Source: Candidatus Rokuibacteriota bacterium
Lineage (GTDB): Bacteria; JAUVQV01; DATDCY01
DNA length: 64,000 nt
Direction of reading: 5' to 3'
NCBI GenBank assembly: GCA_031406795.1
Contig: JANOHV010000151.1
Span: 6,232 to 70,231 of the forward strand
Each line of letters opens with the position of its first letter. Within the stretch, counting starts at the first letter, position 1. This document shows, in pieces, positions 1 to 64,000 of the stretch. The position numbers were made by a program, and so were the translations under genes. A model generated the notes under the pieces. That model searched no databases, had not been told where the DNA came from, and saw only the letters and a program-made list of their open reading frames with translations.

Positions 1-235
1 CCCTACCGACGGGTCCGCGGGCGACGAGACCGCCGAGAGCCTGATCGGACGGCTCGAAGGCGGCATCAGACGGCTCGAAGCCGAAGGGCTCCCGCGCGCC
101 GCGCTCCTGCGCCAGAGCATCATCACGCCCTCCTGCGGACTGGGCAGCCTGACCCCGGAGCACGCCGAGTCGATCTTGAAGTTGACGCTGGAGATTTCGC
201 AGCGGCTGCAGCGCTACGAGGTCAACGCGCGGTAG
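1..235 (+). CDS. 3' end of a cobalamin-independent methionine synthase (MetE-like)/URO-D superfamily protein, truncated by the window edge
   Basis: Frame 2 reads ...RQSIITPSCGLGSLTPEHAESIL...NAR* (TAG 233-235). ITPSCGL resembles the C-terminal Zn-ligand motif of MetE-like proteins. Not in the ORF track. Confidence 0.6.
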   Translation, partial: PTDGSAGDETAESLIGRLEGGIRRLEAEGLPRAALLRQSIITPSCGLGSLTPEHAESILKLTLEISQRLQRYEVNAR

Positions 236-2541
236 ATCTCCGGGACGCGCAGGGGAAGTTTGGCGACCGCGTCGATGACCACGTAGCTGACCTCGCCAAA
301 CAGATGCGCGACGTAGTCGTGCGCCTTCGGGTCGAGCGTGATGCAGAACGGGTGCACGCCGGCGAGCTTGGCCTCGGTGAGCGCGTGCCGGGTGTCTTCG
401 ACGGCGTAGTCCCCCTTGTACTCGTCGTAGTCCTCGGGCTTGCCGTCCGACAGGATCACCAGAAGCCTGCTCTTCGCTTCGGCAGCACGCAGCAGGCGCG
501 TCACGTGGCGGATCGGCGGTCCCATGCGCGTGTAGTCCCGCGGGGTGATCGCGGCGATGCGCCCCCGGACCTGCTCGCCGTAGGGCTCGTCCAGATCCTT
601 GATGTGGTAGAGCTCCGAGCGCAGGCGCCGTATGCCCGAGAAACCGTACACCCCCCAGCGGTCGCCGAGCACCTCGAGCGATTCGCACAGCAGCACCAGC
701 GACTCCCGGATTGCCGTGTTCACCCAGCCCTCGGTCGATGAGGACATGTCCACGAGAAAGACGACGGCGATGTCGCGCCGGTCGCGCGCCAGGTGGATGA
801 AGACCCGGTCGGAGACCGCTCTCCCGGCAATACGATCCGCGCGGGCCTCGATCGCCGCGTCGATGTCCACCTCGTCGCCGTCGAGTTGCCGGCGCACCAG
901 GTGCTCGCCGGTCCGCAGCCGTTCGAACGCCCGCCGGATCCGCAGCAGCGGGCCGCGATAGCGCTGCAGCGTGGCCCGGACGAACGTCGTATCCCCGGGC
1001 TCCAGCTCCAGCGGGTGCACGGAGCACCAGCCCCTGCGGAATCCGGCCCGACGAAAATCCCATTCGTCGTAGACCAGGGCCTCCGCCGCCCGCGGTCCCT
1101 CAGGCACCGCCGGCCCGGCGAAGCGCCCGGCGGCGCTCCCGGCCCGGGCGATCACCCCCGAGACGTAGCTCGTGGGAACCCCTCCCAGGTCGCGCCGGAT
1201 TTCCTCGACCAGGGCCCGCTGTTCCTGCGGTATTTCCACCTGCTGGGCGCCGATGCGGACGAAGTCGGGGCGCCCCTCGTCCACACCCTTGCCGATATTG
1301 ATGTCCGCGCGGGAGCGCGTGTCACCGCCCTCCTCCCGGGCCACCTTCCCCGTGGGCTCGCGCTCGCCCGAGTCAGGCGCGGCACCGTCTTGTTCTCCAG
1401 CCGCCAGCGGGTCGACCAGCGCTCGAAATGCCGCGATGAACTCCTCGCGGGCCTCCTCCCGCCGGGCTCTGCGACGCTCTTCGGCGAGTGACGGTCGCAG
1501 CGCGCCCTCGAAGGACGGCGGTTCCGCCGCGGACTCGCCGGTGGGAAGCGCGTCAACGAGGGGATACAGCCCCGCGACGGCCCGCGCCGCGTCCGCAGCC
1601 GTCGCGATCGGCTGCCGCAATGGCAGCAGCAGGGCCGACACGGGCGGGGGAAGATCCGCATCCGCCCCGGGCTGGTTCCAAATCCAGCGACGCAGCGATT
1701 CGAACCAGCCCTCGCGCCCATCGGGGGTCGCCGGGACGGAGCGGCGGGAAAAGTATTCCGCGAGCACCGGCACTGCCTCACGCCCCAGCCCCGGGAGCTG
1801 CGTTGGGATCCGCGCGGCCACCCGCAGCGTCGCCACCGTGTGGTACAGCCGCTGCGCAAGATCCGGTTCAGGGAAGAGCCCGAAATAATTCACGAGCCAG
1901 GCGGGGTTCGCACCCCACGAGGTCCCGAACCGACGCTCCAGCCCGGGAACCAGGGGGTCTCCCGACGGCGGCTCTGCCCGGTAGGTCCCGGCCGCGATGT
2001 GGCCCCATTGCACGGTCGCCGCAAGTTTGAAGAGCAGGAAGTTGCGGTCGAGGTCCTCGAAGACGACGATCCGCCGCGGCAGCCAGACCACGGCGGTGTC
2101 GGTGGCGGCCTCGCGCCCCTCGGCAACCTCAAGGTGCCGGCCGGCCAGGGCGCAGAGATAGGGGTGCAGCAGCCCGACCACGTCACGGTAGCGTGCGCCG
2201 TTTTCGCCGCGCAGCTCCCGCACCAGCGCGCGCCCGCCGTCGGCGATGACCGGGCGCGCCTGCTCGAGTCCGCCGGCCTCGTACGCGTCGAGGAGTGCGC
2301 CGACCCAGATCTGCAGCCTGGTTTCTCCGAAGACCTCGAGCCCCCGCGCCGCGTTGCGCAGGAATGAGAACGTCAGCGCGTGGCTCACCGGCCAGAGCGA
2401 GGGGACCAGATCGAGCACGCGTCGCTGCGCGCTCTCGGGCAGTTGCGCGAGCACTTCCGCGTATTGCTCAATCTCCCCGTCGGCGAAGTGTCCGGGACGG
2501 ATGAGCCTCTCGAGCCGCCGGCTGATCTGCGCCTCGTTCAT
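214..2541 (-). CDS. NorD/CbbO-like vWA-domain chaperone partner
   Basis: YDEWDF motif, MIDAS DMSSST, YTRMGPPIRH, LSDGKPEDYDEY; directly downstream of a NorQ-like ATPase. Confidence 0.85.
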   Translation of the reverse strand: MNEAQISRRLERLIRPGHFADGEIEQYAEVLAQLPESAQRRVLDLVPSLWPVSHALTFSFLRNAARGLEVFGETRLQIWVGALLDAYEAGGLEQARPVIADGGRALVRELRGENGARYRDVVGLLHPYLCALAGRHLEVAEGREAATDTAVVWLPRRIVVFEDLDRNFLLFKLAATVQWGHIAAGTYRAEPPSGDPLVPGLERRFGTSWGANPAWLVNYFGLFPEPDLAQRLYHTVATLRVAARIPTQLPGLGREAVPVLAEYFSRRSVPATPDGREGWFESLRRWIWNQPGADADLPPPVSALLLPLRQPIATAADAARAVAGLYPLVDALPTGESAAEPPSFEGALRPSLAEERRRARREEAREEFIAAFRALVDPLAAGEQDGAAPDSGEREPTGKVAREEGGDTRSRADINIGKGVDEGRPDFVRIGAQQVEIPQEQRALVEEIRRDLGGVPTSYVSGVIARAGSAAGRFAGPAVPEGPRAAEALVYDEWDFRRAGFRRGWCSVHPLELEPGDTTFVRATLQRYRGPLLRIRRAFERLRTGEHLVRRQLDGDEVDIDAAIEARADRIAGRAVSDRVFIHLARDRRDIAVVFLVDMSSSTEGWVNTAIRESLVLLCESLEVLGDRWGVYGFSGIRRLRSELYHIKDLDEPYGEQVRGRIAAITPRDYTRMGPPIRHVTRLLRAAEAKSRLLVILSDGKPEDYDEYKGDYAVEDTRHALTEAKLAGVHPFCITLDPKAHDYVAHLFGEVSYVVIDAVAKLPLRVPEIYRALTS

Positions 2542-2547
2542 CGCGGG

Positions 2548-3372
2548 TCAGAAAAGGGAGCTGACCAGCTCGTCGAGCGCCAGGTGCAGCTCCCGGTCGT
2601 CGGTGAGCGTCTCGGTGATTGCCGCCCGACAGGCGGTCCGCGGCGCAACCCCGGCGCGGATCAACTTGCCGGCGTGGATGAGCAGGCGCGGGCTCGCGCC
2701 CTCGGTGAGCCCGGAGTCCCGCAGGCCGCGCGTCATCGCCCCGAGGCGAACCAGCAGGCCCGCCGTCTCGGCGTCGATCCCTGCTTCGTGCCGCACGATC
2801 TCCTCCTCGAGCTGCGCCGGCGGGAACGTGAACTCGAGGGAGACGAAACGCTGACGGGTGCTGGGTTTGAGATCCTTGAGCACGCTCTGGTACCCGGGGT
2901 TGTAGGAGACGGCCAGCAGGAACCCCGGCGGCGCCTTGATCAACTCGCCGCGCTTTTCGATAGGCAGCTCGCGCCGTTCGTCCGCGAGGGGATGGATGAC
3001 CACGGTCGTATCCTTGCGCGCCTCGACGATCTCGTCCAGATAGCAGATCGCCCCGGCCCGCACCGCAACGGTCAGGGGCCCGTCCGTCCAGACCGTGTCG
3101 CCTCCCCGGATGAGGTAGCGCCCGACGAGGTCTCCCGTGGAGAGGTCGTCGTGGCACGAGACGCTGACGAGCGGCCGCCGCAGCTCCCAGGCGAGCCGCA
3201 GCATGAACCGGGTCTTCCCGCACCCGGTCGGCCCCTTGAGCAGCAGCGGCAGGCCGTTGCGGTCGGCCGCGCGCGCGATCTCCAGCTCGGTGCCCTGCGG
3301 CAGGTAGTATGGCTCGTCGGTGATCAGGTGATCGGCCGCCATCTGTGCAAGCGGTTCTTCCGGCTCGGTCAT
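2548..3372 (-). CDS. CbbQ/NirQ/NorQ family MoxR-type AAA+ ATPase
   Basis: Walker A GPTGCGKT, Walker B CYLDEIVEARKD, family motif SYNPGYQSVLKDLKPSTRQRF. Confidence 0.92.
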   Translation of the reverse strand: MTEPEEPLAQMAADHLITDEPYYLPQGTELEIARAADRNGLPLLLKGPTGCGKTRFMLRLAWELRRPLVSVSCHDDLSTGDLVGRYLIRGGDTVWTDGPLTVAVRAGAICYLDEIVEARKDTTVVIHPLADERRELPIEKRGELIKAPPGFLLAVSYNPGYQSVLKDLKPSTRQRFVSLEFTFPPAQLEEEIVRHEAGIDAETAGLLVRLGAMTRGLRDSGLTEGASPRLLIHAGKLIRAGVAPRTACRAAITETLTDDRELHLALDELVSSLF

Positions 3373-3675
3373 GCCCGCCTCCCTCGCGTGATTTCCGGGT
3401 TCTTTGCGCTGGAGTCGATTGTAGTCTGTGTGTACGTGTCATACCATGAGCGCCTCTGTCCGAAAGTCAGCGCCGCCGGCTCCGCGGGAGAACTCCGTCC
3501 GCCGGCGAGATCAGTCGGGAGTCCTCCTACGACACGGTCCTACCTGCGTGGCGGCGCCGGCCCGGACTGCTCGCGCGCTTCACCCTGCTCATGGTGCAGG
3601 CCGGGGCGGAGGGATAAGCACAGCCGCCGGGCCGGTGGAGGCCAGACCCCCTCCGCCGGCCCTGACGCGATGCGA

Positions 3676-5046
3676 TTACTTCTCGGTCACCTCATAGGCG
3701 CCGTTGGCGCCGACGACGATCACCGCGTTGAGATACCGGACCTTGTCGTACCCTTTCACGATGAGCAGGTCGTAGGCCATCTTGGCAAGGACGCCCGTAT
3801 TGCAGTGGATCACGACGTTCTTGTCCTTCGGGACCTCTGCGAAGCGCGTCTCCAGCTGGCTCTGCGGAATCGGGAGCGCGCCGACGAGTATCCCGTCCAC
3901 CGGCTGTTCGCGCACATCGACGATGAGCGTCCCTTCAGGCCGTGTGTCCACAATCTTCTTGAAATCGTCGATGGTGATCTCGCCGGGCTTGAGCGTCTTC
4001 ACGTACTCGATCTTCGCCGGCGACGCCAGCGGACCTGTTTTCAACTCACCCTTCCAGGAGCCGAGACCCTGGCGCAGGACCGTCGTGTTCACGTAGCCCC
4101 AGCCCCGCACGGTCTTGAATGCGTCGGGGCTCGCCTGCGCCGTGTCGTAGAGGACGATCGGCGCCTTCTTGTTCACCGGGAACCGGTCTTTCCACGAGGC
4201 GAGATCCTGCGCCGGGATGCCGATCGCCCCCGGAATGAACCCTTTTTCAGCCGTCGCGGCGTCGCGCAGATCGATCAGAACGAACGACTCCCCGCCCTTG
4301 ATCCAGTTTTCCAGCGCCACGGGGCCGCTGGCGACCAGTCCGCCGGCTTTCTTCCAGGCGGGCATGCCGGCGTGGAAGACCTTCACGTTGGTGTAACCCA
4401 GCGCCTCCGCCTCACGGGCGGAGAAGGGGCTGAGCGTTCAGGTTTCGCCTGCGCAGTAAAAGATCAGGAGGGCCCCCTTGTCCGCCGGCAGCAGGGCGGC
4501 CGCCTTTTCCTTGAAGCTCGCATACGGCAGACTGACGGCGCCGGGAATGTGCCCCTCGGCGAACATCGGGCCGGGACGCGAGTCGAAGAGGGCGAATTTC
4601 CCCGTATCCGGCCCCTGTGCCGCCAGTTCCAGCATCTGCTCGACCGCGATGATCTTCTCGGCCGCGAGCTTGAAGGGCTGCTTGACGGCGACCTGAACGG
4701 CCACCGGAGCCTTCTCGCCCCCCGTGAACGAGACCGCGATCTCCCGGTCGCGCGTGATCGTCTTGAGCGCGTCCGCACCGCTGATCTTCTCGCCTTCCTT
4801 GACCTTGAGATCATCGCCGTACTTGACGATCCAGACCACGGGGCCGATCGTGACGTTCATGCTCTTGAATTCACCGGAAACCGACACCATCTTGCCCCGG
4901 AGCACCCCGTCGGCCGCCTGATGGCAGATCTTGCAGGACTCCATGGTGTTCGGCTTGGCGGCCGCGACCGGCCCGGCCTCCAGGACGAGGGCCAGCGTCG
5001 CCGCCCCGGTTGCTGCGACGGCGCTCCACTTCTTGCTCTTCGGCAT
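3676..5046 (-). CDS. Exported c-type-heme, triple-rhodanese protein with probable selenocysteine (UGA at 4438-4440), 456 aa
   Basis: ORFs 4438..5046 and 3676..4386 share a frame and join as LIFYCAGET-U-TLSPFSAREAEALGYTNVKVFHAGMPAW, restoring a rhodanese domain. Signal peptide, CKICH motif, AGGAGG RBS, SECIS-like hairpin. Confidence 0.85.
4397..4434 (-). promoter_or_regulatory. Bacterial SECIS-like stem-loop
   Basis: 3' of the UGA: lower stem CUCAGC/GCUGGG, upper stem CUCCGCC/GGCGGAG, apical loop CGUGA with G at position 2, starting 22 nt after the UGA. Confidence 0.75.
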
Positions 5047-5149
5047 GGGTACACCTCCTGTTGATTGTACGTTCCCCGCGCGCGAGCGATCTCAAGTTCC
5101 GCAATCCGCTCGCTGCGCCTCGGTCAACACTCCTGTCGCCTGAATCAAG

Positions 5150-5166
5150 AGCAATGATCGTGCCTT
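5150..5166 (-). promoter_or_regulatory. Sigma54 (-24/-12) promoter of the rhodanese gene
   Basis: Minus strand AAGGCACGATCATTGCT fits GG-N10-GC and the TGGCACG-N4-TTGC consensus. Confidence 0.75.
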
Positions 5167-5231
5167 GGGAAATGGTCGGGACGGTTTCCGGGCGATCCGC
5201 CTTGGTGCAGAATTCCCGCCGAGTCGTTGTT

Positions 5232-5244
5232 AATCAATCGGTTG
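5232..5244 (+). promoter_or_regulatory. IHF-binding site
   Basis: AATCAATCGGTTG matches WATCAANNNNTTR; lies between the sigma54 promoter and an AT-rich candidate enhancer at ~5365-5420. Confidence 0.6.
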
Positions 5245-5408
5245 CGTCACGGGGAGCCGGCGGCGCGAACTCGCAACAACCTTCCTTCAGCGCGGAATCG
5301 TGTCGGCAGGCGCTCTGGAAACGACGTGCATCGCGGTCGTTCTTGCCGGAATTCCGTTCACTTACGTTAACAGGCGTTCAGTTTCATGTTACTGTGTTTA
5401 CGATTAAC

Positions 5409-6773
5409 ATGAAAATTAACGAACTGGTCAAGGATCCGGGATTCCTCGAGAGCGTCCTCGACACGATGAGCGACGGCCTCATGGTTGTCGATCCCGACGG
5501 AACCATCATTTCCTTCAACCCGGCCGCCGAGCGCATCACCGGCTACCGGCTCGAGGAGGTGATCGGCAAGCCCTGCGCGATCCTCGACACGAGCACGTGC
5601 GTCTATCACGAAGGGGACCGCACGACGATTCGCTGCTCGCTCTTCAAGGACGGCAAGGCGGTTCAGAAGAGCTGCCGCATCCGCGCGAAGGACGGCCGGG
5701 AGATTCACCTGCTCAAGAACGCCACGGTCCTGCGCGACGAGAGCGGCGCGATGATCGGCGGCATCGAAACGATGACCGACGTGACCTCGCTGGTGATCAA
5801 GGAGCGTCAGATCCAGGAATTGGCGGTGGCGATCCGCGAGGAGCAGGCCTTCCAGGGACTCGTCGGCCGCAGCCCCGGGATGCTCCGGGTCCACGAGCAG
5901 ATCAAGAACGCCGCGCGCAGCGAGGCACCCGCGGTCGTCCTCGGCGAAAGCGGCACCGGCAAGGAGCTGGTCGCCGCGGCGATCCACGCACTCAGCCGCC
6001 GCAAGGACGGCCCGTTCCTGAAAGTCAACTGCGCCGCGCTCAACGAGCACCTGCTCGAGAGCGAGCTGTTCGGGCACCGGCGGGGCGCGTTCACCGGCGC
6101 GGTGCGCGACCGCCAGGGGCGCTTTGAGGCCGCCAGCGGCGGGACGATCTTTCTCGACGAAATCGGCGACATGCCCGCCCCGATGCAGGCCAAGCTGCTG
6201 CGGGTGCTCGAAGGCAAAGAGATTGAGCGCGTCGGCGAAAATACCCCGGTCCCGATCGACGTGCGGCTGGTGTCCGCGACGAACCGCCAACTCGCGGCGC
6301 TCGTGGAGTCGGGGACATTCCGCGAGGATCTGCTCTACCGGGTGAACGTCATTCCGATCGTGCTCCCCCCGCTGCGCGATCGGGTCGAGGACATTCCCCT
6401 GCTCGTCTCGCATTTTCTCGCGCGCATCGGGGCGGCGAACGACCGGGCGGCCTTGCGGGTGACCCCGGCCGCGCTCGAAGCACTGCAGCGATGCCGCTGG
6501 CCGGGAAATGTCCGGCAACTGATCAACGCTCTGGAGTACGCCGTCATCACCTCCCGCGGCGAGGAAATCGACCTCCAGGATCTGCCGGGAAGCCTCCTGG
6601 CCGAACCCGCCAGCCTGCCGCCGCTGCGACGACGAGGCACCCTGACCCCGGAGGCGGTCCGCGCCGCCCTCGCCAGTGCCGGGGGGAGTCGCTCCGCCGC
6701 GGCCCGCGATCTCGGCGTCAGCCGAGTGACGCTCTGGAAGCGCATGAACGAGTTCGGCTTGACCGGGCGCTGA
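5409..6773 (+). CDS. PAS-domain sigma54-dependent transcriptional activator (Fis-type HTH)
   Basis: N-terminal PAS; GESGTGKE, ESELFGH, GAFTGA, FLDEIGD, WPGNVRQL; C-terminal HTH LGVSRVTLWKRM. Start placed at ATG 5409. Confidence 0.9.
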   Translation: MKINELVKDPGFLESVLDTMSDGLMVVDPDGTIISFNPAAERITGYRLEEVIGKPCAILDTSTCVYHEGDRTTIRCSLFKDGKAVQKSCRIRAKDGREIHLLKNATVLRDESGAMIGGIETMTDVTSLVIKERQIQELAVAIREEQAFQGLVGRSPGMLRVHEQIKNAARSEAPAVVLGESGTGKELVAAAIHALSRRKDGPFLKVNCAALNEHLLESELFGHRRGAFTGAVRDRQGRFEAASGGTIFLDEIGDMPAPMQAKLLRVLEGKEIERVGENTPVPIDVRLVSATNRQLAALVESGTFREDLLYRVNVIPIVLPPLRDRVEDIPLLVSHFLARIGAANDRAALRVTPAALEALQRCRWPGNVRQLINALEYAVITSRGEEIDLQDLPGSLLAEPASLPPLRRRGTLTPEAVRAALASAGGSRSAAARDLGVSRVTLWKRMNEFGLTGR

Positions 6774-6825
6774 CCAGAGCGAAATCAGGCTCTTCCCGGT
6801 GAGTTGCAAAGCCTGCTGTTCTGCT

Positions 6826-7026
6826 GGATCAGCGCGTACGCGCGGATCAGGAAAGTCAGGCTTGTCACCTGGTCCGGTTTATCCAAGTCGTTGCTCATTT
6901 CTGATCGCAATGCTTGCTTCAAGCGATGCTTGACCTCTGCCACGCCGTGCTTCCTGCAATAAGTCCGGCTTTTTCAGTAGTTGAAATGCCTCCTCTGCTG
7001 CTGGATCCGCGCGTACGCGCGGATCC
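6826..7026 (+). repeat. ~200-bp palindrome-capped element, copy 1 (preceded by a degenerate partial copy at ~6782-6848)
   Basis: Both ends carry the GATCCGCGCGTACGCGCGGATC-type palindrome; inverted copy at 8892-9090. Confidence 0.9.
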
Positions 7027-7044
7027 GGGGCCCCCGCGGCGGTG

Positions 7045-7073
7045 TTGACAAGCCCCGGTTTTCTCTGGAGAAT
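7045..7073 (+). promoter_or_regulatory. Sigma70 promoter of serC
   Basis: TTGACA-17 bp-GAGAAT; the same hexamers and spacing recur at 38533-38561. Confidence 0.6.
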
Positions 7074-7157
7074 CCCCCATCGGTCGGAAAGGGTACTTCA
7101 GCGGCGCGGGCGTTCGGGCGCCGGGACAGGGGTAACGGCAGCATAAGGAGACAGTCC

Positions 7158-8240
7158 ATGAGTCGTGTGTATAATTTCAGCGCGGGGCCGGCGGCAATTC
7201 CGCTGGAGGTTCTGGAGCAGGCGCAGCGGGAGATGCTCGACTGGAACGGCTCGGGCATGTCCGTGATGGAAATGAGCCACCGCGGCAAGGACTACATGTC
7301 CATCGCGGAGAAAGCCGAGGCCGACCTGCGGACGCTGATGGCGATCCCCGCGAACTACAAGGTGCTCTTTCTGCAGGGGGGCGCCTCGCAGCAGTTCTCG
7401 ATGATCCCGATGAACCTGCTCGCCGGGAAGAAGAGCGCCGATTACATCAACACCGGCGCGTGGTCGAAGAAGGCGATCTCCGAGGCGAAGAAATTCTGCA
7501 CGCCGAAGATCGCCGCGTCGACCGAAGCCGACAAGTTCATGCGGGCGCCGGCCGCAGCGGAACTCAAGCTCGATGCCGAGGCCGCCTACGTTCACTACAC
7601 CCCGAACGAGACGATAGGCGGCGTGGAATTCCCCTACGTGCCGGCCACCGGGGCGGTCCCGCTGGTCGCCGACATGTCCTCGACGATCCTCTCCCGGCCC
7701 ATCGACGTCTCGAAGTTCGGCCTGATCTACGCCGGCGCGCAGAAAAACATCGGCCCGGCGGGGATGGCGGTGGTGATCATCCGCGAAGACCTCATCGGCA
7801 AGGCTCCCGAGGGCACGCCGACGATGCTCGACTACAAGACCCACGCCGCCGAGGGCTCGATGTACAATACCCCGCCGACGTACACCTGGTACATCGCCGG
7901 TCTGGTCTTCGACTGGCTGCTGCGCAACGGCGGCCTGACCGCGATGGGCGCGATCAACGACCGCAAGGCGAAGAAGCTCTACGCGGCAATCGACGGGTCG
8001 GGTTTCTACAAGAACCCGGTCGAGGTCGCCTCCCGCTCCTGGATGAACGTGCCCTTCACGCTGGCAAAACCCGAACTGGACGAGACCTTCCTCAAGGAGG
8101 CCAAGAAGGCGGGGCTGGTCACGCTCAAGGGACACCGCTCCGTCGGCGGCATGCGCGCCAGTATCTACAACGCCCTGCCCGAGGCCGGCGTCGACGCGCT
8201 GGTCGCCTTCATGAAGGACTTCGCACAGCGCAACGGGTAG
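7158..8240 (+). CDS. serC: Phosphoserine aminotransferase
   Basis: YNFSAGPA, SVMEMSHR, GAQKNIGPAG (PLP lysine), MYNTPP, GHRSVGGMRASIYNA; AAGGAG RBS. Confidence 0.96.
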   Translation: MSRVYNFSAGPAAIPLEVLEQAQREMLDWNGSGMSVMEMSHRGKDYMSIAEKAEADLRTLMAIPANYKVLFLQGGASQQFSMIPMNLLAGKKSADYINTGAWSKKAISEAKKFCTPKIAASTEADKFMRAPAAAELKLDAEAAYVHYTPNETIGGVEFPYVPATGAVPLVADMSSTILSRPIDVSKFGLIYAGAQKNIGPAGMAVVIIREDLIGKAPEGTPTMLDYKTHAAEGSMYNTPPTYTWYIAGLVFDWLLRNGGLTAMGAINDRKAKKLYAAIDGSGFYKNPVEVASRSWMNVPFTLAKPELDETFLKEAKKAGLVTLKGHRSVGGMRASIYNALPEAGVDALVAFMKDFAQRNG

Positions 8241-8260
8241 AAGACGCGCGGGCGATCCGC

Positions 8261-8803
8261 TCAGGAACCGAGCGCCTTGAGGAGGGCCGCCTCGTACTGC
8301 TTCTCGGTGCCGGTTTCGAAGCCCGTGTGGACGTAGCGCACGATCCCCTTGCGGTCGATGACCAGAGTGTGGGGGACCACGAAGTTGGTGTAGGCGTCGG
8401 ATACCGTGAACTCCGGGTCTACGAGGACCGGGTAGCTCGGGTTGACCCCCACCTCCTTCATGATGGTCTTCGTGGCGGCCGCGTCCACCCCGTCGGTGAC
8501 CACGGAGAGGACCGTCACGCCCTTTCCGGCGAAGCTCTTGTGCAGCTGCTCGAGAAACGGGGCCTCCTGCAGGCAGGCGCCGCAGCGCAGCGACCAGAAG
8601 GCGAGCAGCACGACGCGGCCCTTGTTGGCGATCGACAGTTGCACCTTCCGCCCCTCGGTGTCCGCGAGGGTGAAATCCTGGGCTTTGTCCCCGACCTTGA
8701 ACTTCGAGGCCAGCTCCTCGGCCTGCGCGGGCAGGGCCGCGGCGGTCACCAGCGTCCCCACTACGGCCAGCAGCGCCGTGATCTTGAAGAACGTGCGTTT
8801 CAT
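8261..8803 (-). CDS. Exported TlpA/ResA-family thioredoxin-like protein
   Basis: Signal peptide; AFWSLRCGAC (CxxC); cis-Pro VVPHTLVIDRKG; GGAGG RBS. Confidence 0.85.
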   Translation of the reverse strand: MKRTFFKITALLAVVGTLVTAAALPAQAEELASKFKVGDKAQDFTLADTEGRKVQLSIANKGRVVLLAFWSLRCGACLQEAPFLEQLHKSFAGKGVTVLSVVTDGVDAAATKTIMKEVGVNPSYPVLVDPEFTVSDAYTNFVVPHTLVIDRKGIVRYVHTGFETGTEKQYEAALLKALGS

Positions 8804-8891
8804 CTGCGTTCCTCCCACGTCGGGTTCGTCTTCGAGTCGGGCCGTAGATAATCGGGATTGGTCCGAATGTCAAGGTCAGCCGGTCCGCCCA

Positions 8892-9090
8892 GATCCGCGC
8901 GTACGCGCGGATCCATCAGCAGAGGAGGCATTTCAACCGCCGAAAAAGCAGGATTTCTTGCAGGAAGCACGGTGTGGCAGAGATCAAGCATCGCTTGAAG
9001 CATCCATTGCGATCAGATATGAGCAACGACTTGGATAAACCGGACCAGGTGACAAGCCTGACTCTCCTGATCCGCGCGTTACGCGCGGAT
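8892..9090 (-). repeat. ~200-bp palindrome-capped element, copy 2 (inverted)
   Basis: Reverse complement aligns to 6841-7025 with 13 substitutions and no indels (counted by eye). Confidence 0.9.
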
Positions 9091-9116
9091 TTGGGGTCCG
9101 CCGATCGCCCAATCTG

Positions 9117-10301
9117 TCAGAACGAACCCTCCGCGCCGCCGCCGCCGAACGAGCCGCCCCGGCCGGCGACCCCGGGCGGCTCCTCGGGGAGGACGCGTGC
9201 CGCCGGGGCCAGCGCGAACGCCGCCGCAACCGGAAGCAGCCGCTCCCGGCGGCTCTCGTCATACAACGGTGCGGCGGTGAAACCGAAGCGTTCGGCGGCC
9301 ACGCCCGAGCGCAGCCAACGCTCCAGAAGCAGCGATGCCGCGGCGAGCGCAACTCCCGAGGCGGCAAGCACCACCCAGAGCGGCGCCACGTGAAGGTAGA
9401 AGCGGATGGTGGTCAGCGAGAGCGCCGCGGCCGCAATCCCCAGGGTGATCAGGGCGCGGTCGCGCGCGCGCAGTCCCCAGGCGAGCAGCGCCAGGGGATA
9501 CACTGCGGAGCCGATCCCGGCCAGGAACAAGGTGGCCTCAGCCGCGTGGTGGCGCGGGGCGCCGACCAGCCGGCCGAGTTCTTCGAGGATGCCCTTGTCC
9601 ACCGAATAGTAGTTGATGGCGCCGTACAGCCCCGCGAGCGCGACGAGGCGCGCGAGCCCAACGCCCTCCCGATGGGACGGGGCAAGTTCGCGCATTTCGC
9701 GCACCTTGCCGGCCCCGGCCGCGATGAGCGCAGCCGCCGCAATCCAGACCAGACGGGCGCCGGGGAACTGGGTCGACCAGAGAAGGACGAAGAGCGCAGC
9801 CGCCCCGGCGTACAGCCGAAAACCCCAGCGCCACGCGGCCAGGGCGCAGACCGTCGCGCACCAGGGGTAGGTCAGCCGCAGCGCCTCGTGACCACGAAAG
9901 TGCAGATCGTCGAGCAGCACGAACACGGCCGCGCCGAGGTAGCCCACGGCGAGCAGCGAGGTCGCCGCCTCGGCCCCGGTGGGCCGGAACGAACAGCGGT
10001 CGATGATGATGTCCGTGATGGTCGCCAGACCGACGCCGAAGATCAGCAGCGCCAGACCGACGCCGTCCGCGCTGCGCACTCCGAAGCTGATGAACCCGAC
10101 CGCGGTGGCGGTCGAGACCCCGGAAACGACGCAGAGAAAGACCAGGATCCGCCAGATCGGGCCGAGCTGGGGGCCGCCCAGGGAGTACTCGGAACCGATC
10201 GCTCCGAACGCGGCTTCGTCGATGAGGCCGGCTGCCCGCCAGCCCTGGGCAGCCGCGAGCAGCTCGGCGCCGCGATCCGCACTTCGCCATGCTGCTTTCA
10301 T
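9117..10301 (-). CDS. Polytopic membrane protein (DUF2157-like) with a Gly-rich C-terminus
   Basis: Starts MKAAWRS after GGAG; about 10-11 hydrophobic segments; ends GGSFGGGGAEGSF; ATGA overlap with the upstream gene. Confidence 0.65.
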   Translation of the reverse strand: MKAAWRSADRGAELLAAAQGWRAAGLIDEAAFGAIGSEYSLGGPQLGPIWRILVFLCVVSGVSTATAVGFISFGVRSADGVGLALLIFGVGLATITDIIIDRCSFRPTGAEAATSLLAVGYLGAAVFVLLDDLHFRGHEALRLTYPWCATVCALAAWRWGFRLYAGAAALFVLLWSTQFPGARLVWIAAAALIAAGAGKVREMRELAPSHREGVGLARLVALAGLYGAINYYSVDKGILEELGRLVGAPRHHAAEATLFLAGIGSAVYPLALLAWGLRARDRALITLGIAAAALSLTTIRFYLHVAPLWVVLAASGVALAAASLLLERWLRSGVAAERFGFTAAPLYDESRRERLLPVAAAFALAPAARVLPEEPPGVAGRGGSFGGGGAEGSF

Positions 10302-11263
10302 CGCTCCTCCTTGAAGCGCCGGTGCGCCCAGAGGATGAGCAGGAGCACGCCGAAACTCCCCGCCGAGACCAGATAGAAGAGACCCTCTCTGAGGTGCAGC
10401 TCGGCCGCGAGCCTGAGAAAGCCGAGAAAGCCGGCGACGACGCCCTGGGCGAAGTAATCGGAGCGCCCGGCGCGGAAGGCCAGCGCGATGGTCGCCGCGG
10501 CGAGAGCCGCGAGCGTGGCGAGCCACGCGACGTCGAGGTGCCCGTAGCCCGCGTACGCGCCGGCGACCGCCGCCCCGAGCAGCAGCAGCAGGCCGAGATT
10601 CCCGAATGCGGGTTCGAAGTGCGCCTTGCGCCCGGTGCGTTTGCAAAGGATTCCGAAGCCGAAGAAGAACGCGCCGACGACCAGCGCGTTGACGCGGATT
10701 GCCGCCTCGTGTTGCCCGAACGGCACGCCGCCCGGGAAGGAAAGCGCGACGCCGCGCCAGGCCGCGAACGACGCCAGCGCGAGCGAGAGCACGGCGCGCG
10801 AATCGTAGCGGAACGCGAAGGCGAGCTGGAGCAGCGAGAGTACGAAGAGGTGCCAGGGCCAGTTCTGGCCGAGGAGCTTGTACTGCGTCTCGAAATAGCC
10901 GAGATCGGTCCCGATCAGCAGCACACCGAGGAGCAGGACGTAATCGAAGCCGAGCGTCGGCGAGATAACCGGGCCCCAGGAGAAGGGCGCCGCGACGTGC
11001 ACGACATACCAGAGACAGAGCGCGGCGGCGAGCCCGATGCCGGCGCCGATCGTCACCGGGCCGAGCTGCGCGAGGTTCTCCTTGACCAGAATGCCGGCGC
11101 CGGCGGCGGCCATCGTGACCCCGGCCCACAGGGCGAGCTGCAGCTCGACGCGCACCGAAACCAGCTCGCCCCGCGCGACGCGCCCGAAGAAGCCGGCCTG
11201 GACGTCGTTGAGAATGCCCCGCGCCCGCAGATGGCCGATGAACGCAAGCAGGTTGCTGTTCAT
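10298..11263 (-). CDS. Polytopic membrane protein (DUF2157-like)
   Basis: N-terminal LRARGIL, many TM segments, translationally coupled to the next gene. Confidence 0.7.
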   Translation of the reverse strand: MNSNLLAFIGHLRARGILNDVQAGFFGRVARGELVSVRVELQLALWAGVTMAAAGAGILVKENLAQLGPVTIGAGIGLAAALCLWYVVHVAAPFSWGPVISPTLGFDYVLLLGVLLIGTDLGYFETQYKLLGQNWPWHLFVLSLLQLAFAFRYDSRAVLSLALASFAAWRGVALSFPGGVPFGQHEAAIRVNALVVGAFFFGFGILCKRTGRKAHFEPAFGNLGLLLLLGAAVAGAYAGYGHLDVAWLATLAALAAATIALAFRAGRSDYFAQGVVAGFLGFLRLAAELHLREGLFYLVSAGSFGVLLLILWAHRRFKEER

Positions 11264-11371
11264 CCGGGCATCATAGCATCCCCGGCGCTTGCGGCTTCGG
11301 CGGGGCGCCCCCGCCGTGCATTCCCGGCTCGATGTCGAACCGGAGTCTCTTCAATCCCTCCGAAGCCGACT

Positions 11372-12643
11372 TCAGATCGGTCCGCCAACCCCGTGACAGA
11401 GGGTGATATTGAAGCAACCAGGCGTACCGGGGTTCGACTGGTGGCAGCGGGCGCAGACCGGGGCGTTCGCCTGGTCTGTCGACTTGTGACGGCTCACGCG
11501 CCAGCCGGCGCTGGCGTGCGGGGCACTCCAGCCGTGACAGCCGATATTAACGTGACAGGTCTGGATGGACGACCCGCCATCGAGAAAGAGCCCGTGACAG
11601 GTCTGGCAATTCGCGAACCCGGGGGAAGCCGCCTTGGCGGCAGCGCCGTGCTGACTCCCGGCCGACCAGCCTGCGGGGTGGCAGGCGCCGGTGATATGTG
11701 CGGCGGTGACGGCGAAACAACTGGGCGTGCCCTTGCCGGCGTGGCAGCCGGCGCATTCGGCGGCCGCGCTCTGGTTCGTCCGCCGATGCAAGGTGCGCCA
11801 GCCCGCGGGGTGGCGACCGCTCCTGACGCCGTGGCAGAGCGTGCTGTTGAAGCAACCGGGCGTGCCGGCGCTCGATTGGTGGCAGCCGGCGCACGTCGAG
11901 GCCTGGCCCTGGTCAGCTTCGGGGTGAGATCGGAGCCAGCCTCCGGGGTGCGGGCTCTTGGCGCCATGGCAGAGGGTGTTGTTGAAGCAGCCGGGCGCGC
12001 CGGGATTCGACCGATGGCAGCCGACGCAGACGGCGGCCTCACCCTGGTCCGTCCGGGGATGGCTTTGCAGCCAACCCGCGGGGTGGTAGCTTTTCGCTCC
12101 ATGGCAGAGGGTGTTGTTGAAGCAGCCGGGCGCACCGGCGTTCGTCTGGTGACAGCCGGTGCAGGCGGAAGCCTGATTCTGGTTCGTCCTGGAATGGCTG
12201 CGGAGCCAATCCGCGGGGTGGTCGGACTTGGGCCCGTGGCAGAGACTGTTGTCGAAACAGTTGGGGACCCGATTGTTGCCCTTGTTGTCGTGGCAGACGG
12301 CGCACTCGGCGGCCCTGGAGCGATCCGCCGCGTGCTGCGCACGCCAGTCCGCGCCGGCGGGATGCCCATCGGGACCGCCCGGGTGGCAGGCCTGGCCGTC
12401 GCGGGAGGTCGAATAGCAGCTGAGCGTCGCGATGCCGCCGCGCAAATCGTCGCCATGGCACTCGGCGCACGACGCGGCCCCGGAGTTGCGGTACTCGGCG
12501 GAGTGCTTCGGGAAGAAATCCTCCGGGTGTCCCCCATCCGGGTCGAACGGTGCGCCGTGCTTTTTCGAGCAGCCGACCACGAGCACCGCAAGAAGCGCCC
12601 AGCCGATCGTCAGTGCCCGGGAACTCCGCTTTGAATGTGACAT
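11372..12643 (-). CDS. Multiheme cytochrome c lipoprotein, paralog B (8 CX2CH plus 8 extended CXnCH motifs)
   Basis: Lipobox VVGC; alternating CxxCH and CFNNTLCH-type motifs; AGGAGG RBS. Confidence 0.85.
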   Translation of the reverse strand: MSHSKRSSRALTIGWALLAVLVVGCSKKHGAPFDPDGGHPEDFFPKHSAEYRNSGAASCAECHGDDLRGGIATLSCYSTSRDGQACHPGGPDGHPAGADWRAQHAADRSRAAECAVCHDNKGNNRVPNCFDNSLCHGPKSDHPADWLRSHSRTNQNQASACTGCHQTNAGAPGCFNNTLCHGAKSYHPAGWLQSHPRTDQGEAAVCVGCHRSNPGAPGCFNNTLCHGAKSPHPGGWLRSHPEADQGQASTCAGCHQSSAGTPGCFNSTLCHGVRSGRHPAGWRTLHRRTNQSAAAECAGCHAGKGTPSCFAVTAAHITGACHPAGWSAGSQHGAAAKAASPGFANCQTCHGLFLDGGSSIQTCHVNIGCHGWSAPHASAGWRVSRHKSTDQANAPVCARCHQSNPGTPGCFNITLCHGVGGPI

Positions 12644-12689
12644 ATACAGCACCTCCTGTGTTCTGATGCCGCGTCGGCGCTCAGGGTTT

Positions 12690-12988
12690 CGGCGGGGCGC
12701 CCCCGCCGCGCAAAATCGGGAAAATCACGGAGATGTCCCGGTCTTCGAGCCCGTGCGCGAACGAGAGCGCGAAGAGCTCCTTCACCGCCGCCGCCGTGAA
12801 GAGGGGCCGGTGCAGCGGCGAACGCGTCCTCCTCGCCGCTGACGAACACCGCGAGCTCCCCCGCCGAGAGGCTCGGCTTTCTCGGGGGTGCGATTCCAGA
12901 TCAGCAAAGGGTGTCCGGCGGCGGCCAGGCGCCCGGCGACAACGCTGCCGAGGGCGCCGAGCCCGATGAAACCGATCGTCTCCTTCAT
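12690..12988 (-). pseudogene. Internally deleted 3-hydroxyisobutyrate-dehydrogenase-like NAD(P)-dependent oxidoreductase
   Basis: N-terminal IGFIGLGALG..WNRTPEKA, middle GELAVFVSGEEDAF and C-terminal PLFTAAAVKELFALSFAHGLEDRDIS lie in three different frames within 300 bp. Confidence 0.75.
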
Positions 12989-13055
12989 GCCACGGCCTTT
13001 CTCATTCGGGGGCGGAGTGCGCGCCGCGAGCTTCAGCGGCGACGACGCCCTGCCT

Positions 13056-13775
13056 TCACTTGACGATGTCGTAGAGGAATTTCTTGTTCATGCTCGCGTG
13101 GGGATTGTGGCAGAGATAACAGACCCGGCTGCGCGACTTCTCGACGTGATCGAGACTCCCGGGCTGGTCGTGGCAGGCGCTGCACATCGTCCTGGCGTCG
13201 TCGACCGTCAGCGCGGGCCAGCTGGACCCGTGGGGTTCGTGGCAGACAACGCACTTGCCGGCGGCGAGCGGACCATGAACATAGGGGTAGATCATCGCCA
13301 GCTTGCGGTGGCAGGACTTGCAGGTCTCGGACTCCGCATTTACCGCCGGGCGGCGCACGCCGGCATGACACTCGGCGCAGCGACCCTCCAGTACCGGCAC
13401 GTGGTAGCGGTAGGGGGCCCGTCCCCGGCCACCCGAGCCGTAGATGAAAGTGAGTTTCGCGTCGAGTTCGCCGACCCGCGCATCCAGGGTGTGGGGTCCC
13501 GGACCCGGGGTGAGCTTGGCCGAGAAGGTGTCTCCGAGACGCGTGATGTCGACCACCGGGGCTCCGTCGAGAAGCAGATTCACGAAACCGGCGCCCGTGG
13601 GAATCCGTCCGGCCACGACCACCGTGCCCGCGGGAATGAACGCCCCCGCCGCGGGCATGACGAACTCGATCGCCCCGCCGGGCGGCACTGCGGTGTCGGC
13701 GGCACGTGAGACCCCGGCGACGACGAAAGCGGCCACCAGAGCGATGGGGGCGAAAACGCGAAAATATAAATGCAT
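13056..13775 (-). CDS. Exported pentaheme cytochrome c (doubled-CXXCH type) with an N-terminal beta-rich domain
   Basis: Signal peptide; CAECH, CKSCH, CVVCHEPHGS, CSACH, CYLCHNPHAS. Confidence 0.85.
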   Translation of the reverse strand: MHLYFRVFAPIALVAAFVVAGVSRAADTAVPPGGAIEFVMPAAGAFIPAGTVVVAGRIPTGAGFVNLLLDGAPVVDITRLGDTFSAKLTPGPGPHTLDARVGELDAKLTFIYGSGGRGRAPYRYHVPVLEGRCAECHAGVRRPAVNAESETCKSCHRKLAMIYPYVHGPLAAGKCVVCHEPHGSSWPALTVDDARTMCSACHDQPGSLDHVEKSRSRVCYLCHNPHASMNKKFLYDIVK

Positions 13776-13895
13776 ATTCTTATTATAGACCACTGCGGAC
13801 TATTGATTCGTGCGTTCCGTGACAGCCGGCCGACCGCAGGTCCGAGCGGGTGCTCGGAAGATAAGAATCCTTGCGCTGCAGTTTCCGGAGCAAAC

Positions 13896-13924
13896 CGGAG
13901 CCGGGCCGCCATGGCCCGGCTCCG
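13896..13924 (-). terminator. Hairpin/terminator after the porin-cytochrome operon
   Basis: Perfect 12-bp stem CGGAGCCGGGCC/GGCCCGGCTCCG followed by GTTTG on the minus strand. Confidence 0.55.
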
Positions 13925-13962
13925 CTCTTCAACCTCTTCGAAGCCGTTTTCAGGTCAATCCG

Positions 13963-15222
13963 TCAATCCCCGTGACAGAGCGTGCTGTTGAAACAGCCGG
14001 GTGTGCCGACGTTCGACTGGTGACATCGGGCGCAGACCGGCGCATTCCCCTGGCTGGTCGTCTGATGTCGGCCGCCGCCGCCGCGCCAGCCGACGCTGGC
14101 GTGCGGGGCGCTCCAGCCGTGACAGCCGACATTGGCGAGACAGGTCTGATTGGCCGATCCGCCATCCAGCCCAGGCCCGTGACAGGACTGGCAGTTCCCG
14201 AATCCAGGGGACAACGCCTTGGCAGCGGCGCCGTGCTGAGTCCCCGCCGACCAGCCCACGGGGTGGCCGACACCTGCGCCATGGCAGGCAGAGGCGGTGA
14301 AGCAACTGGGCGTGCCCTTTTCAGGGTGACAAGCGGCGCAGCCCGTTGCCGCGCTCTGGGTCGTGCTCTGGTGTGTGGTGCGCCAGCCCGCGGGGTGCTG
14401 CGCGCTTTTCACGCCGTGGCAGAGGGTACTGTTGAAGCAGCCGGGCGTGCCGGCGTTCAATCGGTGGCAGCCGGCGCAGGTGGAAGCCTGGCCCTGGTCC
14501 GTTGCGGAGTGGGATTGCAGCCAGCCCGCAGGGTGCGAACTCTTGGTGCCGTGGCAGAGCGTGTTGTTGAAACAACCGGGCGCGCCGGCGTTGGTCAGGT
14601 GGCAGCCGGCGCAGACGGAAGCCTGGTTCTGGTTCGTTCCCGTGTGGGATTGCAGCCAGCCCGCAGGGTGCGAACTCTTGGTGCCGTGGCAGAGGGTGTT
14701 GTTGAAACAGCCGGGCGTGCCGGCGTTCGTCTGGTGGCAGGCGGCGCAGTTCGAGGCCAGCGACGGGTTGGTCCCCGCATGGGCGGCTCGCCAACCCGAG
14801 GGGTGGCCGGACTTGGGTCCGTGACAGAGGCTGTTGTCAAAGCAGTTGGGGGCCTGGTTGTTGGCTTTGTTGTCGTGGCAGACGGCGCACTCGGCCGCCT
14901 TGGAGGAATCCGCCGAGTGCAGCGCGCGCCAGCCGGCGGGGTGGCCGCCGGGACCGCCCGGGTGACAGCCCTGGCCGTCGCGGGAGCTCGAATAGCAACT
15001 CACCGTCGCGATGCCGCCGAGCAGATCGATCCCATGGCACTCGGCGCATGCCCCGCCACCGGAGTTGCGGTACTCGGCGGAGTGGTTCGGAAAGAAGTCT
15101 TCCGGGTGCCCTCCATCCGGGTCGAACGGTGCGCCGTGCTTCTTCGAGCAGCCGACCACGAGCAGCGCGAGCAGCGCACAGCCGATCGCAATCGCCCTGG
15201 AACTGCGGCTCACTTGTGACAT
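13963..15222 (-). CDS. Multiheme cytochrome c lipoprotein, paralog A (8 CX2CH plus 8 extended CXnCH motifs)
   Basis: Lipobox VVGC; 135-bp internal repeats (e.g. 14521 vs 14656); GGAGG RBS; overlaps the upstream pentaheme gene. Confidence 0.85.
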   Translation of the reverse strand: MSQVSRSSRAIAIGCALLALLVVGCSKKHGAPFDPDGGHPEDFFPNHSAEYRNSGGGACAECHGIDLLGGIATVSCYSSSRDGQGCHPGGPGGHPAGWRALHSADSSKAAECAVCHDNKANNQAPNCFDNSLCHGPKSGHPSGWRAAHAGTNPSLASNCAACHQTNAGTPGCFNNTLCHGTKSSHPAGWLQSHTGTNQNQASVCAGCHLTNAGAPGCFNNTLCHGTKSSHPAGWLQSHSATDQGQASTCAGCHRLNAGTPGCFNSTLCHGVKSAQHPAGWRTTHQSTTQSAATGCAACHPEKGTPSCFTASACHGAGVGHPVGWSAGTQHGAAAKALSPGFGNCQSCHGPGLDGGSANQTCLANVGCHGWSAPHASVGWRGGGGRHQTTSQGNAPVCARCHQSNVGTPGCFNSTLCHGD

Positions 15223-15653
15223 ATGCCACACCTCCCCACGTTCTTGCGCCCGTGGCAGGGGAAGCAGGAGGCCGGATCGAGCTTCCCGTCGGCCCGGTGC
15301 TGGGTCAGGTAGTCCCCGCGGTGCGGCGTGCCCGAATCGAAGCGGCCCAGGCGCTTGTCGGAGGGCTTGATCTCCTCCTTGTTGCCGTGGCAATCAGCGC
15401 AGGACGAAACCTGATGGCACATCTCGCAGGTGCGCTGGTCCCGCAAGGCGACCGCGCCGTGCGATTTCATCCACCGCGCGTCGTGATCGGAGGCGGCGCT
15501 GTCGGCATCGTGGCAGGAAGTGCAGATCGGCGCGCCCTGCACCTTCTCGGGGTGGACGAAGGCGGCGCTCTTGGGTCCGGCGCACGCCCCGAGCAGCCCC
15601 GCCGCCGTCAACAGCAGCGCGGCCGCGAAGACCATGGTTGATCGGGTCATCAC
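15210..15653 (-). CDS. Pentaheme cytochrome c lipoprotein (size and position like Geobacter ExtC)
   Basis: Lipobox LGAC; CTSCH, CEMCH, CADCH, CFPCH, CGICH. Confidence 0.85.
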   Translation of the reverse strand: MMTRSTMVFAAALLLTAAGLLGACAGPKSAAFVHPEKVQGAPICTSCHDADSAASDHDARWMKSHGAVALRDQRTCEMCHQVSSCADCHGNKEEIKPSDKRLGRFDSGTPHRGDYLTQHRADGKLDPASCFPCHGRKNVGRCGICHK

Positions 15654-16918
15654 TTGGTGCCTCCTTTCTTGATCGAGGCGTCGTAACGCCAGAGCACGGC
15701 GAGGAGCCCCTTGATTTCACGGTCGAATTCGGGAGTCTCTCCGTACTCGCCCGAGGCCGAAAGCTCGAGGGACTTGCTCAAGGCGTAGCTCAACCCGAGT
15801 TTCCCGGTCGTCGCGATCGTCTCGCCGTTGATTGCGACCCCATACGTCACGTACTCGGCGCCCAAGGAGAGGTGCACGGGGCCGAAGGCTTTTGTCGCGT
15901 GTGCGCTGATCTCCTGGTACCGGTCCTCCTCGGCTTCGCCGTGGACCTGCCGGTAGCCCGCCCCTGCCGTTGCCCCCGATCTGGCCCAGGAGAGACGCGC
16001 GCCGTACGTGCTGCCGTCGCTGCCCCCTTCGTCTGGGGCTCGGAACGCCGCATATTCGCCGGCAATGGTGAAACCAAGGCCGAGGACGATCTCGACCTCG
16101 CCGCCGTACCGGTCGTGCTTCGCGTCTTCGATCGGCAGCAAGGCGCGGTTGAGGGGCTCCTTGAAGTAAGCGGTGTAGTCGGTGGAGGCCCACGTTGCGG
16201 TGAGCCGCACCCGCTTCGCGAACGGGCCGAGAACAAGCCGATAGTCATGACGGGCCCACTTGCTGTCGGCCACACTGTACAGGGAAGTTCCCGTCAGCTC
16301 GACGAGCCGCAGCGGAGCCAGGAAGAGGTCCGAACCGGCCTCTTCGCGCACGTCCTCGCCGTCGTTCTGCTCCTTGAGGTAGGAGGCTCCCAGACGATAG
16401 AGCCCGGCGCGTCCCTGCGAGATGCGGCCGCCGTACAGCAGGTCCTTGGAGCGGCCCCCTTCCTCGACCTCGACGGGAACCCCGCCGAAGAACGTCACAT
16501 CGAACCCTGCCGGCAGATCGCTGCCGAGCATCAAACCGTCGAAGACTTCGTGGCGTGCCACCCCTGCGGTGAGCGAAACCCGCCCCACGCGGGCTTCGGC
16601 GTTGCGTTGCGGCGCGCGCCAGCCCAGGAATGCGTACTGCAGCTCGCTGTTGCTCTTGCGCCCCAAAGTTTCATCAGCCAGGTCGGCCCTGCCCCAGCCG
16701 CCGACCCGCAGGTACACGCCCGGCTGCATGAGGTCCTCGGCATTGAGGGTCAGATATTCGTAGGGCAGCACATGAGTATTCTCCCCGTCGGTGCCACGCG
16801 CGAGAACATAAGTCCGCGACTCGAGCGAGATTTCCGTTGCCGTCGCCGGGGGCGCGCCGACAGCCAGCGCGGCTCCCAGAAGGGCGAGTGCGGAAAAAGC
16901 TGTGACAATCTTCACCAT
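15650..16918 (-). CDS. Outer-membrane beta-barrel protein of a putative porin-cytochrome conduit
   Basis: Signal peptide; alternating Gly/aromatic beta strands; last strand ...VLWRY; first gene of a cytochrome operon; AAGGAGG RBS. Confidence 0.7.
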   Translation of the reverse strand: MVKIVTAFSALALLGAALAVGAPPATATEISLESRTYVLARGTDGENTHVLPYEYLTLNAEDLMQPGVYLRVGGWGRADLADETLGRKSNSELQYAFLGWRAPQRNAEARVGRVSLTAGVARHEVFDGLMLGSDLPAGFDVTFFGGVPVEVEEGGRSKDLLYGGRISQGRAGLYRLGASYLKEQNDGEDVREEAGSDLFLAPLRLVELTGTSLYSVADSKWARHDYRLVLGPFAKRVRLTATWASTDYTAYFKEPLNRALLPIEDAKHDRYGGEVEIVLGLGFTIAGEYAAFRAPDEGGSDGSTYGARLSWARSGATAGAGYRQVHGEAEEDRYQEISAHATKAFGPVHLSLGAEYVTYGVAINGETIATTGKLGLSYALSKSLELSASGEYGETPEFDREIKGLLAVLWRYDASIKKGGTK

Positions 16919-17139
16919 GACCTCCTTTCGGTGCAATCCTGCGTGGTTGAAAAATCCGACATCAGACTTCGTCCTACGGGAGAAACAATACGCCCTCCCG
17001 AAACAATAGCAACCCTGGGTGTCAATTTTCCCATACGCATAGCCTAGTCACGGCGTCGGGAATGCACTGTGACGCAAATCACTCAGACTGTTCCCGCTCT
17101 CGAACGTGACGTCGTGCCGAGGCAGGCGCGTCGTTGATC

Positions 17140-20100
17140 CTAAACGCCCTGTCGGCACCACTCCCGTGCATTCTGGAAGATCTTCAACCAGGGTGAGGCG
17201 GTGAGCGTGCGACGCAGATGCTCGGGCAGCCAATGGGCCTGCCAGGGGAGGAAGCAGCGCTCGGGGTGGGGCATCATCGCAAGATGGCGGCCATCCGGGG
17301 TCGTGATGGCGGTGATCCCGCCGGGGGAGCCGTTCGGGTTGAAGGGGTACTGCTCGGTCGGCCGGCCGGCGTCGTCCACGAAGGCCACCGCTGCCAGCCC
17401 GTCGTCGAGCACTCTGGCGCGGATCGCGGCATCCGGGAAGATCAGCCTCCCCTCCCCGTGCGCCACTGGAATCCCGAAGACGAGCCCCTCCATGCCGCGC
17501 AGCAGCACCGAGCGGCTCGGGAGGACTCTGACCGTCGACCAGCGCGACTCGAAGCGTCCCGATGTGTTGTGCACGAAGCGCGGCTGCACCTCGGGGGCGA
17601 TCCCCCGCCATGGAACCCAGCCGATCAGTCCGAAGAGCTGGCACCCGTTGCAGATCCCGAGGCTGAAGGTGTCCTCCCGTCCGTAGAAGGCGTCAAACAT
17701 CGCCGCCAGCCGCTCGTTGAAGCGGATCGTCGCGGCCCAGCCCTTGGCGCTCTCGGGAACGTCCGCATACGAGAAGCCGCCCACCGCGGCGAGCCCCCGG
17801 AAGCCCTCGAGGCTCACCCGGCCGGAGAGCAGGTCGGTCATGGTCACGTCCCAGGGCTCGAACCCGGCGGCGAAAAAGGCGCCCGCCATCTCGCGGTCGG
17901 AGTTGCTCCCCTCTTCGCGAAGAACGGCGACTTTCGGCTTGCCGGTGGACGCGAGCACCGCCGGCGCGGTCGGCTGCGGGGTGAACGGAAGATGGTAGTT
18001 CGGCCCGGGCCGGTCATGGATGGCCCCGCGCTCGGCCTCGGCGCACGCGGGATTCATCTGGAGACACTCGAGCCGGTAGCTCGTCTCCTCCCAGATGGCG
18101 CGCAACGTGCGCATGTTTTCGGCGAGCAGCGCGGCGCCATTGAGGTGGAAGGCGACGGTCTGCTCCTTGTGGGTCCACCCAAGCAGGACGCAGGGCACCT
18201 GCTGCGCGGCGAGCGCCTGGTTGACCTCCTCGACGTCCGCGTGCCGGCACTCGATGACCAGCCCGAGCTCCTCGGCGAACAGGGCGGCGATCGGGTCGTC
18301 GAGGGCTGAGGAACGCCGTGAGCTCTGCCCCCTGTTCGTGTTCACCGACACCTCGGCCAGCGGGTGTTCGTGCCCTTCGAGCGCCACGGAGAAGCCGCAA
18401 TTGCCCGAGAAGGCCATCTCCAGCAACGTCGTGACCACCCCGCCGTCGCTGACGTCGTGGCCGGCAAGCACCAGATCCCGCCCGATCAGCCCCTGCACCA
18501 CCCCGAACGCCCGCCGCACCAGCGCCGGGTCGTCCATGTCGGGCGGCTCGTTCCCGAGCTGCCCGAAGACCTGCGCCAGCGCCGAGCCCCCCAGCCGCCG
18601 CCGCCCCGGGGCGAGATCGACGAGCAGCAACACGCTCTCGCCCGGCGCCTTCAGGTCCGGCGTCACGGCCTTCGTGATGTCCGCCATCGTCGCATAGGCG
18701 GAAATCACCAGCTGCCGGGGGGACTTCACGGTCGTCGGCCCCACCTTGGTGGCCATCGAAAGACTGTCCTTGCCGCCGTCGATCGCGATCCCGAGGGCCA
18801 CCATCGCACCGCGCAGCGCCAGAGCCGCATCGACCATGGCCGCCCCCTCGCCGGCGAGCTTCGGCGCCCACATCCAGTTGCCCGAGCACTTGACGCTCTC
18901 GATACCGTCGATCTTTGCGAAGACCAGGTTCGTCAGCGCCTCGCCGACGGCCATCCGCGCCCCCGCCGCCGGGGAGACGAGCAACTTGATCGGCTGCTCC
19001 CCGATCGCGGTGGCGGCGCCGCTGAGCCCGAAGTGGCTCTGCGCGATCACCGCGACGTCCGCGACCGTGGCCTGCAGTGGCCCGCAACACTGCTGGCGCG
19101 CGATCAGCCCCGTCACGCTGCGGTCGACCTTGTTCGTCAAGAAGCGCTTGGAGCCCACCGCGAGCAGCCGCAGCACCCGCTCGAGCGCGGCGCGCACCGT
19201 GAGGTTCGCGGGCAGCGCCAGCGGCTCGAGCTTCAGGTCGATCCGCCGGTCCTCGAAAGTCTTCTGCGGGATGTTGCCGAGTACCTCGGCCAGGTCCAAG
19301 TCCTCCGGCGTGCTGCCGTCGCGGGAGTCCTCCACCACGAAGCGCTGATCGCCGGTGACCTCGCCGAGGTTCTCGCAGCCAACCTTCTCACGCTCGCAGA
19401 TCGCCTCGAAGCGCGGCAGGTTCGCCGCGCGCACCAGCAGGCCGTTGCGCTCCTGGTACTCGGCCACCCAGATTTCCAGCACGCTCATCGTCGGGTCGCC
19501 CACCCGGATGCGCCTGACGTCGACGCGTCCCCCGGTCTTCTCGACCAGCTCCTTCAGCACGTTGCCCGGCCCCCCCGCGCCCTGGTCGTGGATGACCTCG
19601 ATCAGGCTCGCCGCGCCCATCTCGTTGCAGGCGCGGATCACGCGGTTCATCTTCTGCTCCATCTCGGCGTCGCCGCGCTGCACCGCGTTGAAGTCCAGTT
19701 CGGCGACGTTCTGCCCCTGGAGCATTGAGGACGCCGCCCCGCCGCCGAAGCCCACCCGGTAGGCGGGCCCGCCGATCTGCAGGATGCGCATCCCCTTTTC
19801 GGGCTCGGCTTTCGCAATGTGCCGCTCGTCGATCTGACCGATGCCGCCGGCGAACATGATCGGCTTCAGATACGCCCAGCGCTCACCCGAGGGCAGCACC
19901 AGATCGAAGCTGCGCGTGAACCCCTGGATCAGCGGCTCGCCGAACTTGTTGCCGTAATCCGAGGCGCCGTTGGACGCTTCGATCTCGATCGCCAGCGCCC
20001 GTGCCAGATTGCCCGGGTACTCGAGACCCGGCGTCTCCCAGGGCTGCTCGTAGCCGGGGATGTGCAGATTCGCGACACAGTAAGCGGCGGTCCCCGCGAC

Positions 20101-21024
20101 GACGAAGCCGCCGCGGCCCGTGCCCTGCACGTCGCGGATGCGCCCCCCGGTGCCGGTCTCGGCGCCGGGGAAGGGAGCGACGCCGGTCGGGAAGTTGTGC
20201 GTCTCCGCGGTGAAGATCACATGATAGCGTGCCCGCAGCTCCCGCAGCGGCGAGGGCTGGCCCGGCTCGGCCGGCGCCAGCGTCTGGATGTCGCGGCCCG
20301 CGATGCCGCTCGAGTTGTCCTTGAAGGCGATGACGCTGTTGCCCGGATTCGCAGTGAGCGTCGACTTGACGATTTCCATCAACGTCTCGGGAATCGGCAC
20401 CCCGTCGATCACCTGCCGGCCGCGGAAATACCCGTGCCGCGAGTGCTCGGAGTTCGCGTTGTTCAGGTCCATGATCTCGACGATCGTCGGGTTGCGGCCG
20501 TGCTTGTTCACGAAGTAGTCGTGGTAGAAGGCGCGATCCCGCGCGTCCATCGAAATGCCGGGGATCTTCGCGAGCGCGTCTGGCCCCTGCTCCCTGAGCG
20601 GGATCGCGTACACCGCCTCGGGGACGATGCCCGTCTCGAAGGTGCGCAGCGGCTCGGGGTAGACGCACTCGGTCATCCGGTCGTGCCGCGCGGCGGCAAA
20701 AGCCCGCGGGTCTTCGCCGGCCGGGACACGCAGGCGGCGCGAGCGCTCGACGCGGGTCGCCTGCGGGATGCCGACCGCCCGACAGATCGAGACGAGATTC
20801 GACGACCAGGCGGTGGCGAAGTTCAGCCGCGGGCCGACCTCCACGACGTTGTCGCCGGCGAGGTGCGGCGTATCGGCCACCGAGGCCGAAACAAAGCCGT
20901 CGCCGAGGAGTTGGCGGAGTTTTTCGAGGTCGGCAGGAGCCAGCGGGACGCTCGAAGCAATGTTGAAGCAATACTCGAATTCATCGCTCACCCGGAGGTA
21001 GAGCTGCCGGATCGTGTCAGTCAT
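17140..21024 (-). CDS. purL: Phosphoribosylformylglycinamidine synthase (large fused form)
   Basis: NSEHSRH, ETHNFPT, HDQGAGG, GGKDSLSM, HDVSDGG, GICNGCQ, MMPHPER. Confidence 0.96.
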   Translation of the reverse strand: MTDTIRQLYLRVSDEFEYCFNIASSVPLAPADLEKLRQLLGDGFVSASVADTPHLAGDNVVEVGPRLNFATAWSSNLVSICRAVGIPQATRVERSRRLRVPAGEDPRAFAAARHDRMTECVYPEPLRTFETGIVPEAVYAIPLREQGPDALAKIPGISMDARDRAFYHDYFVNKHGRNPTIVEIMDLNNANSEHSRHGYFRGRQVIDGVPIPETLMEIVKSTLTANPGNSVIAFKDNSSGIAGRDIQTLAPAEPGQPSPLRELRARYHVIFTAETHNFPTGVAPFPGAETGTGGRIRDVQGTGRGGFVVAGTAAYCVANLHIPGYEQPWETPGLEYPGNLARALAIEIEASNGASDYGNKFGEPLIQGFTRSFDLVLPSGERWAYLKPIMFAGGIGQIDERHIAKAEPEKGMRILQIGGPAYRVGFGGGAASSMLQGQNVAELDFNAVQRGDAEMEQKMNRVIRACNEMGAASLIEVIHDQGAGGPGNVLKELVEKTGGRVDVRRIRVGDPTMSVLEIWVAEYQERNGLLVRAANLPRFEAICEREKVGCENLGEVTGDQRFVVEDSRDGSTPEDLDLAEVLGNIPQKTFEDRRIDLKLEPLALPANLTVRAALERVLRLLAVGSKRFLTNKVDRSVTGLIARQQCCGPLQATVADVAVIAQSHFGLSGAATAIGEQPIKLLVSPAAGARMAVGEALTNLVFAKIDGIESVKCSGNWMWAPKLAGEGAAMVDAALALRGAMVALGIAIDGGKDSLSMATKVGPTTVKSPRQLVISAYATMADITKAVTPDLKAPGESVLLLVDLAPGRRRLGGSALAQVFGQLGNEPPDMDDPALVRRAFGVVQGLIGRDLVLAGHDVSDGGVVTTLLEMAFSGNCGFSVALEGHEHPLAEVSVNTNRGQSSRRSSALDDPIAALFAEELGLVIECRHADVEEVNQALAAQQVPCVLLGWTHKEQTVAFHLNGAALLAENMRTLRAIWEETSYRLECLQMNPACAEAERGAIHDRPGPNYHLPFTPQPTAPAVLASTGKPKVAVLREEGSNSDREMAGAFFAAGFEPWDVTMTDLLSGRVSLEGFRGLAAVGGFSYADVPESAKGWAATIRFNERLAAMFDAFYGREDTFSLGICNGCQLFGLIGWVPWRGIAPEVQPRFVHNTSGRFESRWSTVRVLPSRSVLLRGMEGLVFGIPVAHGEGRLIFPDAAIRARVLDDGLAAVAFVDDAGRPTEQYPFNPNGSPGGITAITTPDGRHLAMMPHPERCFLPWQAHWLPEHLRRTLTASPWLKIFQNAREWCRQGV

Positions 21025-21217
21025 GGCCACCGTACCCTTGTTGCTGTTTTGTTTGACCTCGCTCTACAAGTTTACACGAAGCGGCGGTCGGAGACACGGT
21101 GCTCCCCGGCGTGGGGCGGGCCGGGCCACGGGTCGGACTCGCGAAGGCGCCCGGGGCGCGTCACCGCAGGCAGAAAATAAGCTACTATTCCGGCAACCCT
21201 CTCAGGAGAAAGCGCCA

Positions 21218-22360
21218 ATGTCAGAGAGCCCCTTGTTCGAACCGACCCTGCTCGGCCGGCAGTGCCTTCGCAACCGCATGGTAATGTCGCCGATGACGCG
21301 CAGCCGCAATGGGGAGGGGAACGTCCCCACCGCACTGATGGCCGAGTACTACGGCCAGCGCGCCGGAGCGGGGCTCATCGTCACCGAAGGCACGTCGCCT
21401 TCGCCCAACGGCGTCGGCTACCCCCGCATCCCCGGACTTTGGTCGCAGCAGCAGGTCGAAGGCTGGAAGCCGGTCACCGGCGCGGTCCACGCGAAGGGGG
21501 GCCGCATCTTCGTGCAGCTGATGCACACTGGCCGGGTCGGCCATCCGCTCAATCTGCCGCCGGGCGCCGAATTGCTCGCCCCCAGCGCGGTCGCCGCCGC
21601 AGGCCAGATGTTCACCGATGCGCGGGGGCTGCAGGATCACCCGGTGCCGCGCCCGATGACCGACGCCGAAGTGCGCAGCGCCGTCGAGGAGTACGCCAGG
21701 GCGGCACAATTCGCCATCGCGGCGGGGTTCGACGGCGTCGAACTGCACGGCGCGAACGGGTATCTTCTCGAGCAATTCCTGAGCCCCCAGACCAACCTGC
21801 GCACCGACGCCTGGGGTGGGTCGGTCGAAAAGCGGCTCACTTTCATGCTGGAGGTGACGCAGGCAGTGGCCGCGGCAATCGGTGGGGAGCGCGTCGGCAT
21901 CCGCCTGTCGCCGTACGGAGTGAACGCCGATATGAGGGCTTATCCCGAGATCGAGGAGACGTACACGAAGCTCGCGCCCCAGCTCGCTGCCACCGGGATC
22001 GAGTACCTTCACCTGCTCGATCACTCGGCGATGGGAGCACCCAAGGTCCCGGACGAACTCAAGCGGGCGCTGCGCACGGCGTGGCCGCGCACATTCATCC
22101 TCGCCGGCGGCTTCGACCGTGCCAGCGCCGAGGCCGCGCTTCGGGAAGGACGCGGCGACCTCATCGCCTTCGGCCGGCCGTTTCTGGCCAACCCGGACCT
22201 CGTCGTGCGGCTGCAGTGCGGCTTGGCGCTCAACGCCCCCGACTACGCGACCTTCTACACCCCGGGCCCGAAAGGGTACACCGACTACGCCACAGCGCCG
22301 GGTGCCGCAGGCGCCGATGGCGGATGCGAACCGGCTGAGAGAGGCGCCGAAGGTGGGTGA
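21218..22360 (+). CDS. Old yellow enzyme / NemA-like alkene reductase
   Basis: MSPMTRSR, QLMHTGRVGH, ELHGANGYL, GRPFLANPDL, KGYTDY. Confidence 0.92.
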   Translation: MSESPLFEPTLLGRQCLRNRMVMSPMTRSRNGEGNVPTALMAEYYGQRAGAGLIVTEGTSPSPNGVGYPRIPGLWSQQQVEGWKPVTGAVHAKGGRIFVQLMHTGRVGHPLNLPPGAELLAPSAVAAAGQMFTDARGLQDHPVPRPMTDAEVRSAVEEYARAAQFAIAAGFDGVELHGANGYLLEQFLSPQTNLRTDAWGGSVEKRLTFMLEVTQAVAAAIGGERVGIRLSPYGVNADMRAYPEIEETYTKLAPQLAATGIEYLHLLDHSAMGAPKVPDELKRALRTAWPRTFILAGGFDRASAEAALREGRGDLIAFGRPFLANPDLVVRLQCGLALNAPDYATFYTPGPKGYTDYATAPGAAGADGGCEPAERGAEGG

Positions 22361-22391
22361 CAGTTTCCATCGGCGGATGTATTATTCGATC

Positions 22392-23228
22392 ATGTGTAAG
22401 ACTCTGGCCTTCCTCGTGCTGACGGCGAACCTGCTCGCGGCGGGGCCGGCCACTGCCGCCGCGCCGGCGGCGCTCCCGCCGGGCGAGGCCGGTGCGAAGG
22501 CGGCACTCGAAACCTCGCCCCGCCACCACGAATGGGTGGAGTTGCCGGCCTCTGGCGACGCGGGAAGACTCAGTCTTTTCGTCGCCTACCCGGAGCGCAA
22601 GGACAAGGCGCCCGTGGTGCTGGTGATCCAGGAGATCTACGGGCTGACGGACTGGCTTCGGGCTGTCGCCGACCGGCTCGCCGCCGACGGCTTCATCGCG
22701 ATCGCCCCGGACATGCTCACCGGCCGCGGTCCGGGAGGCGGGGGTACGGCCACATTCGCCAGCCGCGACGACGCGGTCAAGGCCGTGCGCGAACTTGCCC
22801 CGGCCTACGTGACTGCGGCCCTCGACGCGGCGTCCCGCTACGGGCGCTCCCTGCCGGCGGCCTCGGGAAAGCTCGCAACGATCGGTTTCTGCTGGGGCGG
22901 CGCGCAGAGTTTCTTCCATGCGACGGTGCGGCCGGAACTGAATGCCGCCGTGGTCTATTACGGCAGCTCGCCGGATCTGGCCGCCCTTGCGGCGATTCGC
23001 GCTCCGGTGCTCGGACTCTACGGCGAGGACGACGCGCGGGTCAACGCAACGGTCGGGCCGGCCGAGGCAAAGATGAAGGAGCTGGGCAAGACTTACCTCA
23101 CCGCCACCTATCCGGGGGCGGGGCACGGGTTCCTGCGTGCGCAGGACGGCCGCGAGGGGGCGAACCTGGCCGCGGCGCTCAAAGCCTGGCCCGCAACCGT
23201 CGAGTTCCTGAAGAAGCACCTCGAGTAG
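22392..23228 (+). CDS. Exported dienelactone hydrolase family protein
   Basis: Signal peptide; EIYGL, nucleophile elbow GFCWGG, AGHGF. Confidence 0.88.
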   Translation: MCKTLAFLVLTANLLAAGPATAAAPAALPPGEAGAKAALETSPRHHEWVELPASGDAGRLSLFVAYPERKDKAPVVLVIQEIYGLTDWLRAVADRLAADGFIAIAPDMLTGRGPGGGGTATFASRDDAVKAVRELAPAYVTAALDAASRYGRSLPAASGKLATIGFCWGGAQSFFHATVRPELNAAVVYYGSSPDLAALAAIRAPVLGLYGEDDARVNATVGPAEAKMKELGKTYLTATYPGAGHGFLRAQDGREGANLAAALKAWPATVEFLKKHLE

Positions 23229-23286
23229 CCGCCCCGCGGCATTCTCACGATCTTCGCCGGGTTTCCGCACATCATGCGCGCCTGTC

Positions 23287-24855
23287 TCAGGTTTGCTTTT
23301 GTCGCACGCGGACACTCGGGAACAGCGACCGGTCGGTGTGCGGCAGGAAGCGCGCCGCCATGAAGCCGTTCATGAACTCGCGACTCTCATTCATTTCCAC
23401 ATAGGTCATCCGTCGCCCGATCTCCTCGATCCGCACCAGAGCCTCGGCCGACAGCAGCACCCGTTTCGCCCCCTCGAGCGAGGAGTTACCGAGCAGCTGG
23501 TATTTTTCCAGCGGTAAGTCGGGCACCATGCCGATCGTCACGGCCTTGTCGGCGGCGACGTACGCGCCGAACGCACCGGCAATGAAGAACCGCTCCAGCT
23601 CCTCGAACGCGACCCCTGCGGCTTCGGTCATCACGCTGAGCATCGTGTACATCGCCGCCTTGCTCAACATCAGGTTGTCCATGTCGGCTTGAGTGAAATG
23701 AATCTCCTCGCCGCCGGCGGTGTCGGCGGCCTCGGCGATGACGAAGCGGGTGCCGCCCTCGCGCACCACAACCCGGGGGCTCGGCGAGGGGAGCACGAAC
23801 TTGCCTCGCTCGTCGAGGACCCCGGCCGTGAAGAGTTCGGCCATCAGATCGATCAGCCCGGAGCCGCAGACGCCGCGGGGCGCGCCGCCGCCGATGACGG
23901 CAAACGTCGGCAGCATGGTCAGCGGATCGATCGCGATCCGCTCGATGGCGCCGGGGACCGCGCGCATGCCGTGGCGCACGACGCCCCCCTCGAGCCCCGG
24001 TCCGGCCGAGCCGGCGCCGACGAGCAGGAACTCGCGGTTGCCGACGACGATTTCGGCGTTCGTGCCGATGTCCACCAGCAGCGACACCCGCTCGCGCGTG
24101 TGCATGCCGGAGACGAGCACCCCGGCGAGCGCGTCGCCGCCGACGTAACTGCCGACGTTGGGCAGCACGATGACGGGCGCGGCGGGATTCACGGCGAGCC
24201 CCAGCTCCGCGGCGCGCACGACCGGGAAGTGATTCGCGACCGGGACGTAGGGCGCCCGGCAGAGATGGAAGGGGTCGAGACCCAGCAGAAAGTGCGCCAT
24301 CGTGGTGTTGCCGGCAACGCACACGCAGCAGATGTCCTCGACCGCGCCGCCCGCCGCGGGCGCGAGTTGCGAAGCGATGTCGCCGATAGCGGCAATCGCG
24401 AGCGCCTGAAGACGCTCAAGGCTGCCCGGGTGCAGACACAGGTGCGTGCGGGCGAGGATGTCCTCCCCGTGCTCCACCTGCGGGTTGAGCACGGAACACT
24501 CGCCGAGCGACTCGCCGGTGTCGAGGTCGAGTAGCGCACCGACGATGTTCGTCGAGCCCAGATCGACGGCGAAACCGAGGTTCCTCGACGGCGCGCTCGC
24601 CGGCTCGACGCGCAGCAGCGTCGGCACGGGGACGAGGGCAACCGTCGCGACCACGCAAAACTCGGCCGCGCGCAGACGCTGCGGCAGGCCGGCGACAACT
24701 CGCAGCGGCACCTGCACGCCGCTCAGTCCCCGCGCCGCCAGCCAGCCGAGGACCCGATCGAGGTCGGCGGCGTGGTCGGCGCCCGTCGGGTGCGGAAGCT
24801 CCAGGCGGATGCTCCTGACAACGGGGCCGTCGATCACCGGGGCAGCGCTCGGCAT
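23287..24855 (-). CDS. ASKHA-family ATP-dependent corrinoid reductive activase (RACo/DUF4445-like)
   Basis: DLGSTN, GNTTMAH, YVGGD, DIGTNAE, GVCGSG, IAGAFG, GNSSLEGA. Confidence 0.85.
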   Translation of the reverse strand: MPSAAPVIDGPVVRSIRLELPHPTGADHAADLDRVLGWLAARGLSGVQVPLRVVAGLPQRLRAAEFCVVATVALVPVPTLLRVEPASAPSRNLGFAVDLGSTNIVGALLDLDTGESLGECSVLNPQVEHGEDILARTHLCLHPGSLERLQALAIAAIGDIASQLAPAAGGAVEDICCVCVAGNTTMAHFLLGLDPFHLCRAPYVPVANHFPVVRAAELGLAVNPAAPVIVLPNVGSYVGGDALAGVLVSGMHTRERVSLLVDIGTNAEIVVGNREFLLVGAGSAGPGLEGGVVRHGMRAVPGAIERIAIDPLTMLPTFAVIGGGAPRGVCGSGLIDLMAELFTAGVLDERGKFVLPSPSPRVVVREGGTRFVIAEAADTAGGEEIHFTQADMDNLMLSKAAMYTMLSVMTEAAGVAFEELERFFIAGAFGAYVAADKAVTIGMVPDLPLEKYQLLGNSSLEGAKRVLLSAEALVRIEEIGRRMTYVEMNESREFMNGFMAARFLPHTDRSLFPSVRVRQKQT

Positions 24856-25685
24856 CAACACTCGGCGGTGGCGGAACCTGGCGCCACCTTCCCTCCCCAT
24901 CCCACGAGGTTCTCCCGGATGAACCCGACGACCTGCTGGTGCTCGGCCGCGCCGCTGCCCTGGACCCGCAGGGCCTCCCCGAATGCGAAATGCACCGCCT
25001 TGGCCGGGTCGATGCTCCCGAACTCCTTCAGGCAGGCGCCGTTGCCCCAGGCATCGGTCTTGAGCGCCAACGGGACGACCGGAACCTGCGCCCGCTTCGC
25101 CAGCTTGATGCCGATCGAGTTGAAGGCGGCCGGGTCGAACAGCGGCGAGCGCGTCCTCTGGGGGAAGACGACGATCGAAATCCCCGACTGCAGCCGTTCC
25201 CTGCCCCCCTCGAAGACCGCGTGCAAGTCCTCGCGCGGATTGGTGCGGCCGACCACGATCGGGGATCGCGAGCGCATGAGATGTCCGAAGATCGGGTACT
25301 CCACCAGTGATTTCTTGACGACGAAGGCGACGCGCTTGAGCGGCTGGATGATCGTCGGCAGCACGAAGGCCTCGAGCGTGCTCATGTGGTTCCCGATGAA
25401 GACGCAGGGCCCCGCGAGCCGGCTGAAGTGTTCGGTCCCGGTAATCTCGATCCGCACGCCGACATCCTCGAGCGCGCGCAGGACCTGCAGGCTGCTGCGG
25501 CTCCAGTCCTCGTCGCTGTAGCGCCCGCGGCGGGCGCGGTCCGACCCGCTGAACACGAATCCCGCGAAACGAGTGTAAAAACTCAGGCTCGGGAAGCTGC
25601 GCGCGAAGAAGGAGCCGGCTCCCGGCACGGTCCGATAGCAGCCGTCGACAAACCCTGGAGAAAGCGCCCCGGCCCGTTCGACCAT
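24855..25685 (-). CDS. Lysophospholipid acyltransferase (PlsC-like)
   Basis: NHMSTLE (HX4D/E) and VFPQRTRS. Confidence 0.82.
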   Translation of the reverse strand: MVERAGALSPGFVDGCYRTVPGAGSFFARSFPSLSFYTRFAGFVFSGSDRARRGRYSDEDWSRSSLQVLRALEDVGVRIEITGTEHFSRLAGPCVFIGNHMSTLEAFVLPTIIQPLKRVAFVVKKSLVEYPIFGHLMRSRSPIVVGRTNPREDLHAVFEGGRERLQSGISIVVFPQRTRSPLFDPAAFNSIGIKLAKRAQVPVVPLALKTDAWGNGACLKEFGSIDPAKAVHFAFGEALRVQGSGAAEHQQVVGFIRENLVGWGGKVAPGSATAEC

Positions 25686-25909
25686 CGTTGTCCCCTGCTC
25701 CAACCACCGTCCGCCGCGATCAGTTCCCGCCACTGCGCTGCGCCGAGATAGTAGCAGAGACACCTCTTTGCCGCGATCCGTCGGACGGAGCGCGTCCGTC
25801 TGCGGCGTGCTTTTGGGACCGAAGTTCCCCGCCAGACGACCGAGTACCGGGGGGTTCTGGTAGATTGGGTTGTGAATCGGTGGTCGTTCGATCGGGAAAC
25901 GGGGGCGCC

Positions 25910-26782
25910 ATGGAGTTCGTATCCTCAGTTGTCGACCTGGCCAGGAAGCGCCGTTCCTGCCGGAAGTACCTGGAGCGGCCGCTGACCGAGGATGCGTATC
26001 GCTCGCTCGAGACCGCCCTCGCTGCGGGCCGCGAAGGGCCCTTCGGCGGCCGTGCCCGCCTGGCGTTGGTCGCTGCGACCTCGGAGGACCGCGCCGCCCT
26101 CAAGGGGCTTGGCACCTACGGCTTCATCAGCGGTGCGGCCGGTTTCATCCTCGGCGCGATCGAACGCGGCCCCGGGGATCTCGAAGACTACGGCTTTCTG
26201 ATGGAACGTGCGATCCTGCGGGCGACCGATCTCGGGCTGGGCACCTGCTGGCTCGGCGGCACGTTCACGAAGAGCGGGTTCGCGAGGAAGATCGTGCTCG
26301 CCGAGAGCGAACTGATGCCGGCGGTCGCGGCGGTCGGGTACGCCGAGGAAGAGAGCTACGCACGGGACCGGATCCGCCGGATGGCGGGCGCGAACTTCCG
26401 GCGTCCGTTTGAGGAGCTGTTTTTCGACGCCACGTTCGGTGCGTCACTCTCCCTGCCCGATGCCGGAGCCTACGCGGCAGCGCTCGAGTTGGTCCGCTGG
26501 GCGCCGTCGGCCTCCAACAGGCAACCCTGGCGGGTTGTCCGAACCTCCTCCGGATGGCATTTCTATCTCGAACGGACCAGGGGCTACGGCAAGGGGACCA
26601 TGCTCTTCGCCGTCTTGCAGCTCGCCGATCTGCAGCGTGTGGACATGGGCATCGCGATGTGCCATTTCGAGCTGGCCGCCCGCGAGGCCGGGTTGCCCGG
26701 CGCCTGGGCGGTCGAGGACCCGGCGATCGGGCCGCCGCACCGCGGGGTGGAATACACGGCGACGTGGCGCCCGGCGCGATGA
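25910..26782 (+). CDS. Nitroreductase family protein (duplicated type)
   Basis: RRSCRKY, GLGTCWLGG, WAPSASNRQPW, DMGIAMCHF. Confidence 0.85.
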   Translation: MEFVSSVVDLARKRRSCRKYLERPLTEDAYRSLETALAAGREGPFGGRARLALVAATSEDRAALKGLGTYGFISGAAGFILGAIERGPGDLEDYGFLMERAILRATDLGLGTCWLGGTFTKSGFARKIVLAESELMPAVAAVGYAEEESYARDRIRRMAGANFRRPFEELFFDATFGASLSLPDAGAYAAALELVRWAPSASNRQPWRVVRTSSGWHFYLERTRGYGKGTMLFAVLQLADLQRVDMGIAMCHFELAAREAGLPGAWAVEDPAIGPPHRGVEYTATWRPAR

Positions 26783-26864
26783 CGGGGCACGCAATCGGTG
26801 CCCTTGTTGAGAATGCTCCGCGCGCGTGGCAGAATGGCTCCGGCAGGGTGAAGGAGGCGGGCGC

Positions 26865-27731
26865 ATGAAGAGAGCCATTGTGCTGCTAGCGGCGGGGCTC
26901 GTCTTGGTCGGCATCTCAACCTCGTTTGCAGCCGGGACGCTGCACTTCGTGATCATGTCGCCGGTCGATCCGCAGAAAGAGGGGCTCAAGTACGAAGCCC
27001 TGAGCACCTACCTCAGGAGTGCCAACCCGCTGCTCGGCGACATCAAGCTGCGTGTCGCGAAAAACTACCCCGAGGCGGTCCGTCTTTTCGCGCAGGGAGA
27101 TGTCGAGGGGATGTTCTCCGGGTCCTTCGTGGCCTCCGTTCTGATCGCCAAGGGGCTCGCGCGGCCGCTCGCGCGGCCCCTGTTTGCCGGGAATGCCTCG
27201 ACCTACCGGACCACCATCGTCGCGAAGAAGGGCGTCGCTCCCTTCGGCGGCATCGCGGACTTCAAAGGCAAACGGGTCGCCTTCTGCCTGCTGGCCTCCG
27301 CGGGCGAAGTGTTCGCCCGCAGTCTGCTCCTCCCTGGCGAGGTTCTCGAGAGCGTCCTCGTCCCGGTCCCGGTCGATTCACACCAGGACGCCCTCGAGGC
27401 CGTGCAGGGCGGCGCCGCGGACTACGCGGTGGTCAAGAGCACGGTCTTCGTTCCCGAGGAGTTCCCGGGGCTGATCGTGGTCGGATCCGATTCCGGAGAG
27501 CACCCCGACAACACGCTCATCATGCCGGCCGAGGCCTTCGAGAAGTACGGCACAATGATCTCCCGGGTGCTCATCGGGCTCGAGGGAGACACGAGCGAGA
27601 AGGCCGAAGCGCTGAAGCAGGCCTTCGGCTGCCGGGGGTTCATCGCGACGGCCGGGATCGACTTTGCGCCCACCTTCACCCTTCTCCGGAAAGCCCGCGT
27701 CGACCCGAAGACGTTCGATTTCGTCTTCTGA
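26865..27731 (+). CDS. PhnD-like periplasmic substrate-binding protein
   Basis: Signal peptide; YRTTIVAKK, DFKGKRVAF, SHQDALEAV..GAAD; AAGGAGG RBS. Confidence 0.75.
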   Translation: MKRAIVLLAAGLVLVGISTSFAAGTLHFVIMSPVDPQKEGLKYEALSTYLRSANPLLGDIKLRVAKNYPEAVRLFAQGDVEGMFSGSFVASVLIAKGLARPLARPLFAGNASTYRTTIVAKKGVAPFGGIADFKGKRVAFCLLASAGEVFARSLLLPGEVLESVLVPVPVDSHQDALEAVQGGAADYAVVKSTVFVPEEFPGLIVVGSDSGEHPDNTLIMPAEAFEKYGTMISRVLIGLEGDTSEKAEALKQAFGCRGFIATAGIDFAPTFTLLRKARVDPKTFDFVF

Positions 27732-27885
27732 CTCCATTCGGTGAATCGGCTTTCGCCGCCTCCCCTCCGGTGCCATGCGTTGTGCTCTCTGCCCGGTTCT
27801 TTGCCGGAGGGTGATCAGCGCCCGCGGGGGGGGTGGAGCCGAGATCGATGCTAGACTGTGACGAGAGAGATCAAGAGGGGGAGCG

Positions 27886-28860
27886 GTGGAAGAGCAGGCG
27901 GCGCCGGTGAAAGTGTCCTGTCCTCACTGCGCGTACACCACCCAGATCTCTCGCAGCCGCATCCCGGCAGGCGGCGCACGGGCCACGTGCCCCAAGTGCG
28001 GGGGGGAATTCCGCCTGCGTCCGGCACCGCCGGAGGAGGGGCTCCCCGCGCCGCTGCCGGCGCCTGTGGCAGAGGCCCTTGCCCCACCGCCTGCCCTCGT
28101 CCCGCCGGTGCCCGCGCCGGCCGGAATGGAGTCATCCGCGGCTGCGCCTCCCCGCGCGGGGAGATCCGGAAAGGAGAACCGGCAGTACCGGAGGATACCG
28201 TTCGCGGTGGACGTCCTCGTGAACAAGGCGATTCTGATGAAAGCGATCGATATCAGCCAGGGGGGGCTGTACGTGCACACCGGTCGTGCCTTCATACCCG
28301 GGAGCACCATCGAGGTCGAGCTGCCGCTCGGCGCACAGAAGATCTCCGTCAAGGGCAGCGTCCAGCACAACCAGAACGGTGTCGGCATCGGGATCAGGTT
28401 CCTCGACCTGAGCAAAGCGCACCAGAACGCGATCTTCGAGTTCATGCGCAGCGACCGAGCCGGGGGCGCGAGAGCCGACGTTTCGAGGAAGAGGGTCCTG
28501 CTCGTCGACGAAGACGCCATGAAGCGGCGGATGAGCAAGAGCAAGCTGATTCTCGAGGGCTTCTCCGTCGTCGATGTCGAGGACGGCTTCGAGGCCATCC
28601 GGCGGATGGAGGAGGAACCGCCCGACCTCGTGATCCTCGACCTGTTCATGCGGAAGATGGACGGCTTCAAGGTGCTCACCATCATCAAGGAGTCCCCGAA
28701 GTGGAAGGACATCCCCGTCCTGATCTACTCCTCGAAAGGTAGTGACCAGATCATGGACAAAGTGCTGGCGGCCGGAGCGACGGAGTTCCTCCTCAAGGCG
28801 ATGACTTCGCCCACGAAGCTGGCGGAGATCGTCAAGAAAACCCTCTCCTCCCGAGGCTAG
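27886..28860 (+). CDS. Zinc-ribbon + PilZ + receiver domain protein
   Basis: CPHC..CPKC; Pro-rich linker; PilZ RQYRR and DISQGG; receiver PDLVILDLFM..DG. Confidence 0.8.
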   Translation: MEEQAAPVKVSCPHCAYTTQISRSRIPAGGARATCPKCGGEFRLRPAPPEEGLPAPLPAPVAEALAPPPALVPPVPAPAGMESSAAAPPRAGRSGKENRQYRRIPFAVDVLVNKAILMKAIDISQGGLYVHTGRAFIPGSTIEVELPLGAQKISVKGSVQHNQNGVGIGIRFLDLSKAHQNAIFEFMRSDRAGGARADVSRKRVLLVDEDAMKRRMSKSKLILEGFSVVDVEDGFEAIRRMEEEPPDLVILDLFMRKMDGFKVLTIIKESPKWKDIPVLIYSSKGSDQIMDKVLAAGATEFLLKAMTSPTKLAEIVKKTLSSRG

Positions 28861-30401
28861 GCTTTCTGCACCGCCGGCTCCGACACCATATCCGCGCTCT
28901 GCGCATCCAGCTGCTCGCGGGTCTTGATCTTGAAGGTCAGGGCGGCGGCCAGGATGAGGCAGAGCCCGGCGGCGAAGAAACAGCTGTCGAAACTGCCGGC
29001 CGAGCGGGCCTGGAGCATCTCGGAGACGCGGCCCATCACGAAGCCGCCAACGCCCCAGGCGCTGAACAGGACGCCGTAGTTGATGCCGAAGTTCTTCAGC
29101 CCCCAGAGGTCCTTGACGAACGAAGGGAAGAGCGCGAGGTTCGTGCCGTAGTTGAAGCCGATGAAGGTCGCGAGGACCACCAGCAGGATCGGGCTCGTCG
29201 CCTTCGATCCGACGATCGGGATCGCCGCAAACATCATCAGCGCCTGGCAGGCCAGCATCACGAACAGCGTCCGGGCGCGGCCGATCCTGTCGGAGAGCAG
29301 GCCGGCGACGATGCGCCCGCCCGCGTTGCCGACGGCCATGATGGCCACCGCGAGGAACGCCAGCTCCCCGAGGCTCTTCTTTGCCATTCCGGCCACGCTG
29401 CCGATGACCATGAGCCCGGCGCCTGAACCGATGAAGAAGAGCAGCCAGAGCAGGTAGAAGGTCGGGGTTTTCAGGATCTCCGAGGGGGTGTACTCGCGGG
29501 AGACTCTCCGGACGGGAGCGTCGGCCTTGGCGTTGGCGGCAACATAGCCCTTGGGCGGGTTGGTCAGGAACATCGACAGACTGCTCACCACGAACAGGAA
29601 CATCAGCCCGAAGAAGAGCATCGCCTGCTGCAGCCCATACACCTTGAGGAGCCAGGTCGCGAGCGGCGCAATGTATACCGAGGCCAGCCCGAAGCCGCTG
29701 ACCACCAGGCCGGCGATGAGCCCCGTCCTGGCCGGAGGGAACCACTTGAGCGCGGGCGGGGTCGCCGACGAGTAGCCGAACCCGATGCCGGTGCCCGCAA
29801 GCACGCCGAAGCCCAGGACCCACGCCGCGTAGCTGGTAGTCTGCGAGATCCAGAAGAAGCCGGCCCCGACCAGAAGGCCGCCCACCATGGCGGTGACCCG
29901 CGGACCGACCTTGTCCTGGCACTTCCCGGCGACGATCATCGCGAAGGAGAAAACCAGACAGCAGACGGCATAGGGATCGTTGATCGAGGCGAGATCCCAC
30001 TGGAAGGCACCCGGTCCGCCCTTCTCGATGGAGGCTTTGATGGCGCCCTTGAAGACGCTCCAGGTGTACAGAATGCCGAGTGCGAGATTGATGGCGGTGC
30101 CGGCGAGAGTGACGATCCAACCCCTGTTGCGCAATTCTTGCGACATGCCCCCTCCTGTCAACTCCGACTCATGTGGGTTGCAACCAGCCTGCTGGGTGCG
30201 ATGCGGCATCGCGTGGCGATCGAGCAACGTCTTGTAGGTCGCGCACTCCGCGTACCTCGAGCTGCAGTTGTTGGCGATTCGGTGGACGACGGAGACGGAG
30301 ACATAGCCACGGCCGACTTCGCATCCGGCCGTCTCCTTCCCGAAGAACGGGCAATGCATACTGTTCCTCATCAGATTGTCGAGCAACTCGGTCTTGGTCA
30401 T
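28857..30401 (-). CDS. OFA/OxlT-family MFS transporter with an in-frame Cys-rich N-terminal extension (alternative start 30146)
   Basis: LGILYTWSVF, QDKVGPR, ALKWFP..TGLIAG, GRIVAGLLSDRIGR, NFGINYG; an RBS precedes both ATG 30401 and ATG 30146. Confidence 0.85.
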   Translation of the reverse strand: MTKTELLDNLMRNSMHCPFFGKETAGCEVGRGYVSVSVVHRIANNCSSRYAECATYKTLLDRHAMPHRTQQAGCNPHESELTGGGMSQELRNRGWIVTLAGTAINLALGILYTWSVFKGAIKASIEKGGPGAFQWDLASINDPYAVCCLVFSFAMIVAGKCQDKVGPRVTAMVGGLLVGAGFFWISQTTSYAAWVLGFGVLAGTGIGFGYSSATPPALKWFPPARTGLIAGLVVSGFGLASVYIAPLATWLLKVYGLQQAMLFFGLMFLFVVSSLSMFLTNPPKGYVAANAKADAPVRRVSREYTPSEILKTPTFYLLWLLFFIGSGAGLMVIGSVAGMAKKSLGELAFLAVAIMAVGNAGGRIVAGLLSDRIGRARTLFVMLACQALMMFAAIPIVGSKATSPILLVVLATFIGFNYGTNLALFPSFVKDLWGLKNFGINYGVLFSAWGVGGFVMGRVSEMLQARSAGSFDSCFFAAGLCLILAAALTFKIKTREQLDAQSADMVSEPAVQKA

Positions 30402-30480
30402 GAACCGCCTCCCGAGACACCATGCGCTTTATCCACGGGTGCTCCGAACCGTGCCTCGCTCTTGCTAGTCGGCAGCGGAT

Positions 30481-30496
30481 TGCATCGGGCGTGCCA
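30481..30496 (-). promoter_or_regulatory. Sigma54 promoter of the MFS transporter
   Basis: TGGCACGCCCGATGCA (GG-N10-GC), downstream of an NtrC-type regulator gene. Confidence 0.7.
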
Positions 30497-30791
30497 GAGT
30501 CCTGAACTTTAGTGATGTGAGTGAAAATGTTCTGTAATTTCCGGTTGTTAGATGATGAATCGTCCGATGGTGATCTCGCGATGGCGGACTACCGGATTGG
30601 CGCAGATGCAAGGACAAGGAGCCAGAGAGCGAGTTCGGCGAGCACGATCCTGCGTTGAAGGAACGAGGACCCGTCAGCTATTCGTCAACAAACCCAATGT
30701 GTTATGAATCGATGGCGATCGGATGCCCTCGCCTTGCAGTGACGCGAAGGCTCTCGGCAAAGATTCGCAGGAATGCGAAAGCTTCGACGCT

Positions 30792-32176
<1,385 letters not shown>

Positions 32177-32177
<1 letters not shown>

Positions 32178-34150
32178 TAGAATGCCTCCCGTCCGCCCGG
32201 CAGGCGCACCGTAAACGTGGTGCCCTTCCCGAGTTCGCTCTCCACCATGATACTGCCGAAATGCTGCTCGACGATGCGTTTGGTGATCGCGAGCCCCAGC
32301 CCGGTCCCGCGGGCCTTCGTCGTGAAGAAGGGTTCGAAGATCTTCTCCAGATTCTCCGGTGCGATGCCGGCCCCTTCGTCCCGGATGGCGATCTCCACAC
32401 CCCCCCCCGCGCAGGCCGACGTGCCGACCGTGATCGTCCCGCCCGATTCCATGGCCGCACCGGCGTTCAGGATCAGGTTGATCGCCACCTGCCGCATCTG
32501 GTCGGGGTCGACGAGGACCCGGGGCAGGTCGGGGGCGAGACTCCGGCGAAGGGCCACGTGATGCAGGTCCAGGTGATTGGCCGCGAAATCCGCGATCTGG
32601 TCCAGCAGGGCATTGAGGTCCGTCTCTTCCAGCGCCGGCTTCGGCGTGCGGGCGTAGCTCAGCAGGTCCTGGACGATCCCCTTGCAGCGTTTGCTCTCCT
32701 TCCGGATGTCCTGAATGTACCTGAAGTTCGGGTCCGCGGGGTCCATCTTGCCCTCGAGGTGCCCGGCATAGCCGAGGATCACGCCCAGGGGATTGTTGAT
32801 CTCGTGCGCGACGCCCGAGGAGAGCACCCCGAGCGCGGCCATCTTCTCCTGCTGAGCCAGGCTCGACTCCATCTCCTGGTTGCGCTTGATGATGCCGACC
32901 ATCCGGTTGAACGTCGCGGCGAGCTCGCCGAGCTCGTCGTGCGAGCGCACCGCCATCCGCTCATCGAGCCGCCCCCCCTTCACCTTGCGGATCACCGCGA
33001 TCATGTGCTCGATCGGGTCGGTGAGGACCCGGGAGGCGACAAAGACGAGACCCGTCGACGCGAGGAGCAGCAGCGTGGTCAGCGCGGCCATGCTCCAGAA
33101 GATCCGGCCCTTGATCAGGTTGGCCTCGGCGTAGAACTCGTCCTCGTAGGAGCCGACCGCGACGATCCAGTCCCAGGGGCGGAAATACTCGTAGCGCACG
33201 ATCTTCATTCGAGCCTTCTGGTCGCCGATGTTCTTCCAGGGATAGCGGATCCAGCCGCTTTTCTTCTCGCACATTTCGCGGATGAAGTGCCGGCCGTCCC
33301 CGTCGCGCTCGTCGAAGATGTTCTGCCCCTCCCGGTCGATGTGGATCCGCAGGTCGCCCTTCGAGCTCATGGCGTAGAGATATCCGGTCGTGCCGACCCG
33401 CTTGGACTTCAGACCCGCCTTCAGCTGCTCGAAGGCCTTCTGCTCGAAGGCGACGTCCTCGTACGTTTCGTCGAGGTAGCTCCCCGCGGCGACAATCCAG
33501 TCCCATTCGCGAAAATAACGGTAGGCGACGGCCTTCTTGCGCGGGTGCTTGTCGCCGAGCACCGCGTTGCGCCAGGGGTAGACGATGAAGAGCACCTCGC
33601 CGGGCCTGGCTGCCAGGGCCGCCCGGCACATCTCGCGGATGAAGTACCGGCCGCTCTCGTCTTGCTGATCGAAGATGTTGCGCCCCTCCATCGCCACGTG
33701 GGCGGTAAGCTGCCCCTTGCTCGTCATGGCGTAGAGGTAGCCGCTCTCGCCGACGTTGATGGTCTTGAGGGCCTTGCTCGCCTCGCGCTGGACTGCGGCC
33801 AGGCCGATCCCCCCGGCGCGCTGCTGGCGCTGCTCGCTCTCCACCAGGTTGTAGGCCAGGTTCACGAGCGTCGCGAGTTCCCGGTCGATGCTCTTCTTCC
33901 GGTCCTGCTGATAGACCTCGAACTGCCGGTAGTGCGAATCCAACAGATCGATGGCGAACCGGGACATGTGCTCGAGGTCGTCCTTGCTCGTCTGCGTGAT
34001 GCCGCGGTAGGCCTGGCGGGTCGCAATGTACCCGACGAGCGTCCCCGCGATGAGGACCGGGATCGTCGCCAGCGGCAGCACCACGATCAGCAGCTTCCAG
34101 CGCAGCCGCAGGTTGTTGACGAACCGGAAAAGATGCCCGCCGCCGCTCAT
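32177..34150 (-). CDS. Sensor histidine kinase with tandem Cache domains and HAMP
   Basis: Two GYLYAM..FIREMC..YPW..WDWIV repeats between TM segments; AHEINNPL; FEPFFTTK; GTGLGL. Confidence 0.92.
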
Positions 34151-34181
34151 GCCTCTGGTGTTCGCGCGCCCCCGTGGCGGA

Positions 34182-34685
34182 TCAGAGTTCCTTGACGATC
34201 AGCTCGGCCAGATCACGCCGCGCCGGCGCCTTGACCGCACCGACGGGGTGGCCGACGGCGACGACCGCCATCAGCTCCAGATTCGCCGGCAGCCCGAGGA
34301 CGGCGCGCACCTCGGCGGCGCTCTTGAGAATCTCCCCGAGCCAGACCGCCCCCAAGCCGAGGCCGTGAGCGGCCAGCAGCAGGTTCTGGATGCAGGCGCC
34401 GATCGCCTGGAGGTCCTTGACCTCGTCGTACCCTGCCTCCCGATCCATGAAGACCGGGAGACAGACCGGCGCCTCCTCGAGAATCCTGCCGTAACGGGTC
34501 AACTGCGCGAGCCTGCCGCGGACGGCGGCATCGAAGACGATCGCGAAGCGCCACGGCTGGCTGTTAAGGCCCGAGGGGGCCCAGGCCCCGGCGCGGAGGA
34601 TCTCGAGCACCACTGCGCGGCTCACCGGCCGCGGCGCGAACGTGCGGACGCTTCGCCTGGTCAGCAGCCCCTCGAGCAGTTCCAT
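34182..34685 (-). CDS. Nitroreductase family protein
   Basis: RRSVRTF, WAPSGLNSQPW, GLGAVWLG. Confidence 0.88.
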   Translation of the reverse strand: MELLEGLLTRRSVRTFAPRPVSRAVVLEILRAGAWAPSGLNSQPWRFAIVFDAAVRGRLAQLTRYGRILEEAPVCLPVFMDREAGYDEVKDLQAIGACIQNLLLAAHGLGLGAVWLGEILKSAAEVRAVLGLPANLELMAVVAVGHPVGAVKAPARRDLAELIVKEL

Positions 34686-34813
34686 GCCGGCTGATTATAC
34701 TGCCGAACACCTTGACGGAAGCAATCCGCAGGAATAGTTTACAAGAAGTTACTTCAGCCGTTGGGTGTCTGGGTTGTGCGCGCCAAAATTGCCGAGGACA
34801 GCAGGAGGGTGCC

Positions 34814-36550
34814 ATGGACAAGATTCTGAGGATCGATGTCGGAGCAGCAGGCGGCCCGAAGGCGACGACGGTGCCGATCGGCGACTACACCGGGCTCGGT
34901 GGCAGGGCGATGACGTCCGCGATCGTCTCGAAGGAGGTCCCGCCGCTCTGTCACCCGCTGGGGGCCGAGAACAAGCTCGTTATCGCCCCGGGGCTCCTGA
35001 GCGGGTCGGCAGGCGCGCAGTCTGGCCGAATCTCCGTCGGCTGCAAGAGCCCGCTCACCGGCGGCATCAAGGAGGCGAACTCCGGCGGCCAGGCCTCGCA
35101 GGTCCTGGCCCGGCTCGGGTACGCCGCCATCGTGCTCGAGGGCAAGCCGCCCGGCGACGACCTCTACAAGGTCTTCGTCAACAAGGACGGCGTCGTCATC
35201 ACCAAGGACAACGGCCTCCGGATGCTCACGAACTACGACCTCGTCGAGAAGTTGAAGCAGGCCCACGGCGACAAGATCGCCTGCATCTCGATCGGTCCCG
35301 CCGGCGAGATGAAGATGGCTGCGGCCACGGTGGCCTTCACCGACATGGAGCTGCGGCCGACCCGCCACGCCGGCCGTGGCGGCGTGGGAGCCGTGATGGG
35401 CGCGAAGAACATCAAGGCCATCGTACTGGACGACTCCGGCACGTCGATGCGGATGCCCAAGGACCTGGAGAAGTTCCGCGAGGCGAACAAGAAGTGGGTC
35501 GAGGGCCTGAAGAAACACCCCGTCACCGGCCAGGGGCTCCCGGCCTACGGCACGAACGTGCTGACGAACATCGTCAACGAGGTGGGTGGCTACCCCACCT
35601 ACAACTTCAAGCTGGGCCGCTTCGACGGCGCCGCGAAGATCAGCGGCGAGACGCAGGCCGAAACCGAGACCAAGCGCGGCGGTCTTGCGACCCACGGCTG
35701 CCACCGCGGCTGCGTCATCCAGTGCTCCGGCACCTACCACGACAAGGACGGCCATTTCCTCACCAAGCAGCCCGAGTACGAGACCGTCTGGGCTCACGGC
35801 GGCAACTGCGGCATCGACGACCTCGACAAGATCGCCATGCTCGACTTCCTCGACGACACCTACGGACTCGACACCATTGAGATGGGGGCGACGATCGGGG
35901 TCGCGATGGAGGCCGGCCTCGCCAAGTTCGGCGACGCCGACGCGGCCATAGCGCTCGTGCACGAGGTCGGCAAGGGCACGCACCTCGGCCGCATTCTCGG
36001 CAACGGGGCCGGCATGACCGGCAAGGCTTTCGGCGTCGAGCGGGTGCCGGTGGTCAAGAACCAGGCGATGCCGGCCTACGACCCGCGCGCGGTCCAGGGG
36101 ATCGGCGTCACCTACGCCACGAGCCCGATGGGGGCCGACCACACCGCGGGCTACGCGGTCGCCCAGAACGTCCTGAAGGTGGGCGGCGACGTGAACGCGC
36201 TGATGCCCGAGGGGCAGGTGGAGCTGTCCCGCAACCTCCAGATCGCGACCGCGGCGATCGACTCCACGGGGATGTGCCTCTTCATCGCGTTCGCGATCCT
36301 CGACCAGCCCGAGACCTTCCAGGCCATGCTCGATCTGCTGAGCGCCTTCTCCGGGGTGCCCCTGACGGGCGACGGCGTGACCGCGCTGGGGAAAAAGGTG
36401 CTCACGATGGAGCGGGACTTCAACGCCCGGGCCGGCTTCACCCCGCAGCACGACCGGCTGCCGAGCTACTTCAAGACCGAGCAACTCGCCCCGCACAACG
36501 TGACGTTCGGGGTCGCCGACGAGGATCTGGACAAGGTTTTCAACTGGTAG
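34814..36550 (+). CDS. aor: Tungsten-type aldehyde:ferredoxin oxidoreductase
   Basis: KSPLTGGIKEAN, GRGGVGAVMG, CHRGCVIQC, PEYET, DTYGLDTI, YDPR, DSTGMC. Confidence 0.92.
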   Translation: MDKILRIDVGAAGGPKATTVPIGDYTGLGGRAMTSAIVSKEVPPLCHPLGAENKLVIAPGLLSGSAGAQSGRISVGCKSPLTGGIKEANSGGQASQVLARLGYAAIVLEGKPPGDDLYKVFVNKDGVVITKDNGLRMLTNYDLVEKLKQAHGDKIACISIGPAGEMKMAAATVAFTDMELRPTRHAGRGGVGAVMGAKNIKAIVLDDSGTSMRMPKDLEKFREANKKWVEGLKKHPVTGQGLPAYGTNVLTNIVNEVGGYPTYNFKLGRFDGAAKISGETQAETETKRGGLATHGCHRGCVIQCSGTYHDKDGHFLTKQPEYETVWAHGGNCGIDDLDKIAMLDFLDDTYGLDTIEMGATIGVAMEAGLAKFGDADAAIALVHEVGKGTHLGRILGNGAGMTGKAFGVERVPVVKNQAMPAYDPRAVQGIGVTYATSPMGADHTAGYAVAQNVLKVGGDVNALMPEGQVELSRNLQIATAAIDSTGMCLFIAFAILDQPETFQAMLDLLSAFSGVPLTGDGVTALGKKVLTMERDFNARAGFTPQHDRLPSYFKTEQLAPHNVTFGVADEDLDKVFNW

Positions 36551-36650
36551 CGCGAGCCGCCCGCGACGCCGAGAGAGCACCGGCGGCCGCCCCGCATCGC
36601 GCGGGCGGCTGCTTTCGCGGGCGCCGTTTCTCGCTCCGGAGGCTTCAGAC

Positions 36651-37286
36651 ATGATCCTCGGGAATCCTCCCGTGGCAGAGCCGCCGACCCGTCTCGCGTT
36701 CGCCGTCGAGGCGCCACTCGTGGCGCGCTTCTTTCCGCTGCTCCAACAGGGCGTGACGATCCGGCGCCGCGTCGGCTGTCCGGTCGACTCGTTTCTGCGG
36801 CAGGAACTCGCAGCCGGACCCGAGACACTCGAGAAGATCCAGTCGGTGTTTCTCGAGGGCAGACCGGTCGACGACATTTGCGCTGCCGTCGTCCGGGACG
36901 GCTCGACGCTCGCGCTGTCCGCCGCCATGCCGGGGCTCGTTGGCGCCACGTTGCGGCGGGGCGGGGCCTACTCCTCGCTGCGTAGCGCGATCAGTCACCG
37001 GGAAACCGGGGAAACCTGCGCGGCGGGGGAGGGCTGGGTGAGGATCAAGCTCTTCAATCTGCTGATGGCCGAACTCGGTCCCTCGCTGCTGCGTGAGCAG
37101 GTTCTCGTCGCCTCTTCCGTCCTTCTCGGCCTCCTCGGGGAACTCCCGGAGGACTTCTGGCGGGGTTGCCGCGGGATCATTCACGACGGGATGGCCGTCG
37201 ACCGAGACGCACTCCTCGCCGCGGGGCGGCTCGGCGCCGCAACGGCGGTGCTCCTCTCCATCTGCGCGGAGCCGGAAGGCGGTTGA
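36651..37286 (+). CDS. Hypothetical protein with a MoaD/ThiS-like core
   Basis: VFLEGRPVDD..VVRDGSTLALSAAMPG; lies between aor and a moaD-like gene. Confidence 0.55.
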   Translation: MILGNPPVAEPPTRLAFAVEAPLVARFFPLLQQGVTIRRRVGCPVDSFLRQELAAGPETLEKIQSVFLEGRPVDDICAAVVRDGSTLALSAAMPGLVGATLRRGGAYSSLRSAISHRETGETCAAGEGWVRIKLFNLLMAELGPSLLREQVLVASSVLLGLLGELPEDFWRGCRGIIHDGMAVDRDALLAAGRLGAATAVLLSICAEPEGG

Positions 37287-37295
37287 CCGGCGCGA

Positions 37296-37520
37296 CTACC
37301 CGCCGGCGATCGGCGGGAACAGGGCGAGCTCGTCACCCTCCTGCAGGATGTGCCCCGCGGCGCGGTGTTCGCCGTTGACAACCCTCAGGAGCCTGATTGT
37401 GGGGGGAAGGTTCAGGCTCCGCTCGACCGCGTCGATCGTCGTGGCATCGGGGAGATCGATCATCTGAACGTCGGGACCGAACTTCCGCAGCGAGGCGAAG
37501 AGCTTGACCTTGACGTTCAC
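37296..37520 (-). CDS. MoaD/ThiS sulfur carrier
   Basis: 74 aa; VKLFASLR...LQEGDELALFPPIAGG* with C-terminal GG. Confidence 0.9.
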   Translation of the reverse strand: MNVKVKLFASLRKFGPDVQMIDLPDATTIDAVERSLNLPPTIRLLRVVNGEHRAAGHILQEGDELALFPPIAGG

Positions 37521-37600
37521 TTTCTCATTCTAGCAGAGCGGACGTCGGCTGCCGCAGGGAGTGGTATCATGTTCGTGGAAGCGGGAGCGAGGAGGGCGCC

Positions 37601-38500
37601 GTGGAAAACTTCGTCGTCGTGCTCGCCTGCCTCCTGATCGGCGTCGCCATTCGGCGGCTGCCGCAGTTCCCCGAGCAGACCGCCGCCGTCCTGAACCTCT
37701 TCGTGATCCACGTCTCTCTTCCGGCCCTCGTGCTGCGCACGGTGCCCGCTCTTGCGCCGAGCCGCGCGCTGCTCGCGCCCGCTCTGATGCCCTGGGCCAT
37801 GCTGGCGCTGACCGCAGCCGCGGTGCTGGCGATCGCGCGGCTGCGCCGCTGGTCGCGGGAAACCACGGGGAGCCTCCTGTTGCTCGCGCCGCTCGGAAAC
37901 ACCTCGTTCCTCGGGATCCCGATGGTCACGTCCTTCCTCGGCGAGGCGGCCGTCCCCTACGCGGTGATCTACGACCAGTTCGGCACATTCCTCGGTCTGG
38001 CGACCTGGGGCTCGGTGGTTCTCGCTCTCTACGGCCGGAACGCCGAGCGCCCGACCGTGGCCACCGTCGCACGCAAGGTCGCGACCTTCCCACCCTTCCT
38101 CGCGCTGCTCGTGGCACTCGCGCTCCGGCCGGTCGGTTTCCACCCGATCGCCGTGCGCCTTCTCGAGGCACTGGCAGACACGCTCGTCCCGGTCGTGATG
38201 ATCGCCGTCGGGTGCCAGTTGCGGCTGCGGGTCGGTCGCGGCGCCGTCGGACCGCTGGCGACGGGGCTCGGGCTCAAGCTCGTCGCCGCACCGCTCGTGG
38301 CGCTCGGCATCTGTCGCGCCCTCGGCATCGACGGACTTGCGGCGTCGGTCTCGATTTTCGAGGCCGGGATGCCCCCGATGATCTCCGCCGGAGCCCTGGC
38401 GCTGCTCGCCGGACTTGCTCCGGAGTTGAGCGCCGCGCTCGTCGGCGCGGGCATCCTCCTGAGCTTCGCCACCCTCCCCGCCCTCGCGCTGCTGCTTTGA
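37601..38500 (+). CDS. AEC (auxin efflux carrier) family transporter
   Basis: SLPAL, GNTSFLGIP, FPPF, AGMPP; about 10 TM segments; GAGGAG RBS. Confidence 0.85.
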   Translation: MENFVVVLACLLIGVAIRRLPQFPEQTAAVLNLFVIHVSLPALVLRTVPALAPSRALLAPALMPWAMLALTAAAVLAIARLRRWSRETTGSLLLLAPLGNTSFLGIPMVTSFLGEAAVPYAVIYDQFGTFLGLATWGSVVLALYGRNAERPTVATVARKVATFPPFLALLVALALRPVGFHPIAVRLLEALADTLVPVVMIAVGCQLRLRVGRGAVGPLATGLGLKLVAAPLVALGICRALGIDGLAASVSIFEAGMPPMISAGALALLAGLAPELSAALVGAGILLSFATLPALALLL

Positions 38501-38732
38501 GGAGACGGGGCGGGGAGAGACAGGCCATTGCATTGACAAAGCTCTGCTCTCCCCTGAGAATTGTCCCCACCATGAGAGATGGCAATCCCGAGACCCTCTC
38601 GCTCTCCCTGGCCCATGATGAGCGTCCGGAACGCGCAACGGATACCAGCGGGCGGTATCTGGCGTGCCGGCCGCCGGGCAACGCCCCGTCCTATTTCGAG
38701 GACGCGGGTCAGCCCTCTGCGGTGCAGCCCCG

Positions 38733-40454
38733 TTGATCCGGCGGCCGAGCATCGTCCGCGCACTTTTTCTCGCCATGATGGGCACCGGCCTGGCGATGGG
38801 GCTCGTCTTCCCGCTCGTGGTCACACCCTTCGCCGAGTACCGCCCGGGCCTGCGGCTGGCCTTCGCGGGGCTGTGCGTGGTGGCCGGCTTGGTGGTTGGC
38901 GGACTGAATTTCCTGCTCGTGAAGCGCTTTCTGCTGCGTCCCGTCGAGGAGGTCAGCCGTCAGCTCGAGTCGCTAGCCAGCGGTGAGGGCATTTCGGCCA
39001 CGCGCCTCTCGCTCGACTCGGATGATACGCTTGGCAGACTGGTTCTGCAGTTCAACGCCCTGATCGACCGGCTCCAGGGGACGTTGCGCCGGGTGATCGA
39101 AACCGTCGAAGCCTTCGTGGCCCACGCCGACGAGACGGGGAAGACAGCGCATGAGCTCGTTGCAAACCTCGATCGCAAGAGCCAGGTCATCGATGGAACA
39201 GCCAGCCTTTTTGCCGCGATGCGGCAGGAACTGATGAAAATCGAGGCGGTTCACGGTCGGCTTGCGGAGTCGGCCGCGGAGAGCCGTATTGCGGTCGGCG
39301 CGCAGGTCCGGCAGATCGCCGCGGTCAATGAGCAGATCGCGCAACTTCAGGAGCGCAGCGATGCGAACGCCGCAGCCATCAATCGCTCCAGCGCCGCTCT
39401 GCAGCGCACAAGCGGCGCCACCCGGGACTTGACGCGCGCGCTGGATGCCTCTTCCGCGAGCATGACCGAAATGGACTTCACGGTGCGGGAGATCGACCGG
39501 AATCTCAAGCAATCCACGTCTCTCGCCGAGCACGTTGCGACCGACGCGGCTGCGGGAAATCAGGCGGTTGCCAGCACCCGGGCGGGCATGGAGCGGATCC
39601 GGGAAGGGGTGGGGGCGGCAGCCGAGTCGATCTCTGAACTGGCCCGGCGGGTGGGGGAGATCGCCACGATCACCGGCGTCATCGACGAGGTCACTGAGCA
39701 GACCGGCCTGCTCGCCCTCAATGCCGCGATCATTGCCGCGCAGGCGGGCGAGCACGGCAGGGGGTTCGCGGTTGTCGCCGACGAGATCAGGAACCTCGCC
39801 AACCGGACGGCTGACTCCACCCGCGAGATCGCCGGGATCGTGCGCGCCTTTCGCGAGCAGGCGGACGCCTCCCTCGCCTCGATGAGGCAGAGCCGCCTGC
39901 AGGTGGACGAAGGCGTGGAGCTCTCGGGCAGGGCCGCCGAAGCGCTCGGCTCGATCCGGGAGAGCGCCGTGAGCTCGCTCCAGCAGGTGCAGGCCATCAG
40001 CCGGGCGATCGGGGAGATCGCGACGACGACCCACAGCCTCTCGGGCACCGTGGAGTCGATTGCCGCACGCGCGAAGGAAATCGCGTCTGCCACCGTCGAG
40101 CAGAGCAGGGAGATCGCCACCCTCCAGGGTTCGGTACAGGAGGACCGCCGCACCACGGGCGCCATCGTTGCCTCCACCCGCGAGCAGGAGCATTCGGCCC
40201 GCCGGATCGAGCGGCAGGCCGAAGAGGTGGCCGCCCTCGTACAAAGCAGCGGCGCAGCCGTGCGGGAAGGTCGCGGCCAGACCGACATGCTGGCCGCAAC
40301 CATCGAGACCCTGCAGGACATGGATGTCCGGGACCGGGGCTATTTTGGTCGGTCAGAGAAAGACGCCGCACGCCTGTCGGAAAAGGCGCAGGTACTGCGG
40401 CGGGAGATAGAATTGCTCAAACCGCATGAGGGCGCGGACGCGGGCGGCAGCTGA
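38733..40454 (+). CDS. Methyl-accepting chemotaxis protein
   Basis: Two close TM segments, [38 protein letters not shown]; start uncertain (TTG 38733). Confidence 0.88.
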
Positions 40455-40559
40455 TTCCCGACCCGACTTGTGCGTGGCTCCCCTTCGTTGACACGTTTCG
40501 AACTCTTTGCCTGGCTCCCAGCCGGGAGGTGACAAGGGCGCTGGTGGGGATGGAGCCGC

Positions 40560-41080
40560 TCGGCTTGATGGTTGCTCCAGCAAGGTTGCGGTGAAGTTGC
40601 TTGAAGAAAGCGGCGTCAAGCCCCCGCCAGATGTCCCCGGCACAGAAGCTTGCGATCGCCATAGAGCTTGAGTTTGTAGCTGAAACGGTCCGCCGTCGTT
40701 CAGACCAGGCCGAACTCGGTATCCTTGCAGATGCTGAAGGCGAGGTCGGTGAAAGTGCTCAGCTCACCCCGAGTGAGCGAGTGCTCCTCGTCCTCCTTGT
40801 ACTTGCACTGGATCGCCCAGAATCCTCCGTCCACCGTTTCCGCGATAAGGTCGATCCCCTCGTCCGGCCCCGGGAGGTTGAGCCTCTTGCGTTTGTCGGG
40901 CGGAACATCGCGCAGATGCCAGACGTGCTTCAGGATGGACGTGTAGATCGGGCTGAGCTTGAGATAGTGCTCGACGAGCGCTTCGAAGCAGTCGCCCTTC
41001 TCTTTTGCAGCGAGCGGGCGGAGTGCGTCGCGGAACTGCTCCCATGTCGCAGTTGATCTGAGGATCCGCCGGACGTTCAC
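40560..41080 (-). pseudogene. Truncated Mrr-like restriction endonuclease (N-terminus typical of nuclease-helicase fusions)
   Basis: KGDCFE..DEGIDL..WAIQCKY (PD-QxK); TGA at 40700-40702, then a frameshift; GTGA overlap with fic. Confidence 0.7.
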
Positions 41081-42246
41081 TCCCGATCCGTCCCCTCGCG
41101 CAGGATGGAAAGATAGCGTTCGTAGGCGTAGAGACGATTCCGTTTTCGCCCCGTGATCTCCCGGACGATACCAGCTTGCGCGAGTGCCGCGAGTGCCGAC
41201 GCGGCCGTCGGGGCGCTCAGACGCGTCTCCCTGACCAGGCGGGGGATCGAGTCGAGCGGCCGCTGCTGCAGCGCCTGGTGGATCCTCAGCGCGGACCCCG
41301 AGACCCGGCCCAGCGCCGCGATGCGCGCGCGGTCCTCGACGGCAACCTGCTCGAGCTTCCGCGCGGTTGCCACGGCCCCGTCTGCCATCTCCCGGATCCC
41401 CTCCGCAAAGAAGAGAATCCATGATTCCCAGTCCCCCGTGAGCCGCACCGAGGAGAGCAGCTCGAAGTAGCGGCTCCGATGCTGCTTGAGGTAGAGGCTC
41501 ATGTACAGCAGCGGTTCCCGCAGCACATTCTCCTGGCAAAGGATGAGCGGGATCAGCAGCCGTCCCACCCTGCCGTTGCCGTCCAGAAAGGGATGGATCG
41601 TCTCGAACTGCACGTGCGCCATCGCCGCTTTCAGCAGGACTGGAGTCCGCTCCGGCAGATCGTGGAGGAACCTCTCCAGGGCAGCCATGCATTCCTCGAC
41701 CCGATCGGCTGGCGGCGGTACGAACGCGGCGTTCCCCGGGCGGGTGCCCCCGATCCAGTTCTGCGACCGACGAAACTCTCCCGGAAGACGATCGCTGCCT
41801 CGCCCCTTGGCCAGCAGGATGCCGTGGATCTCGCGAAGCAACCGGTTGGAGAGCGGGAAGCCCTCCCGCAGCCGCTCGTGCCCGTGCTTCATCGCCGCAA
41901 CATAGTTCGACACCTCGACGACATCGTCGATCGGCACTCCGGGAGCCTCGTCCAGTTCGAAGAGGAGAAGATCCGAGAGCGAGGATTGCGTCCCCTCGAT
42001 GCGGGAGGAAAGCACCGCTTCCTTCCGGACATACATGTAGAGGAAGAGTTGCGTATCCGGGAGCAGCGTCGTTACGCTGTCGAGTCGGCCAAGGGCGAGG
42101 AGTGCCTGGTCTAGGGCCTCGCGCAATTTCGCATCGACGCCGAGAGCAGGCTCAGGTGGTACTGGGCGGGGAATGAACGCACGGACCGGTTCACCGCCGA
42201 CGACCAGCGTCGAGTATTCTCCGGTGAGCCCTCGCCTCACGGGCAC
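41077..42246 (-). CDS. Fic family protein
   Basis: HPFLDGNGRVGR; autoinhibitory SSRIEG; C-terminal HTH. Confidence 0.93.
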   Translation of the reverse strand: MPVRRGLTGEYSTLVVGGEPVRAFIPRPVPPEPALGVDAKLREALDQALLALGRLDSVTTLLPDTQLFLYMYVRKEAVLSSRIEGTQSSLSDLLLFELDEAPGVPIDDVVEVSNYVAAMKHGHERLREGFPLSNRLLREIHGILLAKGRGSDRLPGEFRRSQNWIGGTRPGNAAFVPPPADRVEECMAALERFLHDLPERTPVLLKAAMAHVQFETIHPFLDGNGRVGRLLIPLILCQENVLREPLLYMSLYLKQHRSRYFELLSSVRLTGDWESWILFFAEGIREMADGAVATARKLEQVAVEDRARIAALGRVSGSALRIHQALQQRPLDSIPRLVRETRLSAPTAASALAALAQAGIVREITGRKRNRLYAYERYLSILREGTDRE

Positions 42247-42392
42247 CCCCCTATGAAAGTTACTTTTCTATCGCTGACCACTAATAAAGGATATGGCGAT
42301 TTCTTTTAACAAGCAAGTGGCTATATTGAGGACAAAAGGACTTTGAAAATTTGAAATGCCGTTTCGGCAGTGAATACCGCTTTGGTCTTAAT

Positions 42393-42468
<76 letters not shown>

Positions 42469-42568
42469 ATGTCGGTCGCATATTCGGCGGGCACAACCAT
42501 AACGGGAGTGCGCATGAGTGTCAAGACTGGAACGTCACCGATGCCTGCGGAGCAGGCCGCGCGGCCTG

Positions 42569-43162
42569 CTACCCGCCCTGGCCCCTCTTGAGCTCGATCA
42601 GGACGAGGCGGGCGACCGCCTTGAGGGTGTCGAAGACCCCGGTCCCGATCGGCGCCACCGCCTCGAAGTCCGGCACGCCGCCCGGGTTGAGCAGCTCGCG
42701 CATCTCGTGCACCGGCGCGACGTTGGGCAAGTCGCGCTTGTTGTACTGGATGACGTACGGCAGCTTGTCCAGGTCGTAGCCCTGCTCCTGGAGGTTGAAG
42801 CGGAGGTTCTCGATGCTCTCCGAGTTGGCCTCCATGCGCTCGACCTGGGAGTCGGCGCAGAAGATCGCGCCGTCGACCCCCTTGAGGATCAGCTTGCGCG
42901 ACGCGTCATAGAAGACCTGCCCGGGCACGGTGTAGAGGTGGAAGCGTACCTTGAAACCGCGGATGCTCCCGAGCGCCAGCGGCAGAAAATCGAAGAAGAG
43001 CGTGCGTTCGGTCTCGGTCGCCAGGGAGATCATCTTCCCGCGGATGTCGGGGTTGGTCTTCTGGTAGATGTACTGAAGATTGGTCGTCTTCCCGCAGAGG
43101 CCGGGACCGTAGTAGACGATCTTGCAGTTGATTTCCCGCGAAGCGTAGTTGATGAACGACAC
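42569..43162 (-). CDS. mglA: MglA small GTPase
   Basis: [30 protein letters not shown]. Confidence 0.93.
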
Positions 43163-43177
43163 GGCGCCTGATATCCC

Positions 43178-43687
43178 CTAACGGAAAAGATTGTCGATAT
43201 CGTCTTCGGTGATCTCGGCAAACGGCGAGGAGGCCTCGGTCGCGCCGACACCGACACCGGTCTTCTCGCGCTCGGTCTTCCGGGCGATCTCCTCGAAGAT
43301 GCGCACGAGACTCTCCGAGGTGCGCTTGACGCGCAGCCGCACCAGGCCGAGCGAAGTGCGGGTGTCGAAGATCACGACGAGGATTACGCGATCGCCGACG
43401 AGGGAGATGTGCATGTTGTCCTTCTCGCCCTCGTGGAAGAGGATCGAGAACTCCTTTTCCCCGAGCAGCTTCGCGAGCCCCCCCGTGGCGGCGATGTTGC
43501 CGGCGGTGAGCGAGGCGAGCGACGTGGTGTCCATGCCTCCGGCATTGCCCGAGGAGGCGATGAGCTGGCCGTTCTTGTCGACGAGGAAGACGACCTTGGC
43601 GTTGGCTTCGCGACAGAGTCGCTCGACCTCGGCCACGATCTGCTGGAACTCCTCCTCGTAGAGGATCAGGTCAGGGTTGGCGTTCAC
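43178..43687 (-). CDS. mglB: MglB roadblock/LC7 GAP
   Basis: LASLTAGNIAATGGLA, LGLVRLRV, ITEDDIDNLF. Confidence 0.92.
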   Translation of the reverse strand: MNANPDLILYEEEFQQIVAEVERLCREANAKVVFLVDKNGQLIASSGNAGGMDTTSLASLTAGNIAATGGLAKLLGEKEFSILFHEGEKDNMHISLVGDRVILVVIFDTRTSLGLVRLRVKRTSESLVRIFEEIARKTEREKTGVGVGATEASSPFAEITEDDIDNLFR

Positions 43688-43772
43688 CGTATCATCTCCT
43701 CATTCCCCCGGCGCGGGGCGCCCCGGAAGCGTTTGATGAGTATCGCACACCCGGGCGCCCCCCGCAAGGGAG

Positions 43773-44723
43773 CTACAGCCCGCAGGCGGCGAGCTTTTGC
43801 AGGCGCTCCCACTCCAGGTCGACCCGCGCCTGGAACGCATCGAGCATCTCCATGTTCGGCGCGGGCTTGAACAGGTGGGCGAAGCGGCCCTGCAGCTTGA
43901 GCCACTCGATGACCGGCAGCTTCTCCTTGGGCGTGTAATTGATCGTCATCTTGCCCTCCTCGATCTCGAAGAGCGGCCAGTAGCAGCTGTCGACCGCCTT
44001 GCGCAGGATCGAGACCGCCTCGGCCGGTTTGCTGCGCCAGCCGCGGTGGCAGGTCGAGATCACGTTGATGAAGCTCGGCCCGTCGACGGCCAGCGCCTTC
44101 TTGACCTTGATCGTGTAGTCCCGCCAGTTGCTCGGCGAGGCCTGGGCCACGTATGGGATGCGGTGCGCCGACACGATCGCGGCCAGGTCCTTGCGCCACT
44201 GCATCTTGCCGGGGCTCAGCTTGCCGGACGGCGAGGTGGTCGTCGAGGCGCCCATCGGGGTGGCGCTCGAGCGCTGGATGCCGGTGTTCATGTACGCGCC
44301 GTTGTCCAGGCAGATGTAGAGCATCCGGTGGCCGCGCTCGAGGGCGCACGAGAGCGCCTGCAAGCCGATGTCGTAGGTGGCGCCGTCGCCGCCGAAGGCG
44401 ATGAAGCGCCGCTCGGTGTCGGATGGGAGCTTCCCCTGCTTCTTCAGCGACTGGTACATCGCCTCCATGCCGGAGGCGGTCGCCGCGGCGTTTTCGAAGG
44501 CGCTGTGGATCCACGGCACCCGCCAGGCGGTGAAGGGGTGGATCGAGGTCGCGACCTCGAGGCAGCCGGTCGCGGCGGTGGCGACCACCGGGTAGTCTGC
44601 GGCCATCAGCGTCTGGCGCACGATCACCGAGTGCATGCACCCGGCGCAGAGCCGGTGGCCGCCGGCGAGCTGTTCCGGCTTCTTCGCGAATTCCTTCAGG
44701 CTGACCGAATATTTCGTCGTCAT
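43773..44723 (-). CDS. porB: Pyruvate/2-oxoacid:ferredoxin oxidoreductase beta subunit
   Basis: GHRLCAGC, TGCLEV, TPP motif GGDG..DNGAYMNTG. Confidence 0.9.
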   Translation of the reverse strand: MTTKYSVSLKEFAKKPEQLAGGHRLCAGCMHSVIVRQTLMAADYPVVATAATGCLEVATSIHPFTAWRVPWIHSAFENAAATASGMEAMYQSLKKQGKLPSDTERRFIAFGGDGATYDIGLQALSCALERGHRMLYICLDNGAYMNTGIQRSSATPMGASTTTSPSGKLSPGKMQWRKDLAAIVSAHRIPYVAQASPSNWRDYTIKVKKALAVDGPSFINVISTCHRGWRSKPAEAVSILRKAVDSCYWPLFEIEEGKMTINYTPKEKLPVIEWLKLQGRFAHLFKPAPNMEMLDAFQARVDLEWERLQKLAACGL

Positions 44724-44738
44724 CGCGTCTGTCTCCCC

Positions 44739-45926
44739 CTACTCGCGGACCTGGAGGTAGTCGTAGTGGCTCTCGATCTTCCCGGTGTCGACCGCCTTCT
44801 TGAGACGGTGCACCAGCTGGCGCCCCTCCTCGAGAGTCAGGTCGCGGCCGCCGAGGCCGTAGATGAAGTTCACCGTCCGGGGACGCTTCGGCTGCTCGAA
44901 CAGCGCCGAGCGCACCTCGTGGAAGACCGGGCCGCCGAAGGCGCCAAAGGAGTCTGATCGATCGAGCACCGCCAGCACCTTGAGGTGCCCCAGGGCCGCC
45001 GCCAGCTCTTCCGCCGGGAAGGGGCGGAAGACCCGCAGCTTGAGCGTGCCGACCCTGACCCCCTCCTCGCGCAGCTCGTTCACCACCTCGCGCAGCGTCC
45101 CCGCCGAGGAGCCGAGCGACAGGATGCCGATCTCGGCGTCCTCGAGCCGGTGCGTCTCGAAGCTGCCGTAGGAGCGCCCCGTCAGCTTCGCGAAGCGCTC
45201 GGCCTCGCGCTTGATCGCCCCGCGCGCCTGGGCCATCGCCTCGGACTGCTGGCGCTTGTGTTCGGTGTAGTAGTCCTGCAGGTCGACCGCGCCGTAGGTG
45301 ACAGGCTTGGTCACGTCCAGCATCGGGTGCAGCGGCTGGTAGTCGCCGACGAACTTCTTCGCGGTCTCGTCGGCGAGCAGCTCGACCCGCTCAATGGAGT
45401 GGCTGATCGTGAAGCCGTCGTAGCAGCACATCACCGGCAGCCGCACCTTCAGGTCTTCGGAGATCCCGATCGCCATCAGCGCGTTGTCGTAGGCCTCCTG
45501 CGCGTTCTCGCCGAAGAGCTGGATCCAGCCGGCGTCGCGCGCCCCCATCGAGTCGGAGTGGTCGCCGTGGATGTTCAACGGCGCCGAGAGCGCGCGGTTT
45601 ACACACGCCATGACGATCGGCAGGCGCAGGCCCGCCGCGACGTAGAGCATCTCCCACATGTAGGCCAGGCCGGCCGACGAAGTCGCGGTCATCACGCGCC
45701 CGCCCGCTGCCGCCGCCCCGATGCAGGCGCTCATCGCCGAGTGCTCGCTCTCGACGGCGATGAAGTTCGTCGGCACCTTGCCGTCCGCGACGAACTGCGA
45801 AAAATTCTCGACCACCTGCGTCGACGGGGTGATCGGGTAGGCGGCGACGACGTCGGGGGCGATCTGGCGCATCGCCTCGGCCATGGCTTCGTTTCCGGTG
45901 ATGCCGGCGATCTTACTCTTCGGCAT
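44739..45926 (-). CDS. porA: Pyruvate/2-oxoacid:ferredoxin oxidoreductase alpha subunit
   Basis: AAYPITP, ESEHSAMS, ATSSAGL, RVFRPFP, GLGGRD. Confidence 0.92.
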   Translation of the reverse strand: MPKSKIAGITGNEAMAEAMRQIAPDVVAAYPITPSTQVVENFSQFVADGKVPTNFIAVESEHSAMSACIGAAAAGGRVMTATSSAGLAYMWEMLYVAAGLRLPIVMACVNRALSAPLNIHGDHSDSMGARDAGWIQLFGENAQEAYDNALMAIGISEDLKVRLPVMCCYDGFTISHSIERVELLADETAKKFVGDYQPLHPMLDVTKPVTYGAVDLQDYYTEHKRQQSEAMAQARGAIKREAERFAKLTGRSYGSFETHRLEDAEIGILSLGSSAGTLREVVNELREEGVRVGTLKLRVFRPFPAEELAAALGHLKVLAVLDRSDSFGAFGGPVFHEVRSALFEQPKRPRTVNFIYGLGGRDLTLEEGRQLVHRLKKAVDTGKIESHYDYLQVRE

Positions 45927-46239
45927 GGCAGACCCCCTCGTTCTTGAACTCGGCCTCTTCGACCATCGTGATCGCCTGGACCTTCTTCGGGCACTCGTGA
46001 GCGCAGATCCCGCACCCCTTGCAGTGCTTCAGGTCGAAGTCGTTGTGCTTGCCGTCGACAGTGACGAGGATCGCCGAGTCGGGACAGAAGACCCAGCAGG
46101 TCAGGCAGTTGACGCACTTCGCCTTGTCCCGCACCGGCCGGAACGTGCGCCAGCCGCCGGTGACGTAGGCGTCCGAGGTCCCCCCGCCGGGGATCACGCC
46201 GCCGAACTCCAGTTCCTTCCAGCCTTTCTTCTTGCTCAT
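45913..46239 (-). CDS. porD: POR delta subunit (2x[4Fe-4S])
   Basis: TGGWRTFRP, CVNCLTCWVFCP, CKGCGICAHECP. Confidence 0.9.
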   Translation of the reverse strand: MSKKKGWKELEFGGVIPGGGTSDAYVTGGWRTFRPVRDKAKCVNCLTCWVFCPDSAILVTVDGKHNDFDLKHCKGCGICAHECPKKVQAITMVEEAEFKNEGVCHAEE

Positions 46240-46241
46240 GG

Positions 46242-46814
46242 CTACTTCTGTACCTCCTCGAACCCGCGGCGTACGATGCTCAGGTTCTGTTCGATGACCT
46301 CGGCCGAGAGCTTCTTGCCGAGGATGCCCTTGACGTTCTCCAGCAGCGTGTCGAGACCGACGACGCCGGACACCTTCGCCAGCGCCCCGAGCGTCGGCGT
46401 GTTCGGGAAGCTCTTGCCGAGCGCCGAGAGCGAGATGTTCGTCGCGTCGACGGTGGTCACGCGAAACGGCTTGAGCTGCGGGTGCGCCGCCTTGATGTCG
46501 GCGGGGCACTTGGGGGTGTTGATCAGAAAGAGCGTCTCGGGCGTCCCGCCTTCCGTGACGTCCACCGCATCGAGGAGCGTCGGGTCCATGACCACGATCA
46601 CCCCGGGGTGCTCGATCACGCAATAGATCGAAAACTTCCTTTTGGCGATGCGGTTGTACGCCTGCACCGGCGCCCCTTCGCGCTCGGGTCCGTATTCGGG
46701 GAAAGCCTGGACGTAGTCCCCGGCCGCCATCGCGGTGTCGGCGAGGATCTTCGCCGCCGAGACCGCACCCTGCCCCGCCCGCGCGTGCCAACGAATCTCT
46801 GTAATCCCCTTCAT
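46242..46814 (-). CDS. porC: POR gamma subunit
   Basis: EIRWHARAGQG, FPEYGPEREGAP, PNTPTLGA. Confidence 0.88.
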   Translation of the reverse strand: MKGITEIRWHARAGQGAVSAAKILADTAMAAGDYVQAFPEYGPEREGAPVQAYNRIAKRKFSIYCVIEHPGVIVVMDPTLLDAVDVTEGGTPETLFLINTPKCPADIKAAHPQLKPFRVTTVDATNISLSALGKSFPNTPTLGALAKVSGVVGLDTLLENVKGILGKKLSAEVIEQNLSIVRRGFEEVQK

Positions 46815-46848
46815 CTGCCCCTCCAGCTCTCGTTAACCGGGCCGGGGC

Positions 46849-46975
46849 TCTTCAGGAGGCCCTTTTCCGCCCCGGCGGCGTTGCCCCTCGCTCCGCTTGT
46901 GCGGCGTACGGCTCGTACGCCTCCGCGCGAGACTCGGGGCTGCCTTGCCGGGACGAAAAATGACGCTCCTGAAGA
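46849..46975. repeat. MITE-like palindromic element
   Basis: Terminal IR TCTTCAGGAG/CTCCTGAAGA; central hairpin GGCGTACG-GCT-CGTACGCC; related to 51451-51566. Confidence 0.65.
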
Positions 46976-47012
46976 ACCTCGGCTCCGTCCCCATGAACAG
47001 CCTTGCCCGTCA

Positions 47013-47609
47013 TTATATGTCACGCCGGTTCTCGATCGCCTTGGCGAGCGTCAGTTCGTCGATGTACTCGAGCTCGCCGCCCACGGGAACCCCGCGCGCC
47101 AGCCGCGTGACCTGGACGCCCAGGCCCTTGAGCTGCCTGCCCAGATACAGGGCGGTGGCCTCGCCCTCGAGCGTTGGGTTGGTGGCGATCAGCACCTCGC
47201 GGAAGGACCCGGCGCCGATGCGCTCGAGCAGCTCGCGAACGCGCAGCTGCTCCGGCCCGATGCCCTCCAACGGGGAAAGCACCCCGCCGAGAATGTGGTA
47301 GAGGCCGCGGAAGCTCCGGGCCTTCTCGAGCGCGGCCAGGTCGTGGGGCTCCTCGACGACGCAGAGCAACCCCCGGTCGCGCGACTGGTCGGAACAGATC
47401 GGGCAGAGCTCCTCCTCGGTGAGATTGAAGCAGGAAGTGCAGTCACGGGTCTTCTTCTTGACTTCGAGAATCAGGCGAGCGAGACGCACCGCTTCCTCCT
47501 GGGGAAGCTTGAGGATGTCCAGGACCATCGTCTGGGCCGCCCGGCGACCGACCCCGGGCAGGCGCGAGAGTTCGGCGATCAGACGGTCGGTGCTTCTCGT
47601 GTAGCCCAT
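47013..47609 (-). CDS. recR: Recombination protein RecR
   Basis: LPGVG HhH, C4 zinc finger, YHILGG, EGEATA, RLARGVPVGGELEY. Confidence 0.95.
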   Translation of the reverse strand: MGYTRSTDRLIAELSRLPGVGRRAAQTMVLDILKLPQEEAVRLARLILEVKKKTRDCTSCFNLTEEELCPICSDQSRDRGLLCVVEEPHDLAALEKARSFRGLYHILGGVLSPLEGIGPEQLRVRELLERIGAGSFREVLIATNPTLEGEATALYLGRQLKGLGVQVTRLARGVPVGGELEYIDELTLAKAIENRRDI

Positions 47610-47743
47610 GAATTTCCTCTCCGCACCCTGCTCGCGAGAATGTTGTTACGCTCTATCACAACAACTCCAGATCCCGAGTTTGGGAAGTCTCCGACGTGTT
47701 AGGGCACAAGCCTCCATAGTCTTGCGGGCGAAGCGCCCGCACT

Positions 47744-48052
47744 CTAGAAGAGGCCGGGGAGACCGGCGCCGCCGGTGACTTTCTTCATCGCCTGCTCGAC
47801 TGCCTCGCGCGCCTTGCTCAGGGCCTCGTTCGCGGCGACCACGAAGAGATCCTGGAGCATCTCGACATCCTCGGGGCGAGCCGCCTCGGGATCGATCCGC
47901 ACATCGAGAATCTCCCCCTTGCCGCTGGCGCCCACGGTCACCACGCCGCCGGCCGTGGCCTCCGCCCGGTGCCCGGCCATCTCCTCCTGCACCTTGAGAA
48001 TCTGGGCCTGCATTTTCTGGGCCTGGCGCATCATCTGCTGCATCTGGTTCAT
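47744..48052 (-). CDS. ybaB: YbaB/EbfC nucleoid-associated protein
   Basis: MMRQAQKMQ, GGVVTV, DVEMLQDL; located between dnaX and recR. Confidence 0.92.
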   Translation of the reverse strand: MNQMQQMMRQAQKMQAQILKVQEEMAGHRAEATAGGVVTVGASGKGEILDVRIDPEAARPEDVEMLQDLFVVAANEALSKAREAVEQAMKKVTGGAGLPGLF

Positions 48053-48108
48053 GTCAGAGCCTCCGTTGGCACATTGCCGAGCGTTGCGGGAAACGGGCGG
48101 GTCGCCGG

Positions 48109-49794
48109 CTAGGGGTTGATCTTTACTTCCACCACCTGCGCCTGGAGGATCTCGGCAGCCCAGCCGGTCGCGGGAGCATTGAGCGCCTCGTGCCGGTGCT
48201 TACGGTGCACGTCGGTCTCGCGCGCGGCGGGGCCTGCCGCGTCGGGCTCCCCGCCTTCTCCGGCGATGGTCAAGAGGCGAACCTCGGTGCGCGCGCCGAG
48301 CAATTCCCGGGCGACCGTCCGCAGGAAGGTGATGTTCTGCGTCTCCCTCGCCGTCTCAAGAAAGAAGCCGTCCTGCGGCGCGAAGCCGATCTCGAGCACC
48401 CCGTCCCCGGCTTTGATCAGCCGTCCGTGCTCGAGAAACCCGGCGAGCATCCCTTTCTCGCGCTGCACCCGCTCGACAAATCGGGCAAAGAGATCATCGG
48501 CGGCGGGAGTGCTTGAAGTCCCCGGGAGAGCCTCAGGGGACGCGACCACCGGCGGCGTCCGTTCAGCCTCGTGCCGCGTCGCCGCCATGGGTACCGACGA
48601 CTCCGGGGACGCGGCGGTTCCGGGGGTCGGCGCGGACCACCCCCCCGCGGCGAGCCGCCGCTCGAACTGCTCGAGCCGCTCCAGGAGCGCCGCGATCTCC
48701 TGCACCTCCTCGAGGCGTACCGCGCGCAGCACCGCCAGTTCCAGCAGCATCCGGGGAAAGGTCGCGTTGCGCACCTCGGTCTCGACGCGCAGGAAGATTT
48801 CGAAGAGCGATTGCAGGTGCCCGGGGCTCGCTGCGGCCGCCAGGGGCTGCAACTCGGCGAGCGTCTCCGGCGTCACCGGGATCAAGTCGACCGCCTCGGG
48901 GGCGGCACGCAGCACCGCGAGGTTGCGCAGCATCCCCAGCACCTCTCGCGCGAACACGCGGGCGTCCATCCCGAGAGCGGCTACGGCGTCGAGCGTCGCC
49001 AGGCAGGCCGCCCCGCTGCGCCCGAGCAGATCGGCGCAGAAGGCCATCAGAGTCTTCTCCTCGGGGAGCCCGAGGGCCGTGGCGACTTCCTCGTCGCGCA
49101 CCGTGCGGCCGCAGTAGGCCACCACCTGCTCGAGCAGGCTTTCGGCGTCGCGCATGCTTCCTTCGCCCGCCCCGGCCACCGCGCCAAGGGCCGCCGGGCT
49201 CATCACGATCCCCTCGGCCTCGACGATGCGTCGCAGCTGCTCGACGATCTCGGCGCGATCGAGCAGTCGAAAGTCGTAGCGCTGGCAGCGCGACTGGATC
49301 GTGATCGGCACCTTGTGCAGGTCGGTCGTCGCAAAGATGAACTTGACGTAGGGGGGCGGCTCCTCGAGTGTCTTGAGGAATGCGTTGAACGCCTCCTTGG
49401 TGAGCATGTGGACCTCGTCCACGATGTAGATCTTGTAGCGCGCCGACGCGGGGGCGTAGTTGAGACTCTCGCGCAAGTCCCGGACGTCCTCGATGCCGCG
49501 GTTGGAGGCCGCGTCCATCTCAACGATGTCCATCGCGCTGCCCGCCGTCACTTCCTTGCAGAGACGGCACTCGTTGCAAGGCTCCGGCGACGGACCATGC
49601 TCGCAGACGAGCGCTTTGGCCAGGATGCGCGCGGTGGTGGTCTTGCCGACGCCGCGACCGCCGGTGAGCAGGAAGGCGTGGGGTACGCGGTTCTCGCGAA
49701 TGGCGTTCTGGAGCGGGCGCGTGACGTGCTCCTGGCCCACGACATCCGCGAACCTCTGCGGGCGCCATTTCAGGGCGAAGACCTGATAGGACAC
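48109..49794 (-). CDS. dnaX: DNA polymerase III gamma/tau subunit
   Basis: KWRPQRF, GVGKTT, DAASNRG, DEVHML, SRC. Confidence 0.96.
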   Translation of the reverse strand: MSYQVFALKWRPQRFADVVGQEHVTRPLQNAIRENRVPHAFLLTGGRGVGKTTTARILAKALVCEHGPSPEPCNECRLCKEVTAGSAMDIVEMDAASNRGIEDVRDLRESLNYAPASARYKIYIVDEVHMLTKEAFNAFLKTLEEPPPYVKFIFATTDLHKVPITIQSRCQRYDFRLLDRAEIVEQLRRIVEAEGIVMSPAALGAVAGAGEGSMRDAESLLEQVVAYCGRTVRDEEVATALGLPEEKTLMAFCADLLGRSGAACLATLDAVAALGMDARVFAREVLGMLRNLAVLRAAPEAVDLIPVTPETLAELQPLAAAASPGHLQSLFEIFLRVETEVRNATFPRMLLELAVLRAVRLEEVQEIAALLERLEQFERRLAAGGWSAPTPGTAASPESSVPMAATRHEAERTPPVVASPEALPGTSSTPAADDLFARFVERVQREKGMLAGFLEHGRLIKAGDGVLEIGFAPQDGFFLETARETQNITFLRTVARELLGARTEVRLLTIAGEGGEPDAAGPAARETDVHRKHRHEALNAPATGWAAEILQAQVVEVKINP

Positions 49795-49840
49795 AGCCGA
49801 TCCTCCCTCCCTGTCGCGCGTCGCACTCCCTTGCCCGAAA

Positions 49841-50007
49841 AACGCGGGCCGGCATCGACCGACGGGACCGGTTCAGGCCAGGCACCCCTGCGGCACCCGG
49901 GAGATCCTGTTTACCGCTGCTTCCTTCCGGACCTGACGGGTTTCACAAGTTCCCGCCGCGCAGGACCAGACCATCCCCGGCCTCGCCGGCCGATGTCGGC
50001 CCGCGTT
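49841..50007 (-). ncRNA. ffs: Signal recognition particle RNA
   Basis: Conserved core CAGGTCCGGAAGGAAGCAGC, closed by a long terminal helix; immediately upstream of dnaX. Confidence 0.92.
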
Positions 50008-50017
50008 CAACCTTCCG

Positions 50018-50110
50018 TGGCGGAGAGAGTGGGATTTGAACCCACGAGGCAGCTTATGACCGCCTACACGCTTTCCAGACGTGCTCCTTCGGCCGCTCGG
50101 ACATCTCTCC
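50018..50110 (-). tRNA. tRNA-Ser(GGA)
   Basis: Anticodon loop CTGGAAA, long variable arm, GCCA end. Confidence 0.93.
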
Positions 50111-50334
50111 GCCGGCAAAAATAGCTGAATTGGTCGGAAAACGCAAGGAAATCACACGGAGGAGAGTGGCAAAGCGCACCTCGGACCTAATCCGGTTATG
50201 AACTGGACCGATCAGAGAAGGAGCGGCGAAGCCACGACGCAGTACCGGGTTGCGATCCGATCGCAGCCCGAACTCGAACCGCGAGCCCAAGGGGTCCGCA
50301 GCCCTCGATCAATCTAGTCGCGAGCGGTTCGAGT

Positions 50335-50425
50335 TGGCGGAGAGGGTGGGATTTGAACCCACGAGCACCTTTAGAGCGCTACCGCTTTTCGAGAGCGGCG
50401 CCTTCGGCCACTCGGCCACCTCTCC
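50335..50425 (-). tRNA. tRNA-Ser(CGA)
   Basis: Anticodon loop CTCGAAA, long variable arm, GCCA end. Confidence 0.93.
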
Positions 50426-50459
50426 GTTTTTCAGTATAGCACGGATCGGCGCCGGAGGT

Positions 50460-50933
50460 TCACCGCTGCAGCCGCCGGGCCCGGCGTTCGCGAAAGAATT
50501 CCCGCAGCAGCTCCTGGCTTTCGGCCTCGAGCACTCCGTGGATGATCTCGGCCCGATGGTTCAACCGCGGGTCATCGAGGATGCGGTAAAGGGTTCGGGC
50601 CGCGCCGCCCTTGGGGTCCGGCGCGCCGAAGACCACGCGGGCGACACGTGCGAGGACCAGAGCCCCGGCGCACATCGCGCACGGCTCGAGGGTGGCGTAG
50701 AGCGTTGTGCCAGGGAGTCGGTAGTTTCCCAGCCGCCGGGCGGCGCGACGCAGCGCGACGACCTCGGCATGAGCGGTCGGGTCGCATCCGCCGGCCGGCC
50801 TGTTGTAGGCGCGTGCGATTACCTCGCCGTCGGCGGCGACGAGAACCGCCCCGATGGGGACCTCGTCGGCGCGGCCGCCGCGTGCAGCCTCGCGCAAGGC
50901 CAGGCGCATATAGTGCTCGTGCGGGAGCCTCAC
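50460..50933 (-). CDS. tadA: tRNA adenosine(34) deaminase
   Basis: EVPIGAV, DPTAHAE, TLEPCAMC, DPKGG, LNH. Confidence 0.92.
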   Translation of the reverse strand: MRLPHEHYMRLALREAARGGRADEVPIGAVLVAADGEVIARAYNRPAGGCDPTAHAEVVALRRAARRLGNYRLPGTTLYATLEPCAMCAGALVLARVARVVFGAPDPKGGAARTLYRILDDPRLNHRAEIIHGVLEAESQELLREFFRERRARRLQR

Positions 50934-50993
50934 GCCGGCCGGCTTCGAAAAAGATAGGGGACCGCGGCGGGTTCCGCCGCAGCCCCCCAATCA

Positions 50994-51070
50994 TGGTGCG
51001 CCCTGCAGGATTCGAACCTGCGACCTACGGATTCGTAGTCCGTTGCTCTATCCAGCTGAGCCAAGGGCGC
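50994..51070 (-). tRNA. tRNA-Arg(ACG)
   Basis: 77 nt; anticodon loop CTACGAA; CCA end. Confidence 0.94.
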
Positions 51071-51154
51071 GTCTAAAGCTCCACCACGTCCCGGCCGCGA
51101 CGGCCCGGGCCAGGTTCGGAGTATACCCCGAATCCTGAAAATATTGTAGAACAT

Positions 51155-51247
51155 TGGCGGAGAAGCCGGGATTCGAACCCGGGTTCCCGGTTTCCCAGGA
51201 AACTCGCTTAGCAGGCGAGTGCCTTCAGCCAGCTCGGCCACCTCTCC
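51155..51247 (-). tRNA. tRNA-Ser(GCT)
   Basis: Anticodon loop CTGCTAA, long variable arm, GCCA end. Confidence 0.93.
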
Positions 51248-51346
51248 ACATTCGCTGTCGCCGGCCGGGTGCCATCCCGGCGGTTTCTTCATCAATTCAT
51301 CGCGCCAGGCTCAACCCCTGCGCCCCCCGCTTCGTGCGCCCGCTTG

Positions 51347-51438
51347 TGGCGGAGGGAGTAGGATTCGAACCCACGGTCCCGTTCACACAGGACAACGGTT
51401 TTCAAGACCGCCGCCTTCAGCCTCTCGGCCATCCCTCC
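51347..51438 (-). tRNA. tRNA-Ser(TGA)
   Basis: Anticodon loop CTTGAAA, long variable arm, GCCA end. Confidence 0.93.
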
Positions 51439-51450
51439 CCGTGCAGCGTG

Positions 51451-51566
51451 CCGCTGAAAACGGCCCATCTGCGGCGTTCCCCTCCTCGCCAGCTCCCTGC
51501 GGCGGGCTCGAGCCCGCCTCAGTCGCCTGCTCGTCGGGCGCCTTGCATCTGGACCCGTTTGAGCGG
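51451..51566. repeat. MITE-like palindromic element in the tRNA leader
   Basis: Imperfect terminal IR CCGCTGAAAACGG/CCGTTTGAGCGG; central palindrome GGCGGGCTCGAGCCCGCC; shares blocks with 46849-46975. Confidence 0.6.
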
Positions 51567-51598
51567 TCCGCTTTTCTCAAGCAACAGCAAAGACGTAT

Positions 51599-51628
51599 AT
51601 TATACGTTATCAGTTGCGTTTCGTGCAA
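51599..51628 (-). promoter_or_regulatory. Sigma70 promoter of the tRNA cluster
   Basis: TTGCAC-18 bp-TATAAT. Confidence 0.65.
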
Positions 51629-51631
51629 TGC

Positions 51632-52909
51632 TCAGGGCGCTTTGATCTCGGTTGCGCCGCCGAGATACGGGGCGAGCGCGGCCGGCAGGGCCACCGAGCC
51701 ATCGGCGCGCTGACCGTTCTCGAGGATCGCCACGACGGTCCGGCCGATCGCCAGGCCCGACCCGTTGAGCGTGTGCACGAACGCCGGTTTCGCCTTCGGC
51801 GAGGGGCGAAAACGGATGTCGGCGCGGCGCGCCTGGAAGTCTTCGAAATTGCTGCAGGACGAGATCTCGCGGTACCGCCCCTGCCCCGGCATCCAGACTT
51901 CGATGTCGTAGGTCTTGGCGGCCGAGAACCCCAGATCCCCCGTGCACAGCGCGACCACGCGGTACGGCAGTGCGAGCCGCTCGAGCACGACGCAGGCGTC
52001 GCGCGTCAACGTCTCGTGCTCATCGTAGGAGGTGGCCGGATCCGCGAACTTGACGAGTTCCACTTTGTTGAACTGGTGCTGGCGGATCAGCCCGCGCGTA
52101 TCCTTGCCTGCGGCGCCGGCCTCGGCGCGGAAACAGGGCGTCCAAGCCACGTATTTGAGCGGAAGGCGGGCTCCGTCGAGAATCTCGCCGCGGTGGAGGT
52201 TCGTCACCGGAACTTCGGCGGTGGGGATCAGGTAGTACCCGGAAGGATCGATCCGGAAGAGCTCGGCCTCGAACTTCGGCAGCTGGCCGGTGCCGATGAG
52301 GCTCTCGCGATTCACGAGAAAGGGCGGCAGCACCTCGAGGTAGCCGTGCTCGCTCGTGTGCAGGTCGATCATGAACCCGATCAGGGCCCGCTCCAGCCTC
52401 GCCCCGAGGCCGTACGAAACGCAGAAGCGGGCCCCGGAGATCTTCGCGGCACGCTCGAAGTCGAGAATGCCGAGCGTCTCCCCGAGCTCCCCGTGCCCCT
52501 TCGGTGCGAAATCGAACGACGGCGGCACGCCCCAGCGGCGTATCTCAACGTTCTGGTCCTCGCTGAGGCCGAGCGGCACCGAGGCGTGCGGCAGGTTCGG
52601 GACATTGCGCATCAACTCGACGAGCGCCTCGTCGTTCGCGCGCTGGCGCCCCTCGAGCGCCTGGATCCGGTCGCCGACCTCGCGCATCGCGGCGACTTCA
52701 GTCTGGGTCTCCTGGCCGCGCTTCTTGCTCGCGGCGATCTCCTTGGAGGCCGCGTTGCGCCGCGCGCGCAACTCCTCGATTTCGAGGATCAGCGAGCGCC
52801 GCTCGGACTCGAGCGCCTGGAACGGGCCCAGGTCGATCTCCATCCCTCTGACGGCGAGGCGCTCGCGCAGCGCATCGAGATTCTCGCGGACGAATTTCAG
52901 ATCGAGCAC
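51632..52909 (-). CDS. serS: Seryl-tRNA synthetase
   Basis: [40 protein letters not shown]. Confidence 0.97.
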
Positions 52910-52969
52910 CGGTCTCCTCTCCGCCTTGTCTGACGTGACTGCCACATCTTATGACATCTGCCTCAGGGG

Positions 52970-53884
52970 CTACAGCGCGACTGCGAGCATCCGCTCGAGC
53001 GCACGAACCGCGCGCACCCTGATCTCTTCGGCGACTTGAATCTCGTTGTCTTCCTTTTCGAGGACCGAGAGGACGTCCTCGAGGTTCGTCATCTTCATGT
53101 TCGGGCAGACCATGGTTTCGAGTGCCGGATAGAAGCGTTTCCCGGGGTTCTCGGCCTCGAGCCGCGGGATGATCCCGGTCTCGGTGCCCACGATGAACTC
53201 GGTCGCCGGATTCTCCTTCGCATACCGGAGAAAGCCCGTCGTCGAGAGCACCGCATCCGCGAGCGCCAGCACCTCGAGGCGGCATTCCGGGTGAGCCATG
53301 AATTTCGCCGCCGGGTGCAGCCGTCGCTGCTCGATCACGTGCTCCGGCTTGAGGCGGTGATGGGTCGGGCAGACGCCTTTCCAGAGGATCAGCTCCTTCC
53401 CCGGGAGCTTCGTCTGCAGATAGCGCCCCATGTTGCCGTCGGGGACGAAGAGCACTTTCTTGTCCGGAAGCGACTCGACCACCTGGAGCATGTTCGCCGA
53501 AGTGCAACAAATGTCGACCTCGGCCTTGATGGCAGCCGCCGTGTTGATATAGCAGACTGTCGGGGCGCCCGGGTGCTCGGCCTGCAGCGCCCGCAGCGCC
53601 TCGACCGTGATCGTGTTCGCCAGCGGGCAGCCGGCGTCCGCACGCGGCATCACCACTTTCTTCCCCGGCGAAAGGATCTTGGCGCTCTCGGCCATGAAGT
53701 GCACCCCGGCAAAGACGATCATGCGGGCGTCGGTCGCGGCCGCCTTCGCGGAAAGACCGAGCGAGTCGCCCACCAGGTCGGCGACCTGTTGCACCTCGTA
53801 GCGCTGGTAGTTGTGCGCAAGAATGATGGCTCGTTTCTCCCGCGCGAGCCGGCGGATCTCGTCGTGCATCTTCCCTCGTTCCAT
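52970..53884 (-). CDS. nadA: Quinolinate synthase
   Basis: AHNYQ, GVHFMAE, GCPLA, YINT, CPTH, AHPEC, CPNMK. Confidence 0.94.
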   Translation of the reverse strand: MERGKMHDEIRRLAREKRAIILAHNYQRYEVQQVADLVGDSLGLSAKAAATDARMIVFAGVHFMAESAKILSPGKKVVMPRADAGCPLANTITVEALRALQAEHPGAPTVCYINTAAAIKAEVDICCTSANMLQVVESLPDKKVLFVPDGNMGRYLQTKLPGKELILWKGVCPTHHRLKPEHVIEQRRLHPAAKFMAHPECRLEVLALADAVLSTTGFLRYAKENPATEFIVGTETGIIPRLEAENPGKRFYPALETMVCPNMKMTNLEDVLSVLEKEDNEIQVAEEIRVRAVRALERMLAVAL

Positions 53885-53938
53885 TCTTCTCTTTTCCCGT
53901 GCTTGTCGCGGCGCTCCCCGCCGCCTTACAATACCACC

Positions 53939-54436
53939 ATGACTTCATCGCGCGGCAGCAGGCCCGCCCTCATCGGCGACATTCTCAAGGAGCGCATAGA
54001 CGCGCTCGGTTGGGAGGGCCGCCTGCACGAGGAGGAGGTACTCGCCAGCTGGGACGCGGCCGTCGGGCCGTCGATCGCCGCGCACGCCCGCCCCTCCCAT
54101 ATCACCGAGCACCGGCTGACCATTGTCACCGAGAGCCCGGTCTGGACCCAGCAACTTTCGCTGCTCAAGCCCGACCTGCTCCGGCGCCTCGCCGGGAACT
54201 TCGGCCCGGGAGTGGTCACCGACCTGTATTTCGTCACCGGGAAGATCGAGCCGGCGCCCGGGAACCCGCCCGCAGCGGCGGCGGCAGTGCCCCCGGCAGC
54301 CGTCGCCCTCTCTGCTGCGCTCGAGGGCGATCTAGCCGTCATTGCCGACGCCGGGGTGCGCGACTCGGTTCGCCGGCTCATGCTCGCCTCGCTCGCCAGG
54401 ACCGGGACGCCGGAGCCGGACATCGACCCGGCCTAG
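53939..54436 (+). CDS. DUF721/DciA-like protein
   Basis: WDAAVGPSIAAHARP...LTIVTESPVWTQQL. Confidence 0.8.
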   Translation: MTSSRGSRPALIGDILKERIDALGWEGRLHEEEVLASWDAAVGPSIAAHARPSHITEHRLTIVTESPVWTQQLSLLKPDLLRRLAGNFGPGVVTDLYFVTGKIEPAPGNPPAAAAAVPPAAVALSAALEGDLAVIADAGVRDSVRRLMLASLARTGTPEPDIDPA

Positions 54437-55578
54437 CGCGCCCGCAGCAGATGCCCGACCTGCACCTCCTGGATGCTGGTCGTGATCAAGGCCGTCGAGG
54501 TGTGCACGCCGGAGCGCAGTATTTGGAGTTCGCCCACGGTGACGCGGCCTTCGGGGGCAACCTCGCGGTAGATCGTGAAGTGCTGGCCCGGGGTGACGCC
54601 CGTTGACGTGCCGCGGTCGATGTAGGCGAGATCATACTCGCCGACCGCCTGCCGGTCCTCGTTGAAGGCCACGATCACGGCGTGGCCTACCCCGGCGGGG
54701 ATGCACTCCGGCTGCACCCTGCCGGCGAGGACGTTGTACACGAGCACGTCGTCCGGGTCGATCGGCAGGAGATAGTCGCCGATGCTCGCCGCGTCGCTCA
54801 GGCCGCGCAGCGCCACCGTGGAGGTGCGTTCCCCGCGACAGGTGACTTCGGCGGTGCCGAGAATCCGGACCAGCCAACCGAGGTACGCGCCCGTCAGCGG
54901 GTGGAAGATCCGACGGTCGGCGCGGACCACCGTGAAGCGCGCCCCCGCGGGGATCGGGGCGTTGACGATGGCGGCATCGTCGGAGCCGAGCAGGGTCCGA
55001 TCGTCCTGCGAGGCGACAATCGCGATCGATGGGAGATTGTCCGCGATGTAGCCGGCCGACCGGTAGAGCGAGGGGCTAACCACAGCAACCGGCCGCGCCG
55101 GTTCCACCGGCACCCCAGCGATGACTGCCTCGGCGGCGGCGGCCGCCCCGCTCGCCGCTGCGGCATCGATGGCCGCGCCGCCGGCACCCTGATCGCTCGC
55201 CGCGACGGAAACTGCAGCGGTCTCGGTGCGGACGGCAGCGGCGCCCGCGTCCGAGACGCCGGAGTCCGCGCCAGCCCGGGCAGCCAAGCTTTCGCCGGCG
55301 CCACCCGCGCTCGCCGACGTTGCCGGCATCGGCACGAGCAGGGTGTCCCCGGGGAAAATGCGGTTGGCGTTCGTGACCTGCGGGTTCTCCCTGAGGATCT
55401 CACGCCAGCGCATCTCGTCACCGAAGATGCGGCCGGAGATCTTCGAGAGCGTATCGCCGCTGCGCACCACGTAGATTTCGTACCCGGGCCGCTCCGCCGA
55501 GGTTGCCGGCACGGCGGACAGGATCAGCATTACGAGCCCGACCACAACCGCCTTTATTTCGACTGGTGGATTCTGCAT
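54433..55578 (-). CDS. Exported LysM-domain protein
   Basis: Signal peptide; YVVRSGDTLSKIS..NP..IFPGDTL; C-terminal HPLTG/YIDRG domain. Confidence 0.85.
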   Translation of the reverse strand: MQNPPVEIKAVVVGLVMLILSAVPATSAERPGYEIYVVRSGDTLSKISGRIFGDEMRWREILRENPQVTNANRIFPGDTLLVPMPATSASAGGAGESLAARAGADSGVSDAGAAAVRTETAAVSVAASDQGAGGAAIDAAAASGAAAAAEAVIAGVPVEPARPVAVVSPSLYRSAGYIADNLPSIAIVASQDDRTLLGSDDAAIVNAPIPAGARFTVVRADRRIFHPLTGAYLGWLVRILGTAEVTCRGERTSTVALRGLSDAASIGDYLLPIDPDDVLVYNVLAGRVQPECIPAGVGHAVIVAFNEDRQAVGEYDLAYIDRGTSTGVTPGQHFTIYREVAPEGRVTVGELQILRSGVHTSTALITTSIQEVQVGHLLRAR

Positions 55579-55620
55579 CGCTTGTGTCCCTCGCTCCCGC
55601 CGTGCAGGTGGTTTGACCGA

Positions 55621-56439
55621 CTACGGCTGCTTCCAGCGCTCCAGCTTCTCTTTGGCCTTCGCCGCCTCTTCCGACTGCCCATGCCGTTCGACAATCCGCT
55701 GCAGCGCCGCCTGGGCCTCGGGCATCCGCTTGAGTTCCGCGAGCGAAAGCCCCCGCTTGAGCAGGGCCGCAGGTATCTTGTGACTTGCCGGAAAGTCCTT
55801 CTCGACCTTGGCGAACTCTTCCGCTGCCTCGGCAAACCGCTTTTGGGAGTAATAGCACTCGCCGATCCAATACTGCGCGTTGCCCGCCAGCTTGTGATCG
55901 GGATACAGGCCGACGAACTCCTCGAACTTGGCGGTCGCCTGCTGGTACTCGCGGCCGGAATACAGGGCGAGCGCGTTCGCGTAGAGCTTCTCAGCCTTGG
56001 GGCCGGCGGTGATGATCTCCCCGCCCTTCGGCGGCTCGGGCGCCGCGGGCTTGGGCAGATTCGTCAGCAGGATCGGCCCCTCGACCGGTGCCGCGGGAAC
56101 CGGGGGCGCGGCCGCCTGCAGCGCCGCAGGCGCCTCGAGAGCTTCGGCAGCCGCGGGGGAAGGCGCCGAGGGCTGCGGCGCTGACGACGCGTCTCGCTCT
56201 TCCAGCCCGTCGATGCGCCGGGCGTTCTCCTCAGCCTTGTCGCCGAGGATCTTGAACCCGTTGTTCAGGGCGTCCCCGCGCAGTGCCAACTCGCCCTGCC
56301 GGGCCTTGAGATCGTTGATCTGCCTCTGCTGGAGCCGGACCTGCTCCCGGAGCGCCTCGAAATCCCGCTTCTCGACCACGCACCCGGGAAGCGCCAGCGA
56401 AAGGGCGACCCCCAGCAAGGACAACCTTCGTGCAATCAT
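55621..56439 (-). CDS. cpoB: Tol-Pal-associated TPR lipoprotein CpoB/YbgF
   Basis: Lipobox LPGC, coiled coil, TPRs (YPDHKLAGNAQYWIGECYY, KIPAALLKRG). Confidence 0.8.
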   Translation of the reverse strand: MIARRLSLLGVALSLALPGCVVEKRDFEALREQVRLQQRQINDLKARQGELALRGDALNNGFKILGDKAEENARRIDGLEERDASSAPQPSAPSPAAAEALEAPAALQAAAPPVPAAPVEGPILLTNLPKPAAPEPPKGGEIITAGPKAEKLYANALALYSGREYQQATAKFEEFVGLYPDHKLAGNAQYWIGECYYSQKRFAEAAEEFAKVEKDFPASHKIPAALLKRGLSLAELKRMPEAQAALQRIVERHGQSEEAAKAKEKLERWKQP

Positions 56440-56786
56440 CAACCGTTCCTCCCCAGTGCGGCAGCCGGAAGTTGCGGTGCGAACGGCAAAATCCACTTTC
56501 ATCCTATGCTCCGCGCTTCGCCGCTGTCAAGGCGCCCGCGCGCGGCTCTCCCCGCAACGAGGCCGCGCCCGAAATTCGCCCTATTTTGGGGTCCTCCAGG
56601 ACAAGTGCCCGGTGAGAATTGTCACACTCCCCGGCGATCGGGATTTCCACGGATCGGCCAAGCCGATCCCGACGCAACTTTGCGTCCCGGCTAGGCAGGA
56701 GCACGCCCACGCGGAGGCGCCCTTCTGTGCGCCGCAGATTCGAGGCGAACCCCAACGCCGATGGGGCGGCCCGGTCGAATCGCAGC

Positions 56787-58079
56787 CTACAACTCGTTGA
56801 AAACGAGGCCGGAGATGAGCTTGGGGTAGAAGTTCGTCGACTTCTGCGGCATGCGCTGGCCGGCGGTCGCGATCCGCCAGACCTGGTCGATCCGGCTCGG
56901 GCGCAGCAGAAAGGCCGCCGCGCCGCGCCCGGCCTCGACCTCCGCGGCTGCGTCCTCGGTCTTCGTGAAGAACCGGATGCCCCCCTCCTGCACGAGGCGC
57001 TGCTCCTCGAGGCCGAGCAGCCCGGAGAAGATCACCTGATGGAGCACCGTCACGTCGAGATCGGCGACCAGCTTCGAAGTCCCCGGGCGAAGATGGCGCG
57101 CAAGATCATAGCCGGCCTTCGGGCGCAAGAGCGTGAGCGACGGACCCCCGCGATAGCAGCCGAACACCGTGCCATCCCCTTCGAGCAAATCCTGGGTCGC
57201 GCCCGTCCAGCTCGAGCGGTCGGCCGGGAGCGCCCGCTCCTCGACTTCGAAGGCTGCGCCGATGCGCTCGAGCATCCGTTCCGGCCCCGGGGCGACCAAC
57301 ATCCGGTGAAAGGGCAGAATCGTGAGCCCGGGCGATTCCATGCGCACCAGGCACATCATCACCGAGTCCATTGAATCGCGGAAGCGCCCCGGCTCCTGGC
57401 GCATCAGCCGTCGATACTCCAGCGCCGTCTCATAGCGGTGGTGGCCATCCGCAATGATGAAGGGCTTGCCCGCGAATCCCTCGCGCGCCCGGGCGATGAG
57501 CGCGGGGTCCTCCACCCGCCAGAGATTGTGCACCACCCCCTTGCCGTCGTCGAACGAAACCAGCGGCGGTGAGCCTGTCGCGGCGAGCAGCGCGGCCTCA
57601 ACGGATCCGTCGGGATCGGAGTAGAGGGCGAAGATCTGGCTGAAATTCGTCTCGCAGGCCTGCAGGAGCCGCAGCCGATCGGCCTTGGGGCCGCTCATCG
57701 TCGACTCGTGAGCGAAGGCGCCGCCGCCGAATTCGTCGAGCCCGATGCGGGCGATCAACCCGAGCCGCTGGTAGGTGCGCCCGGCCCACGCGTAGTCCTC
57801 GCGGTAGAGATAGATCGACGGAGACTCGTCCTGCGCCAGGATCCCTTCGGCTCGCCAGCGCCGGTAGAACTTCGCTGCGTTGTCGTAGCGATCGACCGGG
57901 GCGCCGCTCTCCTGCTCGCGGCCGAGGATCAGCCGCACGACATTATGCGGGTCGCGCCGGTACAGCTCCTCCTGCTCAGCCGGAGGGATCATGTCATAGG
58001 GAGGCGCCGTGACACGGGCGATGTCCGGCACCAGCGCCCGGTTGTAGCGCACTCCCTGGAACGGCAGGACTCTCGGCAT
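56787..58079 (-). CDS. DUF1015 family protein
   Basis: PPYD, HEST, IADGHHRYETA, MPQKSTNFYPK. Confidence 0.88.
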   Translation of the reverse strand: MPRVLPFQGVRYNRALVPDIARVTAPPYDMIPPAEQEELYRRDPHNVVRLILGREQESGAPVDRYDNAAKFYRRWRAEGILAQDESPSIYLYREDYAWAGRTYQRLGLIARIGLDEFGGGAFAHESTMSGPKADRLRLLQACETNFSQIFALYSDPDGSVEAALLAATGSPPLVSFDDGKGVVHNLWRVEDPALIARAREGFAGKPFIIADGHHRYETALEYRRLMRQEPGRFRDSMDSVMMCLVRMESPGLTILPFHRMLVAPGPERMLERIGAAFEVEERALPADRSSWTGATQDLLEGDGTVFGCYRGGPSLTLLRPKAGYDLARHLRPGTSKLVADLDVTVLHQVIFSGLLGLEEQRLVQEGGIRFFTKTEDAAAEVEAGRGAAAFLLRPSRIDQVWRIATAGQRMPQKSTNFYPKLISGLVFNEL

Positions 58080-58083
58080 CGCG

Positions 58084-59001
58084 TTAACGGACGGGGGTCA
58101 GCCAGGAGCGATACGTAGGGTTCTCGCCGCGCACCGCGCTGAAGAACGCTTCCTGTATCGCCCTGGTGACCGGCCCGCGTGATCCGGCGCCGATGGTCCG
58201 CCGGTCAAGTTCGCGTATCGGGGTGATTTCGGCGGCGGTTCCGGTGAAGAAGGCCTCCTCGGCGGTGTAGAGCTGGTCACGCGTGAAGAACTCCTCGCTG
58301 GCCGCAAGCCCCAGGTCGGCCGCAATCGTGAGCACCGAGTCCCGAGTGATCCCCTCGAGAATGGCCGAACGCGGCGTCGTCGTGAGCGCGCCGCGGCGCA
58401 CCATGAAGATGTTCTCGCCCGAGCCTTCGGCGACGTGCCCGGTTGCGTCCAGAAAGAGCGCCTCGTCATAGCCGTCGTTGATGGCTTCGACCTTGCCCAG
58501 GATCGAGTTGGTGTAGTTTCCGCAGACTTTCGCCTTGGTCATACTGATGTTAACGTGCTGGCGGATGAATGAGGCCGTCTTGACACGAATGCCCTTCTCG
58601 AGGCCGTCGTCGCCGAGGTACGCACCCCAGGGCCAGGTGGCGATCATGGCGCGGATCGGGTTGCGCCCCGGGTAGACACCCATCGCGCCGTAGCCCACAT
58701 ACACCAGCGGCCGGACGTACCCCGACTCCATCTTGTTCACCTTGAGAGTCTCGACGATCGCGGCGGAGAACTCCTGCTTCGTGAAGGGGATCTTCAGACC
58801 GCTGATGAGCGCAGATGCAAAGAGCCGATCGACGTGCTCGGCCAGTCGGAAGACTGCCGGGCCCTCAACAGTCTTGTAGCAGCGTATCCCCTCGAAGACG
58901 CCGAGACCGTAGTGCAAAGTGTGGGTCAGGACGTGGACGGTCGCATCTTTCCAGTCCACGAACTTCCCGTCCATCCAGATCTTCGAGGTTTCCTGGAGCA
59001 T
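58084..59001 (-). CDS. ilvE: Branched-chain amino acid aminotransferase
   Basis: [36 protein letters not shown]. Confidence 0.95.
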
Positions 59002-59139
59002 CGCCGGTCTCCTTTTGCGTGCCGGGCCGCCGGAGCGCGTCCGTGGCGGGGGATTCTAGGCAAGCCGCCGGTGGCTGTCAATAACTCCGGGGCGCGGTCG
59101 TTGCTTTTCCCGTCGGTTGGTGATAAACCACCCCAAGCC

Positions 59140-59646
59140 ATGGCCGAGGCGAACGAAGGCAACAACGAGCAGCTGCAAGTCGTCGTCTTCACCATCGAGG
59201 GGAAGACTCTCGGGGTGGACATCCTCAAGGTCCAGGAAATCCTGCGCATGGTCGAGATCACCCCTTTTCCGCGGATGCCGGACTTCGCCCTCGGGGCGAT
59301 CAATCTGCGCGGGCGCATCGTCCCGGTGATCAATCTGCGGCGCAAGCTCGGCCTGCCCGAACGTGCCGCCGGGCCGAAGACCTGTAACCTGCTCGTGCGC
59401 TCGGGCGAACAGGTCATCGGGTTTCTGGTCGACGAGGTCTCCGAGGTCATAGATATCCCGGCCGCCTTCATCGAGAGCCCGGACCAGGGACCGGCGTGGA
59501 TGCGCTCGGAACTGTTCTCCGGACTCGGAAAGCTTCCGGGGCGGCTGCTGGTCATCATCAACCCGGACCGGCTTCTCTCACCGCTCGAGGAGTCACTGCT
59601 CTCAGCCGACGGTGCGATGCGGCCTCAGGAGGAACTGTCGCCATGA
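59140..59646 (+). CDS. cheW: CheW-like coupling protein
   Basis: VQEILR, GAINLRGRIVPVINLR, GFLVDEVSEV. Confidence 0.88.
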   Translation: MAEANEGNNEQLQVVVFTIEGKTLGVDILKVQEILRMVEITPFPRMPDFALGAINLRGRIVPVINLRRKLGLPERAAGPKTCNLLVRSGEQVIGFLVDEVSEVIDIPAAFIESPDQGPAWMRSELFSGLGKLPGRLLVIINPDRLLSPLEESLLSADGAMRPQEELSP

Positions 59647-59724
59647 AGACCTGTCCCACCAGGCCGCTGACGATCCGGAAGGAACAGCACAAGGCCACGA
59701 TCTTTCTCAACGCCTATCGCATCA

Positions 59725-60241
59725 CGGGACGGATCATGACACGGCGACATTTGCCGTAGCCTCAATTCGTGGCTGGTGGAGAGCCGAGGGGCGCAAGATG
59801 TACTCACAGACTCCGAAACTGACGATCACGGCGGATGGCGGAGGCAGCAATGGCCATCGGCTACGCCTCTGGAAGTGGGAACTTCAGAAACTCGCCAATC
59901 AAATTGGACTCGACATCAGTGTGTGTCATTTCCCCCCGGGGACGAGCAAGTGGAACAAGGTCGAACACCGATTCTTTTCCTTCATCTCCTCGAACTGGAG
60001 GGGCGAACCCTTGCGGGACTACGAGACGATTGTAAGTCTCATTGCGCGGACGACCAACGGCAAAGCGACTGAAAGTCATTTGTCGCCTAGACCGTCGTCG
60101 ATATGCAATAGGATCAAACTTTCAGCTCGTGATCTTGAAGAAATCAACATCTCTCGGGCCGATTTCCATGGCGAATGGAACTACACAAACCATCCATCGA
60201 AGAAATGCTGACATTGAACAAGTTATATGCTGACTGTTCCT
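59725..60241 (+). mobile_element. ISAzo13-family transposase remnant (3' part, frameshifted, with probable right end)
   Basis: DHDT..FAV, TADGGGSNG, HFPPGTSKWNKVEHR, FHGEWNY; lower GC; the frame has shifted around 60065-60110. Confidence 0.85.
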
Positions 60242-60343
60242 AACTTGAGCGATGGCAGGTGACGGCTGCTCCGCCGAGGGATCGGGCGCCGAGATCGCAA
60301 AAGCGCATGCGCGAGCGGCGGCCAGGTCATGCCGTACCGGAAA

Positions 60344-60616
60344 CTACAGCGTCATCACAACGAGCTGGTGCCCGTTCAGGTCGCGATAGAGCGCGTCGAG
60401 TTGCTCCCGGCTCGCCGCGGTGAACGTCGCGGTGATCGAAAGATATTTGCCGCCGCCGCTTTGCCGGTCGGCGAACTCGACGCGCTCGCCCGGCAGGTGC
60501 CGTCCGACGATGTCACGTACCGCGTGTTCGAACGCCTCGGTATTGAGGCCCATGACCTTGAGCGGGAACGAGCAGGGGAACTGCAGGCACTCGGCGGCAA
60601 CCTTCCCGTTTCTCAT
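60344..60616 (-). CDS. DUF493/YbeD family protein
   Basis: FPCSFPLKVMG, SGGGKYLSIT, QLDALYRDL. Confidence 0.85.
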   Translation of the reverse strand: MRNGKVAAECLQFPCSFPLKVMGLNTEAFEHAVRDIVGRHLPGERVEFADRQSGGGKYLSITATFTAASREQLDALYRDLNGHQLVVMTL

Positions 60617-61950
60617 AGCGGGAAACACTTTGCAAACCTGTCCATGAGCTTCGTGGGTCCTTTGATCTTGATCTTCCCCGTGACGATGGCCAGGATGATG
60701 TTCTGCTCCTTCGCCAGGAACTTGAGCCAGGTGCGGCTGTCGGCCCGGACCAAGACGTCGGGCGTGCCCACCAGGCCCGCCATGACCGTCAGCGACGGGC
60801 CGTCGATGACCACGGTGGCCTCGTAGCTCTCCTCGCCGCCGAAGACAAAGTGCCACGTTGCCTTCAGCCCCTCCGTCTGGCCGCGGTTGAAGGCCAGGGG
60901 CAGAGCCCTGAAGAAGCCGCGGACCGTGCCCGCGTGCAACCCGCTGCTGACGCGCCGCGGTTGCTTGTGGGGGAAACGCGCCTTGACGTGAGCCTCGGCG
61001 TCGGAGCCGGGCACGACGTAGACCCGCTCCGTCCTCGCCCTGAGAGGCTGCAGCACCCGTTCGTTGTATCCCTTCCGGTCCTCCAGGAAGGGGCCGATGT
61101 TCTCGGTGCCCGCCGGGCAGACCGCCATGCAATAGCTGCACTTGTTGGAGACCCCGTAGGTCAGGCCCTGCCAGATGGCGACCGTCTCGGGATCCGAGAT
61201 CCGGGCCCGATATTCGGGCACGGTGCGGCTGGCGACCACGTTCTCCACCCAATCTACGAACCCGCACAGCCGGTCCCGATAGTTGTGCGTGAGGCAGGTG
61301 GTGAAACCGAAATGACCGTCTGCGGCGATGGCCCCCACCGGGCAGGCCGCGACACACAAGGAGCAGCAGACGCAGGGGTCGTAGTCGAGGAGCTTGCCGT
61401 ACTGGTCCGCCGCGGCGTCGACGAGGATCGTGTCGAGCATGACGAACGCGCCGAACCGGGGGTGCAGCAGCAGGCGGTTGTGCCCCCGCCGGCCCAACCC
61501 CGCCGCCTCCGCAGCCAGCTTGTGGGAGGCGGCCCACATCCCCTCGGGCCAGTTCTCCAGGTCCATGGGGAAGCCGGTGGAGAAATTGACGCCGTGGATG
61601 CCCTTCTCCCGCAGACGGCGCACCACCGTTTGCGCGATCCCGTCCATGCGGTGCATGCCGACGGAGAACTCCAGATCCGACGCCGACCGGGACAGGCAGC
61701 GGACGCTTTCGGGATTGAGGCGCAGGACGAGGCTGACGAGCGTGCGCGCGCCGGGCAGCAGCGAGAGCAGCGGTGTGCGATCAGGATCGAAAACCGGGTC
61801 CTGGAGATCGGCGCAGCCCGCGTCGTCGGCGCCGGCGGCGAGACAGACCTCACGAATCCAGGCGGCGGAAATCGACGCTCCCGCCGCGGTCTCGGGTGTG
61901 GCGGGAGCTTCCCGGTACAGTCTCACGGTGGGATGGTCTTCGAGCTTCAT
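60613..61950 (-). CDS. QueG/reductive-dehalogenase-like 2x[4Fe-4S] protein with a C-terminal SCP2 domain
   Basis: GADDAG, SHKLAAEAAGLG..GHN..LHPRFG, CVCCSLCVAACP, CSYCMAVCP; C-terminal SCP2 (AIVTGKIKIKG). Confidence 0.75.
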   Translation of the reverse strand: MKLEDHPTVRLYREAPATPETAAGASISAAWIREVCLAAGADDAGCADLQDPVFDPDRTPLLSLLPGARTLVSLVLRLNPESVRCLSRSASDLEFSVGMHRMDGIAQTVVRRLREKGIHGVNFSTGFPMDLENWPEGMWAASHKLAAEAAGLGRRGHNRLLLHPRFGAFVMLDTILVDAAADQYGKLLDYDPCVCCSLCVAACPVGAIAADGHFGFTTCLTHNYRDRLCGFVDWVENVVASRTVPEYRARISDPETVAIWQGLTYGVSNKCSYCMAVCPAGTENIGPFLEDRKGYNERVLQPLRARTERVYVVPGSDAEAHVKARFPHKQPRRVSSGLHAGTVRGFFRALPLAFNRGQTEGLKATWHFVFGGEESYEATVVIDGPSLTVMAGLVGTPDVLVRADSRTWLKFLAKEQNIILAIVTGKIKIKGPTKLMDRFAKCFPL

Positions 61951-62007
61951 CACGTCCCTTCTCCTCGTTGAGCATGTTCTCGTCAACAACCACCGGGGGT
62001 GGGCCGG

Positions 62008-62983
62008 TTAGGGTGAGCCGAAGGTCCGCCGCAGAAAGTCCCTGAGGGCGAAGCGGACGTCGCTGTTCTCACGGCAGTCCACCCGCAGCCCCGGGTTCTT
62101 GGCCGAGAGGAACTCCAGCCCCTGCTCCCTGCCGGAGACGAGGAAGTCGCTCGTCGCCATCCGATAGGTGCGCGATTCCTCCAGCGGCGCGCCGTTGACC
62201 CGCCAGCCGCCGTCGTCCCTGTGACGCCTGCTCCTTGCAGCAAGCCGCCCTGACCGCGGTTCGCAAGGCCCTGGTCGAGGACCCGACGCAGCAGCGCGCC
62301 GTCGATCTCGGCCCGGCAGACCCGCCCGCCGAAGGGCAGGATGCGGCTGATGTCGAACTGGGTGAGCGGCCCGGGTGGCAACAGGTCGTCGATCCGGATC
62401 GAGCCGCTGTTGAAGAGCGCAAGCTCCGCGTCGGGAACCGCCGCCTGCAGGGACGCGGCGACGAGCCGGGTGAGCTCGGTAGGACGATTGCGGACGCTCG
62501 CTTCGAGGCGGCAACACGGTGAGAATTCTGGAAGGGGTGACTCAGGTGGGTCCGGTGTGCTGCTCGCGCCTCGTTCTTGATTTCCGGTCAGGTGGGTCCG
62601 ATTACCGGCAGGGGGTGGGTCCACCTATCACCGGCAATAGCACGACGATCTGCTTTCCCTGCAGACGCTCGCCGCCGACCCTTGCAGTCCCCAGGGCGGA
62701 AGGGCTGAAGAGATCGCCGTCCAGGACGGTCAGGGGTGTTGGGATTCTCGGCGAGGAGCTCCTTGCGGAGGGTGGCGACGCGGGCGAGCCCGCCTTCCTT
62801 GCCCCCGCTCACGGGGGTGAGCTCGTAGATGTCGTTCAATTGAAGGATCGTGAGCGCCACCTGCCGCGCGGCGGACGCTCCGGTCGACGGGGCGGGCCCG
62901 GGGAACGGCAGCGCTGCACCGCAGGCGCTCGCCAGAAGCGGCAACAGAAGGGCCGCGGCCCATGGAAGACGGTTTCTTTTCAT
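62008..62983 (-). pseudogene. 5'-nucleotidase/metallophosphoesterase lipoprotein pseudogene
   Basis: [15 protein letters not shown], then a frameshift to GDLFSPS; central part missing; C-domain NSGSIR..LPFG with a second frameshift. Confidence 0.8.
62550..62642. mobile_element. IS21-family-like terminal remnant
   Basis: Three GGTGGGTCC repeats and two AT(T/C)ACCGGCA repeats ending ...GGCAATAGCA-3' where nucleotidase similarity stops. Confidence 0.55.
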
Positions 62984-63136
62984 GGATCCTCCCCGGGGTT
63001 AATCGTCTTTCCTCCCGGGATTATCGCGCAATCCTGGACGTATGAATATGGGCTTTGGTTCTCTGGTTGCTGAATATTGGCCCCGGGGAAGCTCCCCCCG
63101 GATCGGGAGACGAACTCAAGGATCCTGGCCGGAAAG

Positions 63137-64000
63137 TTACGCGCTCTCGTAGGTCTCTTCGATCTCGTCCAGGATGAGCTGCATCTTCAACCCGATCTCG
63201 AGATAGATCCGCTGCCGATAGCCCCCGAGCCCCGGGTGGGCCGCCAGCGCGGCTTCGAGCAGAGCGGCGAGCTGCTCGAGAGCCCCGGCCAGCTCCTCCC
63301 GCCCGATCCCCTCGCGGATGCGGCAGCGGGCGAGATGGTTGGCGTACGCGAGGATCGAGAAGTGGTCCCCCAGACGCACGGAGGACTCGAGCATCTGGCA
63401 GGCCAGCTCCGCCCGCAGGCGCAGCTCCACGGGGTCCAGCTCGCGGTAGTGCGGATAGAGGTTCTTGTTCCTGTCGGCTGATATGTAGGCGACGAACGAC
63501 TCGATGACCGCGGGCTTCACCACCGCCATGGCATTGTAGATGGTGAGGCCCGGCCGCTCAGCCACGGTCTGCTTGGTCATGGCGAGGTTCCGGCGCTCCC
63601 AGGCCACGGGGTTGCGCTTCATGTTCTCGATGATGAACGGCAGGCGGCGCAGAATGTGATTGCGCGGCTTCGGGGCCCAGCCCAGCCGGCCGTGCGTGGC
63701 ATGCGCGTCGATCTTCATCCGCTTGTCGATGTAGCGCATCATCCACGGCCGTTCAAAGGGAGGGCGGCCTAGGCAGCGACCGAGCAGGAGCCGCAGCGCG
63801 AGCCCCGCGGTGGCCAGCCACACCGGGGCGTGGATCGCGCCGCCGAGTTCTCCGTCGCCGCCCCAGCCCAGCTGCGCTGCCGCGAAAAGCTCTCTGTGGC
63901 TCACGCAGCCGTTGGGGCTGCCCGCCAGAACGTCCAAGCGGCCGAGCCGCTCGTGGTTCTCGATGATCTTCAGCCACAGTCCATTGAGATCCTGCAGATG
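63137..64000 (-). CDS. 3' part of an NAD-dependent epimerase/dehydratase-like protein with a helical C-terminal extension (runs off the window)
   Basis: Frame open to the edge (HLQDL...); THGRLGWAPK resembles the extended-SDR C-terminus. Confidence 0.6.
   Translation of the reverse strand, partial: HLQDLNGLWLKIIENHERLGRLDVLAGSPNGCVSHRELFAAAQLGWGGDGELGGAIHAPVWLATAGLALRLLLGRCLGRPPFERPWMMRYIDKRMKIDAHATHGRLGWAPKPRNHILRRLPFIIENMKRNPVAWERRNLAMTKQTVAERPGLTIYNAMAVVKPAVIESFVAYISADRNKNLYPHYRELDPVELRLRAELACQMLESSVRLGDHFSILAYANHLARCRIREGIGREELAGALEQLAALLEAALAAHPGLGGYRQRIYLEIGLKMQLILDEIEETYESA

Follow-up and report, generated by a model that had tools for sequence, protein, structure and literature searches.

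Sud of Wolinella succinogenes, a periplasmic polysulfide-sulfur transferase and sulfur donor to polysulfide reductase, is an exported single-domain protein with the rhodanese fold (PDB 1qxn); it is Cys-only and possesses neither a heme motif nor a second chalcogen in its loop. Rhodaneses containing selenocysteine (Sec) have been catalogued since 2005, and a table in a 2026 review (PMC13188914) distinguishes five forms with the motifs UxxS, UxxG, CxU, UxxG and UxxxxU. Form 1 of this table (PF00581, UxxS, example WP_010941598.1) goes back to a prediction by Zhang & Gladyshev in 2005, and its table entry names no heme motif. The UxxxxU motif is found in TsoB (NF045694), where a single rhodanese domain with Sec at both loop positions is combined with a DsbD-like membrane domain and a thioredoxin-like end. 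Sec is also used in a non-rhodanese polysulfide reductase, the periplasmic pentaheme enzyme MccSep (ExtKL; NF040886), for which a crystal structure and genetics were reported and which in addition to heme c has a Cys and a Sec that are proposed to form an Se-S(n)-S intermediate (PMC13510729). The ext cluster of Geobacter, which is linked to selenite and tellurite reduction, encodes together with MccSep a rhodanese-like lipoprotein of ca. 49 kDa called ExtH (PMC5877670).

Here we describe a gene on the reverse strand (3676-5046) of a 64-kb stretch of Candidatus Rokuibacteriota DNA, called the window below, which encodes three rhodanese domains behind a CXXCH motif and has a TGA codon in the first active loop (FYCAGET-U-TLSP). 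Form 1 is the only one of the five rhodanese forms tabulated in PMC13188914 that fits, as Sec in a rhodanese domain is followed by x-x-S (here U-T-L-S); judged by this motif, not by alignment to WP_010941598.1, the protein would be a form 1 member. The rhodanese domain of TsoB is homologous (E = 1.1e-13 over residues 129-245) and its loop has the same extended form (FYUAGLTUVRS in TsoB, FYCAGETUTLS here), with Sec at the second position in both. Nevertheless the protein is not a TsoB: its score of 50.1 bits is far from the cut-off of 805, the rhodanese part alone aligns, TsoB has no CXXCH, and TsoB proper is encoded elsewhere in the source genome. The TsoB loop, fused to a DsbD-like electron-delivery module, is a second case of such a loop joined to a reductant supply. 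Assignment to rhodanese_LYCAU (NF041203, CxU) was also rejected (46.9 bits vs 115), the motif here being C-x4-U.

Among solved structures, the best match carrying the C-x4-C loop of the first domain is BH2092 of Bacillus halodurans (PDB 3nhv, 3o3w; E ~5e-10), with a loop (YCWGPACNG) that is likewise two residues longer. Unlike the present protein, BH2092 has Cys instead of Sec, a single domain and no CXXCH, and it was deposited without a functional name. The third rhodanese domain weakly matches Sud (E = 1.7e-4). Like Sud, relatives of the present protein (Cys forms) are encoded beside Psr/Phs-type molybdoenzymes, whereas the window gene itself has no such enzyme adjacent in the 64 kb. MccSep occurs in the same taxa as the heme-motif rhodanese family, and its Cys types branch from within the Sec types (PMC13510729), as they do in the rhodanese family. 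The two are not homologous, as MccSep carries five hemes and lacks a rhodanese domain; the window gene, with one CXXCH, was not matched to NF040886 in the family profile search. ExtH resembles the protein in size and in its rhodanese domains (PMC5877670). It is not a family member, since a tblastn search with ExtH of Geobacteraceae genome G084, a 468-aa protein with a lipobox, the loop CRAGNA and no CXXCH, matched neither the window nor the source genome. The same genome G084 encodes another protein with three rhodanese domains and the loop FYCGGVT-U-VLSP, with U at the matching column; it differs from the present protein by having no CXXCH and by E for M in the motif GMPxW. Comparison with TsdA and SoxAX showed no sequence similarity.

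The related literature that we found was limited to entries in tables and to the papers on ExtH and MccSep. It includes no characterised heme-rhodanese and no description of this Sec subfamily; the supplementary lists of PMC1794560, PMC13188914 and PMC13510729 may already name the family. We also did not find in print the combination of a near-universal N-terminal CXXCH with rhodanese domains, or its genomic context. An earlier note, made from the DNA alone, had not recognised the architecture as a characterised one and had called the gene a hidden selenoprotein that annotation would split. These parts of its interpretation held, but the novelty was overstated: TsoB, a catalogued selenoprotein, already has Sec at this place of the loop, and the motif fits form 1 of PMC13188914. 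Since Sec in a rhodanese loop is already catalogued, the gene extends a known group and establishes no new principle.

An in-frame TGA in a rhodanese active loop

The whole gene (3676-5046, reverse strand) comprises 456 codons, including a single in-frame TGA, and ends with a TAA stop codon (3678-3676). The upstream ORF (5046-4438, reverse strand) encodes 202 amino acids, the last of which are FYCAGET, directly before the TGA (4440-4438). Past this codon the frame reads TLSPFSAREAEALGYTNVKVFHAGMPAW and then enters the ORF 4386-3676, so that read-through gives a product of 456 amino acids. Frame and translation thus agree with the earlier proposal that two ORFs are joined by one UGA inside the first rhodanese active loop. 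Very probably the ORF pair is one gene for an exported selenoprotein in which the internal UGA (4438-4440, reverse strand) is read as selenocysteine. This residue, U203, is the fifth past C198, which makes the loop two residues longer than the canonical one. Gene callers list both halves as separate ORFs. The expected splitting is also visible in databases, where 21 of the best 120 matches are C-terminal pieces of 251-254 amino acids that begin 1-3 codons past the TGA.

The protein search, in which 8000 candidates were scored, yielded 1562 matches, and the family includes Nitrospirota, Thermodesulfobacteriota, a Rokuibacteriota-titled record and others. In 98 full-length homologs the column of U203 is occupied by Cys (93), Ser (3) or Arg (2), and a Ser is present three positions further on in 92 of 99 sequences. 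Related genomes with a match have a single TGA at the identical codon (4/4, 49-83% identity). A wider genome scan gave 309 confirmed matches; in the 80 loci retained from it, the codon is TGA in 33 and TGC or TGT in 46, with one unscored. Locus L035 has two TGA-form genes, and eight of the 12 inspected Geobacteraceae loci have TGA. Altogether TGA is kept in 45 distinct sequences from several phyla, and four changes of state suffice to explain its distribution on a tree of 94 rows (midpoint root only, SH-aLRT support), in which Cys types branch from within the Sec types. The stretch of 17 codons that separates the TGA from the following start codon is conserved in frame.

A SECIS-like hairpin (4395-4436, reverse strand) is predicted behind the TGA, with a lower helix (4436-4429/4402-4395), an upper helix (4423-4417/4411-4405) and the apical loop CGUGA (4416-4412) that the earlier note had pointed out. 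The hairpin, with the stem UCCGCC/GGCGGA, lies 14 nt downstream of the TGA, and the loop begins 21 nt after it. Taken alone, the fold of the window hairpin (MFE -27.3 kcal/mol, z = -1.37) is no better than chance, being equalled by 23 of 200 shuffles, and an Rfam scan of 3000-6000 at E <= 10 returned no SECIS family and just three chance-level matches. The significance of the hairpin derives from comparison across sequences only. The 7-bp upper helix is paired in 95.4% of the cells in 37 TGA sequences, compared with 62.7% in 46 Cys-codon sequences. Alignment columns 24 and 36, two synonymous third positions, can pair in 36 of 37 TGA sequences (UA 13, UG 13, CG 10, other 1) vs 21 of 46 Cys sequences. 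Two-sided changes in the upper helix amount to 36 cells, against a shuffled mean of 14.8, and none of 500 shuffles reaches 36. By these alignments, a conserved hairpin with covariation follows the UGA.

The source genome also encodes selenium machinery: selA (541 bits, over the cut-off), selD (351 bits, its own gene carrying one TGA) and a tRNA-Sec (69.2 bits, anticodon TCA). For selB only the C-terminal part was found (model positions 158-580), at a contig start, and its score is under the cut-off because this match is partial; no match for the N-terminal half turned up in the assembly. Of the refuting outcomes named in the earlier note, none that sequence data can address was observed: the homologs mostly have Cys at the U203 column, and sel genes are present.

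Domain organization and the CXXCH motif

The signal peptide noted earlier is recognizable by eye as a probable Sec-type signal (residues 1-30; 4957-5046, reverse strand) with a basic start, a hydrophobic run and a cleavage site near AAA/K. A hydrophobic stretch opens every row of the homolog alignment (26/26). It is followed by CKICH (4921-4935, reverse strand; C38, C41, H42), a CXXCH candidate for heme c attachment, also in agreement with what had been noted. Of the 98 homologs, 10 are gapped at this column, and 86 of the other 88 keep the C/C/H residues; in the tree, CXXCH is shared by 91 of the 94 rows, across phyla. The motif probably carries one c-type heme. Besides H42, the 26-row alignment contains no invariant His or Met, and thus no conserved distal heme ligand. 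Met228 (in GMPxW) was considered for this role and rejected as it is not invariant: rows with CXXCH have M (83), I (5), L (2) or V (1). Two complete TGA forms are without any CXXCH, so that the Sec loop does not require a heme. In both of them the Met228 column is E, which is suggestive.

The region behind the CXXCH motif is a beta-rich domain (ca. residues 43-125; 4672-4920, reverse strand) without Pfam or PDB sequence match; no match in the PDB sequence search spans residues 1-130 or the full architecture. For the Cys homolog P0016, the Atlas model shows similarity to small barrels of the DUF5666/CusF type (TM ~0.6), which serves as a lead only. Homologs of ca. 370 amino acids without the N-terminal domain also exist.

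Pfam rhodanese PF00581 matches the remainder in three stretches (121.8 bits vs a cut-off of 22.2). In domain 1 (ca. residues 133-240; 4327-4650, reverse strand), C198 (4455-4453) is in the canonical catalytic place and is kept in 98 of 99 sequences, and the paired C-x4-C/U of the loop is invariant in the family alignments. Domain 2 (ca. residues 246-340; 4027-4311, reverse strand) is probably inactive because an Asp is at the catalytic position (IVLYD, Asp301, 4146-4144), as in 81 of 99 sequences. Domain 3 (ca. residues 356-448; 3703-3981, reverse strand) has a catalytic Cys415 (IHCNTG, 3804-3802) that is invariant in the 26 alignment rows. Both assignments, Asp in domain 2 and Cys in domain 3, are as first noted.

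Upstream region and genomic context

An AGGAGG ribosome-binding site (5054-5059, reverse strand) is located 7 nt ahead of the ATG, and a sigma-54-type promoter-like site, AGGCACGATCATTGCT (5150-5165, reverse strand), is present ca. 105 nt upstream of it. The number of sigma-54-type matches in the window (2, with 1.21 expected) is by itself at chance level. Orthologs from the same genus (L023/L029 and L024) have GGCAC-N5-TTGC at the corresponding position, and no sigma-70-like site was found upstream of the gene. A divergent gene (5400-6773, forward strand) encodes a PAS / sigma-54 activator / HTH_8 protein, the probable regulator of the rhodanese gene; such an adjoining regulator, homologous to this one, also occurs in six of the 33 other TGA-form loci. 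Transcription is probably sigma-54 dependent and controlled by the divergent PAS regulator. The terminator scan gave chance-level results. A 1378-nt contig from an RNA library covers 3733-5110 and retains the TGA; it cannot prove transcription because contaminating DNA may be its source. Read sets X7, X2 and X3 yielded partial pieces only, and stretches without cover were not counted as evidence.

The neighbourhoods of Cys and TGA forms differ. A Tat-signal PhsA-like molybdopterin subunit adjoins 33 of 46 Cys-form loci, and the neighbours often include NrfD and Fe-S subunits, a DUF3373 protein and an octaheme cytochrome, which as a member of the tetrathionate-reductase family adjoins 15 of the 46. 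The commonest Cys-form neighbour has its best score with PhsA (499.5 bits), below the model cut-off of 694. TGA forms stand alone, and so does the window gene: the 64-kb window contains no Psr-like or MccSep gene, and no selenium-specific genes occur near the rhodanese gene. The best match to the Psr-like neighbour enzyme genome-wide is 30% identical and carries a TGA. An ORF with five CXXCH motifs in the window (13793-13056) was considered as an MccSep-like read-through protein and rejected, its continuation past the TGA being Arg-rich nonsense. Elsewhere the source genome encodes two MccSep-family genes with TGA (contigs C271 and C153) as well as dsrA.

Among the genomes with TGA-form loci, 25 of 33 have an MccSep-family gene, compared with one of 45 genomes with Cys-form loci (28 of these 45 have selA); within the Geobacteraceae MccSep is found in 12 of 12 genomes with the full-length TGA form vs 12 of 50 without a full-length homolog; in these counts the genomes are phylogenetically non-independent and the groups are defined by the TGA or Cys codon itself. 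In the window's own clade MccSep occurs in two of five carriers, the source genome and G001; it was not found in G002, G003 and G004, which are 88-95% complete. Physical linkage is not a general rule, as a gene for MccSep is located within 6 kb in only one of the 80 scanned loci and in none of eight TGA-form regions from Geobacteraceae and G062. In genome G061 the heme-motif rhodanese gene lies directly upstream of extH, and the order on one strand is CytRhd-ExtH-ExtI-ExtJ-MccSep. In G078 the match lies ca. 3.7 kb upstream of MccSep on the shared strand.

Proposed function and alternatives

The layout comprises the signal peptide, CXXCH with probably one c-type heme, the small beta domain and three rhodanese domains. 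The protein would act in the periplasm on sulfane sulfur, which may be polysulfide, elemental sulfur or thiosulfate. Such a role, with redox-active sulfur handling, is likely, and consistent with the genomic context. In the proposed mechanism, the selenolate of Sec203 would attack the sulfur chain and form an Se-S(n)-S intermediate with Cys198, the canonical persulfide position. Electrons arriving via the attached heme would re-reduce the Cys/Sec pair and so set free sulfide or a shorter chain. Cys415 of domain 3 may move persulfide sulfur to, or from, a terminal reductase, in the source genome most likely MccSep and in Cys-form lineages the adjacent PhsA/Psr-like molybdoenzyme. An exported Sec rhodanese with this sulfane-sulfur mechanism is, as a whole, the best explanation and a reasonably likely one; the heme-coupled redox cycle of the Cys/Sec pair is its tentative part, possible but doubtful. 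Rather unlikely, in our estimate, is the wider proposal of a second, non-homologous case of MccSep-like chemistry. The Cys/Sec pair, fed by a single c-heme, would reductively open S-S bonds of elemental sulfur or polysulfide, and Sec would be ancestral. As the missing partner of MccSep, the protein would mobilise sulfur in the periplasm of bacteria that respire or disproportionate sulfur; once Cys had replaced Sec, it would do so for Psr-like enzymes.

That the TGA is a true stop, within two genes or a pseudogene, or is read through in another way, is very improbable. The separately called halves would fit this, as would the chance-level fold of the window hairpin with no Rfam SECIS match and an ortholog in G001 that is broken into three frames. 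However, the break sits in the active-site loop of a rhodanese domain, the 17 codons behind it are conserved in frame, and TGA persists in 45 distinct sequences with four changes on the tree. Hairpin covariation and the Sec machinery also argue against a stop, and so do the differences from the RNA-library contig, which are mostly synonymous past the TGA (of the 31 in the whole CDS, 24 are at third codon positions).

If the protein is a selenoprotein, it could still be a passive carrier like Sud, passing polysulfide sulfur on Cys/Sec to a reductase without electron transfer, with a CXXCH that is structural, sensory or heme-free. Two of the three rhodanese domains have a catalytic Cys, domain 3 has its weak Sud match, and a Psr/Phs-like enzyme adjoins most Cys-form loci; TGA forms without CXXCH, the ca. 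370-aa homologs and the lack of a conserved distal heme ligand point the same way. We nevertheless consider this unlikely, as CXXCH is kept across phyla, a simple carrier would not need the invariant C-x4-C/U pair, and TsoB has this type of loop fused to a DsbD-like reductant module. Improbable, too, is a main function with other chalcogens, in which the protein would reduce or traffic selenite or tellurite, or oxidise thiosulfate like the His/Cys-heme proteins TsdA and SoxAX. MccSep also reduces selenite, and the discussion of PMC13510729 draws a mechanistic link to TsdA and SoxAX; the ext cluster beside the family gene in G061 is linked to selenite and tellurite reduction, and the tetrathionate-reductase-family octaheme cytochrome accompanies a third of the Cys forms; dsrA in the source genome is compatible with either direction of sulfur metabolism. 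Against these stand the absence of selenium-specific genes near the gene in the window, a commonest neighbour that resembles thiosulfate reductase PhsA most, if below the cut-off, and the missing sequence similarity to TsdA or SoxAX.

The family is large and widespread, and because its genes are as a rule annotated as two separate ORFs, these heme-motif rhodaneses are undercounted in surveys of the sulfur cycle and of selenoproteomes. The occurrence of Cys forms beside Psr/Phs-like enzymes, as opposed to TGA forms in genomes with MccSep, provides a testable hypothesis for a question left open in the 2026 MccSep paper (PMC13510729). Cultured carriers exist, among them the isolate behind L063 and several Geobacteraceae with complete genomes, so that ordinary genetics and biochemistry would suffice to examine it.

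A very probable selenocysteine codon within a single reading frame

The upstream ORF (5046-4438, minus strand) encodes 202 amino acids ending in ...LLIFYCAGET at the TGA 4440-4438, past which the frame runs unbroken through TLSPFSAREAEALGYTNVKVFHAGMPAWKK into the ORF 4386-3676 (minus strand). When the TGA is read as U, the product comprises 456 residues with three rhodanese stretches according to Pfam (121.8 bits vs. a cut-off of 22.2), a CKICH motif (4935-4921, minus strand), Asp301 in IVLYD and Cys415 in IHCNTG; the joined frames, the three domains and each of these motifs had been described in the earlier note and were all recovered. A metatranscriptome library supplied a contig of 1378 nt that aligns ungapped to window positions 3733-5110 and retains the TGA. 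It differs at 31 positions of the coding sequence, 24 of which are third codon positions, and the eight resulting residue changes, mostly conservative, lie on either side of the TGA. Since such libraries can contain DNA, the contig is no proof of transcription; as a sequence variant it shows one predicted frame under purifying selection across the TGA.

That the UGA at 4440-4438 would be a selenocysteine codon is shown, on comparative grounds, by three independent lines: homologs, TGA conservation and RNA structure. In a MAFFT alignment of the query with 98 homologs from the database, each 360 amino acids or longer, the U column holds Cys in 93, Ser in three and Arg in two of the homologs, and Cys198 is conserved in 98 of the 99 sequences including the query. 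Among 60 related genomes searched, four gave a match (83, 75, 61 and 49% identity), each with exactly one TGA, located at the U203 codon; Cys or UGA at this position is what the earlier note had expected. A scan of a genome collection yielded 309 confirmed matches, from which 80 loci were kept, with TGA at the U column in 33, TGC or TGT in 46 and one unscored. The record titles of the TGA forms include Nitrospirota/Thermodesulfovibrionales, Desulfocapsaceae (one isolate among them), Desulfomonilaceae, Chloroflexota and Candidatus Rokuibacteriota. In a Nitrospirota record (L035, 6001-8137) two TGA-form paralogs stand in tandem, with a hairpin for each. A full-length match with one TGA was present in 12 of 71 sampled Geobacteraceae genomes; 12 Geobacteraceae loci were fetched, eight carrying TGA and four Cys codons, and in all eight inspected TGA loci the TGA occupies the U203 codon (YFCAGVT-U-ALSP) and is followed by UCCGCC-CGUGA-GGCGGA, identical to the stem and loop of the window. 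The same-genus ortholog at G001:C13:54102-55611 (L026-L028) consists of three overlapping pieces in different frames with the TGA intact, and is either a frameshifted gene or a product of assembly errors.

As described in the earlier note, the RNA 3' of the UGA forms a hairpin of two helices capped by the loop CGUGA. By itself the window hairpin is unremarkable (z = -1.37; 23 of 200 shuffles fold equally well), and Rfam gave no SECIS match at 3000-6000 (E <= 10). Within the family, 37 distinct TGA sequences were compared with 46 Cys-codon sequences. The upper helix, of 7 bp and beginning 14 nt past the UGA, has 95.4% of its cells paired in the TGA sequences vs. 62.7% in the Cys-codon sequences, whereas the lower helix is less marked (74.7% vs. 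62.0%). Where the third base of a Ser codon faces that of an Ala codon, the TGA forms have UA in 13 cases, UG in 13, CG in ten and no pair in one, and only 21 of the 46 Cys forms are paired; the adjacent pair is C-G in 37 of 37 TGA forms vs. 10 of 46 Cys forms, because Glu (GAR) is used there instead of the Lys of the Cys forms. Cells changed on both sides number 36, compared to a shuffled mean of 14.8 and with none of 500 shuffles reaching 36, but relatedness inflates this figure and the Cys-form control is therefore the stronger argument.

The search for sel genes proposed in the earlier note succeeded in the window's own genome (G000) for selA (541 bits), selD (351 bits, with its own TGA) and tRNA-Sec (69.2 bits, anticodon TCA), and in part for selB, of which the C-terminal 423 model positions were found. 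Because selB begins at base 4 of a contig and selA reaches the end of another, the selAB operon appears to be split by the assembly. Four consecutive sub-threshold matches to the tRNA-Sec model (32-41 bits) at about 50021-51438 on the minus strand (contig C198, 56252-57669) probably represent clustered tRNA genes with a long variable arm. A reading in which the product is no selenoprotein could appeal to the ordinary folding score of the single hairpin; set beside the homologs, the conserved TGA and the Cys-form control, it is very unlikely.

Family anatomy and known relatives

The domain layout is likewise shown for the predicted protein. Invariant positions in alignment A1 (26 rows) include C38, C41, H42, C198, G200, C203 (U), S209 and C415. 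CXXCH is present in 91 of 94 tree rows, the other three being one sequence cut at a contig end and two complete heme-less TGA forms. The N-terminal 130 residues had no match in Pfam or among PDB sequences; as a lead only, the Atlas model for one Cys homolog is similar to small barrels of the DUF5666/CusF-like type (TM about 0.6). In domain 1, C198 aligns with the canonical catalytic Cys of rhodaneses (6mxv), and the loop is two residues longer than the canonical one, with U203 inside the extension; the solved but unnamed protein BH2092 has the same C-x4-C loop. The catalytic position of domain 2 is Asp in 81 of 99 sequences. Several homologs of about 370 amino acids (P0024, P0037, P0040, P0046, P0064 and others; one source name is Dissulfurispiraceae) have a signal peptide followed directly by three rhodanese domains, without CXXCH or beta domain.

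The gene really is hidden from annotation. Among the best 120 matches in the protein collection, 21 are C-terminal pieces of 251-254 amino acids starting 1-3 codons past the TGA, which bears out the split annotation that had been anticipated. None of the NCBIfam models matched the protein at its own cut-off. The N-terminal half is matched by ESM Atlas clusters of 'rhodanese' proteins, 197-199 aa long and derived from Nitrospirota and Thermodesulfobacteriota, which is a lead only.

A 2026 review of the prokaryotic selenoproteome lists five forms of rhodanese selenoproteins, with motifs UxxS, UxxG, CxU, UxxG and UxxxxU; the prediction of form 1 (UxxS) dates from 2005 (PMC13188914). Among these five listed motifs, that of the window gene, U-T-L-S, matches only form 1; its Ser at +3 is found in 92 of 99 sequences. 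The heme-less three-rhodanese protein of G084, a single-contig Geobacteraceae genome (FYCGGVT-U-VLSP), would also fit form 1, and we therefore take the Sec site of the family, compared by motif only, as rather probably catalogued already under that form. TsoB (form 5) is encoded outside the window at G000:C68:7398-9074 (L133; 846.5 bits, over the NCBIfam cut-off; two TGA codons). Its loop, FYUAGLTUVRS, equals that of the window protein but has Sec at both positions, and it is fused to a DsbD-like module. As form 1 fits and the TsoB loop is the same, Sec in a rhodanese loop is of a known kind. A further short rhodanese match with one TGA lies at G000:C233:5814-6092. ExtH, the sole rhodanese of the Geobacter ext cluster touched by experiment, is a separate protein from this family. 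In agreement with the earlier note, which did not recognise the architecture as characterised, a literature search covering passages of main texts gave no CXXCH-bearing rhodanese architecture, split annotation, Psr-like or MccSep context, or biochemistry of the family.

Genomic context, evolution and co-occurrence

The window gene stands alone. A PAS/sigma-54 activator (5400-6773) is encoded divergently upstream, and a homologous regulator adjoins the rhodanese gene in 6 of 33 other TGA-form loci. Two same-genus orthologs share, at the equivalent position, the GGCAC-N5-TTGC site that stands some 105 nt 5' of the ATG; in the window alone this site is at chance level. A sigma-70-like site was not detected. 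A second sigma-54-like site, TGGCACGCCCGATGCA (30481-30496, minus strand), follows ORF 30792-32177 and closely precedes ORF 28857-30401. Directly downstream of the rhodanese gene, after a 300-nt gap, a CbbQ/NorQ-type AAA protein (2548-3372, minus strand) forms a MoxR-like chaperone pair with a 775-aa VWA protein (214-2541, minus strand). Just beyond the regulator are a class-V aminotransferase of the cysteine-desulfurase-like fold family (6981-8240, plus strand) and an exported protein that by eye resembles TlpA/AhpC-type thiol-disulfide oxidoreductases (WSLRCGAC; 8261-8818, minus strand).

At 11372-16936 (minus strand), 6 kb from the rhodanese gene, a porin-cytochrome-like cluster encodes two lipoprotein-like paralogs with eight CXXCH motifs each (11372-12652 and 13963-15393), an ORF with five CXXCH (13056-13793), a protein of 428 aa with a signal peptide (15650-16936) and, visible in a read-through frame near 15200-15650, a small multiheme ORF, all on the minus strand; it looks like a putative extracellular electron-transfer conduit.

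The conserved neighbours of Cys forms are a DUF3373 protein, a molybdopterin subunit, NrfD and an Fe-S subunit, sometimes with an octaheme cytochrome of the tetrathionate-reductase family. The Tat-signal molybdopterin subunit, with thiosulfate reductase PhsA as best NCBIfam match (499.5 bits, below the cut-off of 694), occurs in 33 of 46 Cys-form loci vs. none of the 34 TGA-form loci, the window among them. The gene order in G061 is CytRhd-ExtH-ExtI-ExtJ-MccSep on one strand, and in G078 some 3.7 kb separates the rhodanese-family match from the MccSep match, which share a strand.

A quick maximum-likelihood tree (94 rows, 45 TGA and 49 Cys; 441 columns; SH-aLRT support only; midpoint root) requires at least four codon-state changes, two of them forced by starred branches. 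TGA forms make up a grade from within which the Cys forms branch, and the two heme-less TGA forms lie outermost; a Sec to Cys direction rests on the midpoint root and is unproven. The window protein clusters with its own genus, a Rokuibacteriota-titled record and five Nitrospirota rows (support 99). For MccSep the same Sec/Cys pattern was reported (PMC13510729).

MccSep is a pentaheme selenoenzyme that was shown in 2026 to serve Geobacter sulfurreducens as the polysulfide reductase in sulfur respiration; a His/Cys-ligated heme and a Sec were proposed to form an Se-S-S intermediate (PMC13510729). Two G000 genes score over the cut-off of the MccSep family (NF040886), and each contains a single in-frame TGA (G000:C271:2837-4048, L123; G000:C153:2664-3773, L124); the C271 copy has five CXXCH motifs. 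A MccSep-family match is present in 25 of 33 genomes with TGA-form loci and in 1 of 45 with Cys-form loci (selA in 28 of these 45), and among Geobacteraceae in 12 of 12 genomes with a full-length TGA form, 4 of 9 with a full-length Cys form and 12 of 50 others in the sample, counts in which kin are non-independent and the groups are defined by the studied feature itself (TGA or Cys). Counting against co-occurrence, only G000 and G001 among the five carriers of the window's clade have MccSep. G000 also has dsrA over the cut-off (G000:C13:34270-36522) with a dsrB-like neighbour, hence a dissimilatory sulfite reductase, and is thus a sulfur-metabolising organism.

Proposed chemistry

Exported proteins with CXXCH normally receive heme through cytochrome-c maturation, and other proteins encoded in the window have 5-8 CXXCH motifs. 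The C/U-x4-U loop is joined twice to an electron-delivery module, in this family a c-heme motif and in TsoB DsbD, which by analogy suggests that the dichalcogenide may be redox-cycled, beyond merely carrying sulfur. The main rival is a passive Sud-like carrier, in which the loop would hold sulfur only, and it is this repeated pairing that speaks for redox cycling. A selenium role or a role in thiosulfate oxidation comes next; the genomic contexts point to polysulfide- or thiosulfate-type substrates. Beyond the Sec codon and the domain layout we infer the mechanism from the loop with its electron-delivery partner and from these contexts, and they favour a redox cycle in which Sec203 would attack sulfane sulfur, an Se-S(n)-S bridge to Cys198 would form and be reduced via the predicted heme, and Cys415 would pass sulfur to or from a terminal reductase.

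Follow-up and report, generated by a model that had tools for sequence, protein, structure and literature searches.

The window analysed here is a stretch of 64,000 nucleotides from a Candidatus Rokuibacteriota bacterium (contig JANOHV010000151.1, positions 6,232 to 70,231). Its minus strand carries two paralogous genes for lipoprotein multiheme cytochromes. Gene 1 (13963..15222) encodes 419 residues with eight CX2CH, one CX9CH and seven CX5CH motifs, and gene 2 (11372..12643) encodes 423 residues with eight CX2CH, one CX9CH, six CX5CH and one altered site. The ATG of gene 1 at 15222 is preceded, 8 nucleotides away, by GGGGAGG. Gene 2 spans 11372-12652 in the open reading frame list; the ATG at 12643, which gives the 423-residue product, is probably its true start and is favoured on account of an AGGAGG upstream. 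The two proteins are 72% identical (304/420 positions; dN/dS 0.26, dS 0.57), and both begin with the lipoprotein signal LVVGC; in the family alignment of the large cytochrome, at least 90% of the sequences keep its lipobox cysteine. Mature gene 1 protein contains 8.4% Cys, 8.4% His and 12% of the residues VILMFWY, with 24.7 residues per putative heme.

The neighbouring genes lie on the same strand. A 428-residue, signal peptide-bearing protein annotated as a porin-like outer-membrane beta-barrel (15650..16936) is the first gene of the module; it matches Pfam Porin_4 weakly (E 3.7e-4, below the cut-off), and its nearest ESM Atlas cluster is labelled 'Beta-barrel porin 2 family protein' (score 0.99). 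It is followed by a small pentaheme cytochrome c of 147 residues (15210..15653), also a lipoprotein (LLGAC), the stop codon of which (TGA, 15210-15212) lies in a 13-nucleotide overlap with the start of gene 1. Thirty aligned homologs all share its five CXXCH motifs and five further histidines, and at least 90% of them keep the lipobox residue Cys24. Between the two large genes lies a 245-residue cytochrome c with a signal peptide and five CXXCH motifs (13056..13793; Pfam Paired_CXXCH_1, E 1.4e-18; NCBIfam TIGR01905), a homolog of which is found in one of 79 related loci, L009. Two downstream membrane proteins (9117..11263), one of 321 residues at 10298-11263 and one of about 336 residues at 9117-10127, match no Pfam family, are likewise kept beside the cluster in L009 alone among the 79 loci, and possibly belong to the unit. 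Further along is a secreted thioredoxin-like protein with a signal peptide and a CGAC active site of the TlpA/ResA type (8261..8818; Pfam AhpC-TSA / Redoxin), with homologs in the flanks of 8/79 loci; its presence is compatible with disulfide chemistry as well as with apocytochrome reduction.

Anatomy of the 45-residue repeat

A mechanical motif count reproduces exactly the numbers given for both proteins in the preliminary description, together with the strict alternation of CX2CH and longer motifs in both. Units 2-6 of gene 1 (14266..14943, minus strand) are five tandem 45-residue, putatively diheme units of the form HPxGWxxxH...CxxCH...CFNNTLCHG, and units 2-6 of gene 2 (11681..12364, minus strand) are built from the same repeat. 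Tandem Repeats Finder returns the period of 135 nucleotides that had been read from both genes, at 14413-14837 in gene 1 (2.5-3.1 copies, 81-88% matches) and at 11827-12222 in gene 2 (2.9 copies, 75% matches). Each 45-residue unit contains the two additional histidines noted earlier, the His of HPxGW and the His at +8, and the whole proteins have 33 His for 16 motifs (gene 1) and 35 His (gene 2). The number of units varies between relatives, as expected of the modular, extensible family that had been proposed.

The pattern in the two genes is far beyond chance: it is a tandem array maintained by purifying selection. Contigs from RNA libraries represent a relative with 97-98% identity; 19 of the 27 gene 1 differences listed are synonymous and none of those listed touches a motif Cys or His, while 44 more differences across the stretch fall outside that list.

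One site departs from the pattern. The preliminary count included a CX11CH in gene 2, taken as a stretched loop that had replaced a spacer of five residues. Alignment of gene 1 CFTASACH...GVGHP with gene 2 CFAVTAAH...GACHP at this site (CFAVTAAHITGACH, 11678..11719, minus strand) rejects the stretched loop: the second Cys of a CX5CH has become Ala, and a new Cys stands one residue before the His of the next unit (HPAGW). The proposed swap is thus a relocated cysteine, while the loop tolerance drawn from it holds on other evidence, as spacers from n = 2 to n = 9 occur at one position of the family.

Probable heme attachment at the long motifs

The long motifs are strongly conserved. In a 54-sequence alignment, every row has C172, N174, C178 and H179 of one CFNNTLCH, along with the adjacent CxxCH and a distal His, and in the C-terminal module the two Cys and the His of both CX5CH motifs are kept in at least 90% of 118 rows. 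The 152 family proteins contain 336 CX5CH motifs, among them CFNNTLCH 125 times and CFNSTLCH 55 times, and 106 CX9CH motifs. Spacer length differs between the two kinds of site. At the position of CLANVGCH in gene 1, 71/118 rows have n = 2, a canonical CX2CH, and further rows have n = 5 (29), n = 4 (5), n = 9 (3), n = 3 (2), n = 6 (2) or n = 7 (1); a regular-expression count agrees (n = 2 in 111, n = 5 in 64). At the CFNSTLCH position n = 5 is found in 99/118 rows and n = 2 in eight, of which P0111 and P0121 read as an equivalent short unit, HPxG[YF]xxxH...CxxCH...CxxCH; the remaining n = 2 rows listed are mostly more distant relatives or have the other unit type aligned there. Across the 152 proteins the number of histidines follows 2.04 x n(CX2CH) + 2.07 x n(CX3-15CH) + 1.5 (R2 0.98), and the corresponding slopes for cysteine are 1.98 and 1.99.

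These counts bear on an alternative reading, in which only the eight CX2CH motifs bind heme and each CX5C(H) would be a disulfide or a Cys2His2 site, for example for zinc, that staples a heme-poor linker. Two His per long motif, and the Cys counts, would be found equally well if each CX5CH were a Cys2His2 metal site, and a CX5C disulfide is compatible with the sequences. The CFNNTLCH loop is held at five residues in 99/118 rows, as expected of a metal-binding or structural loop; its near-complete failure to appear as CX2CH in close relatives could suit a special non-heme role equally well. CX5CH is missing from the known heme-binding motifs listed in the available parts of PMC11492766 and PMC9250108, full-text literature searching found no paper on it, and the nearby CGAC protein suits disulfide chemistry. 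The octaheme reading is nevertheless improbable. The His after the second Cys is invariant, yet a disulfide needs none; the homologous site is a canonical CX2CH in 71/118 rows; and some 16 conserved His and as many Cys would need another role in a protein with only 12% hydrophobic residues. We know of no secreted cytochrome described as alternating heme modules with zinc modules.

The attachment machinery also enters this comparison. The long site of MccA needs a dedicated CcsA-type lyase, and an extra ccsA paralog had been suggested as something to look for. The genome has three PF01578 matches (one ResB-linked, one adjoining hemA and one weak, beside enolase), none of them evident as a dedicated lyase, which counts in favour of eight hemes. 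Heme would presumably be attached to the long motifs by the general System II (CcsBA/ResBC) of the genome.

Further evidence comes from distant similarity to cytochrome c3 and to the 16-heme Hmc of Desulfovibrio, in the alignments of which the long motif falls on real heme sites. Gene 2 passes the 22.9-bit cut-off of the Pfam class III cytochrome c profile (PF02085) with 32.1 bits, its residues 106-185 covering 24-99 of the 101 profile positions; gene 1 scores just under the cut-off (21.1 bits), and the relatives P0003 and P0004 reach 44 and 50.5 bits. In these two the alignment starts at the first CxxCH and ends with the CH of CFNNTLCH, which puts four consecutive motifs of the repeat on a four-heme domain. 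Among the 118 members, 70 match Cytochrome_C7, 52 c3_2 and 36 class III, and the ESM Atlas clusters nearest to the large cytochrome are of c3/c7 type. The family profile finds Hmc (1z1n, E 8.2e-7; 2e84, 1gws and 1h29, about 3e-3), and HMMER places CFNnTLCH on CKRCH / CRSCH of Hmc, in alignments that, like those to Pfam, lean largely on Cys and His columns and carry high bias scores. The full-length AlphaFold2 model is poor (pLDDT 55, and less than 50 in the CX5CH loops). The C-terminal module is modelled at 84.7 but has no structural neighbour in Foldseek at E <= 0.001 and no VIA-align match with Z >= 2 among 48,161 chains; a c3 fold is therefore without structural confirmation.

In classical c3, CX2CH alternates with CX4CH, and this alternation is paralleled here with CX5CH. 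The window proteins further resemble Hmc (1z1n, 1gws/2cvc, 1h29, 2e84) in having sixteen candidate heme sites from c3-like modules, and Hmc and c3 in His counts of the bis-His type and about 25-35 residues per heme. They differ in their regular 45-residue tandem units and in their spacers, since the aligned sites of Hmc are CX2CH and those of the family have five (or nine) residues. Hmc is a soluble periplasmic subunit of a membrane redox complex, whereas the window proteins are lipoproteins encoded beside an outer-membrane barrel.

Occupancy might also be mixed, with heme on the CX9CH of unit 1 and the CLANVGCH of unit 7, none or partial occupancy of the CFNNTLCH-type sites, about 10 hemes in all and perhaps a dead unit 6 in gene 2. 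Only sites of the first kind show strong interchange with CX2CH (71/118 against 8/118 rows), a profile-profile comparison with hhalign aligns the two unit types over their first halves only (probability 57%, E 1e-4), and one gene 2 site has lost its second Cys. This reading is very unlikely, as one His slope serves all long motifs, the majority of them being of the CFNNTLCH type, the Pfam c3 alignments stop exactly at the CH of CFNNTLCH, and P0111 and P0121 have CxxCH at that place in a matching short unit.

Heme binding by the long motifs, most of them CX5CH, is thus the likely reading of the sequence comparisons, and the gene 1 and gene 2 proteins very probably contain 16 hemes apiece, not the eight of the usual counting. 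Each unit would carry one heme on its canonical CX2CH and a second on the longer Cys-Xn-Cys-His, with nine spacer residues (CX9CH) in the N-terminal unit and five (CX5CH, typically P-G-C-F-N-N-T-L-C-H) in the others; the two extra His of the unit would make both hemes bis-His ligated. Gene 1 protein would then pack 16 hemes into 395 mature residues, and gene 2 protein 15 or 16, each forming a dense heme wire.

A putative outer-membrane module in a widespread family

The order of genes around the large cytochromes is conserved. In 53/73 loci the gene immediately before the large cytochrome is a pentaheme homolog. A barrel homolog is also found upstream, and barrel, pentaheme and large lipoprotein follow one another colinearly in 52 of the 69 loci that have at least 1900 nucleotides upstream. 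The modelled complex of barrel and pentaheme scores 0.67, and the best of three controls 0.00; the mark was reached by 58/80 solved complexes and 2/110 mismatched pairs, counts that are only rough here since own alignments were used. At least 62% of contacts are common to the runs, the partner has a pLDDT of at least 57, and the contacts involve alternate residues of the strands all around the barrel. The models place the pentaheme inside the barrel, although the score may stem from MtrAB-like structures that the model had learnt.

Where the large cytochromes work is the subject of a further alternative. With the same heme count, they could be anchored to the inner leaflet of the outer membrane, face the periplasm and store electrons or relay them there, instead of acting as terminal reductases or oxidases at the surface. 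Lipoproteins of diderms face the periplasm by default, and the nearest solved relatives by profile are the periplasmic Hmc. The small pentaheme is a lipoprotein too, which means that one or both of these lipoproteins must work from the periplasmic side. This placement is unlikely: with the small cytochrome modelled inside the barrel, the outer position falls naturally to the large one, and the order of barrel, small cytochrome and large lipoprotein matches the three elements (barrel, multiheme cytochrome, lipoprotein cytochrome) that define Geobacter outer-membrane conduits in the available part of PMC6148476. Its descriptions of OmbB-OmaB-OmcB and Ext of G. sulfurreducens, like MtrCAB of Shewanella, combine a barrel with a periplasmic-side cytochrome and a lipoprotein cytochrome. 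The genes of the window module are adjacent and overlapping, and the two tandem copies of the large cytochrome are reminiscent of omcB/omcC. Set against the components described there for Geobacter (5-15 hemes, 25-72 kDa; PMC6148476), the inner cytochrome of the window is a pentaheme of 147 residues and is itself a lipoprotein. The comparison with known conduits found no sequence relative among solved structures, MtrAB and MtrC included.

A conduit role of the module is reasonably probable. The small pentaheme lipoprotein would be threaded in the barrel and the large lipoprotein cytochrome would stand at the surface, and the three parts would conduct electrons through the outer membrane, either to an external partner or from one. 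The overall reading, in which each large cytochrome is an outer-membrane lipoprotein formed by a chain of c3-like diheme units with 16 hemes in a three-part conduit, is given a probability of roughly 0.6. Comparison of sequences sustains the central proposal of the preliminary description, a lipid-tethered repeat family with heme at the long motifs and about 16 hemes where eight would be counted, through the interchange with CX2CH, the two His per long motif, the c3/Hmc alignment, the variable unit number, and the lipobox and neighbourhood. Heme occupancy, ligation, surface exposure and function of the large cytochromes are inferred.

Longer spacers are found in other cytochromes. OmcZ has a CX14CH heme site. 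As in OmcZ and MccA-type sites, the long motif of the window family has two Cys, a direct His and a spacer of more than two residues. Those proteins have one special site each, whereas here the long motif makes up half of all sites, with a short fixed spacer of five and, in contrast to MccA, no dedicated lyase gene found in the window's genome. For MccA-type proteins CX11CH, CX15CH and CX17CH are listed in the available parts of PMC11492766 and PMC9250108. Closer in pattern are the CxxxxCH...CXXCH proteins of Geobacter (PF09698 / TIGR01904), from metal-reducing bacteria, in which a longer CXnCH also alternates with CX2CH; ESM Atlas clusters bearing PF09698 are among the nearer neighbours of the window family (scores 0.86-0.88). 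The spacer is five here and not four, the window proteins have no PF09698 match at E <= 0.1, which places the repeat outside that model, and only 2/118 family members match it at E <= 0.001.

The large-cytochrome family has no specific Pfam or NCBIfam model. It comprises 394 cluster representatives from Nitrospirota, Geobacterales, Holophagae and others, and is widespread and unstudied. Counters limited to CX2-4CH score such a protein as an octaheme, where the family may have twice as many hemes in a gene set that looks like a wire passing electrons through the outer membrane.

Repeat architecture and the long motifs

The two large cytochromes are encoded on the minus strand by gene 1 (13963-15222) and gene 2 (11372-12643), whose proteins of 419 and 423 residues are 72% identical and share a lipoprotein signal ending in LVVGC. 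Tandem Repeats Finder detects a 135-bp period in both genes. A mechanical motif count reproduces the numbers of the preliminary description: the gene 1 protein has eight CX2CH motifs alternating with one CX9CH and seven CX5CH, and the gene 2 protein has eight CX2CH alternating with one CX9CH, six CX5CH, and one apparent CX11CH. Each 45-residue unit holds two further histidines, that of the HPxGW motif and one eight residues on. In both proteins an N-terminal unit of the GG kind (with the CX9CH) is followed by five short units of the PGCFNNTLCH kind and then by one of each. The CX11CH of gene 2 had been taken as a swap to a longer loop; it is more aptly read as a CX5CH whose second cysteine is gone (CFAVTAAH), with a new cysteine just before the histidine of the next unit. 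Both paralogs are maintained, as judged from a dN/dS of 0.26 at a dS of 0.57. The CX5CH of unit 7 in gene 2 (11534-11557, minus strand) reads CHVNIGCH as against CLANVGCH in gene 1, and the histidine after its first cysteine creates an extra, spurious CH.

The best-supported reading of the long motifs, in which more than two residues separate the cysteines, is that they bind heme, with a probability of roughly three in four as judged from sequence. This was the main proposal of the preliminary description, and it is favored by conservation, interchange, histidine count, alignment with c3/Hmc-type cytochromes, and composition. Both cysteines of the long motifs and the histidine directly after the second are invariant or nearly so. 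A disulfide at these sites would not need the conserved histidine. Spacer lengths were counted in a 118-row family alignment (A5). At the position of CLANVGCH in gene 1, the spacer n is 2 in 71 of 118 rows, 5 in 29, and 4 in five, with rarer spacers of 3 (two rows), 6 (two), 7 (one), and 9 (three); canonical and long motifs therefore interchange at a single site. The CFNSTLCH position has n = 5 in 99 of the 118 rows and n = 2 in eight. Among these eight, the two distant relatives P0111 and P0121 carry the same short HPxG[YF]xxxH...CxxCH unit with CxxCH at this position, and the other rows listed for it are mostly more distant relatives or the other unit type.

In a regression over 152 proteins, each CX2CH adds 2.04 to the number of histidines and each longer motif adds 2.07 (R2 0.98). 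The slope of about two per long motif implies that each brings its own extra histidine, as a bis-His heme site would. The same count is predicted by the alternative that the long motifs would be Cys2His2 metal sites. Heme binding at the long motifs also draws on composition: hydrophobic residues make up 12% of the mature gene 1 protein, which has 24.7 residues for each putative heme, a make-up like that of heme-packed cytochromes.

Relationship to class III cytochromes and family distribution

In classical cytochromes c3, CX2CH alternates with CX4CH; the repeat in the window would have the same alternation with a long spacer that is one residue longer. Each pair of units contains four Cys...Cys-His motifs and four extra histidines, which are the numbers of a class III module (four heme motifs and eight histidines per roughly 90-100 residues). 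The Pfam class III model PF02085 scores 32.1 bits for gene 2 against a cut-off of 22.9 and 21.1 bits, just under it, for gene 1, and residues 106-185 of the gene 2 protein align with profile positions 24-99 of 101. In the family members P0003 (44 bits) and P0004 (50.5 bits), the class III alignment begins at the first CxxCH and ends on the CH of CFNNTLCH, which puts four motifs on the four-heme domain. Among the 118 family members, 70 match PF14522, 52 match PF14537, and 36 match PF02085 at E ≤ 0.001. The best solved matches of the family profile are 16-heme Hmc structures (1z1n at E 8.2e-7 and three others near 3e-3), and the alignments place CFNnTLCH on CKRCH or CRSCH; the Pfam and Hmc alignments are supportive only, since they are driven by cysteine and histidine and have high bias.

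A phmmer search of gene 1 against the PDB found no match, and a narrow profile built from six near-identical double units found chance matches only (E ≥ 0.32). The two unit types aligned with each other in hhalign over their first halves only. The AlphaFold2 model of full-length gene 1 is poor (pLDDT 55), and a model of the C-terminal four-motif module reaches pLDDT 84.7. For this module, no structural neighbor was recovered by Foldseek (E ≤ 0.001) or by VIA-align (Z ≥ 2, 48,161 chains searched). Models of heme-rich proteins built without their hemes align poorly, and these fold searches speak neither for nor against a c3-type fold. The sub-threshold Pfam score of gene 1, the partial alignment of the unit types, the poor full-length model, and the lack of a structural neighbor weigh against heme at the long motifs or are neutral to it. 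The question of whether a known family already covers the repeat, raised in the preliminary description, is answered in the negative as far as specific Pfam and NCBIfam models are concerned. Neither protein matches PF09698 or TIGR01904, the Geobacter CxxxxCH...CXXCH models, at E ≤ 0.1, and no NCBIfam model covers either protein. The Geobacter PF09698 repeat has a CX4CH spacer of four residues in contrast with five here, and only two of the 118 relatives match it.

The family is large and variable in length. A HMMER search of 1.84 billion cluster representatives yielded 394 relatives at E ≤ 0.001 and 184 at E ≤ 1e-10. The best 150 of the 394 relatives contain 323 CX5CH and 104 CX9CH; their motif number varies between a few and over 30 per protein, and the family is therefore modular, in agreement with the extensible repeat family initially proposed. 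Two kinds of diheme unit alternate in most relatives. The first ends in GG...SC-Xn-CH with variable n, and the second ends in PGCFNNTLCH with n nearly always 5.

A motif scan of 185,579 species genomes produced 197 pattern matches, 134 of which encode relatives. The 79 loci kept are labeled as Geobacterales/Desulfuromonadales (25), Nitrospirota (23), 'Deltaproteobacteria' (10), Deferrimicrobium-like (4), Holophagae (4), and others (13). Three are from cultured strains, namely Oryzomonas japonica Red96, Geomonas silvestris Red330, and Geothrix terrae SG184. The Geothrix locus (L083) encodes at 5956-6609 a 217-aa member in which five CX2CH are followed by one CX5CH and which has 12 histidines. 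The closest locus to the window, at 78% identity, lies in a metagenome-assembled genome labeled Candidatus Rokubacteria. The organism of the window is uncultured and belongs to a small lineage; the genome collection contains only six species genomes of its phylum, four of which, its own included, contain the family, and its genome has two copies only, gene 1 and gene 2.

A candidate outer-membrane conduit

The large cytochromes belong to a cluster on the minus strand that begins, in transcription order, with a secreted 428-aa protein (15650-16936), followed by a 147-aa cytochrome with five CXXCH (15210-15653) and by gene 1. Between gene 1 and gene 2, the latter being fifth in order, lies the gene for a 245-aa cytochrome (13056-13793, minus strand) that has five CXXCH motifs and a paired-CXXCH domain. 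GGGGAGG precedes the start of gene 1, the ATG at 15222, which gives a 13-nt overlap with the stop of the 147-aa gene; the most likely start of gene 2 is the ATG at 12643, with AGGAGG upstream. Promoter and terminator scans found nothing near the cytochrome cluster, and the sigma-54 promoter pattern, which occurs 11 times against 20.6 expected, has no match near it. Elsewhere in the window, at 214-6773, a CbbQ/NorQ-type AAA protein adjoins a 775-aa protein without a Pfam match, and two rhodanese-domain proteins and a PAS/sigma-54 activator are encoded nearby.

The first two proteins are recurrent partners of the family. Among the 69 loci whose upstream flank is 1900 nt or longer, 52 have homologs of both in colinear order ahead of the large cytochrome, and a homolog of the 147-aa protein alone precedes it in 53 of 73. 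The closest relative is the only locus in which the module is joined by the 245-aa cytochrome and the two membrane proteins encoded downstream. Some reading frames in these loci are irregular. The open reading frame of the 428-aa homolog spans only 237 aa in L009, the closest relative, and 696 aa in L069 and L080; the frames of the 147-aa cytochrome and the large cytochrome seem merged or broken in L009. A rough ORF call gave uncertain starts or fused frames for L009, L064, and L070, and only its result for the Geothrix locus L083 is relied on here. The odd frames of L009, L069, and L080 may be assembly errors, frameshifts, or fusions.

The 428-aa protein matches Porin_4 only weakly, but the Atlas clusters nearest to it consist of beta-barrel porins (score 0.99). 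The 147-aa protein keeps five CXXCH and five further histidines in 30 homologs, with the lipobox cysteine present in at least 90%, and is therefore a pentaheme lipoprotein. Complex prediction for the barrel and the pentaheme passed with a score of 0.67, the best of three controls scoring 0.00; 58 of 80 solved complexes reach this mark, as do two of 110 mismatched pairs, counts that are only rough because custom alignments were supplied to the prediction. At least 62% of contacts are common to the runs, and the partner pLDDT is at least 57. The modeled contacts involve every second strand residue all around the barrel, the pattern expected if the pentaheme sits in the barrel lumen, an arrangement supported by modeling only. 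The pass could also reflect the model's memory of MtrAB-like complexes.

The barrel profile had no match among PDB sequences at E ≤ 1, and the pentaheme profile found no solved relative, its best match being OmcA at E 0.038. The large cytochrome profile reached MtrC at E 0.064 only, and homology to MtrAB/MtrC was not detected.

Outer-membrane conduits of Geobacter are defined by three elements (PMC6148476). The window contains an adjacent barrel, periplasmic-side multiheme cytochrome, and lipoprotein multiheme cytochrome, and the same three-element logic applies to the Geobacter OmbB/OmaB/OmcB and Ext conduits, a likeness drawn from their published description alone. The porin-cytochrome systems PCC3 and PCC4 of iron oxidizers (PMC5566968) and the PCC clusters of Candidatus Manganitrophus (PMC9040806) are described as having far higher numbers of heme, or dodecahemes, and are set apart from the present module by description. 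A role of the barrel, pentaheme, and large cytochrome as a conduit is probable, if somewhat less so than heme binding at the long motifs; that both hold together is slightly less probable again. As the pentaheme is itself a lipoprotein, both cytochromes of such a conduit would be lipoproteins, with none soluble in the periplasm.

Two metatranscriptome libraries of one study contain contigs (2922 and 2226 nt) that are 97-98% identical over the barrel, pentaheme, and gene 1, covering 13869-16936 of the window as well as 11372-12027, a part of gene 2, with gaps such as 13046-13789 from which nothing follows. Among the differences listed between gene 1 and the contigs, 19 of 27 are synonymous and none alters a motif residue; 44 more occur across the stretch. 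These contigs hint that the module of a close relative is used in nature, with DNA carry-over also possible.

Maturation and significance

For heme attachment, the window's genome has the genes of System II, comprising ResB with an adjoining CcsA-like gene; CcmE is absent from the genome. The CX15CH of MccA needs a dedicated lyase, and an extra ccsA paralog had been suggested for the present motifs. Three PF01578 matches occur in the genome, none on the window's contig: one beside ResB, one beside hemA, and a weak one beside enolase. No dedicated lyase is therefore recognized among them, and no heme lyase of the MccA/CcsA1 type was found in the genome. A ccsA-like gene is present within flanks of about 6 kb in seven of the 79 loci (L018, L032, L044, L070, L079, L081, and L082), which span several phyla, and a resB-like gene in the flanks of three. 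Some lineages may thus have a dedicated heme lyase of System II, as a lead and not a finding. Downstream of the cytochromes, the window encodes a thioredoxin-like secreted protein of the TlpA/ResA type with a CGAC active site (8261-8818, minus strand), and similar genes occur in the flanks of eight of the 79 loci. This protein may reduce the cysteines of the apocytochromes ahead of heme attachment.

The kinds of element represented are those of c3/Hmc-type multiheme cytochromes, non-canonical CXnCH sites, and porin-cytochrome conduits, and the whole is not a new kind of system. The known motifs listed in two surveys are CX2CH, CXCK/CX2CK, CX3CH, CX4CH, CX11CH, CX15CH, and CX17CH (PMC11492766, PMC9250108), and a third counts CX2CH, CX3CH, and CX4CH only (PMC5566968). 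Under such rules the family is credited with no more than half of the hemes that it probably has. A full-text literature search returned no relevant paper on CX5CH in c-type cytochromes. It is conceivable, at slightly under even odds, that CX5CH (P-G-C-F-N-N-T-L-C-H) is an undescribed c-type heme site accounting for half of the family's hemes, and that the module is an unrecognized and widespread type of conduit in Nitrospirota, Geobacterales/Desulfuromonadales, Deferrimicrobia-like bacteria, Holophagae, and small uncultured phyla. If both were true, heme counters and gene surveys of extracellular electron transfer would under-score the family by up to half.

The number of hemes is the first thing read from the sequence of a multiheme cytochrome, and candidates are ranked by it in work on extracellular electron transfer, on the cycling of iron and manganese, and on bioelectrochemistry. 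Heme binding by CX5CH would widen the range of spacers accepted by the general maturation machinery, and would make the 45-residue unit a compact diheme module, at about 25 residues per heme, and a natural building block for protein wires. The conserved three-gene module, present in many uncultured lineages of sediment and groundwater and in three cultured strains, would then be a testable candidate for a conduit.
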